A DNA stretch of 64,000 bases, from NCBI GenBank assembly GCA_002269645.1, contig NIVC01000128.1:1-64000 (forward strand). The letters are read 5' to 3'. The notes beneath the pieces were generated by a model. The model saw only the letters and a list, made by a program, of their open reading frames with translations. It was not told the origin of the DNA and did no database searches. Shown in pieces: positions 1 through 64,000 of the stretch (positions are counted from its first letter, which is position 1; every line of letters begins with the position of its first letter). Origin of the DNA: Macrostomum lignano (taxonomy: Eukaryota). The position numbers and the translations under genes were made by a program.

Positions 1-169
1 ATCCGCAGCATCTGCCAGGCTCAGTGCCTCAATAAGCACCTGTTCAACCTGGGCTACTGGCTGTGCTACCTCAACAGCCCCATCAATCCGTTCTGCTACG
101 CGCTAGCCAATGCGCCAGTTCAAGAAGGCCTTCCTGCGGATCATAAGGCTGGACCTGCGGAGACGATGA
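1..169 (+). CDS. 3' end (TM7 + helix 8) of a muscarinic acetylcholine receptor-like GPCR, B-type/GAR-like; 1-nt frameshift at ~115
   Basis: Frame 1 reads [38 protein letters not shown]. Skipping one C at 115/116 continues [17 protein letters not shown] (TGA 167-169). YWLCY.NSPINP.CYA..N.QFKK is the hallmark of invertebrate B-type mAChRs. Confidence 0.85.
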
Positions 170-984
170 GGCTTCCAACCCCGGCGTTCAAGAGGGATCT
201 CAAGGGCCGAGCAGGGGGTTTGGGGCGGTAGGCCTGCTCAGCATTTCAATCACGGGTGGCAACTCCACCCGCCTTCTCTTCATGCCTCTTCCCTCTCACT
301 GCCTCGCCGCTCTCGCCATGACGTGAAATTTTGGAGGCCAAAGGAATCTCAGAGCGATGGCTGAAGAGAGGGATGGGCGAGTGAGAACGGAGAAGTGCCC
401 CCCACCCCCCCTATGCCACTTTTAAGCATCGGAGAGGCTGGAAGCATCATCACCGCTATTAGACTGAGGCCCGGGCCAGGCGACCCCAAGCCAGTCAGTC
501 AATCCTGCCTTCTGTCTACTGGGATTCAGAATTCGCATTCCCAGCTCAATTCTCGCCATTAGAATCGCACACTTAATCGCAGCAAATTTGCTAAATTTAT
601 TTTCAGATAAATCCTTCACTATTCACAATTTGGAAATAATCTTGGCATCGAAAATTTGTTTTCCATCGAAAACTTTTGAATGCAACTTTTGTCTCATCAA
701 CTGTCTCTGTATCACCCAAAAATTGATGCGTTTTTGGTCTGGAGTCAAAAGCTGCTTGATGAACTGAGTATCCCGTACCTTTAGCATATAAAACTTTCTA
801 CCTGCGCCCATAGCCCCCAAACCATATTGTCCAGTTTCTGAACTTGCACCCTCGACTGGACAAGCACAGTCTGTCTGTGGCGCCCGTTAGAATAAACATT
901 TTTATTGGATTACTATTTACTAAGCTATTTAAGTGCATATTGAGTCTTGCTTGTTGAATTTTTGCCCTTATAGAACCTAAGCGG

Positions 985-1517
985 CAACACCCCAACACCT
1001 CTGTATCTAGCACCACAACACTCCAACACTCAACACCCAACACCCCAACACCCCAACACAAGCCAACACCCAACACCCAACACCCAACACCCCAACACCC
1101 AACACCCCAACACCCCACCCCACCCCAACACCCAACACCCCAACACCCAACACCCCAACACCCCAACACCCCAACACCCAACACCCAACACCCAACACCC
1201 CAACACCCCAACACCCTAACACTCCAGTACCCCAGCAACCCAACACTTCAGCCTCCAACACCCAACACCCCAACACCCCAACATTCAACAAGCCAACACC
1301 CCAACACCCAACACCCAACACCCCAACACCCAACACCCCAACACCCCAACACCCAACACCCCAACACCCAACACCCCAACACCCAACACCCCAACACCCA
1401 ACACCCCAACACCCCAACACCCAACAACCCAACACCCCAACACCCCAACACCCTAACACTCCAGTACCCCAGCAACCCAACACTTCAGCCCCCAACATCC
1501 CAACACCCCAATACCCT
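985..1517. repeat. CA-rich 7-8 bp microsatellite (CCC(C)AACA)n
   Basis: Direct tandem units, with a ~45-bp variant segment duplicated at ~1212 and ~1451. Source of the spurious GVLGCW ORFs. Confidence 0.95.
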
Positions 1518-3807
1518 AAATTAATTGTACACGAATATTCAACAACTGGATTAAATGATAATTCTTCAGTAAAATTGCACAAAAAAGATATTAGGCTACC
1601 TGATATTAACTGAATTTTATTATCAGCATTCCGATATTACGCCAGTGCTGTTCGCGAGACAGCAGCAATACTATTTAAAAAAAGAGGTCACAGAACTTAC
1701 AGAGGCGAAGTTCGTGACTGCATCGCTGTAGTGAGAGAGGAAGGGAGGCAGACATGGATCATGCGAACCCATCAAGGCAGACTCGGGCTAAGCCAAGACT
1801 GCTCAGGGAAGCTGAAAGATTGAGACACAGCTCTGACAAAGAGCCGAGAGAGGACCGGGGCGAAATGGAATACTCACCGAGGTCGGGAGCAGAATTATGA
1901 AAGCTGAGGGACCAGCACTGATGAATTCGCTACCGTCGCCTCAGTGTCTCCCGGCCTACCCTTTTCGCATCTGCCTTTAATCCAATTTCAGAGATTCGGT
2001 GGGGCAAAAGCCAGTCATCCGGATTCCATGTCCTACCGCGTCTCCAGTTCCATCAGGCCTCCCAACCGCAGCCGCTTCCCATCCTGCTCATCCGCTTTTA
2101 TCCCTAATGTGACTGCTCACGCTCAGGTCCGCTTGCGGCGAGAAATTTCAAAGGGAACGAATTTTTCTCCTAGTAACTAAGGGGAGGAGCGTGCTAGACT
2201 GGGGGAGCCTGAGCAACTTTGATCAGTGCCTGCTGCACCCATCCAACTCCTTTGGCCGTCCAGGAAGTTAATGCCGGCCCCGGCCATCTTGGCCGCCGCT
2301 TCTGATAGAACCGGACAGTCAGGCCCCATTCCGCTGATCCCTTGGGCAATAAAAATATCTTTGTTTATTTACATGCGCATAACTGCACTTAATCTTAGCC
2401 AATTATAAACGGCTTGTCGAGTCAATTAAGACTGACATGGACATACACGGCAGGCAGGTAACAGGTGTACTTTATAGAGCTTCATCCTCAGGCCCGCACC
2501 GCACTGCTGTTGGGAATATAGTCCAGGCTAACGGGCCCCAGCCTTACTCACTCTGCCTGCTAATTAACCGCTCGAACTCCCACGGTTCGTCTGTCTGGCT
2601 GTCGGCTCAGTCAAATCAAGTTGAATCCGTGCCAATTGCATGGCTAAGGCTTTTTTGAGAGCCTGTGGCGAACTAATTAACACTCACTTGGCTGTTAACG
2701 GCCTTCAGTATCGCCAGTCTCCATGGACCAATAAAAACCTTTGCAAGCATACTTCTATAGCAGTTTCCTCCCCCATCAGCTTGAGCATAGGCGACCTTGT
2801 CATTGAACTGTCGATCAGCTGCTTTTGAATTCGTTTACAGTGGAGTGAATTCGATTGGTAAAATCAAAGGAATTTTCGATGGCATAATCCTGAAATCTGA
2901 GCTGCAGCCGCCTCCAGCCAAATTTGCGAGAGCTGCGTGCTTCTGCTGTACATGTAGCGGTCCATGACAGCGGTCCATTCACATTACCTTGGATAAGCAC
3001 CGCGTACATGACTGCGAATATTGACCAGGGAAATCTGGTCCTCTGCGACTGTGGTGCCCGCCTCGAGATTCCCAGCCCAGGTGCAGCAGGCTTGGCAACT
3101 GCTATCGCCGTAGCAATTCCCACACAATTCCCCCAGTTCGATCTGGGACGAGCTGCTGGCCCAGCACTGCAGCGCTCAGCTTCCCCCCATCCACATCTCT
3201 CTCACTCAATCAATCAGTGACACGCTCGAATCGATAAGCCAGCTACGGATCAGGCAGCTCGGGAGCGGGGGAGCTTTCAGCCGCCAGCTCCCCCTACCCC
3301 AGCCGAAAATCTCTTGAGCCCCCGGCCCGTTCCGAGTAGCTGCAGCAGCTGCAGCATTAATGAATAGCCACAGCAATATAGTCGGCCGCCGATACGGCAA
3401 TGATAAGAGTAACCAGACTTTCCCATTAAGACTGACAGGGGGATGGGAATAGACGGAACCCGGGCATTAATCAAAATTCACTGCCTACCAGTTTTAATAA
3501 TTTCAAAGGTTAGAAATTCCAATTAAGGGTTTACTTGGATGTTTGAAGATAAGTCAGTAGCGAATTCTCTTTAACATCCTAATTAATTATTTCAACAGAA
3601 GAAGCCACAAGCAGACAGCCAAAAGAAGCTCTGTCTCAAAAAGAATTTGTGAGGCTGATAATGGAAAATGCGGATTCTAAAAGGCAAATAGCAATCCTAT
3701 TTAATATGAGCGCATCAAGGCCTTCTCGTTTACCCGATGCTTAATGTTGAGCCAAAACACATTATAAAGGCCAAAATTCACCAAAATTAAAAAAAATCAA
3801 AAGGGGG

Positions 3808-3982
3808 TAACACACTAATTCCACTGTAACACACACTACATGTAATTCCACTGTAACACTCCCTAATTCCACAGTAACACACACACTACATGTAATTCCA
3901 CTGTAACACTCCCTAATTCCACAGTAACACACACACTACATGTAATTCCACTGTAACACTCCCTAATTCCACTGTAACACAC
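3808..3982. repeat. 50-bp minisatellite, ~3 copies
   Basis: acacactaca recurs at 3831, 3881 and 3931. Confidence 0.85.
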
Positions 3983-4377
3983 TGCGATTACACTTTGACT
4001 ACTATTTCTAATGCTCTTGGGTTACCTTGCTGCATAAAAAATCAATATCGAGCTGTAAACTATTGCTTGACGACAGTTTAGTAACGATTTGTCAATACTT
4101 ACAAAGTTTAACGATTTAAAATGAAATACATTCATTGGGATACATTATATTTTGCGTACCTATTAATTTCTAATTAGTTCATTTTTATACTTCATACTAA
4201 TTCTCGACCATTTTAATAAACAAAAACGTAAGGTTGAGGCACTATGTACTATAAGCAAAATAATTCGATATACGCTAGATACAGGCAATACTACTGCTCC
4301 CACGAATGTGAGTAGTAGGTGAAGTAAACTTTTTACACGAATTTTCTTTTTTTAAAACACCAAAGACATCACAAAGA

Positions 4378-5758
4378 CATCAAAGACACAGCCGCCAATG
4401 ATGTGCAGACATCAAAGACACAGCCGCCAATGATGTGCAGACATCAAAGACACAGCCGCCAATGATGTGCAGACATCAAAGACACAGCCGCCAATGATGT
4501 GCAGACATCAAAGACACAGCCCCCAATGATGTGCAGACATCAAAGACACAGCCGCCAATGATGTGCAGACATCAAAGACACAGCCGCCAATGATGTGCAG
4601 ACATCAAAGACACAGCCGCCAATGATGTGCAGACATCAAAGACACAGCCGCCAATGATGTGCAGACATCAAAGACACAGCCGCCAATGATGTGCAGACAT
4701 CAAAGACACAGCCGCCAATGATGTGCAGACATCAAAGACACAGCCGCCAATGATGTGCAGACATCAAAGACACAGCCGCCAATGATGTGCAGACATCAAA
4801 GACACAGCCGCCAATGATGTGCAGACATCAAAGACACAGCCGCCAATGATGTGCAGACATCAAAGACACAGCCGCCAATGATGTGCAGACATCAAAGACA
4901 CAGCCGCCAATGATGTGCAGACATCAAAGACACAGCCGCCAATGATGTGCAGACATCAAAGACACAGCCGCCAATGATGTGCAGACATCAAAGACACAGC
5001 CGCCAATGATGTGCAGACATCAAAGACACAGCCGCCAATGATGTGCAGACATCAAAGACACAGCCGCCAATGATGTGCAGACATCAAAGACACAGCCCCA
5101 ATGATGTGCAGACATCAAAGACACAGCCCCCAATGATGTGCAGACATCAAAGACACAGCCGCCAATGATGTGCAGACATCAAAGACACAGCCCCAATGAT
5201 GTGCAGACATCAAAGACACAGCCGCCAATGATGTGCAGACATCAAAGACACAGCCGCCAATGATGTGCAGACATCAAAGACACAGCCGCCAATGATGTGC
5301 AGACATCAAAGACACAGCCGCCAATGATGTGCAGACATCAAAGACACAGCCGCCAATGATGTGCAGACATCAAAGACACAGCCGCCAATGATGTGCAGAC
5401 ATCAAAGACACAGCCGCCAATGATGTGCAGACATCAAAGACACAGCCGCCAATGATGTGCAGACATCAAAGACACAGCCGCCAATGATGTGCAGACATCA
5501 AAGACACAGCCGCCAATGATGTGCAGACATCAAAGACACAGCCGCCAATGATGTGCAGACATCAAAGACACAGCCGCCAATGATGTGCAGACATCAAAGA
5601 CACAGCCGCCAATGATGTGCAGACATCAAAGACACAGCCCCAATGATGTGCAGACATCAAAGACACAGCCCCCAATGATGTGCAGACATCAAAGACACAG
5701 CCGCCAATGATGTGCAGACATCAAAGACACAGCCCCAATGATGTGCAGACATCAAAGA
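4378..5758. repeat. 32-bp minisatellite GACATCAAAGACACAGCCGCCAATGATGTGCA, ~43 near-identical copies
   Basis: Period of 32 read directly. Only rare gccccc/gcccc variants. Confidence 0.97.
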
Positions 5759-5911
5759 CGATACCCCTACAATTCAGACATGAGGAAATGTCGCCAGCTA
5801 TAAACAGCAGGAGCTGCCCTTTTATGATGCAAATTTAGGTAAACATCGCAAACAGGACAGAGAACTAGCACGCGTGCAAGACATTTATGGCTACTCGGTA
5901 AAAAACTAAAA

Positions 5912-7192
5912 TTAGTTCTTAGAAGCGGGCGATCGCTCTCGCTTGACAGTCTCTGTCGGCGGCAGCCAGGGCTCGGCAACTACAAAGCTCGGCGGCGGGT
6001 TGCTGTTCTTGTCGTAGTAGCTCATGAGCCGGCCGTCCGTGTACCCGTAGCTGTAGGGCGCGTGCGGCCGCACATTTTTGTGCGCCTCCACCCACTTGGC
6101 GAATGCCGCCTCCGACTTCCGCTTCACCTCCAGCTTGTGCGCCTCCGCCGCCTCCGCCTCCTGCTTGGCCTTCTGCAGCTCGGCTCGGCGCTTCTCTTCG
6201 TAGGCGCTGCGCCACTTGGCGAACTCCACCTTGGCCTTGGCCTTGATCGCCTCCTTCTCCTTCTCCTTCTCTTCCGCCTTCGCCTCCTCTTCCGCCTTTT
6301 TCCGCTGTTCCTCCTCGTGCTGCTGCTGCTGCTGCTGCCGCTTCTTGGCCAGCCAGCGCTTGATGGCCGCATCAACGGCGGCCTTCTTGGACGCCTTCTC
6401 CGCCTTGGCCTTCTCCTGCTGCTCTGCCTCTCGACGGCGCTGCTCTCGAAGCCGGCGCTCCTTTGCCAGGAACCAGGCCTCCCAGGTGCGTTCGCGAGTG
6501 CCGCCTGCATTGACGGAAGCCGCAGCCGAGGCGGAGGCGGCGGCTGAGACAGTCGATGACGCAGCCGCGCCCGAGGCGGAGCTGCGCCGATCCTCGGAGT
6601 CCGCCGTCGAAGCCGACGCGACTCGACGCCGCTGTCGAGGCGGCTGCTTTCGCGACGAGGCCGCCGATGCCGCCGATGCCGTCGTAGTGACGGACCGGTT
6701 GGAGGCTGGAGGCGACAAGTTCCGGCGCGCCACCTTCCGTCTGGTGGAGGCGGTGGCGATTTCGTCAGTGCTTCCCCCGTTGAGCCGCTGCGCCACCTCC
6801 TGCGGCCGGACAGCCTCGTCGGGCAGCGCCGGCTTCAGCCGCGGCCGTCCGGACATCCTTGCCATCGCCGTCGCCGCTGCCGGTCTGTCGCCTTCGCCGT
6901 CACTTGCCGCAGCAGCAGCCGCCACTGCCGCCGGTTCTTCGGAGTCTGTAGACAACTCGTCCTCATCGAAGCTGTCGTGATACAGAATGGAGGTCAGCGA
7001 CTCCGTAGATGTCCGGCTGCCTTCGCGGCGGGCGTCCCGCCCGCGGCCGCCTCCTCCTCCGCCAGCGCCAGCGTCCAGCTGAGCCATGAGGTCCTCCAGG
7101 GTGGCGCTGGGCCCGAGGATGTCGCCCCAGCCGAAGGTGTACGCGTCCGGGTAGAAGGTGCCAGTGATGGGCTTGGGCCGGGTGGTGGCCAT
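5912..7192 (-). CDS. CCDC34: Coiled-coil domain-containing protein 34 homolog (DUF4207), single coding exon, 426 aa
   Basis: Contains WEAWFLAKE and C-terminal AFAKWVEAHKNVRPHAPYSYGYTDGRLMSYYDKNSNPPPSFVVAEPWLP, matching CCDC34 (WEVWFIGKE; SYGYANGKLTGFY...PEPAFYNPIPWKP). ATG at 7192 lies just 3' of a ctccgcag acceptor-like site. Confidence 0.88.
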   Translation of the reverse strand: MATTRPKPITGTFYPDAYTFGWGDILGPSATLEDLMAQLDAGAGGGGGGRGRDARREGSRTSTESLTSILYHDSFDEDELSTDSEEPAAVAAAAAASDGEGDRPAAATAMARMSGRPRLKPALPDEAVRPQEVAQRLNGGSTDEIATASTRRKVARRNLSPPASNRSVTTTASAASAASSRKQPPRQRRRVASASTADSEDRRSSASGAAASSTVSAAASASAAASVNAGGTRERTWEAWFLAKERRLREQRRREAEQQEKAKAEKASKKAAVDAAIKRWLAKKRQQQQQQHEEEQRKKAEEEAKAEEKEKEKEAIKAKAKVEFAKWRSAYEEKRRAELQKAKQEAEAAEAHKLEVKRKSEAAFAKWVEAHKNVRPHAPYSYGYTDGRLMSYYDKNSNPPPSFVVAEPWLPPTETVKRERSPASKN

Positions 7193-7659
7193 CTTGCCAG
7201 GGGCTGCGGAGCGGTCGAGATGCAAGTTTTTTTGGCATGGAACTTCATTAAAGCGCCTAATAATATGTCCTGTAAATAGACTTTTGGAAAACCATTTTAC
7301 TAGCAAAACTCGCTTCTAACTACTCTTTAGCATCGACTACTCTTGTGAATAAATTAACTAAGCTTGACGAAATAACGAAGTATTTAAAAATTATTAAAGT
7401 AAAAACAAAACTACCAATATGGGAAGAATGTACTATTAATAAATAAACATTTCGGAATTCGAGCAAAAAATATAAACACAAAGTTAAGGAGGAGCAAGCA
7501 GTACTTCGAAATATTTTAACAAAATTCACTTAATTCTGTTTGAACGGTTAAAAATGTTTTAAACTGCTCAAGAAGAAGGGCGACGTTGCATCTCTGAAGT
7601 TTGAAAATCTTTCAATTCATTTGCAACGCTTACAAAAAGTACTTTCATTAAAAATGGAC

Positions 7660-7840
7660 GGAAACTTCGTCACGTGACGCATTCCGACAATGCTATTGGC
7701 TAAGGAAACTTCGTCACGTGACGCATTCTGACATGCTATTGGCTAAGGAAACTTCGTCACGTGACGCATCCCGACAATGCGATTGGCTACGGAAACTTCG
7801 TCACGTGACGCATCCCGACAATGCGATTGGCTAGGGAAAC
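7660..7840. promoter_or_regulatory. 4 x 43-44 bp unit, each with palindromic CGTCACGTGACG (E-box/CLEAR-type) and ATTGG (CCAAT box)
   Basis: Units start at 7660, 7704, 7747 and 7791, about 470-650 bp upstream of the CCDC34 ATG. The repeat is certain; the regulatory role is inferred. Confidence 0.5.
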
Positions 7841-8274
7841 TGAGACCTGCAATGCAACTCACAATATTTGGGTGTGCAGGCGACCTTCAACTTGAGCAGC
7901 TCGTAAGTCCGTCAGAGAATTGGAAATCGCAGTTATTAAAAAATGATATTTTATCACAGATAACACGCATATAATAAACACGGACTTTATCTCTGATTGG
8001 ACTCAAACTTGAGTCAACTTGTAATCTGGGTGAGCAGTTAGCCATTTCGATAAATTTAGAAAACTGCAAATGTAGAGAAAGTTGATACAAATATCAAAAT
8101 AACTTTTCTTAAACAAGAGCGCTTACATACTACTGTTAGTACCATAAAATAGTAGCAGTCATATTTGAGTATATCCTGGAAAATCGTGATTTGCACAACA
8201 GGATTTCAATGTGTCAAAAATCCTATATTTAATATGCGCTCTGTGTTGTATTGTAAAATCAACATCCCAGCATC

Positions 8275-11200
8275 TCAGATGAGGACAACCATCTTGCGTA
8301 TCTGGGCGATGTCTTTGCGGAGCGACTCTTCCAGCAGTTTGATCTTGCCCTCCGTCACTGAGCGCATGCTGCTCACAGTCTCGTGCACTGTTGAGAAGCC
8401 TTCGCGCAGCTCCCGCTTGAGCTTCACCAGCTCTGAGTTCTGAGCTCGGTAGAAGCTGTCGTAGAACTGCTGCACTTTGGACTCCAGCTCCTGCGGGTGG
8501 GCGGTTCGGAATTGCTGCTGGGATCTGCTTTTTAACTTGTCAATTGTTGAATAAAATTCTTCAGTTGTAAACTGAATCTGGAGAATAGTGTGCTAGTTTA
8601 TCGGGGAATCACGGGAAGTTTATTAGAGAATGACAGGTAGTTTATTAGAAAGTGACCAGTAGTTTATTAGGAAATGACGGGTAGTTTATTGGGAAATGAC
8701 GGGTAGTTTATTGGGAAATGACGGGTAGTTTATAGCTGAATGATGGTTAGTTTATTGGAGAATGATGGGTAGTTTATTGTTGAATAACGGGTAGTTTATA
8801 GGAGAATGACAGTTAGTTTATAAGAGAATGACGGGTAGTTTATATCTGAATGACGGGTAGTTTATTGGAGAATGACGGGTAGTTTATTGTTGAATAACGG
8901 GTAGTTTATAGGAGAATGACCGTTAGTTTATTGGAGAATGACGGGTAGTTTATATCTGAATGACGGGTAGTTTATTGGAGAATGACGAGTAGTTTATTGT
9001 TGAATAACGGGTAGTTTATAGGAGAATGACCGTTAGTTTATTGGAGAATGACGGGTAGTTTATTGTTGAATAACGGGTAGTTTATAGGAGAATGACCGTT
9101 AGTTTATTGGAGAATGACGGGTAGTTTATTAGAGAATGACGGGTAGTTTATTGGAGAATGACGGGTAGTTTATAGCTGAATGACGGTTAGTTTATTTGTG
9201 AATCACGACTGGTTTATTGCGGAATGATGGGTTAAAGGAGAATAAAAATTAGCTCAAGGGAGATGACCAGTAGTCATGAGAGAATTACATGGAGTTGATA
9301 GGGAATCACAACTAGCTTATGGTGAATGACTGAAGGTTTATGGGGGAATCGCGACTTGTGAATGGGGAAGTCCACCCAGTGCACAGTGAAGACAGCAGTC
9401 CCGTGCATCACCTGATGTGCCCTGGCGGTGGTGCTCTTGTGCTTCTGATGGTCCTCCTCCAGCGCTGCCAGTCGGGCAAACATGCTCTTCTCGAAGTCCA
9501 GGTGATCGGCCTCGATCTTATCCTGCAAAATTTGAATTTAATGCGGCAAATTCAAACAAAATCAGCTCGAATGAGTCAGCAATAAATTAATATCTGTGAA
9601 TGGCACGGGCTCAGGTCAAGGACTACTGTAGTATAGCAGGACGCTAAACTCAAAGATCTTGTAATTTTTAGGAGGCAAAAGTACAAAAATAAAGTACAAA
9701 AATACTTGATTCAAGAAGCAAAAAAAACAATTTTTTTTCACTCGTGAGTAATTAAAACCTTGGCTTGGGACTATGAAATAAACAGAAAGCAATATGAAAA
9801 TGAAACTTTCACTACACAGCTACGCGTATATAAACTACTGCAAAGTAACATGTTTTGCATGCTATATTAAATAAATGGTAATCTTCACTGCCCCAGATCA
9901 AATACACACAGAGATTTTCTGATGAAAGAATCATTCTTTCCTATCTTCGCAGTGTATTTTTCCAGGAAATCGGCCTCCAATACAGTACACAATCTTTGAG
10001 TTTTAACGTCCTGCTATACTACATTTCCAGGAAATCGGCCTCCAAGGAAGTACATAATCTTGAGTTTTAACGTCCTGCTATACTACATTTCCAGGAAATC
10101 GGCCTCCAATAAAGTACACGATCTTTGAGTTTTAACTTGCTGCTATACTACATTTCCAGGAAATCGGCCTCCAATAAAGTACACAATCTTTGAGTTTCAC
10201 GTCCTGCTATAATACATTTCCAGGAAATCGGCCTCCAATAAAGTACACGATCTTTGAGTTTCACGTCCTGATATACTAAATTTCCAGGAAATCGGTCTCC
10301 AATGAAGTACACAATCTTTGAGTTTCACGTCCTGATATACTACAGAGGTCCTTGTGACATGCCCAGCACTGACCATCCGAGCATCTCGGGCAGCGATGTG
10401 CTTGTCCAGGTAGGCGTACACGCGGGTCTCCAGCTTCTCAACTTCGGCATTCACGTGCTTGCTGAGGTTCTCCAGCTGGTGAGTCAGTTCGGCGATCACC
10501 TGGCGAGTCTTCACGTCCAGCTGGCTGATATTCTTGCTGCTGGTCTCTTCGGAGGCTTTGACCTGCATGGTGTTCTCCATGCCGACTCGCTCCATGAAGC
10601 TGTGCAGCTCAGCCATGCTGCGCTCCATCTGCGCCAGCCGGTCCTTCAGCCGCTGATGCTCCTCGTTTTCGCTCTGCGACAGCATCCTGACGGTCTCGCC
10701 GTTCTGCTTCAGGTCGGCCGCCAGCTTGCCGATTGAGGCGTCGCAGCGGGCGACTCGGCCGCGCAGATCCGTGATGCCGGCCACGTGGTGCGTCTCCAGG
10801 GTTTTAAGCGCCGTGCTTTGGCCCGTGATGCCCTGGTCGCGTTGCTTGATCTCGTCTTCCAGGTGCTAAATTGAGGGAGTCATTGGTGGAGCGGGCGTCT
10901 TTTTACGACTGCCAAACGCAAACTTATAGTTTTGACCCAGAACCACGTGACCATAGTGGACAACAGTAAACTTTTGTGTTGAAACAATGAGAGTAATAAT
11001 TTGAAAGTTTAAAGTAGAGCACCACGCCCAAGAATGAAAAAGTAAGCAGATTAAGCAGATATACTATCAACACGTTAAGTTCCTGCGAGTTCTGTTATCA
11101 GAAAGACAAGATAACAACAGAAATCAGACTTTATACTCTATTCAAAAACACATACTCGTAGTGTGCGGAGAAAAGAGAAAAAATATTCCTTTTGTTTCAT

Positions 11201-12160
11201 GCAAAATTATTTCGTTTCACAACAATGCTGTCGTGCTTCATAGTTCCTTAAAATATTAAAGAATGATGCACATGCGATATGGAGGGAATCACTATTCAAG
11301 TTTGAAAATTTGCTCGAGAACTGGTTTTAGATCATTTATAAGCGAGCAATTGTGAATTTCAAAAGCGACATTTCTATTTTTAGATTGCAAAAAAGCGACT
11401 CATAGCACCTGTTTCTATTTTTAGATTGCACAAAAGTGACTCATAGCACCTGTTCCTATTTTTGGAAAGAACTATAACAGAAAACAGTGCTCGATAGTAT
11501 CTTACGAGCTAAATTAACCGATTAAGCGACAAAAGACAAGAAAACTGACAGAAAAATAAACTGGACACAAAGCCCGTTAACCCATACAAATTTTTCCACT
11601 GAAGCCTGACTTTCTACAACATCAACTTTGCTGTGCTATTGAACTGCGAGCGTATCAGCTCGAGAATTACCTTGTAATCGCGGTTCTGGTCTGAAAGGAT
11701 TGTTTTTAGCATAGGCATTAGAAAGTTTAAAAGCTTTCCATGTTAGTACTGAAGTTAGTATATTGTTAAGTTATAAAAAATTATTGATTTTTCATACAAA
11801 ACCTTGTTAATGCCAACTAAGGCAAACCTTTACCTTGATATCCTTGCCCATCTGTTTGACAACCGCAGTGACAGTTTTTATGTGATCCTGCAGCAACTCT
11901 CGAGCGTCCTTCTCCTCCTGCCAAGTGCCGTGCGTGTAGGTCATGTTCTCCATGATTTCCGACTTCATTTTCACCGACTTCTCCAGCAGGCTACGCAGCG
12001 AACTCTCAGCCTGCACCAGGCGGGCCTCCAGATCCTCCAGGCGGTTGCCGCCGCCGCCGCCGCCGCCAGCGTAGCGCACCGTTGGCTGGTAAGAGTCGTC
12101 GTAAGTTGTGCGCAGATGCGGCAGAATGCCGCCGCGAGACTGAGACCTGGGCGACGTCAT
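8275..12160 (-). CDS. FAM81: FAM81 family coiled-coil protein, 4 coding exons, 381 aa
   Basis: Exons 12160-11834, 10865-10374, 9522-9412 and 8490-8275, all GT-AG and phase 0. Contains [27 protein letters not shown] and ELREGFSTVHETVSSMRSVTEGKIKL, matching FAM81A motifs ([35 protein letters not shown]). Confidence 0.92.
8620..9240. repeat. ~22-bp minisatellite GGGTAGTTTATTGGAGAATGAC in FAM81 intron 3
   Basis: About 28 degenerate tandem copies. Confidence 0.92.
9617..10354. mobile_element. Non-autonomous TIR element (MITE-like), copy 1, in FAM81 intron 2
   Basis: Left end CAAGGACTACTGTAGTATAGCAGGACG and right end CGTCCTGATATACTACAGAGGTCCTTG form ~60-bp imperfect TIRs. The interior is homologous to 18101-18672. 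No clear TSD. Confidence 0.75.
9958..10345. repeat. 64-65 bp tandem repeat x6 derived from the right subterminal/TIR segment of the MITE
   Basis: The tccaggaaatcggcc unit starts near 9961, 10026, 10090, 10155, 10219 and 10283. Confidence 0.9.
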
Positions 12161-14633
12161 GACAGCTGTCGGGTTAGCTTCTGTTTCTGCTACTACTGTC
12201 AGTAATGGGTGCGGCTATTTTGGCTGTGCATGCAGTAAGTGGAAAGTCAAAGCAATGAAATGAAATGTATTTCAGATAATTTATCAGAAGTCTTATTTAC
12301 TTTTTCTTCATCTGAACTGAGCAAGATATGGCAAGTCGTCAGCATCCAAGACGGTCATGATATATTCTACTATTTCTTTTGGGAATTTCATATAGTTTAT
12401 ATTAAAATACTCTGGTGCGAGACCATCTGCTATATACCGGCCCTTCTATGTACCAAAATTCTTAGGTATTCATAGACTCTTTAATTAGTTTTTCTTTCTT
12501 CTGGAGTTTTAAAGTTTTGACTTTCACACTGCTTAAATTAAATAGTCAAGCGGGGGAGTGACTCAGTTTAATTGATTTAGTAAGTATACAACAGACAGCA
12601 TATTGCACAAAAAAGGAATGTCAACGGCAACCGAAGCAGCGGAATGGAGTCTGAGACCGAATGAAATCGACAACTTGCTTGAGCAGTCGACTAAAAACGA
12701 GGAAGTACTATTTAAATATGTATATACTATATAAATCTAATCTAATCGCCAAAAAACTACTCAATGATAGAAAGTTATTTTAAGAAAGGATTCTAGTACA
12801 ATTAGCTATTTAGAATAAAGAAAATTGCGATTTCGAATAAAAGAAAGAAAAAGAAAGAAGTATAAACTGTATTCTTACTTTTGGATTAAAAAGGCAGATT
12901 TAATATTTAAAAAATCACTATCAGTTATAAAAATAAGCCTCGTTGAAAATTGATGAGCAACAAACTGCATATAATATACTCGTGCATATAATATTGTATT
13001 GCTTACAGCCATAAACTATAATCATAAGTACAAAAAACATTAATTTTTCCGCTGTACGAACAAACTGTAAACAAATGGGAAAATAAGCTGTGTGCATTAA
13101 TTTGTCTGCGAAACTGTCCTAATCATATTTTAAGTACCATTTTTCAATTGTGGAACTCAAGCGATTCTAGCTAATGCTAACATTCTTCATCCGTCCGGCC
13201 CTTCTCCATTAGTTAAAAGAGCTGTCAAGAAGTCAGAAATCAAAGGAAAAGTTTTTTTCAATATGAGCGTGAGCTAACAAACAGCAAAAGTTTTATAATG
13301 TACTACCCCAGCTAATTTTGAAGTTCCACAACAAAACTACTCTATCCATAAGTTAAACATAAAAAATGAGAGAATGTTATGCAATGCACTTTTCCTAATA
13401 AAGCATTTAAAGCTAAAGCCAATAAGCCATTAAAACGAGAAGGAAATAAAACTATGATCGATGTTACCTTTATTTTAGAAAATCCGAAAGAATTTTAAAA
13501 CCTAAATTGTCAAAGGGTAACATTTTTAAAGCAATACTTTCTGCTAAAAAATAAAACTTACTTAATATATATACACAAAGCAAATCTTTTTGCAATTAAG
13601 TACAAATTTTAACCTCAGTTTGAGACTTAAATGTAATAACTTTGTTATGCTACGTACTATAAATAAAACTTTAAAAGCAGAATTTTACAAGAATCGTAAA
13701 ATTGTGTGTCGTGCCATGTTGTGATGAATAAGACGAAGCGAAACACGCTGCTGTCACACAAGTTTGTGTAAAGGTAAAAATGAGCATTGATGTTGAAGAT
13801 TGTAAGATTTTACCAGAAATTTTCTGTAAAAACATTAAAAAATTATGAGCGTTGAATTAACCTAAGCTTAACTCTTGCAATTTTAGCTTCTTTATTTTTA
13901 CCTAACTTACAGTTGAGTTATACCTTCTTAGATTCATAAATCATATGCGCCTTTGTGACATTGTTGCTTTTTTTTTAAAATGGAATACCGTCGAATATGA
14001 ATCAGATTTATATATTATGTCTTTTTTACATATGCCAAGGATCACGAAAGATGGTAGCTAAACATAATCCACACAACAAAAAATCAAATCTGATAGCGAT
14101 GCATCTTGTATCTTAGTAACACTTTCAACACCATACTAGGGGATTACTAGAAGTTTAAATCCTTGTTTAGTAGGCTTTAGACCTTAAGGCATCAAGGTCT
14201 ACAATTTTCCTATATTTTAAACTTCTTAAAATAATGAATGACATCAGCTCCTTAGACTTAAAAGTAGTGATTTTTTATGTTTATGTTTGTATAGGCTTAA
14301 ATTAAATGTATTTTTACTCTTATAGTATGGACAGCTAGTATAATTAATATTCATGGGTAAAAATTTATATACTGGAAATCTATGCCCCTATTGGGTAATG
14401 AGAAAAAACTTTTATAATTAATGTATATAAAAAGGTAGAAAGTTTTATATATTCAATCACTATTGTTAGTTTCTAAAAGAAAATTCTTATAGAATGCTCT
14501 TTAGAATGACAATTTACTGGTTAAATATGATTTAATTAATATTATAATGAAAAAATAACAAATTTTATTTGTCTTTGTTCAAAAAAAGGTTTTTCCTATT
14601 ATTGCATGCTCAATCCAGCCAAAACTTTTGTCA

Positions 14634-17600
14634 ATGCCACCTGAAGTTTCACCTAAAATGAGGCATCTTGAGTCAGAGGCCTCTTTATATAAGTTGGATG
14701 CTCTAGATAGCAACTGGTATGCCATTGTGATTCCAGGAAATCCAGGAATAGTGGGTTACTATGAAGAATTCATGCACTCTCTCTGGACAAAACTGGATGG
14801 CCAAGTCCATGTCTGGGCTCTCAGCCATCGTGGCCATGGGGACTCCTTCAATTCTAGCAAGAAGTTTTCTCTTGCTAAGCAAGTTGAACACAAAGTAAAA
14901 TTCCTGGAAACTGCTCTACCTGAAGATGTAAGACGTTAAGCCTCACTTTGCTCTGCTATCCAAGTTATTTTGTATGTAATCACCCAGTCTTCTTAGGGGA
15001 CTTTCTCAACCCCAAATGACTGGCCTTGAAAATATCTCCAGACTCCCAGATCCCCATGTTACAGGAAGCTCAGTATCCCAGATCCCCATGTTACAGGAAG
15101 CTCAGTATCCCAGATCCCTATAATTTAAGAGCCCCGGTCTCCCAGATCCCCATACTCCAGGTGCCACAGTCTCCCAGATCCCATACTTCAGGAGTCCCGG
15201 TCTCCCAGATCCCCATGCTTCAGGAGTCCCGGTCTCCCAAATCCCCATGCTTCAGGAGTCCCAGTCTCTCAGATCCCATACTTCAGTAGCCTCAGTCTCC
15301 CAGATCCCCATGCTTCAGGGGTCCCGGTCTCCCAGATCCCCATACTTCAGGAGTCCCGGTCTCCCAGATCCCCATACTTCAGGCAGGAGCCCCAGTCTCC
15401 AAGATCCCCATACGTCAGGAGCCCCAGTGTCCCAGATCCCCATACTTCAGTAGCCTCAGTCTCCCAGATCCCCATACTTCAGGAGCCCCAGTCTCCCAGA
15501 TCCCCATACTTCAGGAGCCCCAGTCTCCCAGATCCCCATACTTCAGAAGCCCCAGTCTCCCAGATCCCTATACTTCAGGAGCCCCAGTGTCCCAGATCCC
15601 CATACTTCAGGAGCCCCAGTGTCCCAGATCCCCATACTTCAGGAGCCCCAGTGTCCCAGATCCCCATACTTCAGGAGCCCCAGTGTCCCAGATCCCCATA
15701 CTTTAGGAGCCCCAGTGTCCCAGATCCCCATACTTCAGGAGCCCCAGTCTCCAAGATCCCCATACTTCAGGAGCCCCAGTCTCCAAGATCCCCATACTTC
15801 AGGAGCCCCAGTCTCCCAGATCCCTATACTTCAGGAGCCCCAGTGTCCCAGATCCCCATACTTCAGGAGCCCCAGTGTCCCAGATCCCCATACTTCAGGA
15901 GCCCCAGTCTCCAAGATCCCCATACTTCAGGAGCCCCAGTCTCCCAGATCCCCATACTTCAGGAGCCCCAGTGTCCCAGATCCCCATACTTCAGGAGCCC
16001 CAGTGTCCCAGATCCCCATACTTCAGGAGCCCCAGTGTCCCAGATCCCCATACTTCAGGAGCCCCAGTGTCCCAGATCCCCATACTTCAGGAGCCCCAGT
16101 CTCCAAGATCCCCATACTTCAGGAGCCCCAGTCTCCCAGATCCCCATACTTCAGGAGCCCCAGTGTCCCAGATCCCCATACTTCAGGAGCCCCAGTCTCC
16201 AAGATCCCCATACTTCAGGAGCCCCAGTCTCCAAGATCCCCATACTTCAGGAGCCCCAGTGTCCCAGATCCCCATACTTCAGGAGCCCCAGTGTCCCAGA
16301 TCCCCATACTTCAGGAGCCCCAGTGTCCCAGATCCCCATACTTTAGGAGCCCCAGTGTCCCAGATCCCCATACTTCAGGAGCCCCAGTCTCCAAGATCCC
16401 CATACTTCAGGAGCCCCAGTCTCCAAGATCCCCATACTTCAGGAGCCCCAGTCTCCCAGATCCCTATACTTCAGGAGCCCCAGTGTCCCAGATCCCCATA
16501 CTTCAGGAGCCCCAGTGTCCCAGATCCCCATACTTCAGGAGCCCCAGTCTCCCAGATCCCCATACTTCAGGAGCCCCAGTGTCCCAGATCCCCATACTTC
16601 AGGAGCCCCAGTGTCCCAGATCCCCATACTTCAGGAGCCCCAGTGTCCCAGATCCCCATACTTCAGGAGCCCCAGTGTCCCAGATCCCCATACTTCAGGA
16701 GCCCCAGTCTCCAAGATCCCCATACTTCAGGAGCCCCAGTCTCCCAGATCCCCATACTTCAGGAGCCCCAGTGTCCCAGATCCCCATACTTCAGGAGCCC
16801 CAGTCTCCAAGATCCCCATACTTCAGGAGCCCCAGTCTCCAAGATCCCCATACTTCAGGAGCCCCAGTGTCCCAGATCCCCATACTTCAGGATCCCCAGT
16901 CTCCAAGATCCCCATACTTCAGGAGCCCCAGTCTCCCAGATCCCCATACTTCAGGAGCCCCAGTGTCCAAGATCCCCATACTTCAGGAGCCCCAGTGTCC
17001 CAGATCCCCATACTTCAGGAGCCCCAGTGTCCCAGATCCCCATACTTCAGGAGCCCCAGTGTCCCAGATCCCCATTCTTCAGGAGCCCCAGTCTCCCAGA
17101 TCCCCATACTTCAGGAGCCCCAGTCTCCCAGATCCCCATACTTCAGGAGCCCCAGTGTCCCAGATCCCCATACTTCAGGAGCCCCAGTGTCCCAGATCCC
17201 CATACTTCAGGAGCCCCAGTCTCCCAGATCCCTATACTTCAGGAGCCCCAGTGTCCCAGATCCCCATACTTCAGGAGCCCCAGTGTCCCAGATCCCCATA
17301 CTTCAGGAGCCCCAGTCTCCAAGATCCCCATACTTCAGGAGCCCCAGTGTCCCAGATCCCCATACTTCAGGAGCCCCAGTGTCTGATGCACGGCATTGCA
17401 GGCAAAAATGGTGCTGATCGGGCACTCAATCGGGTGCCAGATGATCCTGGAGCTGCTTCGTCGCCAAGCCCGCGGCACCGACAGGGTGGCCCGCTGCCTG
17501 CTGCTGTTCCCCACCATCGAGCGGATGCGCGAATCGCCGCAGGGCCGCATCGTCGCTCCGCTGCTGTCGCTGGCACCGCTCCGCTGGCTGGCGATGGCGC

Positions 17601-18019
17601 TGGTCGCCCTGCTGTCTCTGCTGATTCCTCTGGCCTGGCGCCGGGGCTTCGCCGCGCGCTGTCTCAGCGCAGTTGGCCATTCTAACGCCAACCCGGGCGC
17701 CGTGATGGCCACTGAGCGCCTGTTGCTATCGCCTAGCGTCCTTGGCAACGTGCTGTACATGGCGCACACGGAGATGCAGGACGTCCGCCAGCCGGACTTG
17801 GCCACCATCAGGCAGCACAGCCAGCGGATCCTGCTGTACTACGGCGCTGACGATCACTGGTGTCCCACCGAATACTTCGCTGACATGCGTCGCAGCTGCC
17901 CGGAGGTCGACGCCAGACTAGACGAAGGCGACGTTGCCCACGCCTTCGTGCTGGAGCATTCAGTTGAAATGGCCGATCTGTGCGCCGGCTGGGTGCGCGA
18001 GTGCACGACTGCGCGCTGA
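14634..18019 (+). CDS. LDAH: Lipid droplet-associated hydrolase (DUF2305 alpha/beta hydrolase), 2 exons, 303 aa
   Basis: Exon 1 (14634-14927) contains IPGNPG..YY..F and SHRGH, FSL..QVEHK. A phase-0 GT-AG intron joins it to exon 2 (17402-18019), which has the nucleophile motif IGHSIG, LLFPTIERM, YYGADDHWCP and HAFVL. Confidence 0.93.
15030..17383. repeat. 32-bp minisatellite GTCCCAGATCCCCATACTTCAGGAGCCCCAGT (~73 copies) filling the LDAH intron
   Basis: Period 32, with a degenerate 5' edge. Generates the spurious 231-688 aa ORFs. Confidence 0.97.
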
Positions 18020-18100
18020 GCTGGCGCCGCTCAATAACTCACTTTTATCCGCGTGCTGCTTTTGTGGTTATCCAAAGTCGTGCCTTGCCTGCCGCCCCCC

Positions 18101-18672
18101 CAAGGACCTCTGTAGTATGACAGGACGCAAGACTTGAAGGTCGTGTCATTTTTGGAGGCCGATTTCCTAAAAAGATTACACCGTGGAGGTCTTATTTTCA
18201 TATTGTTCCTTGTTGAATTAAGTGCGTTTGTACTAAGGCCTTGGCTTAAGTTGCTAAAGACTAGGTCAACAACAATATAAAAAATGATATTGGTAAACAT
18301 AGTCTACATTTAATTATTTAGACAGGTCTAGGAATCTATATAAATAAATCGAAAATGTTTTCTCAAAGTTTACTAAAGTTAACTAAATCTAAATCTAAAA
18401 GAAGGAACAAAAGAAAAAATATTCACTTATGAGTATTTACAACTTTTGGCTTGGGATTTTGAAATAAAAAGAGACCAATATGAAAATAAAACTTTCATTA
18501 CACAACTATATAAAATACAACAACATTTTTGCACCGTAAATCAAAAGAATGGTAATCTTCACTGCCCCAGATCATTTGCAATCGTTGATTTTTTGATGAA
18601 AAAAAAATGATTTTTTCCAGGAAATCACCCTCCAAAAATGACACGAGTCCTGTTATACTACAGTGTTCCTTG
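18101..18672. mobile_element. Non-autonomous TIR element (MITE-like), copy 2
   Basis: CAAGGACCTCTGTAGTATGACAGGAC at 18101 and GTCCTGTTATACTACAGTGTTCCTTG ending at 18672. Shares internal TTGGCTTGGGA...CAATATGAAAAT and AATGGTAATCTTCACTGCCCCAGATCA with copy 1. Confidence 0.75.
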
Positions 18673-18702
18673 TCCCACCCTTTCCTAGATCCTCTGGTGG
18701 GC

Positions 18703-18895
18703 TGCCACCCCTCCCCAGGGCTGCCACCCCTCCTCAGGGTTGCGACCCCTCCCCAGGCCTGCCACCCCTCCCCAGGGCAGGGCTGCCACCCCTCCTCAGG
18801 GTTGCGACCCCTCCCCAGGCCTGCCACCCCTCCCCAGGGCTGCCACCCCTCCTCAGGGTTGCGACCCCTCCCCAGGCCTGCCACCCCTCTCCGAG
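18703..18895. repeat. GC-rich ~19-bp-based minisatellite (CCACCCCTCCCCAGGGCTG variants)
   Basis: Tandem degenerate units with a higher-order repeat. Confidence 0.85.
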
Positions 18896-19299
18896 GGTTC
18901 CCACCTGTCCAAATATTCTCTGGTGGATTGCCACCCCTTCCCCAATTCCCAAATAGAAAACGGACATTCCTATTTACCTTGATTTCATTGATTTACCGAC
19001 TGGAACAAATTGACAAAATATGTTCTAGTTGATTTATTTGTTTCTGTAACAGTGTGCTACTTGCGAACGAAGTAGTCTGTATCGATTTTTTAAACTGATA
19101 TTCTTTGTCGTAAGTAGTTGAATTTTGATCTAACTAGCATACGATACGAGACAATATACTCGTACCCAATTTAACTGATTTTTATTCAATAATTTTCTAG
19201 TCTAATTGATCATTGTAAACAATTGATTCGCTGTTAAAATGATCAGGGTTTTGATTTATTTTTATTTACGTAGATATAAATTCGAAATCAACCCTAAAT

Positions 19300-19925
19300 T
19301 CACCAATCTGAATACAGAATTCACCAATCTGAATACAGAACTCACCAATCTGAATACAGAACTCACCAATCTGAATACAGAATTCACCAATGTGAATACA
19401 GAATTCCCCGATCTGAATACAGAATTCACCAATGTGAATACAGAATTCACCAATCTGAATACAGAATTCCCCGATCTGAATACAGAATTCACCAATGTGA
19501 ATACAGAATTCACCAATGTGAATACAGAATTCACCAATCTGAATACAGAATTCACCAATCTGAATACAGAATTCACCAATGTGAATACAGAAATTCACCA
19601 ATCTGAATACAGAATTCCCCGATCTGAATACAGAATTCACCAATGTGAATACAGAATTCACCAATCTGAATACAGAATTCACCAATGTGAATACAGAAAT
19701 TCACCAATCTGAATACAGAATTCACCAATCTGAATACAGAAATTCACCAATCTGAATACAGAAATTCACCAATCTGAATACAGAATTCACCAATGTGAAT
19801 ACAGAATTCACCAATCTGAATACAGAAATTCACCAATCTGAATACAGAAATTCACCAATCTGAATACAGAATTCACCAATCTGAATACAGAATTCCCCGA
19901 TCTGAATACAGAATTCACCAATCTA
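19300..19925. repeat. 21-bp minisatellite TTCACCAATCTGAATACAGAA
   Basis: About 30 copies. Source of the TNLNTEF ORFs. Confidence 0.95.
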
Positions 19926-20487
19926 AATAAAGATCTCACCAACTCATTACCTAATTTAACAAACGGTTACCTAAGAGTGACGGGGAAAAGCGGTGTTAAA
20001 TTTAGCGACCACAGCTGCTCACAGTGTGAGCACACACGCAGTGGTTCCATGAGCACGGCTACTTAATTGCAGTCGCGCGCTTGAACAAAATTCTTCGTAA
20101 AAAGCGTTTCGTTTAATTAGCATAAATTATGCAGCGGCTAGCAAATAGTGTCTAGAGAGAAGGAACAGATTTCTCCACTTTTCGTGCGGGCCAGCTTGTA
20201 ACTGGGCTGTGCACTTTGGACCTCCACCTAGCCTAGCTCTTCAGAGCTGCCCGCTAGTTAATATTACATGAGACAGTCTGGGAGGGGGGCTGCTGCGGTT
20301 CGACTGGGCACCGGATCTATTGATAACTCGCGAATTGATTGATTGATGGACTGCCGGAGCTGTGAGAGCCAAATGACATTGGTAAAAATGGTCTGTGTGG
20401 GCCATTCTTGCTCTGTTTCTGGCTAAATAGTAGGGACCCTTTTAGGAGGAACTGTCAGTCTTATCCTCAGTGTTAGGGAATAGTCAG

Positions 20488-21210
20488 TGGGGAATCCTCA
20501 ATGTGGGGAATTCTCGATGTAGGGAAACCTCGATGTGGGGAATCCTCAGCGTGGGGGAATAGTTAGTGAGGATAATCTTCTGGGTGGGGGAATCCTCAGT
20601 GAAGGGAATCCTCAGTGTGAGGAATCCTCAGTGAGGGGAATCCTCAGTGAGGGGAATCCTCATTGTGGAGAATCCTCAGTGTGGGGAATCCTCAGTGTGG
20701 GGAATCCTCAGTGTGGGAATCCTCGGTGTGGGAATCCTCGGTGTGGGAAATCCTCAGTGTGGGGAATCCTCATTGTGGGGAATCCTCAGTGTGGGGAATC
20801 CTTATTGTGGGGAATCCTTATTGTGGAGAATCCTCAGTGTGGGGAATCCTTATTGTGGAGAATCCTCAGTGTGGGGAATCCTCATTGTGGGAATCCTCAG
20901 TGTGGGGAATCCTCAGTGTGGGGAATCCTCATTGTGGAGAATCCTCAGTGTGGGGAATCCTTATTGTGGAGAATCCTCAGTGTGGAGAATCCTCAGTGTG
21001 GGGAATCCTTATTGTGGAGAATCCTCAGTGTGGGGAATCCTCAGTGTGGGAATCCTCGGTGTGGGGAATCCTCAGTGTGGGGAATCCTCATTGTGGAGAA
21101 TCCTCAGTGTGGGGAATCCTTATTGTGGAGAATCCTCAGTGTGGGGAATCCTCAGTGTGTGGAATCTTCAGTGTGGAGAATCCTCGGAGGGGGGAGTCCT
21201 CAATGTGGAG
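20488..21210. repeat. ~16-17 bp minisatellite GGGGAATCCTCAGTGT
   Basis: Tandem degenerate copies. Confidence 0.93.
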
Positions 21211-21627
21211 CATCCCCGAGATGACTCTTCAGACTTCTCACTCAAACCTTTAGTACTGCTTTGGCAGAAAAGTCAACATTGAACAATAATTATATAGATA
21301 TTATTTTATATTTAATAAGACTCCGTATTTTTGCGGCAGTGACGGCTTTCCCCTGCTTGTCAATGAGTTGTTAAGCTTTATTTCTCTGTGGAATTGTTGC
21401 GGACACTTGATGGCAGGTGTAACTGTGGTTACTGCTGGGGGTTTACACTTAGTTCGCGAAGGACATTCAAAGCGCTTGGAACAAAAGTGAGATTAATATA
21501 AGTGGGCTGATTCTTAAAATATTATTTTTTATCATCTCTGACATGCGTCTTATGGTCGGGTCCAATGTTAATGTTGCTGGCGTCATCCAGGCCATCCGTT
21601 TGTCCTCGGCTTTCAGCTCCTGGTTGC

Positions 21628-24600
21628 TCACTCTTCATCAGCGTCAGCCCTGCGCCTGGAGAGGGGCGGGAATTTAGTGGGATATTTGATGCTTCGGATA
21701 GGAATCGAACCCGGGGTACCCGGACGCGTTGCCTGTACAGCAGCTTGTTGCTAACCGCTGCCGAATTTGCTTAACCTTGCCGTGCCGGCAGCAAATCATA
21801 GAATTTGATTCTCAACGCAAGATTAATTGCAGACTAAAATTATTTGTCTATTCAGTCTTTAATATTCTAAAATAGACCAAATAAACTCTTCTTAGTTGAT
21901 GAAGCCGAAAGCAATTGAATTAATCCCGACAGCAGACCCGCTCTGTGACTGGGGCGTGACTAAAATTCATTCGGCGATCTGAATGAAAAAGAGAACGATA
22001 AAAAGTCTTCCTTGAGCTGACTGGGACTTCCCTGCCGCCGCAGGGAAGTCCGCATTTGCAGCGCTTAACTTTCTAATGCAGTGCGCGCATTAGCCAAATA
22101 TGGTGCACTCGTTGCCACAGAATTGAAAAAAGACGCAATGGATGAGTCGCGCTCTGGCTTATAGATGAGTGGAATACACATCAGCATGACGTCTCCCATT
22201 CTGACCTCATGTTCCTAGCTTTATGACCTCATGCTCCTAGCTCATGACCTCATACTCCTACATAATGAAATCATAATTCTACCTCATGACCTCATGACCT
22301 CATACTCTTACGTCATGAAGTCATACTCCTACCTCATGACCTCATACTCCTACATCATGAAGTCATACTCCTACATCATGAAGTCATACTCCTACATCAT
22401 GAAGTCATACTCCTACATCATGAAGTCATAGTCCTACATCATGAAGTCACACTCCTACATCATGAAGTCATACTCCTACATCATGAAGTCATACTTCTAC
22501 ATCATGAAGTCATACTCCTACATCATGAAGTCATACTCCTACATCATGAAGTCATACTCCTACATCACGAAGTCATACTCCTACCTCATGACCTCATACA
22601 CCTACATTATGAAGTCATACTCCAACCTCATGACCTCATGATCTCATACTCCTACATCATGAAGTCATACTCCTACATCATGAGGTCATACTCCTACATC
22701 ATGAAGTCATACTCCTACATCATGAAGTCATACTCCTACATCATGAAGTCATACTCCTACATCATGAAGTCATACTCCTACATCATGAAGTCATACTCCT
22801 ACATCATGAAGTCATACTCCTACATCATGAAGTCATACTCCTACATCATGAAGTCATACTCCTACATCATGAAGTCATACTCCTACATCATGAAGTATCT
22901 CATGACCTCGTGCTTTTATTTTTTGACTTCATGGCCCCTTAATATTTCCTCATAACTTCAAAACCAGTTAAATACTGTAATGTATCAGAATTTACCAAGC
23001 TTTAAAATTTACACATTGTGAAAAAATCGCAGAGAGTGAATTCACCCCATATTTTTTGGCCTCTGTGTTGCAGCATCTGTCTTACAAATTATCAAACTCA
23101 CTTCTTCCAGTCGTACGCCATCGGGGCACTGAAGCGCTTCCTAAAAATTTCAAATTAGAAAGACTAATCAGGCGGCGAAGCATTTAACTACTAACAGATA
23201 GGGATAATTACTCTCGCCTTTTATTCATTATTCTGTCTTGTTTCTGGTAATTAGCAACATAAAAGTAAGATTAAAAATATTTTTTAAATTACGCACTTCC
23301 AATCGTAGGCCTGGGGAGCAGAGAACCGCTTCCTATAATTAGAATTTGTATAGGGAATTATAATTGCTTAATTGCAATGCATAATTTATTAAAAATGCGC
23401 ATCACAATTGCAGTTGTAAGCTTGGGCTCACTTCCAGTCGAATGCTTGAGGAGCGGAGAACCGCTTCCTGAAATTAAGTGAAGAAATTTATTGATATGAG
23501 ATGATGGATGCAGATTACTCGTAATGGCCGCTGTGACGCTTATCAAGTGATGGACCCTGGGGTCATGAACTTTCAAGAAGTCATGACCTATCTGCTTTTT
23601 TCTTTCTGCATTGCTGCAGAAATATCTTCCACTGCTGTCCCCCGGTGCTATTCCCACTTCTAGCCTCGATGCTGTCCCTGGTGCTGTCCCTGGTGTTGTC
23701 CCCGGTTTTGTCCCCGGTGTTGTTCCCATGCTGTCCCCGGTGTTGTCCCCGGTGTTGTCCCCGGTGTTGTCCCTGATGTTGTCCCCGGTGTTGTCCCCGG
23801 TGTTGTCCCCGGTGTTGTCCCTGATGTTGTCCCCGGTGTTGTCCCCGGTGCTGTCCCCGGTGTTGTCCCTGATGTTGTCCCTGGTGTTGTCCCTGGTGTT
23901 GTCCCTGGTGTTTTCCCTGGTGCTGTCCCGGTGTTGTCCCTGATGTTGTCCCCGGTGTTGTCCCTGGTGTTGTCCCTGGTGCTGTCCCCGGTGTCGTCCC
24001 TGGTGTTGTCCCCGGTGTTGTCCCTGGTGTTTTCCCTGGTGCTGTCCCGGTGTTGTCCCTGATGTTGTCCCCGGTGTTGCCCCCGGTGCTGTCCCCGTCG
24101 TTGCCCCCCGTGTTGCTCCCTCTGCTGTCCTCGGTGTTGTCCCTGGAGCTGTCCCTGGTACTATCCCGGTTGCTGTCCCTGGTGTTGTCCCTGGTGCTGC
24201 CCCTGGTGTTGTCCCTTGTGCTGTCCCCGGTGCTATCTCTATTCTAGCCAAGGAGTTCGACAAGCGGCAGCAGTTCAGTAGTCCATGAACTGGCCAAACT
24301 CACCTCCAGTCAAAAGCCTGCGGAGCGGAGAATCGCTTTCTAAAATATTAAAAAAGTGTATCAGAGTGTTTTTATTAAAGGCATGGCTTACTACTGATTC
24401 TATAATTATATTTGCACCTATTTATTAATTAGCGAGCCAACTCACCTCCAATCGAATGCCTGTGGAGCGGAGAACCGCTTCCTGAAAATGCGACAAAACC
24501 AAGGCAATAACAAAGGCAGCATTGAGTTCTGCAAGCAATCAAGCAGATTTTCACCGCATCTGGAAAGCGCGCTACTCACCTCCAGTCGAACGCCTGAGGG

Positions 24601-27600
24601 GCCGAGAATCGCTTCCTAGACGACAAAAAGAATAAAGGAAAGAAAGTTAATTTTGCACTGCTGTTTAGTTGCCAAGCATCAGGGGCGAAGCCCCAGAGCA
24701 GTTTAAAGCCACTTACTTCCAGTCGAACGCCTGGGGAGCGGAGAACCGCTTGCTGCAGGGTGCAGAGAGGCAGTGCCAGTGTGAGGTGCTAGGAGGCTGA
24801 ATTCGTCTTTAGGTCTGCTTTTGAACTACTGTCTATTCTAAATTCCTTTCGGCAAAATCCCACTCACCGCCTTTGTAGGCTAGATTTGCAATCCATTCTA
24901 TTCCTTTATCCATGTAGGCTAGATTTGCAATCCATTCTATTCCTTTATCCATGTAGGCTAGATCAGCAATCCATTCTATCCTTTATCCATGTAGGCTAGA
25001 TTAGCAATCCATTCTATCCTTTATCCATGTAGGCTAGATTAGCAATCCACTCTATTCCTTAGTCAATGTAGGCTAGATTAGCAATCCATTCTATTCCTTT
25101 ATCCATGTAGGCTAGATTAGCAATCCATTCTATTCCTTTATCCATGTAGGCTAGATTAGCAATCCATTCAATTCTTTATCCGTGTAGGCTAGATTAGCAA
25201 TCCATTCTATACTTTATCCATGTAGGCTAGATTAGCAATCCACTCTAATCCTTTATCCGTGTAGGCTAGATTAGCAATCCACTCTAATCCTTTATCCGTG
25301 TAGGCTAGATTTGCAATCCACTCTAATCCTTTATCTGTGTAGGCTAGATTAGCAATTCATTCTATCCTTTATCCATGTAGGCTAGATTAGCAATCCACTC
25401 TATTCCTTAATCAATGTAGGCTAGATTAGCAATCCATTCTATTCCTTTATCCATGTAGGCTAGATTAGCAATCCATTCTATTCCTTTATCCATGCAGGCT
25501 AGATTAGCAATCCATTCAATTCTTTATCCGTGTAGGCTAGATTAGCAATCCATTCTATTCCTTTATCCATGTAGGCTAGATTAGCAATCCATTCAATTCC
25601 TTTATCCATGTAGGCTAGATTAGCAATCCATTCTATTCCTTTATCCATGTAGGCTAGATTAGCAATCCATTCAATTCTTTATCCGTGTAGGCTAGATTAG
25701 CAATCCATTCTATTCCTTTATCCATGTAGGCTAGATTAGCAATCCATTCTACTCCTTTATCCGTGTAGGCTAGATTAGCAATCCATTCTATTCCTTTATC
25801 CATGTAGGCTAGATTAGCAATCCATTCAATTCTTTATCCGTGTTGGCTAGATTTGCAATCCATTCAATTCTTTATCCGTGTAGGCTAGATTAGCAATCCA
25901 TTCTATCCTTTATCTGTGTAGGCTAGATTAGCAATTCATTCTACTCCTTTATCCATGTAGGCTAGATTAGCAATCCATTCTATACTTTATCCATGTAGGC
26001 TAGATTAGCAATTCATTCTATCCTTTATCCATGTAGGCTAGATTAGCAATCCACTCTATTCCTTAGTCAATGTAGGCTAGATTAGCAATCCATTCTATTC
26101 CTTTATCCATGTAGGCTAGATTTGCAATCCATTCTATTCCTTTATCCATGTAGGCTAGATTAGCAATCCATTCAATTCTTTATCCGTGTAGGCTAGATTA
26201 GCAATCCATTCTATACTTTATCCATGTAGGCTAGATTAGCAATCCATTCTATCCTTTATCCATGTAGGCTAGATTAGCAATCCATTCTATCCTTTATCTG
26301 TGTACGCTAGATTAGCAATCCATTCTATCCTTTATCTGTGTACGCTAGATTAGCAATCCATTCTATCCTTTATCCATGTAGGCTAGATTAGCAATCCATT
26401 CTACTCCTTTATCCGTGTAGGCTAGATTAGCAATCCATCCTATTCCTTTATCCATGTAGGCTAGATTAGCAATCCATTCAATTCTTTATCCGTGTTGGCT
26501 AGATTTGCAATCCATTCTATTCCTTTATCCATGTAGGCTAGATTTGCAATCCATTCTATTCCTTATCCATGTAGGCTAGATTAGCAATCCATTCAATTCT
26601 TTATCCGTGTAGGCTAGATTAGCAATCCATTCTATACTTTATCCATGTAGGCTAGATTAGCAATCCATTCTATCCTTTATCCATGTAGGCTAGATTAGCA
26701 ATCCATTCTATCCTTTATCTGTGTACGCTAGATTAGCAATCCATTCTATCCTTTATCCATGTAGGCTAGATTAGCAATCCATTCTACTCCTTTATCCGTG
26801 TAGGCTAGATTAGCAATCCATCCTATTCCTTTATCCATGTAGGCTAGATTAGCAATCCATTCAATTCTTTATCCGTGTTGGCTAGATTAGCAATCCATTC
26901 TATACTTTATCCATGTAGGCTAGATTTGCAATCCATTCTATTCCTTTATCCATGTAGGCTAGATTAGCAATCCATTCTATTCCTTTATCCATGTAGGCTA
27001 GATTAGCAATTCATTCTACTCCTTTATCCATGTAGGCTAGATTAGCAATCCATTCTATACTTTATCCATGTAGGCTAGATTAGCAATCCACTCTAATCCT
27101 TTATCCGTGTAGGCTAGATTAGCAATCCACTCTAATCCTTTATCCGTGTAGGCTAGATTTGCAATCCACTCTAATCCTTTATCTGTGTAGGCTAGATTAG
27201 CAATTCATTCTATCCTTTATCCATGTAGGCTAGATTAGCAATCCACTCTATTCCTTAATCAATGTAGGCTAGATTAGCAATCCATTCTATTCCTTTATCC
27301 ATGTAGGCTAGATTAGCAATCCATTCTATTCCTTTATCCATGCAGGCTAGATTAGCAATCCATTCAATTCTTTATCCGTGTAGGCTAGATTAGCAATCCA
27401 TTCTATTCCTTTATCCATGTAGGCTAGATTAGCAATCCATTCAATTCCTTTATCCATGTAGGCTAGATTAGCAATCCATTCTATTCCTTTATCCATGTAG
27501 GCTAGATTAGCAATCCATTCAATTCTTTATCCGTGTAGGCTAGATTAGCAATCCATTCTATTCCTTTATCCATGTAGGCTAGATTAGCAATCCATTCTAC

Positions 27601-30600
27601 TCCTTTATCCGTGTAGGCTAGATTAGCAATCCATTCTATTCCTTTATCCATGTAGGCTAGATTAGCAATCCATTCAATTCTTTATCCGTGTTGGCTAGAT
27701 TTGCAATCCATTCAATTCTTTATCCGTGTAGGCTAGATTAGCAATCCATTCTATCCTTTATCCATGTAGGCTAGATTAGCAATCCATTCTATCCTTTATC
27801 TGTGTACGCTAGATTAGCAATCCATTCTATCCTTTATCTGTGTACGCTAGATTAGCAATCCATTCTATCCTTTATCCATGTAGGCTAGATTAGCAATCCA
27901 TTCTACTCCTTTATCCGTGTAGGCTAGATTAGCAATCCATTCTATTCCTTTATCCATGTAGGCTAGATTAGCAATCCATTCTACTCCTTTATCCGTGTAG
28001 GCTAGATTAGCAATCCATCCTATTCCTTTATCCATGTAGGCTAGATTAGCAATCCATTCAATTCTTTATCCGTGTTGGCTAGATTTGCAATCCATTCTAT
28101 TCCTTATCCATGTAGGCTAGATTAGCAATCCATTCAATTCTTTATCCGTGTAGGCTAGATTAGCAATCCATTCTATACTTTATCCATGTAGGCTAGATTA
28201 GCAATCCATTCTATCCTTTATCCATGTAGGCTAGATTAGCAATCCATTCTATCCTTTATCTGTGTACGCTAGATTAGCAATCCATTCTATCCTTTATCCA
28301 TGTAGGCTAGATTAGCAATCCATTCTACTCCTTTATCCGTGTAGGCTAGATTAGCAATCCATCCTATTCCTTTATCCATGTAGGCTAGATTAGCAATCCA
28401 TTCAATTCTTTATCCGTGTTGGCTAGATTAGCAATCCATTCTATACTTTATCCATGTAGGCTAGATTTGCAATCCATTCTATTCCTTTATCCATGTAGGC
28501 TAGATCAGCAATCCATTCTATCCTTTATCCATGTAGGCTAGATTAGCAATCCATTCTATCCTTTATCCATGTAGGCTAGATTAGCAATCCATTCTATCCT
28601 TTATCTGTGTACGCTAGATTAGCAATCCATTCTATCCTTTATCCATGTAGGCTAGATTAGCAATCCATTCTATCCTTTATCCATGTAGGCTAGATTAGCA
28701 ATCCATTCTATCCTTTATCTGTGTACGCTAGATTAGCAATCCATTCTATACTTTATCCATGTAGGCTAGATTAGCAATCCATCCTATTCCTTTATCCATG
28801 TAGGCTAGATTAGCAATCCATTCAATTCTTTATCCATGTAGGCTAGATTAGCAATCCATTCAATTCTTTATCCGTGTTGGCTAGATTTGCAATCCATTCT
28901 ATTCATTTATCCATGTAGGCTAGATTAGCAATCCATTGTACTCCTTTATCCGTGTAGGCTAGATTAGCAATCCATCCTATTCCTTTATCCATGTAGGCTA
29001 GATTAGCAATCCATTCTATCCTTTATCTATGTAGGCTAGATTTGCAATCCATTCTATTCATTTATCCATGTAGGCTAGATTAGCAATCCATCCTATTCCT
29101 TTATCCATGTAGGCTAGATTAGCAATCCATTCAATTCTTTATCCGTGTTGGCTAGATTTGCAATCCATTCTATTCCTTTATCCGTGTAGGCTAGATTAGC
29201 AATCCATTCTACTCCTTTATCCGTGTAGGCTAGATTAGCAATTCATTCTACTCCTTTATCCGTCTAGGCTAGAATAGCAATCCATTCTACTCCTTTATCC
29301 GTGTAGGCTAGATTAGCAATCCATTCTATTCCTTTATCCATGTAGGCTAGATTAGCAATCCATTCTACACCTTTATCCGTCTAGGCTAGAATAGTAATTC
29401 ACTTTATTAATCTATCAACTTTTACTTTTACACTGCTAATCTTTAAGACAAAACAAAATCGATATAAGTGGTCGCGCCAGTTAGCGACTGAGCAGTTGAG
29501 CACGAGACTCAATTGAAACTGAGCAACTGGAACAGGCTGAAGTCACCGTTGCCTTACCGCCACTCAAAGGCCTGGGGAGCGGAGAAGCGCTTCCTACAAA
29601 AGCAATGGGGGTGGAGGTGCATTGTGAGGCTGGCGTCACGCCCCTCTTCAACTAAGCTCCCGGGCGGATGAGTTGCTGTTTTCACCCTGTCTTTCCCCAG
29701 TCCCCCAACATCCGCCCGATTTCAAAGCTCAGTTCCTCCTTTTTTGAGTTCTCAATAAACGAACTTCGAGGCACTGAAAGCGCTCACTTTTTCCAGTCGA
29801 ACGCCTGTGGAGCCGAGAATCGCCTGTGGAATGTTTTTTAGTATAGGGATTTTATATACATTTTTACACCTTACAGCGGACTGTAAGCAGTTTCCACATC
29901 CATTTCCTTCTTGCTTTGGGGGAGGCAATTCCAAGCTGTTTCAGGACTATCAAATTCTCAATCAAGCCTTTGAAATGAATCTGCCTTCCCGCCCCCTATC
30001 TTAGCTAAAATGCTTTCCAATCCAACAATATCAAATTCGCTATGCTCAGTTTTTTAACCTTTGAAAATTTTAAAGCCTAAATTTTTGCTAATTGGGTTTC
30101 TTGCAACAGAACTGCTCCGCTTACTTGGCCCTCTGCGCGGCGTGTTGCGAGGCGCTTCTGAAAATGGGGGCGGAGGTGCAATATGCTCGTATGCTTGAAT
30201 TGAATTATTGATAAATACATGCAATATTGCAGAGTATACTAGCAAAGCCAGCAGATCCTATGGTTGTGCTTCTTGTGCAGTGCTGCCAGCAGGGGATGAG
30301 CTTGAGCTCTCAGCTTTATCTAGTCAGGGCTGCTAACCGCTGCCAACTATGCTTAACTTGCTAGCAATCAAATCGAAAAAATATACAAGAAATGCATAAG
30401 AAATAGGAATTAGTAACAATGGAACAAAACTGGTTTGATTAAATAGCAGGGATTTTTTTGAAAACTTTAAGGAATTTTCCTCCAAGAAGCTCAGGACCTG
30501 ATGCCAGCGTGAACTTTTACCGGGGCCTTGCGTGCGCCCAGCTAGCTATTCCACTTCAGCTGGGGAATCCGACTCTATGACTTGAAAGCCCGGATGCTCC

Positions 30601-32120
30601 GCAAACAGCCAGTGATAAAGAGAAATTTCTGAACCGGCGAAAGCACTAAAAACTTTTTTGGTCACTGAAAGCCTTTATTTAGAATGATTCACTCGCGAAC
30701 GAACATTGTGAACTTATTGAAAGCACATACGAGTTGTTATAATCGATAAGATCTGAGAATCAACACGAATGCAAATCACCCCCTCCCTTCCCCATGCCAA
30801 TCACTCACCCCAGCCACCCCTTCCCTTCCCCATGCCAATCACTCACCCCAGCCACCCCTTCCCTTCCCCATGCCAAACACTCACCCCAGCCACCCCCTCC
30901 CTTCCCCATGCCAATCACTCACCCCAGCCACCCCTCCCTTTCCTATGCCAAACACTTACCAGCCACCCCTCCCTTCCCCATGCCAAACACTCACCCCAGC
31001 CACCCCTCCCTTCCCCATGCCAAACACTTACCCAGCCACCCCTCCCTTCCCCATGCCAAACACTTACCCAGCCACCCCTCCCTTCCCCATGCCAAACACT
31101 CACCCCAGCCACTCCCTCCCTTCCCTATGCCAAACACTTACCCAGCCACCCCCTCCCTTCCCTATGCCAAACACTTACCCCAGCCACCCCCTCCCTTCCC
31201 ATGCCAAACACTCACCCCAGCCACCCCTCCCTTCCCTATGCCAAACACTTACCCAGCCACCCCTCCCTTCCCTATGCCAAACACTTACCCCAGCCACCCC
31301 CTCCCTTCCCATGCCAAACACTCACCCCAGCCACCCCTCCCTTCCCTATGCCAAACACTTACCCAGCCACCCCTCCCTTCCCATGCCAAACACTCACCCC
31401 AGCCACTCCCTCCCTTCCCTATGCCAAACACTTACCCAGCCACCCCCTCCCTTCCCTATGCCAAACACTTACCCCAGCCACCCCCTCCCTTCCCCATGCC
31501 AAACACTCACCCCAGCCACTCCCTCCCTTCCCTATGCCAAACACTTACCCAGCCACCCCCTCCCTTCCCTATGCCAAACACTTACCCAGCCACCCCCTCC
31601 CTTCCCCATGCCAAACACTCACCCCAGCCACCCCCTCCCTTCCCCATGCCAAACACTTACCCAGCCACCCCTCCCTTCCCCATGCCAAACACTCACCCCA
31701 GCCACTCCCTCCCTTCCCTATGCCAATCACTCACCCCAGCCACCCCCTCCCTTCCCCATGCCAATCACTCACCCCAGCCACCCCTCCCTTCCCCATGCCA
31801 AACACTCACCCCAGCCACCCCCTCCCTTCCCCATGCCAAACACTTACCCAGCCACCCCTCCCTTCCCCATGCCAAACACTCACCCCAGCCACTCCCTCCC
31901 TTCCCTATGCCAATCACTCACCCCAGCCACCCCCTCCCTTCCCCATGCCAAACACTCACCCCAGCCACCCCTCCCTTCCCCATGCCAATCACTCACCCCG
32001 CAGCCGCCCTCTGCCCCAATTCCCAGCTCACTTCTTGGCCGGATCAGCCTCGGTCTGGCAGACTAGCAGCGCGACCAGAGCTGCGAATACCAGCGCTTGG
32101 ATCAGGCGTTGATGACTCAT
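21628..32120 (-). CDS. Micro-exon neuropeptide precursor, 12 coding exons, 158 aa: signal peptide + 9 basic-flanked FSAP(Q/M)A(F/Y)(D/E)W nonapeptides
   Basis: Exons: 32120-32032 (MSHQRLIQALVFAALVALLVCQTEADPAK), 30157-30125, 29823-29788, 29593-29558, 24752-24717, 24615-24580, 24481-24446, 24339-24304, 23467-23432, 23332-23297, 23140-23102, 21655-21628 (RRADADEE*). Every junction is AG/GT and phase 2, the 477 nt splice into one open frame, and variation among peptide exons is mostly synonymous. Confidence 0.9.
21695..21800 (-). mobile_element. Degenerate tRNA-derived SINE head (candidate)
   Basis: Minus strand has an A-box-like GGCAGCGGTTAGC and a B-box GGGTTCGATTCC. The GCTAACCGCTGCC..GCTTAAC segment recurs at ~30330-30357. 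Confidence 0.4.
22215..22905. repeat. 21-bp minisatellite CATCATGAAGTCATACTCCTA in the last intron of the neuropeptide gene
   Basis: About 32 copies. Source of the IMKSYSY ORFs. Confidence 0.95.
23655..24232. repeat. 12-bp minisatellite TGTTGTCCC(C/T)GG in a neuropeptide intron
   Basis: Tandem degenerate copies between exons 24304 and 23467. Confidence 0.93.
24874..29392. repeat. 38-39 bp satellite TGTAGGCTAGATTAGCAATCCATTCTATTCCTTTATCCA (~116 copies), intronic
   Basis: Period 39 read directly (24913 to 24952). Contains an internal 1848-bp duplication. Confidence 0.97.
30775..31998. repeat. ~37-bp C-rich minisatellite in neuropeptide intron 1
   Basis: Unit CTCACCCCAGCCACCCCTCCCTTCCCCATGCCAAACA, about 33 copies. 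Confidence 0.95.
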
Positions 32121-33811
32121 TATCGGAGCAATTTAAAGCTTTCCTTTTTGGCGTCGTAGAGATGTAAGAGCGCCTGCGGGATTTTCAGTAAGTTGGGCAG
32201 TCAGAGTATCATTTTTTAATCTGGCTTAGCATAATATAATATTAGAGGAGCCCTGAGGGAATCGCACAATAACCTCCTGGCCAACTTTCACGCACGCAAG
32301 CCCCAAAGGAGTGTGCCCGCTTAGGGAATCATGGGTCGTGGCTCTGCCCTCTTATCTGAAGGGCTGACTTACACACAAAATTAGTTGCGGCTTTGGTATA
32401 ATAAAAAAGTCAATAGATTGCAATCGAAAAAAGTCGGTTGGTTCAGCCGCGAGATTCTCCTCTGACCCGCATTTCTTTCATATTCGAGAAATTGATCAAG
32501 TTAAAAATCTGCAGCCCGAATCTTGCCGCCTATAGCTATAGGCTGAAGTCTGGTGCGGCCGGGACTCGCCGAGTGCCGAATGGGGAATTAAGCGAATTCA
32601 ATCAGTTTGACTGGCTTGCGGGATTCTATAAAAGAGAGGGATGAGGAGGAGGAGGGGCTCCTTTACTCTCATATCGGTGCAGATAATGTTTCCGCGCGGC
32701 TGATCGCAGCTGCCGAGGCTGTTGGTGCTGTGGGATCTGGGAAGGAAGGGGCTGCGAGCGAACCCGAGATAACAGCTCATTACTGCTGGGCCATTCTCTA
32801 TCTGTTCAGCTTAACCTTTCTCATAGCCGACCTAGTTTTTCTTCAGCTGGGAGTTATAGCAAAATTGGGTCGGGGCGCGCCGAGAGCGGGTCATGCATGG
32901 AGGAGCTCGGATGTCCTCCTCGCTGTTGATGAAGTTTCTGCAAAAGCCACACAGCCCAACCAGTCTCTTCTGTGCCCGCCATCCCCACCCCGCACTCAGG
33001 CCCACGCCGCATCCGGGGCTGGTGAATGCGCCTGACCAGAAGGACCCCCTCTGGCCCGCTAATTCTCAGCCAGTTTTATCATTTTCTCAATGCACCCCAC
33101 TTCCGGCCACAAAACTTCTTCTTTCCAAACTTTCTAAGGACACCGACCGGATTGTGAGGAGAGGAGATCGGGACAGACAAGACTGAGACTGCCCCCCTCT
33201 GTCAAAAATCCCATATGTTTGATTTCTTCCTCATTCTTCCCTTGGCACACTCTTGATGAGGCCGCCGCGGAGACTGGCAGGACAAACACAAAAGCTAACA
33301 GAAAGCAGAGCTACAGAAATGTTCAACCAAGACGGCGAATCATCTCATTGTCGTCTGCCGCGCGGCATTGTTGGCAGAATCCGCCGGAGCAGATGCAGCT
33401 TCCTGCCGCTCTCGCACTCGTTGAGTTCGGGGAGGGCAAGTTTTTATGTTTATTTTATCCGACTATGAATGAATTCTCCTATTCCGGTCTCAGCTACGCG
33501 ACAGCGATTGTTCCAGCCTGGCGGAAGCGAATTCAAATAAATTCGAGCGAGACAAAGTTTATCCGCGTGGCCCCACTTCCGAGATTGCTCCGCTGCGTGC
33601 GTTCAATACAAGCGATGATTCTGAAGCGACCGAGAGGCGCATTTGCAGTGAGGCTGGGCGTCTCGCACTGCCCACCCGCGAATGCGGAGTCACGCCTCAG
33701 ATTGCCGATTGCTGCTCAGGCTGATCTGAGTGGGGCCTCGGAGTGAGCTGCCATGCTAATCATTGCATATGCTTTGCATATTCAGGTTGGCTGTGGAGTC
33801 ACTGAGTGGAG

Positions 33812-34544
<733 letters not shown>

Positions 34545-35172
34545 AACAGCTTAGTCTAGAAGTCGCCGCCCCCGCCCCCAAGCAAAGCAGCCATTTCGGA
34601 CCGGCTCGGCATCCTATTATTTTCAAGGCCAAAGATAAGTAAAAATTTGATTTCCAATGCTTTAATCCCGGCTTAGAAGGCTTTCCGGGGCTGCCCCAGT
34701 TTTGGGTGCTGATTGGGATGCAGCGGCAAAGCGACAAGACTGCTCGGATGCCGCGAGCCATCTCTGCCTGTGCCCGGAGCTCTCATGGCCGACTGACAGC
34801 TCTGCACCAAAACTTTCATTAGTTGCCGGGGTCGTGTTTTAAGCAGCATGCTTTGGAGACACCGCAGCCCCGTCAATTTCGGGTGTTTCATTCACGCCTG
34901 AGCGCGCAGTGGAGCACGGGGCGAGCTACTTCTAAATGTAAACTCAAACTCTCAATTTTTTTGGGCTCCGACCTGAGTTGGTCCCAAACTTGCCCAGCAA
35001 CCCGGGACTGGCCAGCTTAAAAATGACTCAACGGGATTCCTTTTGCCAGGTGAGCAGCGGTCAGTCGGTCGCCCAGTTTGTCTTTCGAGTACCGCTGCTG
35101 GAAACCGCTTAGTGAGCGGAGAGTCTATTTGACTTTGGAATTGGGGCACATCTGACGGTCTCGTGAGCTAGC

Positions 35173-36240
<1,068 letters not shown>

Positions 36241-36993
36241 TGGTGATGTATTCCAGAGTCAGCAATGCATTCCCAGCTATCTAGGAGAAACCTGCCGTCC
36301 AGAGCTCCCCATGAAACCTGAGCGCCCCCCCCCTGCCTCGTCGCCCTCCTTCTCGCGCCGGGAATTTCCTGCAGCTTCAGCTGCTTCATCTGCTACCAAA
36401 AGAGGAAGTCGTCAGAAGCCCAAAGGAAATGACCAGCAAGCGGCAGCGCTGTGAGCCAACGAGCTCGGATCTGATGCTGAACTCAATCTCACCGTCTTAG
36501 CCCGCTCTCGGGCCGCACTTGTATACTCTTTTGTCTACATCCGCTTGCCTGGTGTCCAAATCCAGCCCTGAGTATTTGTTGCTGCTTCTGCTTGCACTGT
36601 CTCGGTTTTGTTCTGCCGCTGAGCCTCCTCCACCCCATCTCTCCATCTCCATCTCCCTCCATCTCCCCTCCACTCTGCGGAGCATCCCTAACAGATGGAT
36701 GCGACAGAACGACCTGTCCTGGCGTTCGCATCCTGAGGAATCCCGGATCTGCTAGCTTTGACAGCTGGGCTAATTAAACAGCTCTCGAGTTGCTTCTCAG
36801 CACACCTTAACTGGGCCAGTTTCCTGCGATTGACAGCCTCATCAACTCGGGCAACGCGAAGCCCCCTCCTCCTACCCACTCAATTTAGGGTGGCGAGAAA
36901 GTTAGTCTTGTTTATTTTTTTATAAACAGAATTTCAACGAAGCTTCATCCTTAGTTGCCCGGGCAATTAAGGCAGCCTAATTAACTCACCTAT

Positions 36994-37225
36994 CTAAATA
37001 CCCCATCACCGGTTCACTGGATTCTGCTCTGAGCACATTACAAGGCGCCTGCTAAATACCCCATCACCGGTTCACTGGATTCTGCTCTGAGCACATTACA
37101 AGCCTCCTGCTAAATACCCCATCACCGGTTCACTGGATTCTGCTCTGAGCACATAGCAAGGCTCCTGCTAAATACCCCATCACCGGTTCACTGGATTCTG
37201 CTCTGAGCACATTACAAGGCGCCTG
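36994..37225. repeat. 58-bp minisatellite x4
   Basis: CTAAATACCCCATCACCGGTTCACTGG starts at 36994, 37052, 37110 and 37168. Confidence 0.92.
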
Positions 37226-37517
37226 CTGCTGCAAAGGCCGTATCTGATAGTAGGGCGCCTTTGCGCACCGTGTTCTCAGCAGCCCATTGATTTGTGCACA
37301 CCTGTCTGTGTGTGCGTGTCTGTGTTTCTGTATCATGCATTCTGTTATTTGATCTCATCTGCACCTGACTCCTCCATCTTCTTTGCGCGAACACAAACTG
37401 GTTGAACACTGGTTTTCGTTTTTTCAGCTCGTATCGACTTTCTGTGTCCGTGTCAGCCTCGGTTTTGGGTCAATAATCTCAGCCTTCATTGTCTCTGTCT
37501 CATTGTGCTGCTCTCGC

Positions 37518-38428
37518 TGACTCTCACTCTCACTGTCTCTCACTCTCACTGTCTCTCACTCTCACTGTCTCTCACTCTCACTGTCTCTCACTCTCACTGT
37601 CTCTCACCCTCACTGTCTCTCACTCTCACTGTCTCTCACCCTCACTGTCTCTCACCCTCACTGTCTCTCACTCTCACTGTCTCTCACTCTCACTGTCTCT
37701 CACTCTCACTGTCTCTCACCCTCACTGTCTCTCACTCTCACTGTCTCTCACCCTCACTGTCTCTCACTCTCACTGTCTCTCACTCTCACTGTCTCTCACT
37801 CTCACTGTCTCTCACTCTCACTGTCTCTCACTCTCACTGTCTCTCACCCTCACTGTCTCTCACTCTCACTGTCTCTCACTCTCACTGTCTCTCACCCTCA
37901 CTGTCTCTCACTCTCACTGTCTCTCACTCTCACTGTCTCTCACTCTCACTGTCTCTCACTCTCACTGTCTCTCACTCTCACTGTCTCTCACCCTCACTGT
38001 CTCTCACCCTCACTGTCTCTCACCCTCACTGTCTCTCACTCTCACTGTCTCTCACCCTCACTGTCTCTCACCCTCACTGTCTCTCACTCTCACTGTCTCT
38101 CACCCTCACTGTCTCTCACCCTCACTGTCTCTCACTCTCACTGTCTCTCACCCTCACTGTCTCTCACCCTCACTGTCTCTCACCCTCACTGTCTCTCACC
38201 CTCACTGTCTCTCACCCTCACTGTCTCTCACCCTCACTGTCTCTCACCCTCACTGTCTCTCACCCTCACTGTCTCTCACCCTCACTGTCTCTCACCCTCA
38301 CTGTCTCTCACCCTCACTGTCTCTCACCCTCACTGTCTCTCACCCTCACTGTCTCTCACCCTCACTGTCTCTCACCCTCACTGTCTCTCACCCTCACTGT
38401 CTCTCACCCTCACTGTCTCTCACCCTCA
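37518..38428. repeat. 16-bp minisatellite CTCACTGTCTCTCAC(T/C)
   Basis: T variant dominates at the left end and C variant at the right end. Confidence 0.97.
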
Positions 38429-39074
38429 CCTTTTTTGGCTGAATCATTACATACCGGATATATTTACATACCGGATATAGTGTTGCTCTTGCAAATAGGC
38501 TCACTCAACATATCGGTAGACAAATAGCTTACTCACCTGAGCAGCGTGTCAGTAGGCGAGCGAAGGCAGATTTCGAGTTCGGCCGCGTCTGAATGTCCCG
38601 GATCTCGCTCGGCGAAGGCGGCTCCGGCCTGTCGGGCCCGGCCTTCTTAATATGGGGATTTCGGCCAGCCAATGGGAGTCGGGCCCGGCTAGAGACGGCT
38701 GCTTTCGCAGGGCTGGCTCTGACATTTTCGGCTTAATTACAAGCCGCTTAAAAAAACTTGAGTTTCCAACTCGAGTGGGCCAGCCCGCCTCCTGCAGTTG
38801 ACAGAGTATCCGTTTTTTGTTAAATTCAATTTCCCTTTTTCAACGGCACTAAGATAAAATAATTGAATTTTTTTAGTGACAAAACTGCCGACTTGCGCTG
38901 AAAATTTAGCAACTGCTGTGGACAGCTTTGAGATGCTCGAAGCAGTTGAGATTTGACAGAATTTCATCTGGCTTTTTGCCGGCCAGCTACCCGCCTCCAA
39001 CTCCTTCTGATCCCCGTCTTCCCTTCATCTTCATCTGCTACTTGCATCTCATTGTTTCTCGTCTTCCTCTCTCG

Positions 39075-39850
39075 TTCATCTCCCTCTCTCTGATATCCCC
39101 TTCTCTCATCTCCGCTCTTCTCTTATCTCCCCCTTCTCTCATCTCCCCCTTCTCTCATCTCCCCCTTCTCTCATCTCCGCCCTTCTCTCATCTCCCCCTT
39201 CTCTCATCTCCCCCTTCTCTCATCTCCCCCTTCTCTCATCTCCGCCCTTCTCCCATCTCCGCTCTTCTCTCATCTCCGCCCTTCTCTCATCTCCGCCCTT
39301 CTCTCATCTCCACCCTTCTCTCATCTCCCCCTTCTCTCATCTCCCCCTTCTCTTATCTCCCCTTCTCTATTCTCCCCCTTCTCTCATCTCCCCCTTCTCT
39401 CATCTCCGCCCTTCTCTCATCTCCCCCCTTATCTCATCTCCCCCCTTCTCTCATCTCCAGACCCGTTCTCTCACCTTCCCTCTCTCTCATTTCCCCTCTG
39501 TCATCTCCCTCTCTCATCTCAATCTCTGTCATCTCCCTCTCTCATCTCAATCTCTCTCATCTCCCTCTCTCATCTCAATCTCTCTCATCTCCCTCTCTCA
39601 TCTCAATCTCTCTCATCTCCCTCTCTCATCTCAATCTCTCTCATCTCCCTCTCTCATCTCAATCTCTCTCATCTCCCTCTCTCATCTCAATCTCTGTCAT
39701 CTCCCTCTCTCATCTCAATCTCTGTCATCTCCCTCTCTCATCTCAATCTCTGTCATCTCCCTCTCTCATCTCAATCTCTGTCATCTCCCTCTCTCATCTC
39801 AATCTCTGTCATCTCCCTTTCTCATCTCAATCTCTCTCATCTCCCTCTTC
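39075..39850. repeat. CT-rich minisatellites (TCTCTCATCTCCCC-type, then TCTCTCATCTCAATC-type)
   Basis: Two adjacent pyrimidine-rich degenerate arrays. Confidence 0.9.
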
Positions 39851-40693
39851 CTGACCCTCTATACGTGTTAAGCATCGCACAACCGCAATGCCTGCTTGAA
39901 GATTCTCAGCAATCTGCTGAATTGGCTCCAAATCTGTCCCGGCCAAGAACCCGACTCCCAACCCTTGGGGAGATAAATGATAAATAAAATTCAGCCAGCG
40001 GAAATCCGAACTGCGTCAGAAATTTCGCCTCACCAATTGTTGTCTAGTCACGTTCCAGCTTAGCAGAGAAAAAAGGCGCGTTATGAAACTCGAGCACTCT
40101 GTTTAAACTTCATCAATTTTTCGCCCAGTGGATCGTTTTCCATTGCTGGAAATTTCCACCTTGTGTTGGAGCGCGGGCCCCCATAAACATGTCAACTAAC
40201 CAGGCGTTCTCAATTGTGTATTTGCTTTCTGTTTATTCATAGAGATTTCTCACTGAGCGAGAAGCGACTGGCAGCTCAGTTTCATGCCGCATGACTGGGC
40301 TTGGGGATGCCATGGCCGGGCTGCGACTTAATAAACCGGTCCAGTGGAGCCCAATTTCAAATCACAGAGTATAGCGGGGCCTCGGGGACTGACAAATGAC
40401 TCTCGGGTCTTGGGAATTTCGGGCCATTCGACTCGAACAAAAAATGAGCTGGGGGCGCAGTTATTGCTTTCATTTCTTTCTCTGCTCCGGCCCGAGTGAC
40501 CCACCGAGCTTTTGATTGATAGCGCTGGGGTTCCCTTGTTTCTGTGAGTCTCCTCTGAGCTCGCCTTTGGGTAAGCAATGATAAGCTGCTCGTTGCCCCG
40601 TGTCCTGTTGTGGACGCTGCTGCTATAGTATTCTTGTCCCAAGACTCCCAATCTACTCCAAAACCAGTTGTAGCTGCGGTTTTTCATACCGAC

Positions 40694-41270
40694 CCTGACA
40701 CCCCAGTCTCCGACCCTGACACCCCAGTCTCCGACCCTGACACCCCAGTCTCCGACACTGACACCCCAGTCTCCGACCTGACACCCCAGTCTCCGACACT
40801 GACACCCCAGTCTCCGACCCTGACACCCCAGTCTCCGACCCTTACACCCCAGTCTCCGACCCTGACACCTCATTATCCGATCCTGACACCTCAGTATCCG
40901 ATCCTAACACCCCAGTCTCCGACCTGACACCCCAGTCTCCTGACGCTCCAATCTTCAATACTGACACCCCAGTCTCCGACCCTGACACCCCAGTCTCCGA
41001 CCTGACACCCCAGTCTCCGACACTGACACCCCAGTCTCAGACTCCGACAGTTGCCAGATCTGAATTAGAACCCAATTAGAAATCTGACACCCCAATCCGC
41101 AATCCTGACACCCCAATCCGCAATCCTGACACTCCAATCCGCAATCCTGACACCCCAATCCGCAATCCTGACACCTCAATCCGCAATCCTGACACCCCAA
41201 TCCGAATCCGCAATCCTGACACCCCAATCCGAATCCGCAATCCTGACACCCCAATCCGCAATCCTGACAA
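40694..41270. repeat. Two related 20-21 bp minisatellites (CTGACACCCCAGTCTCCGAC; CTGACACCCCAATCCGCAATC)
   Basis: Arrays at 40694-41040 and 41085-41270 share a CTGACACCCC core. Confidence 0.9.
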
Positions 41271-41967
41271 CCCGGTTAAAATAAAATCGCTTAGAAAATC
41301 CTGAGAGGAAAACAGGCAAGTAGCAGCTGGACAGCAGCCGGACTGCACGCTACTAATAAGTAGTGCAAACCTTAATAAACAGCAGCGGATCGCCAATAGT
41401 AGCTGCATTAACGCGGCGAAAAAGCAGCGCTGACGCATTCAGCTGACTAACAGAAAGCTTTCGCCAGTTCAGTCTTAGGCAGGGTATGCAATTGGCAAAA
41501 CGTTTTGCCGCCGGCTCGATTAGATGAAGCTGCGCTTATTCAGAGACACAAAGTTCTATCGCCACCAATCTGCATTCATGTCTGTCTGCTGAGCTGACAG
41601 GCGGAAAGAAGTGCAATGGCGGCGCATAAAATTGACTAAAAACCGACTGGGAAAATGTAGGAAATACCGCCCACTCCCCACCCCCTGAACGCCTGCAGGT
41701 GAAAGGCTCTGCGGAAAAACTGGCTGCCTCTGCTGCTGCACAGAAGGGGGGGGGGGGCAGAGGCCGTGACACACATTACGCCAAAACGGGACGCGACCGC
41801 GATGAGGGACAGAAGCTGGAGAGAGAGGGGGCGGCCTCCGCCCCTGCCCGAGGCCACCCCAAACCCTGGCAGTGTTGCGCACAAACGCATAAGTCAGATG
41901 GACAGCGAGACTGCAGCAGCTGAGGCACCTGGCTGGAAAAACTGTGTTGTCCATCAAACAGTTAGAG

Positions 41968-46845
<4,878 letters not shown>

Positions 46846-47845
46846 CTGACTGGTCCCTGCTGATTGGCTGAGCGATTTGCATTGACAAGAGCTGTAGCCA
46901 ATCAGAGACGAGCTCTTGTTTTTTTACAATTAACTTTCCGACTTTCAAACTTCAAATAGTGGAATCGAGCTCGGCACGTCGGAGCAGAACAAAGATTTCG
47001 GGTTGTCGGGGTGCCAAAATAGGAGCCCGCCAGTCCGTCACCAGCAGACACTAATCAATGATTGGCATAATTCATTCACACTGCCAGTTTTTTCTCAACT
47101 ATTTATGTTGATAATCCCTCCCTGTTTAATCTCGCAGCCACAAATTGTATCTTATGTAGAAATCAATCGGCCCTTAAAAGCTGTTCTTCAAGTTACTTGA
47201 GTACTTAAATAGCATGCCGTGAAACATCTGCAGTGCTGAATGGTTAAAAACAAACTTCTGCTACTGGGGAACTCAATTCTAATTCAAGCTGGTTTAATTT
47301 TGCGCAATTTTTCATTATTGCCATTTGGGAATCATTTCACCGCAAGGCACCTGCATCCGCAATTTAGAAACTTGGGGAGGCCGGGCATGCGCGGGTCTCA
47401 GTTTCTCTACCCGGGGGGCCTGGGGGCCGGGAGGTTACTCTTTCGGACACACGTGCTCTTCGCCTTTGGCGCTGTGCGCTGAGCCGGGGGCTGAGGCTGG
47501 CTAACGAACGAGAGGCGAACTTGGCCGAGCTAAAATTAGCCGGGCTTGTGCGCGAGCGCAGGACAGGAGAGAGAAAAAATAAAAGGCTGTCTTGCGCTGG
47601 CTGGCTGCGGACCGTGGCGGAGCGCAACTGCTCAAGGAGACCCAGGGCAAAATACCTGGACAGCTGCCAACTGCCCCTCTTAAACCAGCATTTTTAGACA
47701 TAGTTCTGTCTTATTTTAATTTAGAAAAAAATTGTTTGGTCATAATCCGCTGTATGTTGGAGTGATAGAAAATTTCCATGAACTGTAAAAGTTTGTCCAT
47801 CTCTGATAATTACGGAATCCTGGGACTGCTTCTCGGTCACAAAAA

Positions 47846-48150
<305 letters not shown>

Positions 48151-48447
48151 GAACAGACAGATATGGAGTCTGAAAAGCAGAATTGGAACGGGGGAGTTGG
48201 CAACTATCCAGATGTTCATTCAAGATCTCCTTGGCCCGGTGAGCCCTGCTACCTGAACTTTCTGTGTACAGTTAAATAAGATAAAAGCTCGGGCTGGATA
48301 CCTGACGGGGGCGGTCAGACCCAAGTCTACGCAGCAGCTGAGCAGATTCTGCACAGCAACTCAAGGAAAACTGCAACTCTGTTGATGCGAATTCCACGGA
48401 AGGAAGAACGACAGACCTGTTAGAAAACATTCAGTCAGAATTAAGGC

Positions 48448-49551
48448 ATGCCAGGCGATAAATCCAGTAAGTTAGTCAATACAATATATAATCCTAATTT
48501 AGCAGCAATACTGAATTAATGCAGCATTTTCCTGTCCACCCGTTCTGTGCAGGAAGGCAGAGCTTGTCCTGCGCCAACTGCACAGTGATGGAGAAGAAGG
48601 TTGAAGATCTGAACCAGATTCTGCAGAAAAGTACGCAGTTTTAAATCTTATCTCAATGTGGGGGGTGGGGCGAACCTCATCTTAGGTTGGTGAATCTCAA
48701 CTCAGAAGGGTACAGCAACGAATTCAGTGAACTCAGTCAACTAATTTAAGCAATCTGCGTGTGAATTTGCAGCGTTCGAGCAGAACAGCCAGTGCCAGAA
48801 GGAGCATAAAGAACAGGTGAGAGAAATAAAAGTCAATAAGAAAATGTGAGCTGCCATTTTCCTGGGAACATTTAAATTGCTTGTTGTTGAATTATCAATT
48901 CTGCACTACAGATAGACCTGATGAAGCTAGAACTCCAAGTGCTTAAGAAGGAGCTGGAAACCAGGAAACAGGGTAAGTAACCTGAGCACTGCAGTGCCAG
49001 TGAGTTCGTTCTAGAGGCAGAGAAAACACCCTAGCCCTGTTTTGTTGAGTAGCCCGCCAAAAACAAGGATGCTAAATGCCTATTGTTCCTAGTGAGGCTG
49101 GGGCGGAAAACTCGCCTATGCGCTCGTGAGAGAATGCTCAAACTGCCTGCCGATGCACCAAGGGGAGGGGTCCGCGTGTTTACGCGGCTGTTTACTAAAT
49201 TTAGCAGAGCACCCTTCTTCACTCGAAAGATACGCGAGTTGAAGCTGCAAGAATGCAATTTCGAATAATATTTTAATAAAGAATTTGCACCTGGATGAGT
49301 CCAGTTGGGTGAAATGGTTAGCTAAGCTGATTTTTTATATAGCGGGCTATAGAGAGCCATGCGAGCTAGTTGCCAAGCAAGTCATACCAAACTCATGCCA
49401 TCAGTATGTGCAGCCACAGCACCCATATCGTCGCGTACATGCGCTCACTGAGACGCTTCTAAAGACCTTTGCTAGTGACCTTCAGGCCATCCACCTCACC
49501 CCACTCTATTAGTATATCTATCTATTAGTATGTGCTTACTACATGTGTCCT

Positions 49552-49627
<76 letters not shown>

Positions 49628-49666
49628 GCCTGTCTGTCTGTCTGTCTGTCTGTCTGTCTGCCTGCC

Positions 49667-49711
<45 letters not shown>

Positions 49712-49718
49712 GCCTGCC

Positions 49719-49775
<57 letters not shown>

Positions 49776-49786
49776 GCCTGTCTGCC

Positions 49787-49867
<81 letters not shown>

Positions 49868-52686
49868 GAAGATCGACCTCTTCGCCACCTTTTCCACCTA
49901 TCCCCATAGAAACGGAGGTGCAGCGCAACAGAACGGCCGAGCTGGCTCAACAGCTGGAGATCAGCCGCGTCTACCAGAAGGTGGCGGTGAGCACCTGCGA
50001 AGATCTCGCCAAGGAGAAGCGGGCTCTGCGCAGCCGCAGCTGCATGCTGGTCGGCCAGCTGCTGACGCTGCGTGGCGCTCTCGGCGACCCCGACGATGGA
50101 TCCTCCGGCGGTGAGGCAGCCTCCGGATTCCGACCTTCCAGCCGACTGTCGCCGACTGTGATTGACGCCATCGAGGAGCTGATGGGCGACGACGCGGAGC
50201 AAGACGATGACGGCGAGAGTTCGGTGGTGCGTCCACGACGTCCCTCGCTGCCGTCGATTAACCATCTAGATGATGAAATGCTCAACATGGTGCGGAACAG
50301 CATCGCTATAAGGCGCAGTCGGCAGAACCAGGACGGACCAGGCGAAGAAGAGGAGGACGAAGGTGAGGAGGATATCTACACGGTGCCTGACGAGGAAAAT
50401 GTTTTTACGCCGGTGAGCCCACCCGGACCTGAGCCACAGCAGCCGCAGCAGCCACAGCAGCCACAGCAGCCGCAGCAGCCGCAGCAGCCACAGCAGCCGC
50501 AGCAGCCACAGAAGGCGCAGGAGCCTCAAAATCCACAGCAGCCGCAGGAGCTCCAGGAAGAACGGAAGCTGCCACAGCCGCAGGAGCCACAGCAGCCACA
50601 GCAGCCGCAGGAGCCACAGCAGCCACAGCAGCCGCAGGAGCCACAGCAGCCACAGCAGCCGCAGGAGCCACAGCAGCCACAGCAGCCGCAGCAGCCGCAG
50701 CAGCCACAGCAGCCGCAGGGGCCTCAGGAAGAGCGGAAGCCGCCACAGCCGCAGCCGCAGGAGCCACAGCAGCCGCAGGGGCCTCAGGAAGAGCGGAAGC
50801 CGCCACAGCCGCAGCCGCAGGAGCCACAGCAGCCGGAGGGGCCTCAGGAAGAGCGGAAGCCGCCACAGCCGCAGCCGCAGGAGCCACAGCAGCCGCAGGG
50901 GCCTCAGGAAGAGCGAAAGCCGCCACAGCCGCAGCCACGAAAGCCGCCAGTGGCCCTAAAGCCAGTCCAGCCAGGTACTGAAACTGGCCAGCCGAAGCAT
51001 CTGCAGCAAAAACTCAGCCTGGTGCCGGAGACAGAAGAGGAAGAGGAGTATGAGATCGCAGGTGATGCAGATGATGACGAGGAAGAACGTAAAGAAGAAA
51101 CGGAAACTAAGGAAGAAAACGCGGATGATGAATTCGAAGAGAGTGTGAGTCAGGAACACATTTATAGAATCTATTTGTATTCGGTCTGTATACCGTCAGT
51201 ATCATTGGCCAGTGGCACAAACCCCTCTCCTCACCAGTCATTGGCCAGTGGCACAAACCCGTCTCCTTCCCAGTCATTGGCCAGTCGCACAAACCCCTCT
51301 CCTCACCAGTCATTGGCCAGTCGCACAAACCCGTCTCCTTCCCAGTCATTGGCCAGTCGCACAAACCCCTCTCCTCACCAGTCATTGGCCAGTCGCACAA
51401 ACCCGTCTCCTTCCTAGTCATTGGCCAGTCGCACAAACCCCTCTCCTCAACAGTCATTGGCCAGTCGCACAAACCCGTCTCCTTCCCAGTCATTGGCCAG
51501 TCGCACAAACCCCTCTCCTCAACAGTCATTGGCCAGTCGCACAAACCCCTCTCCTTCCCAGTCATTGGCCAGTCGCACAAACCCCTCTCCTCAACAGTCA
51601 TTGGCCAGTCGCACAAACCCCTCTCCTCAACAGTCATTGGCCAGTCGCACAAACCCCTCTCCTTCCCAGTCATTGGCCAGTCGCACAAACCCCTCTCCTT
51701 CCTAGTCATAGTCTAGTAGCACAAACCTATCTCCTCACTCATCACTGACCAGTCACATTGAATTCTATCTGCCAATCCGTCCCGGTCGCAGCTGATCCGC
51801 TCAGGCTCTATCGACGGCATGCTCGAGTTTCTGCGACAGGCTACGCAGACGGCCAACGAGCGGAACTGCGGCTGTGTGAAGCGGCTGAACTGCGCAGTCA
51901 CCGGAATGGTCCAGCTGAAAGACTGTAAGTCAGGCAAAAGGGGCAATAAAGTTGCTCTCATTGAGACATTTCGTTCATCAGAGCACCACCTCTTTTCCGC
52001 AGCTGTGGATGAGCGCAAGCAGCAGCTGATTAAGCTTCAAGAGCAAATCGCCGAGCTCAAGGCCAAAGCCGCCATGCCACCGCCGCCGCCAAGGATTCCG
52101 CCGCCGCCTCCGCCGCCTTCGCCCGTCATCAAAGTACAAAGACTAGTGGAGCTTAAAAAGAAGCAGAAAAAGCGTAAGGGGAGCCGATTAATTGTGCAGT
52201 GCAATCTGAGGAAGTGGGCAGTGCAATCTGAGGAAGTGGGCAGTGCAATCTGAGGAAGTGGGCAGTGCAATCTGAGGAAGTGGGCAGTGCAATCTGAGGA
52301 AGTGGACAGTGCAATCTGAGGAAGTGGGCAGTGCAATCTGAGGAAGTGGGCAGTGCAATCTGAGGAAGTGGGCAGTGCAATCTGAGGAAGTGGGCAGTGC
52401 AACACCCATCCCATCCAATCCATGCTCACCAGAGCTGGCCAAGGACTCCAACATCGATGAGAGCCTCATCGAAGGCCTGAAGACCGAGCTGAAGTCCCGG
52501 CTCAAAGCCGGTCAGGGCCTCCGTCCAGTGACCAACCGAGCGGCCAGACCCGAACCGGCGCCTGCGAAGGCTTCCTCTCAGGCGGACGAGCAGCTGAGGC
52601 TGCGTATGGAGAAAATCAGGCGGCGGCTGTCGCAGCGACAGGCTCCGACCGAGGAGCCAAGGGCAGTGTTCACGGAGATGCTCTAA
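48448..52686 (+). CDS. SHTN1: Shootin-1 homolog, 8 coding exons, ~664 aa
   Basis: Exons 48448-48466, 48553-48630, 48773-48816, 48912-48972, 49910-51144, 51792-51924, 52003-52173 and 52433-52686 are phase-consistent. [29 protein letters not shown] matches shootin LEIEKTCRESAEALATKLNKENKTLKRIS. After a poly-Pro segment, [25 protein letters not shown] matches ...MMDRIKKGVHLRPVNQTARP. Confidence 0.75.
49551..49868. repeat. (TCTG)n microsatellite in shootin intron 4
   Basis: Direct reading. Confidence 0.97.
51200..51712. repeat. 36-bp minisatellite CAGTCATTGGCCAGTCGCACAAACCCCTCTCCTCAC in shootin intron 5
   Basis: About 14 copies. Source of the [13 protein letters not shown] tail. Confidence 0.95.
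52195..52401. repeat. 22-bp minisatellite GCAGTGCAATCTGAGGAAGTGG in shootin intron 7
   Basis: About 9 copies filling most of the intron 52174-52432. Confidence 0.95.
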
Positions 52687-52819
52687 CTGTCTGTGCCAGG
52701 AATGCGGCCCAACAATGCATATAGACTTGGGCCTTATCAATGCCTCACTAACCAAAACTTGCTGCTCGTATAAATACCATCGATGATAAGCACAGTGGCT
52801 TGTGGAGTCACTGCCTCAC

Positions 52820-52942
52820 CTAATCCTGATTGGCTGATTCCGGGACTTCCTCAATCCTGATTGGCTGATTCCTGGCCTCCCCCCTCAATCCTGATTGGCT
52901 GATTGCCGGCCTCCCTCAATCCTGATTGGCTGATTCCTGGCC
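52820..52942. repeat. 4 x ~32-bp unit containing CAATCCTGATTGGCTGATT
   Basis: Tandem degenerate copies about 140 bp downstream of the shootin stop codon. Confidence 0.8.
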
Positions 52943-54250
52943 ACACCGAGTTGAGTTTGGCTGACTCATCTCGTATGCACTTGGCCCCCTACTGGAGCCA
53001 CGGCTCAACAGAAGTTATATTGTTTATTAAAGATGAAAGCGGTAACTCCAGAGTTTATGCACGTTTCCACACTTAAATTCTATTTATTTATTTACCAAAT
53101 CTAATTTTCTACATTCACCATCAGTTTTGTACGCCAGCCATCTGTAAAAATTCTTTTTTCCCTAGAAATCTTCATACCTCGCCGTGGAACATTTGAAAGA
53201 AAACCGAATTCCCCCCCTCGCTCTCTGATTATCTACCAGTGGCTGCTCGCTATAATAATAATTACCATTCGCTCGAATAGAAAAAAAAAATCAAATCGCG
53301 TTTTTCTTCAATTAAACTTTTATTTTTGGCTTAGAAAATATACAAGACTGGGCTAACAGGCAATAAAGTGCTCCTAACTGAGAGCTATTAGCTATGTGAA
53401 AATTGCAGCTTATGTATAAATCAGCTGCAGGGCCCTGGGACAAGCGCTTAACAGAGCTCGTCGCGTCTCTTAGAAACAGAAATGCAGAGAGTCTTTCTCG
53501 CGCACGCTGCCATGATAATTGCAGCAACACCAAATCCTATTTAAATAACAAAACTTGTAGGCAAACTCTACGGGAAGGGTCGAAAGAGCGACGCGTATTC
53601 TACCCATAAATGAATTCTTAAACAATCTATTTTCGAATTGGCGCCAAAACCCGGAAAATTTAAAGCACATGTTTTTTGCTATTCTGGGTTTTATATAATA
53701 CTAGCTAATACTTTCAAAGATGGCATTTAAAAACATCACCTGGATGCTTAAATTTCAATAAGATTATATATTTTTAAATCAAAAAGCATAACGATTACGT
53801 TAGGATTATAGCTGCGGACATTTTATTGGGCTTATGATTAGTTTATTATTCTTATATTACTGTATAAAACTTAATTTATGATACCAATTTTGAAGCAGTT
53901 TTAAAATTTTTGTTATAATTGTAATGTAAGGAAATTAAGAATCTAATAAAATAAAAATGATTATATTATAAGTATGACTTAATAATAATTACTATTATTG
54001 TTATTACTTACAGCCAGTGATTATCCAAAGTAGTGTAATTAGCTAAGTCATACTAATCTGCAGTTCAGTATTGGTTACCCAATCGAAACCTGCTAGAAGT
54101 GCTCTAAATTTATCACACAGGGCACATCGCTCTTTCGCAACCTAATCGTACAATTGCCGTACAAAAGAAACAAACGCTGAAAGAAGAAGACACACCCCTA
54201 TTTGAAATCGCAGACAAACCACAAAAAGCTCACTGTGGCGCAACTATTGG

Positions 54251-57177
54251 CTAACTTTTGCTTGACTTCTGCTTTCTCAGCTTCTTCATCTCGGCGTCGT
54301 AGGCCAGCACCTCATCTCGGCTGGGCCGCTGGCCGAACCGGCAGTGCAGCACCAGAGACGGGTCCTTGGCCGCCTTGCGCATCATGTCCACCGTCAGGTA
54401 GCGCCAGGCTGTCCGCGTGGCGTTGAAGGCGCGCACGAGGCCGTACCGGACGCCCGACAAGATCAGGCTGGTGCGCGGCGCCGGCTGGAAGTCCACGCTG
54501 CTGGGCGGGAAGGGCAGGCGCCGCTGGCTGACCCGCAGGAAGGTCAGCAGCTGCTTGCCCTGCAGCAGGACGTGCGCCAGGCAGTCCACCAGCCTGTCGA
54601 TGGTGGCGACGTGCTGCAACCGCCTGCTGTCCAGCACCTTGTGCTCCTTGACGTGGGCAAACCGGCACTGGCCAGACCGCACTCTGGCTAGGATGTTTTC
54701 GATGATGTCCTGCTCACGCCTGGCCATGTTCAGCAGGCAGGTCGCCGTGTTGCGCAGGTCGCGCGCTCTGCAATCGTATGGGGAAGCATGCCTCGATCCA
54801 ACTACTGATCTAAGTAGCTACTTAAATGTGAAAACAAGTGACTAACAACTGTCATGTAATTACTATAGAATCTTTAACCACCTGGCTGCACACGTTAGTC
54901 TAACTACTCATACATGGTGAAACACCTGACCGGACCTGTAATCTGATTGTTTCAATCTTTGATTACCTTGGATGGCACCTGCTATCTAATTGTTTCAATA
55001 TTTAATTACCTGACTGCACCTGTAATATAATTTCTTCAATCTTGAATTACCTGACCGCACCTATTATCTAATTGCTTCAATATTTATTTACCTGACCGCA
55101 CTGGTTATCTAATTGCTTCAATATTTAATTACCTGACCGCACCTTTTATCTAATTGGTTTAATATTTAATTACCAGAGTGAACCTTTCTTCAACTCGTAT
55201 CTTATCTGAAAATGTCTCAAATTAGGTGTATCATAATACAGCTATAAACAAATTTCTTAACTCCGCTGAATACAAAAAAATTGACTGCACCTGCCCAGTT
55301 AATTATGAACTCACAGTCACGGATTTCTGTTGTTATATTTAATTGTAATGAATCAGTTTGGCCAATCTTCACTCACCTGGGATGGCCGCTAGCCAGCTGT
55401 TCAGCGTCGAAGAAGAACTTTCTCCTCAAATAGACATTGAATGCCTGGATGCACTGCGGCAGGCTCTTGCGCTGCGGGTCCCGCTCAAGCGAGTACAGCA
55501 GAATCCGCAGCGGCTCCGAGCAGTAGATTCTGTCCGGATCGCGAGTCAATTTCGATTTTCTAACCGGCTGCGCCGCCTGACTCTTGGCGTTGTTGTTCCG
55601 GTTGCTGTTCTCCGCCGGCTGAGTGTCCAGCGGCTCGGGCAGGTGGTCCTGCGCCGCCTGCATCAGCAGCTCCGGGTTCAGGCCGTCGCATTCCGCCTGC
55701 CGTTTCAACTGTTGCACGGCGTGCAGAGTCTGCTTGAGCTGCAGGTAGCGATCGTACTGCTCGGCCACCTCCAGCAGGTTGGGCGCGCCGGTCATCCGCA
55801 GCCCCGGTGGGAGGCTCTCGGCGTCCACCAGGCCGGTCGGCGTCGGCGCGGGGTCTTTCGGGCCCGGCTTGAACAGGCGGAGCGGCAGCTGCGAGCTGCG
55901 GTAGCTTGGCGCCCCGATGATGCTTTCAATCAACAGGTGGACGGGGTAGAAAGACTTGCTAGCCAGCATGTGCAGCGCAATGTCCAGCCAGTCGCGGAAG
56001 TAGAAAGCCCGACGCTCGTAGCGCCGCCGCAACGGTAGCGCCAACTCGGTGTTCGGCTGCCAGCCGGCCGCCTGCAGCGGTAGCATAGCGGCGAAGAACT
56101 CCCGCCGCAGTGCCACCAGGAACAGCGGGAAGGCGTGGAAGTCGCCTTCGTTGGCGTTCTGAATGTGCGAAGCGAACTGGACTTCGGTGGGCGCCGTGAC
56201 GCGGTCTTTGTACGGGTCCTCCTGGATCAGCAGCGTCTCTGTGACGTCTCGCTTCAGGTGTAAATGCATTAGCTATATAGTATTTTATAGGCTTGCAGAT
56301 GAATTGTAGTAAAAAGAGATTAAAGCCATGAGGGTTAACTCCCAGATGGCGCAGGTGCAAAGTACACAGTGAATTAGAACCCTTACCAGGATTAGCTATC
56401 TAGGATTAGAATCCTTATTACGTAGATTGGGGATTTTTAATTAGAATCCTTACCTGAATTAGAGATTTTAGAATCCTTACCAGGATCACGGATCTGGAAT
56501 TAGAACCCTCACCTGGACTAGGGATTTGGGATTAAATTGATTGCCTAGATAAGGGATCGAGGATTAGAATCCTTACTACCTGGATTATGAATCTGGGATT
56601 AGAATCATTATCTGGACTAGGGATCTGTGATTAGAATCCTAATTACCTATATTTAGGGATCTGGGATTAAAATCCTTATTACCTGGATTGGGGATCTGGG
56701 GTAGAATCCTCATTGCTTGGATTAAAGATCTGGGATTCGAATCATTATTAGCTAGATTAGTGATTTGGGACCGAGGCAAGAGAAGGCAAAGCAGAGGATG
56801 TCTTGTCAAATTTAGCGCTCAATGGTTCGTCACGAACTCACAGCCTTCATGTAGAGAGCCACGCCGAGAGCTGTCAGGTACAGAACGCACTTGCAGTGGT
56901 ACATCGGCGAGCCGGCCTTCTTATCTTGAAAATAGAGCGCCGGATTGTCCAACACCTGGAAGTATTTACCGCGCAGAAAGTCGGGCGACACCTCCAGCTT
57001 CCGGCGGATGGCGTCAGAGTCGTCGCATTTGATGCGGCCAATAAGCCAGCGGTTGGTCGGGTGCAGGGCGTCCAGGAACCTGGGTACAGAGTAGTAATAG
57101 CAGTCCTCCAGCGAGTACAGCGGGTCGAGAAATGCTGGCGGCTGTGGAGCATTGAAGCTGTGCAAACTGTGCTGCAT
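54251..57177 (-). CDS. Uncharacterised protein, 3 exons, ~575 aa, no family recognised
   Basis: Exons 57177-56842, 56251-55377 and 54767-54251 join by GT-AG in phases 0 and 2 into one ORF with GC-rich codon usage. The first ATG is used; an upstream exon is possible. Confidence 0.8.
54925..55160. repeat. Degenerate ~35-bp intronic minisatellite (..TTCAATATTTAATTACCTGACCGCACC..)
   Basis: About 6 copies. Confidence 0.75.
56385..56770. repeat. Degenerate intronic minisatellite (GGATTAGAATCCTTACCTGG...)
   Basis: Recurrent TAGAATCCTTA/GGGATCTGGG motifs. Confidence 0.75.
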
Positions 57178-57387
57178 CTCGCTCGCATTGGGAGAGAGTT
57201 GAGGCAATGCAGATTGGCACAGCGCGAGAACGCTTGGTGGTTGAGAGATGAACGCAAGTTTAGTCTATGGTTTCAATAATGAACCGCTTAGGAGGCGAAG
57301 CTTTGTGTCCTCGACGATCAAGTTCGAGCTATTTATAGCATGCAGTTTCGTGCTGCCGATTCTTTCAGTTATACGGCCGAGCATGGA

Positions 57388-57888
57388 GGGTGTAATCTCG
57401 AAAAATTAGTCTGTTTCAGGGTGTAATCTCGAAAAATTAATCTGTTTCAGGGTGTAATCTCGAATAATTAATCTGTTTCGGGGTGCAATCTCGGATAATT
57501 AATCTGTTTCGGGGTGTAATCTCGGATAATTAATCTGTTTCGGGGTGTAATCTCGAAAAATTAATCTGTTTCGGGGAGTAATCTCGAAAAATTAATCTGT
57601 TTCGGGGAGTAATCTCGAAAAATTAATCTGTTTCGGGGTGTAATCTCGGATAATTACTCCGATTGGGGGTGTAATCTCGGATAATTACTCTGTTGTAGGG
57701 TGTAATCTCGGATAATTGCTCTGATTGAGGGTGTAATCTCTGATAATTACTCTGTTTGGGGTGTAATCTCAGATAATTACTTTGATTTGGGGTGTAATCT
57801 CGGATAATTACTCTGTTTGGGGTGTAATCTCAGATAATTACTCTGATTTGGGGTGTAATCTCCGATAATTACTCTGATTGGAGTTGTA
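57388..57888. repeat. 31-bp minisatellite GGGTGTAATCTCGAAAAATTAATCTGTTTCA
   Basis: About 16 copies with a left-to-right variant gradient. Confidence 0.92.
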
Positions 57889-58837
57889 ACATGCGGTAAT
57901 CAAGGATCGTACAGGGCGTAATATGGAATATTTATTAGACCAACGTCAAAAGTGCAACCTTCTATAAACCAACACAAGAAATTACGTTTTTAAGTAGACA
58001 GTGGCTGGCGGAAAGAATAAATTTCAATGAAAGAAAAAGTGGAAAAACTTCAGTGCAACGGCATCAATAAAATTTATTTAACATTTTGGTGCAAAAATAT
58101 TAAACTTCAGCATTCTGTAGCAGTTGTGCAGGGGTGCCTCCACGAAAGATGTTAGCTGATGCTGCGAGGTGCTAAGGGGAAGGTCATCCTGCTGGCAGTT
58201 GACCATCAATGCTGATTTGCTTACAATCTAAAAGGGAACTGTTGTACCAGCCTTAAAATATGTTTTCTATCCAGTATATTAAAGCAAAACAAATAGGAAG
58301 GCAATAGTGGGAACTGTTCTGGAAGCTATTGTACTGCTGATGCATAGACAAGCATGTCGAGCGTGTTGCAGCTGACAGGAGTACGGTCTCGCGACTCGCT
58401 ATATTGGAAGCACAACAGCTCAAAGTCAATGAGCTGAGCTGGCACTTGTAACCAAATTAGATTTACTAGAAAATGTAGTTAATCACAATCTGTACAAGAG
58501 ATGTACAGTGCAAGAGAACTCATTTTGGGAGTCTGAGCTCGCAGTGTGGAACAGTATGCTCGCATTTAGTGTGAAAATTTTTTTTATAATATTCAAGTAG
58601 TAGCCAAGTGTATGAAAAATAGTAGTTAAGCAAACAATCGCATTTCAACCATCTCAATTAAAGATTGCGCAACGCTTGAATGACTAAGAAAATATTTTAT
58701 AGCTTTTTGTGGAAAATGCGCTTATTTAAGACCTCGAAGCCAAGAGTTGTCTTTCAGCAGAAGGTGAAAATTTTGGGACAACCAGAGCTTTTATGCTGTG
58801 GGTAGCTGGTACCTCTCAAACCCTTCTTTATGCTTCT

Positions 58838-59622
58838 AACCACCTCACTCCCTGCCTCTCTGCCCATTTTAACTTCCAACCACCTCACTCCCTGCGCCTC
58901 TGTCCACTTTAACTTCCAACCACCTCACTCCCTGTCCCTCTGCCCATTTTAACTTCCAACCACCTCACTCCCTGTCCCTCTGCCCATTTTAAATTCCAAC
59001 CACCTCACTCCCCGCCCCTCTGCCCATTTCAACTTCCAACCACCTCACTCCCTGTCCCTCTGCCCATTTCAACTTCCAACCACCTCACTCCCCGCCCCTC
59101 TACCCATTTCAACTTCCAAACACCTCACTCCCTGTCCCTCTGCCCATTTCAACTTCCAACCACCTCACTCCCTGTCCCTCTGCCCATTTCAACTTCCAAC
59201 CACCTCACTCCCCGCCCCTCTGCCCATTTTAACTTCCAACCACCTCACTCCCTGTCCCTCTGCCCATTTCAACTTCAACCACCTCACTCCCCGCCCCTCT
59301 GCCCATTTCAACTTCCAACCACCTCACTCCCTGTCCCTCTGCCCATTTCAACTTCCAACCACCTCACTCCCCGCCCCTCTACCCATTTCAACTTCCAAAC
59401 ACCTCACTCCCTGTCCCTCTGCCCATTTCAACTTCCAACCACCTCACTCCCCGCCCCTCTGCCCATTTCAACTTCCAACCACCTCACTCCCTGTCCCTCT
59501 GCCCATTTCAACTTCCAACCACCTCACTCCCCGCCCCTCTGCCCATTTCAACTTCCAACCACCTCACTCCCTGTCCCTCTGCCCATTTCAACTTCTAACC
59601 ACCTCACTCCCCGCCCCTCTGT
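58838..59622. repeat. 40-bp minisatellite CCACCTCACTCCCTGTCCCTCTGCCCATTTCAACTTCCAA
   Basis: About 20 copies with alternating CTGT/CCGC variants. Confidence 0.95.
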
Positions 59623-59784
59623 CTTCTTCACACTTCAAATCACATCACTCTTTCCATATGAATGCGCGATTATATTAAGCGAATGATCGTGTACATTAAG
59701 CTTGCAAAGTGCATAGCATACTACAACTAGTGGATAAAAAACAGTTAATCAATTTGTAGCGCATATGACAGATACTCGTAATTA

Positions 59785-61601
59785 TTAGACGAATCCATTC
59801 CTGGCGAACTGCAGTCTGTGCAGATTCTCCGGTTCGGACGAGCTGTGCCACAAGTGGCTGGTCTCCTGCAATGCCGGGTTACTTTGTCTTGCAAATAGTG
59901 AGCTGTAAGATCTACACGGTCAGTATACCTAATAGTATTCTATTTTAGCTACAGCCCGCATTCATCTTGGACAAGTTGTGCGTGCAGATTCACACCTTAT
60001 CATTTAAATAGATCTCCTAATCGGTGTTATTGTAATAGCCTTGATCGCTGATAAGGTTGTGAGTAGGTCCTTTTAAAGATAACGTCTCTCAATACTATCT
60101 ATAATAATATGCAATTTTAATACAACAATACGCTGTAATATGCAGCATATTAACACCTTAAAGCATAAATATCACCGATATTGTATTATAGACATTTTGC
60201 CTAAGCTACACTCTAAGAGAAAGGCGGGGGCGCAGAGAGGTGCACCCACCCACTACCATAGGTTTACAGTTTAGTTAGAGGCAGTGGCTGTGTGCATCCT
60301 GGCGCACTTTAAGCGACATTGTCACAAAACCGGCGAGAGGCATTACTGCCCATTCCGCCGACTCCCCTGAGCAGGCACACAAGTGCGCGGATACATACGC
60401 AGTCAAACGCACAGGCACACACACGGGACTGCACAGCGACCCTAGCTCCATTTATCGTTAGTCTTGTACACTTCACTGTGCCTGGGAGGTTGGCCCTCAA
60501 GGGCGTTAATTGCACGAGCAGAGCCAAGCCGAGATTCCAATTTAGCCCCAAATTAATGTGACTGCACTTGGAATCGAGCCTGGGCCGCTGGCACAAAAAA
60601 GCGCCCCGCTAGACCACTGGGCTACGGCCCCCACCCATTACCATAGACTATTTTTTGGTTTCTAAAAATAAACTTCAGAAATTTCCAGAACACACGCACT
60701 TACCCGATTATGCAGCGCTGCATTGATTTGGCTGAACTCCGGCCTGTACAGAGGGTCATGGCTCCAGCATTCCGTGATGAGGTTCTGCGCGAGTTTTGCA
60801 GTTTTTTTTGGTGGATTCAGGGTTGAGGTATTTAATGTCGCTACAAACCAACTAACCTATTACTAAGAACGACTAGTCGTTTTTAACTATAAGCACACTG
60901 AGCAGCCTCACCTTAATGATGTCCGACACCCGGATATCCTGCACTGTGTCGCGCCTGCCTTGGCAGACATTCTCCATGTACTGGCGCCTGTCGCATTTGG
61001 CGTACGGATAGCGGCCGGCGCACACCTCGTACATGATCACGCTGGGGCGAGAAGAGAGGTAGTGGCTTGCATTTGCGTCTCCATGGATAACAGCCCCTAT
61101 CTACTTGTTAGATAGCCTGGCCCGAATCAAATAGCAAGTCGATAGCTGGCTATATACGAGCGTACATATACATATTAAAGTTAAAGACAAACCTGAGATA
61201 CCTTCCTTTAATGTCACTTTCCAAGTTTTGCAGCCACCTCACTCCCCGCCTCCCCCCTTTAAACTCTTGCAGCCACCTCACTCCCCGCCTCTCGCCTCTC
61301 TCTCCCCTTTGAACTCTTGCAGCCACCTCACTCCCCGCCTCTCGCCTCTCTCTCCCCTTTGAACTCTTGCAGCCACCTCAGTCCCCGCCTCTCGCCTCTC
61401 TCTCCCCTTTGAACTCTTGCAGCCACCTCACTCCCGCACCTGGCCCATCCAAAAGCCTCACCCGCCTACCTAAATGCAAACACATCGGACGCTGTAGTGA
61501 ATGCCGAATCAGGAATAGAAGACGTTTTGTCCGCCAGCTGAGTGAGAATCTCTGGCGGCGTGTACCAGACCAGAGACGCCGGTACCACCAAATAGCCTGG
61601 C
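59785..61601 (-). CDS. C-terminal exons of a KSR/Raf-like TKL kinase (subdomains VIII-XI + tail); 5' exons not found in window
   Basis: Exons 61601-61470 (PGYLVVPASLVWYTPPEIL..AFTTASDVFAF), 61041-60912 (VIMYEVCAGRYPY..GRRD..IIK), 60784-60704 (NLITECWSHDPLYRPEFSQI) and 59865-59785 (ETSHLWHSSSEPENLHR..FV*). GT-AG junctions, phases 2/0/0 consistent. Confidence 0.82.
60262..60630 (-). mobile_element. tRNA-derived SINE, family A copy 2, with 16-bp TSD, in last kinase intron
   Basis: Reverse complement of 42823-43182. Flanked by CCACCCACTACCATAG (60246-60261) and CCACCCATTACCATAG (60631-60646). Confidence 0.85.
61230..61437. repeat. 50-bp minisatellite x~4 in a kinase intron
   Basis: GCCACCTCACTCCCCGCCTCTCGCCTCTCTCTCCCCTTTGAACTCTTGCA units. 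Confidence 0.88.
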
Positions 61602-61964
61602 CTGAAAATCAGCGTATGAAGAATGCGTATTGACTTTAGCTTTAGGCTCGATGATACAAGTAAAACAAAGTTGCATTTTGAAGGTTAAATTCAGCATGCA
61701 GAAGTTCGTGAAGTCCAATGAATCAAACATATTATTTGTAAACAACAAGATCGACATCGATATAGTTGAACCAATCAATTGTCTATGGCTGAAACCCACT
61801 CTCTCACTTGGATCTTTAGCTAAAGTTGCTCCAACTCGCATCTGTCAAGCTTCAAAACCCCTCAATTTCGTTTGAAAATTCTGACCACTGAAGAGAGTTG
61901 GCTGTTTTTCTTCGCTACCTCGGAAACTCAGAATCAACAGACGGGTAATCAATTTCTCGACACC

Positions 61965-63077
61965 ATGGATTCCTCAGTGGATCACCGGATCAGCGCGGAC
62001 ATGCCGCGACGCCGCCTGGAGTTCGCTGACCCGGATTGTCCGCCGCACAGTCACCAGCAGCATCAGCTGATGCCGCAACAGGGTGGCGACTGCAGCATCC
62101 CGGAGACGGCAGCCGTTGGTGACGCTGAAATTGAAATCAACGAACGAAGCGGCGTCGGCGGCAGCGCTGGCGGCGGCAGCGGCAGCAGTCTTGCAGGAAG
62201 CGTTGCAGTGCCGACTGCATGCTGGAAAACCCTGCTAGCCCTGGCATGCATGGGCGGCGGCATGCTGCTGACCGCCATCAGCCTGGCGTATGTGCACGAC
62301 TACGTGCCCGAGTACCCGCCGCTGCCGGACGTCAGCCTCAGACTTGTGCCGCGCAGCGACTGGGCCCTGATGGCCTGCGAGGCCCTGCTACTATTGAACA
62401 TGAGCACCGCGCTGGCCCTGTGCTTGGCCCACAGACACCGTTGGGTGCTGCTGCGCAGGACCGGCTTCATACTGGCCATTGTGTTCCTCTATCGCTCCGT
62501 GACCATCGCCGTGACCGCCATGCCCGACCCGAACGCCCGACGGCACTGCGGGCCGCGCTCCAACTCCAGCCTGAACTTCGCCGAGATCTACGGCCGAGTT
62601 AGCCGCATAGCCATGGGCGCCGGCTTCTCGGTTAGCAACACGCACAACATCTGCGGCGACTCCATCTTTTCGGGGCACACGGCCAGCCTCACCCTGTCCT
62701 ACCTGACCATCAGGGAGTATACTCCTGCGACAGCCAGTCCGCTTCGCTGGGCGAGCCTCATCACCTGTCTGATCAGCTTCATGCTGCTGCTGTCCTCGCA
62801 CGCCCACTACACGGTGGACCTGATCATCGGCTACTGGCTGGCCAGCCGCCTGTTCCTCGTGTACCACGCCTTGGCCAAGTGCCCCTCTGCGGAACGGCGG
62901 AGCAGCCACCTCGCCCAGGTCTGGTGGTATCGCGCATTCGAATTCTTCGAGGCCGGCGTGCCGGGCCGGCTGCCGTGCGAGTTCCAGCTGCCCTGGCCGC
63001 ACGGCTGCTGCCAGAGAGCCTACCGGCGGCTAGGCAGCTTCCGCGAGAGGCTGCTCCGCGGCTTCACCACCCGCTGA
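61965..63077 (+). CDS. SGMS: Sphingomyelin synthase family protein (PAP2_C), intronless, 370 aa, no SAM domain
   Basis: Kozak CACCATGG. SMS motifs D1 PPLPD, D2 LRR..YRSVTIAVTAMP, D3 CGDSIFSGHT and D4 HAHYTVD. Confidence 0.93.
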   Translation: MDSSVDHRISADMPRRRLEFADPDCPPHSHQQHQLMPQQGGDCSIPETAAVGDAEIEINERSGVGGSAGGGSGSSLAGSVAVPTACWKTLLALACMGGGMLLTAISLAYVHDYVPEYPPLPDVSLRLVPRSDWALMACEALLLLNMSTALALCLAHRHRWVLLRRTGFILAIVFLYRSVTIAVTAMPDPNARRHCGPRSNSSLNFAEIYGRVSRIAMGAGFSVSNTHNICGDSIFSGHTASLTLSYLTIREYTPATASPLRWASLITCLISFMLLLSSHAHYTVDLIIGYWLASRLFLVYHALAKCPSAERRSSHLAQVWWYRAFEFFEAGVPGRLPCEFQLPWPHGCCQRAYRRLGSFRERLLRGFTTR

Positions 63078-63664
63078 GGGCTCCGCCCGCGTGAATTTCA
63101 GATTCATAACAGCCGGGACACTGACAGTACACTGCAAGCCTCTTTCTTCAATCAGTTTAGAATGCTGCGATGCCAAGCCAGACCAAATTAATTTAGCCGA
63201 TTAATCTAGTCTAGCTACTATAAAACTTAATTTTAGAATTTGACGTCGCAGTATTTGAAAATTGGCTGAAAATTGGAGGATAATTTGATCGATTTTTACT
63301 GCTAAAATCAACGTGGTCATGCCAGCAGGTAACTTGTTTGAAACTGTAGCTAACTTGAATAACTTGCATGAATTATATACCTAGCGATGCCAGCCATTCT
63401 GTCACTCATTCACTTCGGTCGGGAAAGCCCGATTGCCAGAGAATTTCATTCACCGTTTTTTGTTGCGTTATTTGCTCGTCACGATTAGTTCGAAAATCTC
63501 AAGTAAACGGGACATTGGATGCTTGCAAGCAGAAAATATGATGATGGACGAGATTTACAGGCGTTTTTTTCTGTGACTCAGGCTTGATTAGTTATCCAAT
63601 ACAAGTTATCGAGTTATCTGCAAGTCATCAAGTCACGTTAAGTTATCTGCACCTAAAAATCCAA

Positions 63665-63930
63665 GCATGAGCCATAGGAGACAAGTGGATTATCTGAATA
63701 ACGACACTCCAACGACACTGGTTCGATTCCGCACTCGCGTGGCCATTCATTTCGGGCTTGTGAACGAAAATTGGTCCAGAGAGGTTGTGCTGCGATTCGC
63801 AGCCATGAACGCCAGCCCCCAAGGCACACAGAGTGTACATGTCTGACGATTAGAAAGTCAGGGCCGCTGTACACCCGGAGTGAGCGTGTGTATGAGTGCG
63901 TGGCTGCGTACAGCATTAAACCACATGGTC
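63665..63930 (+). mobile_element. Diverged tRNA-type SINE sharing a central domain with family A
   Basis: B box GGTTCGATTCC at ~63720. CCCCAAGGCAC..GTGTACATG..GGGCCGCTGTACAC..GTGAG.GTGTG aligns with ~42965-43050. Confidence 0.55.
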
Positions 63931-64000
63931 CCCCAAGAGTAAGAGTTTCTTGCTAACTTCGTGGCTTATGCTTAAGTTCCTTGGCAACTCACTCTGAATG

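What the first reader, a model, noticed from the sequence alone, without database searches (positions are those of the whole stretch)
21628..32120. Hidden micro-exon neuropeptide gene: one peptide per 36-nt exon
Nine dispersed ~36-nt motifs at 23.1-24.8 kb and 29.6-29.8 kb are minus-strand AG/GT-bounded exons. Spliced to a signal-peptide exon (32120-32032), a 33-nt linker exon and a terminal exon, they give a 158-aa prepropeptide: MSHQRLIQALVFAALVALLVCQTEA-DPAKKSASQHAAQRAKR-FSAPQAFDW-KKKR-FSAPQAFEW-RKR-FSAPQAFDW-KKR-FSAPQAFDW-RKR-FSAPQAFDW-RKR-FSAPQAFDW-RKR-FSAPQAFDW-KKR-FSAPQAYDW-KKR-FSAPMAYDW-KKRR-ADADEE*. The 477 coding nt span 10.5 kb, and no exon is long enough for the ORF track. A signal peptide, basic convertase sites and repeated peptides are the standard prohormone architecture. 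A one-peptide-per-micro-exon layout resembles schistosome MEG genes, and gene predictors are likely to miss it.
Basis: partly seen in the sequence, partly recalled or inferred. Interest (0 to 1): 0.95.

Follow-up and report, generated by a model that had tools for sequence, protein, structure and literature searches.

The report
Flatworm peptide-precursor gene split into micro-exons

Summary
Nine FSAPxA[FY][DE]W motifs lie on the minus strand. Each sits in a 36-nt (one 39-nt) AG/GT-bounded exon, and all introns are in phase 2.

- **Organism:** the window is Macrostomum lignano scaffold NIVC01000128.1, bases 1-64000.
- **Selection:** the peptide cores show pS 0.69 against pN 0.07. The introns cannot be aligned with each other and are swollen by minisatellites.
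- **Paralogues:** two M. lignano genes (PAA48327.1, PAA83548.1) have the same layout of signal peptide, [KR]KR-F..P..YDW units and acidic tail. Their eight 36-nt units form one uninterrupted exon. The proposed splicing rebuilds that layout exactly.
- **Database status:** the exact protein is absent from about 15 billion deposited proteins. Older UniProt models of this locus are chimeric, truncated or frameshifted.

Best reading: a real gene for a secreted multi-copy peptide precursor, probably neuropeptide-like and not amidated, with an architecture like schistosome micro-exon genes.

I had no transcript, expression or peptide data. Splicing and neuronal function are therefore inferred. I rate this a new variant of a known kind, of moderate interest.

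The parts
32032..32120 (-). Exon 1, coding part (89 nt). The ATG is at 32118-32120. It encodes the signal peptide MSHQRLIQALVFAALVALLVCQTEA plus DPAK and ends in phase 2 before GTGAGC.
   Evidence: An in-frame TAA lies 5 codons upstream, at 32133-32135. The hydrophobic core spans residues 6-20, with T at -3 and A at -1.
32121..32173 (-). Possible 5' UTR behind an AG acceptor (cccgcag|GCGCTC, AG at 32174-32175). This could be a trans-splice or 5'-UTR acceptor. Inferred only.
   Evidence: Sequence read. M. lignano mRNAs are often SL trans-spliced (PMC5730564).
30125..30157 (-). Exon 2, 33 nt, phase 2-2. It encodes the pro-region K-SASQHAAQRA-K.
   Evidence: Acceptor ttttcag, donor GTAAGC. Its similarity to the peptide unit is not significant (p about 0.06).
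29788..29823 (-). Exon 3, 36 nt: (K)R-FSAPQAFDW-KK.
29558..29593 (-). Exon 4, 36 nt: KR-FSAPQAFEW-R.
24717..24752 (-). Exon 5, 36 nt: KR-FSAPQAFDW-K.
24580..24615 (-). Exon 6, 36 nt: KR-FSAPQAFDW-R.
24446..24481 (-). Exon 7, 36 nt: KR-FSAPQAFDW-R.
24304..24339 (-). Exon 8, 36 nt: KR-FSAPQAFDW-R.
23432..23467 (-). Exon 9, 36 nt: KR-FSAPQAFDW-K.
23297..23332 (-). Exon 10, 36 nt: KR-FSAPQAYDW-K. It has the weakest donor (GTGCGT).
23102..23140 (-). Exon 11, 39 nt: KR-FSAPMAYDW-KK. Its Ser codon is AGT rather than TCN. All old gene models skip this exon.
21628..21655 (-). Exon 12, coding part (28 nt): (K)RR-ADADEE-TGA. The stop codon is at 21628-21630. The 3' UTR end is not determined.
   Evidence: Acceptor cccgcccctctccag.
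30777..31999 (.). Minisatellite of 38 bp x 33 that fills intron 1. Each unit carries GGTGAGT on the gene's strand.
24874..29398 (.). Minisatellite of 39 bp x 117 (4.5 kb). It accounts for the 4805-nt intron that splits the peptide exons into groups of 2 and 7.
23673..24232 (.). Tandem repeat of 12 bp x 47 in intron 8. It is the source of the spurious 301-aa ORF at 23358-24263.
22292..22896 (.). Tandem repeat of 21 bp x 29 in the last intron.

Best explanation
This is a real 12-exon, minus-strand protein-coding gene of the free-living flatworm Macrostomum lignano (NIVC01000128.1:21628-32120). It encodes a 158-aa secreted multi-copy peptide precursor.

Shown on sequence:
- Exon 1 gives a signal peptide.
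- Ten symmetrical phase-2 micro-exons (33, 8x36 and 39 nt) make up 75% of the CDS.
- Nine of them each carry one '[KR]KR + nonapeptide' unit.
- A short terminal exon adds RR-ADADEE-stop.

Inferred processing:
- The signal peptide is cleaved after Ala25.
- A prohormone convertase cuts at the KR/KKR/RKR/KKKR sites, and a carboxypeptidase trims the basic residues.
- This releases 6x FSAPQAFDW plus one each of FSAPQAFEW, FSAPQAYDW and FSAPMAYDW.
- The peptides keep free C-termini, because no Gly precedes the basic sites and so there is no amidation.
- They most likely act as neuropeptide-like or hormone-like signals.

Inferred origin: the architecture most likely arose by tandem duplication of an 'exon plus roughly 100-nt intron' unit. 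The intron lies inside the first basic codon (TGG A[AG]|G AAG CGN). The duplications are old, since synonymous sites are near saturation and the introns are unalignable. Several introns were later inflated by minisatellites. Because every internal exon is symmetrical, skipping any of them would keep the frame and change only the number of peptide copies.
For: - **Gene model:** all 11 introns are GT..AG and in the same phase, and the CDS is 477 nt with no frame break.
- **Not chance:** the splice-flanked 36-mers are far beyond chance, and the acceptors have pyrimidine tracts.
- **Selection:** among the nine cores, 7 of 12 variable columns are third codon positions. The cores are 81% identical while the flanks are 29-35% identical. 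Nei-Gojobori counts give pS 0.69 and pN 0.07, and pN is 0.013 among the first seven copies. The Ser codon switch TCN to AGT in exon 11 is also silent.
- **Copy number:** there are exactly nine copies and no decayed ones.
- **Relatives:** true relatives are found only in M. lignano.
- **Paralogues:** PAA48327.1 and PAA83548.1 sit at loci whose ORFs are uninterrupted, with 8 x [KR]KR-FSAPGTYDW or F[AV]Q[AP]GTYDW at the same 36-nt period. They are collinear with the spliced product from signal peptide to acidic ...EE tail. Their GenBank models come from a transcript-based annotation (PMC5730564), so the family is expressed.
- **Signal peptide:** the hydrophobic core spans residues 6-20, with a T-E-A|D cleavage context.
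Against: - I had no transcript, EST or peptide evidence for this locus. Two protein searches and an exact look-up found no deposited product joining exon 1, the 33-nt exon and exon 3.
- Older ab initio models of the locus (A0A1I8IJ07, A0A1I8HD77, A0A1I8FID0) join the exons differently. They skip exon 11 and read the terminal exon in another frame, which is open for about 45 codons.
- There is no amidation signal, no match to any Pfam family and no similar peptide in the planarian prohormone set. The 'neuropeptide' label therefore rests on architecture alone.
- Exon 10 has a weak donor (GTGCGT), and exon 3 has a weak pyrimidine tract (0.5).
Confidence: 0.72

Rival explanations
1. The gene and its splicing are real, but the peptides are not neuronal signals. 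They would be products of a gland or other regulated secretory cell, for example prostate or seminal fluid, adhesive, pharyngeal or epidermal glands, or a pheromone or defensive peptide. They would be processed by furin-type or PC-type proteases as yeast alpha-factor or amphibian skin peptides are.
For: Signal peptide, basic sites and repeated peptides occur in any multi-copy secreted peptide precursor. There is no amidation Gly and no homology to a named neuropeptide family. Schistosome genes with this architecture are expressed in glands and epithelia (PMC4350168).
Against: The peptides are short (9 aa), acidic (pI about 4) and strictly conserved across ancient copies. That profile fits a receptor ligand better than an antimicrobial or structural product. 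Non-amidated neuropeptide-like peptides are common in other invertebrates (my own knowledge, for example C. elegans NLPs).
Confidence: 0.2
2. The locus is a dead relic. An ancestral single-exon array like the paralogues was broken up by minisatellite and other insertions and is no longer expressed as a protein.
For: The paralogues are contiguous arrays. The interruptions here are rich in tandem repeats. No correct product is deposited.
Against: The interruptions fall at the identical position and phase in all nine units. Each carries a GT donor and a pyrimidine tract plus AG acceptor. There is no frameshift or stop in any unit. pN/pS is 0.10 with synonymous sites near saturation, so the copies stayed under protein-level selection long after they separated. 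Five introns are only 98-156 nt and contain no repeats.
Confidence: 0.04
3. The exons belong to the 3' end of the large upstream minus-strand gene (38.5-57.2 kb), as in UniProt A0A1I8IJ07. They would not form a separate secreted-peptide gene.
For: P0003 (1378 aa) maps at about 100% identity from 57177 to 21525 and includes exon 1 and several peptide exons. About 7% of M. lignano transcripts are polycistronic precursors (PMC5730564).
Against: The fusion enters exon 1 through an AG inside ATGAG. It skips exons 2-4, retains intron 24616-24716, and needs a 1-nt shorter C-run in exon 10. These are typical artefacts of ab initio prediction. An in-frame TAA lies 5 codons upstream of the ATG. The paralogues are stand-alone genes that start with their own signal peptides. 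A shared primary transcript resolved by trans-splicing would still give a separate mRNA.
Confidence: 0.03

Closest known systems
M. lignano paralogues BOX15_Mlig001773g8 (PAA48327.1, FSAPGTYDW) and BOX15_Mlig017890g3/g1 and Mlig030851g1 (PAA83548.1 etc., F[AV]Q[AP]GTYDW), all annotated 'hypothetical protein'
   Same: They share the layout of signal peptide, short pro-region ending in KR, eight or nine 12-residue units ([KR]KR + F-x-x-[PA]-x-x-[FY]-[DE]-W) and an acidic tail ending in E. The unit is 36 nt in all of them.
   Different: The paralogues' arrays lie in one uninterrupted exon, and their units are 94-97% identical at DNA level. Here every unit is a separate exon, the units are 81% identical with synonymous sites near saturation, and the gene spans 10.5 kb.
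Multi-copy neuropeptide precursors (FMRFamide-like or FLP, nematode NLP, flatworm npp/spp prohormones; Collins et al. 2010, PMC2953531)
   Same: It has a signal peptide and tandem copies of a short conserved peptide separated by di- or tribasic convertase sites, with spacers free to vary.
   Different: It has no C-terminal Gly, so no amidation. The peptide motif was not found in the planarian prohormone paper or its supplements or in full-text searches. The copies are split one per micro-exon. I found no precedent for that layout in the searchable literature.
Schistosome micro-exon genes (MEGs)
   Same: Both are platyhelminth genes with a signal-peptide exon followed by a run of very small symmetrical exons (here 33-39 nt, 75% of the CDS). 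The introns range from about 0.1 to 5 kb and are longest in the middle. The product is predicted to be secreted, and automatic annotation does poorly (PMC4350168; PMC10526429).
   Different: No sequence relatives were found outside M. lignano. The MEG descriptions I read report mostly ~15-bp exons and fast-evolving proteins acting at the host-parasite interface. Here the exons are tandem duplicates encoding identical convertase-flanked peptides under strong purifying selection, in a free-living species. Alternative splicing was not tested.
Vertebrate peptide-hormone genes with one peptide per exon (proglucagon: glucagon, GLP-1, GLP-2; VIP/PHM). From my own knowledge, not tested here.
   Same: Related peptides produced by exon duplication each occupy their own exon.
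   Different: Those exons are over 100 nt, few in number, and encode diverged peptides with distinct receptors. They are not nine near-identical nonapeptides on 36-nt exons.

Membership tests
Multi-copy secreted peptide (prohormone/neuropeptide) precursor | N-terminal signal peptide | tested here: met
   Tested by heuristic only, since no SignalP was available. There is Arg5 in the n-region, a hydrophobic core at residues 6-20 (Kyte-Doolittle score above 2) and a T-E-A|D cleavage context. The paralogues also start with hydrophobic leaders.
Multi-copy secreted peptide (prohormone/neuropeptide) precursor | Repeated short peptides flanked by di- or multibasic convertase sites | tested here: met
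   There are nine nonapeptides separated by KR, KKR, RKR, KKKR or KKRR.
Multi-copy secreted peptide (prohormone/neuropeptide) precursor | Peptide cores conserved under purifying selection | tested here: met
   pS is 0.69 against pN 0.07 among the nine cores, and the flanking introns are unalignable.
Multi-copy secreted peptide (prohormone/neuropeptide) precursor | C-terminal Gly as amidation donor (common but not obligatory) | tested here: not met
   Every unit ends W-[KR] with no Gly. The predicted peptides have free carboxyl ends.
Multi-copy secreted peptide (prohormone/neuropeptide) precursor | Expression in neurons or endocrine cells and detection of the processed peptides | not testable with these tools
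   No RNA-seq, in situ or mass-spectrometry data were available.
Micro-exon gene (MEG) architecture as defined for schistosomes | Most of the coding region made of very small symmetrical exons | tested here: met
   Ten internal exons of 33, 8x36 and 39 nt are all multiples of 3 and all phase 2-2. They make up 360 of 477 coding nt, or 75%. The definition is from PMC4350168 and PMC10526429.
Micro-exon gene (MEG) architecture as defined for schistosomes | Product has a signal peptide and is secreted or membrane-anchored | tested here: met
   Tested by heuristic only.
Micro-exon gene (MEG) architecture as defined for schistosomes | Protein variants generated by alternative skipping of micro-exons | not testable with these tools
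   The frame permits skipping of any internal exon, but there are no transcript data.
Micro-exon gene (MEG) architecture as defined for schistosomes | Sequence membership of one of the described MEG protein families | tested here: not met
   HMMER against 1.84 billion representative proteins gave true relatives only in M. lignano. There was no Pfam match. The gene is therefore MEG-like in architecture but not a member of a MEG family.
M. lignano F-x-x-[PA]-x-x-[FY]-[DE]-W peptide family (unnamed) | Shared nonapeptide motif, 12-residue period, [KR]KR linkers and collinear precursor | tested here: met
   Against the fragment P0001, which models this locus or a near-identical copy, PAA48327.1 scores E 1.7e-17 and PAA83548.1 scores 7.5e-10. 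The alignment of the spliced 158-aa product with the two paralogues has 69% mean column identity, with F, P, D/W and KR columns invariant.
MIP / allatostatin-B (W-X6-W-amide) | N-terminal Trp, and C-terminal Trp-amide from a W-G-basic sequence | tested here: not met
   The peptides start with Phe and there is no Gly after Trp.

The most novel reading that the evidence does not exclude
A basal, free-living flatworm has a gene with true MEG-type architecture whose origin can still be read. A conventional single-exon multi-copy prohormone, like its paralogues, acquired one intron at the basic linker. The exon-plus-intron unit was then amplified in tandem. The introns now insulate each copy from the unequal crossing-over or gene conversion that homogenises the intronless paralogues. 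Exon skipping may also let the animal tune peptide copy number per transcript. If so, micro-exon genes would not be an invention tied to parasitism, and there would be a concrete model for how they arise.
Probability: 0.3. Interest if true: 0.65.

Novelty: new variant of a known kind. Interest (0 to 1): 0.5.

Why it matters
1. It adds a missing gene, and with its paralogues an unnamed lineage-specific peptide family, to the annotation of a regeneration and transgenesis model flatworm. The predicted products can be synthesised and tested directly.
2. I found no described case of a multi-copy peptide precursor with one copy per 36-nt exon. Intronless paralogues in the same genome provide a natural comparison for two questions: how introns and exon duplication shape repeat arrays, and how micro-exon genes originate. 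Micro-exon genes have so far been discussed mainly for parasitic flatworms.
3. It is a concrete failure case for annotation. The GenBank annotation of this assembly excluded transcripts overlapping repeat annotations (PMC5730564), which may explain why this gene is missing from it. Ab initio predictors produced chimeric or frameshifted models. The paralogues' deposited proteins have half the true number of copies.

Tried and rejected
- **Transcript-derived evidence through protein databases.** I ran two word-indexed searches with the full product and with its unique N-terminal 76 aa. I also ran an exact look-up of the 158-aa product and two exon-skip isoforms. They returned only the fragment A0A1I8HD77, or nothing. 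The word-indexed search also missed known relatives (P0003, P0005), so its silence is weak evidence.
- I used P0001 instead.
- **Is the locus annotated in GenBank?** Look-ups with nearby window ORFs found no record. The P0002 look-up identified the scaffold but reaches only window positions 51.8 kb and above.
- **Literature.** Searches for the peptide strings, the paralogue peptides, gene and UniProt ids, and one-peptide-per-exon precedents found nothing relevant. McVeigh 2009, Koziol 2016, DeMarco 2010 and Berriman 2009 are not held. I could not check whether an 'Ml-npp' with this peptide was listed there.
- **Family and RNA searches.** Pfam gave only sub-threshold noise. Rfam and ARAGORN found nothing in the window.
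- **Intron homology.** The introns show none beyond the splice signals.
- **Is the 33-nt exon a decayed peptide unit?** The similarity is not significant (p about 0.06).
- **Extra hidden exons.** A scan of the introns found only minisatellite pseudo-exons and no convincing candidate.
- **Other HMMER hits.** P0007 and P0010-P0029 are unrelated periodic repeats.
- **The 301-aa ORF at 23358-24263.** It is a 12-bp tandem repeat read through, not a gene.


Full report
**1. Observation**

A six-frame search finds nine matches to FSAPxA[FY][DE]W. All are on the minus strand, at 29793-29819, 29560-29586, 24719-24745, 24582-24608, 24448-24474, 24306-24332, 23434-23460, 23299-23325 and 23107-23133. Each is preceded by a pyrimidine-rich stretch ending in AG and followed by GT. 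Eight of the nine donors are GTRAG and one is GTGCG.

All 11 introns are in phase 2. The internal exons measure 33, 8x36 and 39 nt.

A profile built from the nine units finds exactly these nine in the 64 kb and no degenerate copies. The pattern AG + 36 nt + GTRAG occurs 11 times on the whole minus strand, and 7 of those are these exons. The acceptor-proximal 20 nt average 72% pyrimidine against 47% background.

**2. Coding constraint**

Among the nine 27-nt cores, 7 of 12 variable columns are third codon positions. The other five are confined to the last two, slightly divergent copies. Core identity is 81%, while the 40 nt on either side are 29-35% identical.

Nei-Gojobori counts give pS 0.69, near saturation, against pN 0.07. 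Among the first seven copies pN is 0.013. The introns cannot be aligned beyond their splice signals. The copies are therefore old and have been kept identical at the peptide level in exactly the proposed frame. This excludes a recently decayed array and a non-coding repeat.

**3. Why the gene spans 10.5 kb**

Five introns are 98-156 nt. The long ones are filled by tandem repeats:
- 38 bp x 33 in intron 1
- 39 bp x 117 (4.5 kb) in the 4805-nt intron
- 12 bp x 47 in intron 8
- 21 bp x 29 in the last intron

The long ORFs the mechanical ORF list shows here are these repeats read through.

**4. Organism and locus**

A neighbouring ORF (PAP2_C domain) matches a protein on GenBank contig NIVC01000128.1 of assembly GCA_002269645.1 (Mlig_3_7, Macrostomum lignano). 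The fetched locus is identical to window 51845-64000 at the same coordinates. The window is therefore bases 1-64000 of that scaffold.

**5. What databases hold**

The only word-indexed hit to the spliced product is UniProt A0A1I8HD77, a 108-aa fragment spuriously named 'Coat protein'.

An exhaustive HMMER search with that fragment against 1.84 billion representative proteins gives true relatives only in M. lignano. These fall into two groups.

(a) Older-assembly ab initio models A0A1I8IJ07, A0A1I8FID0, A0A1I8GRL6 and A0A1I8FLS6. By tblastn they map onto this very locus. A0A1I8IJ07 runs from 57177 to 21525 at about 100% identity. All are defective:
- A0A1I8IJ07 fuses a large upstream gene to the peptide gene through an AG inside ATGAG. 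It omits exons 2-4, retains intron 24616-24716, and shifts frame in exon 10.
- All of them skip exon 11.
- All of them read the terminal exon in another frame, which happens to stay open for about 45 codons.

(b) Two GenBank 'hypothetical proteins', PAA48327.1 and PAA83548.1 (with near-identical copies), which are genuine paralogues.

The exact 158-aa product and two plausible exon-skip isoforms are absent from the collection of about 15 billion proteins. The GenBank annotation of this assembly was transcript-based but removed transcripts overlapping repeat annotations (PMC5730564). That is a plausible reason for the gap (inference).

**6. The paralogues are the key comparison**

Their genomic loci (L001, L002) contain uninterrupted ORFs of 133 and 140 aa. 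Each has a signal peptide, a short pro-region ending in KR, eight units of [KR]KR-FSAPGTYDW or [KR]KR-F[AV]Q[AP]GTYDW at a 36-nt period, and a short acidic tail. The deposited 85-aa and 92-aa products have only four copies, which is a repeat-collapse artefact.

The spliced window product is collinear with them from end to end. The proposed exon junctions thus rebuild exactly the W-[KR]-K-R-F linkers and 12-residue period that are contiguous in the sister genes. This is independent support for the splicing model.

Units in the intronless paralogues are 94-97% identical at DNA level, against 81% here. This fits concerted evolution in contiguous arrays and independent evolution of intron-separated exons (inference).

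**7. Mechanism**

Shown on sequence:
- There is a hydrophobic leader (core residues 6-20, T-E-A|D).
- Basic sites flank every unit.
- No Gly precedes the basic residues.

Inferred:
- The protein enters the ER and the signal peptide is cleaved after Ala25.
- A convertase cleaves at the basic sites and a carboxypeptidase trims them.
- This gives nine non-amidated nonapeptides (6x FSAPQAFDW, plus FSAPQAFEW, FSAPQAYDW and FSAPMAYDW; MH+ 1068.48, 1082.49, 1084.47 and 1087.46), the pro-peptide SASQHAAQRA and the tail ADADEE.

The peptides are short, acidic and strictly conserved, which fits a receptor ligand. A neuronal source is the most likely, but a gland source is not excluded.

On origin, all peptide-unit introns sit at the same point in the first basic codon (TGG A[AG]|G AAG). 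The simplest history is one intron in one unit followed by tandem duplication of the exon-plus-intron unit. The alternative is intron loss or retroposition in the paralogues. It cannot be excluded without an outgroup, although no poly(A) relic follows the paralogue ORFs.

**8. Comparison with known kinds**

The gene works like a multi-copy prohormone. It meets the signal-peptide, basic-site and conservation criteria. It lacks the frequent but not obligatory amidation signal.

Architecturally it meets the published description of schistosome micro-exon genes. Most of the CDS is in very small symmetrical exons, the product has a signal peptide, the introns range from 0.1 to 5 kb, and the gene class is hard to annotate and reported as restricted to platyhelminths (PMC4350168, PMC10526429). 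It has no sequence relationship to any protein outside M. lignano. Its exons are tandem duplicates under purifying selection, and the species is free-living. So it is MEG-like in architecture but not a member of a MEG family.

It is not a MIP/allatostatin-B peptide, because it has no N-terminal Trp and no Trp-amide. No similar peptide appears in the planarian prohormone paper or its held supplements. None appears in full-text searches for the peptide strings or gene ids. Key closed-access flatworm neuropeptide papers could not be read.

**9. Verdict**

The remaining gaps are direct evidence of splicing, the site of expression, and the peptides themselves.

I rate it a new variant of a known kind: a multi-copy peptide precursor with one copy per micro-exon. 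It is of moderate interest (0.5). It corrects the annotation of a model flatworm, adds a small new peptide family, and offers a tractable case for how micro-exon genes arise. It is not a new category of system.

Noticed in passing
window 30777-31999 (intron 1, minus strand): Each 38-bp unit of the minisatellite carries a consensus 5' splice site (GGTGAGT) on the gene's strand. About 30 decoy donors therefore follow exon 1 directly, and the scan for AG..GTRAG segments lists dozens of pseudo-exons here.
   Followed up: partly
L001 8001-8402 and L002 8001-8423 (NIVC01004175.1, NIVC01000415.1): The GenBank products PAA48327.1 (85 aa) and PAA83548.1 (92 aa) contain 4 peptide copies. The genomic ORFs are uninterrupted with 8 copies (133 and 140 aa). 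The annotated introns are therefore artefacts of collapsed repeats in the transcript assembly.
   Followed up: yes
window 38539-57177 (minus) and about 49900-52686 (plus): UniProt A0A1I8IJ07 models a large minus-strand gene here, fused to the peptide gene. GenBank calls a 664-aa plus-strand gene ending at 52686 in the same stretch. The two annotations conflict in strand.
   Followed up: no
window about 21705-21790 (last intron, minus strand): There is a tRNA-like stretch with a T-arm motif GGTTCGATTCC. ARAGORN and Rfam find no tRNA. It may be a relic of a tRNA-derived SINE.
   Followed up: partly
window 21525-21668 (minus strand): An alternative frame across the terminal exon and 3' UTR stays open for about 45 codons (GLTLMKSEQPGAESRGQTDGLDDASNINIGPDHKTHVRDDKK*). 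All the older ab initio models read this frame. For a 45-codon stretch that is compatible with chance (about 0.1).
   Followed up: partly
window 20463-21208, 15619-17685, 19239-19712, 33812-34000: Further long tandem-repeat arrays lie around the gene: a 16-bp unit x 47, a repeat that translates as a proline-rich ~33-aa unit and gives a spurious 688-aa ORF, and (AGAT)n. The region is very rich in minisatellites.
   Followed up: no
window 5912-7306 (-), 14628-18019 (+), 61845-63077 (+), 59785 to beyond the window end (-): Neighbouring genes are a CCDC34-domain ORF, exons of an alpha/beta-hydrolase-like gene, a PAP2_C gene resembling sphingomyelin synthase (410 aa, annotated in GenBank) and a protein kinase gene on the opposite strand that overlaps it.
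   Followed up: partly
UniProt A0A1I8HD77 (P0001): This fragment carries an FSAPHAFDW unit (Q to H) and HQTH instead of HKTH in the tail. It may therefore come from a second, near-identical copy (homeologue or allele) of the gene in the partly duplicated M. lignano genome. Its UniProt name 'Coat protein' is spurious.
   Followed up: no
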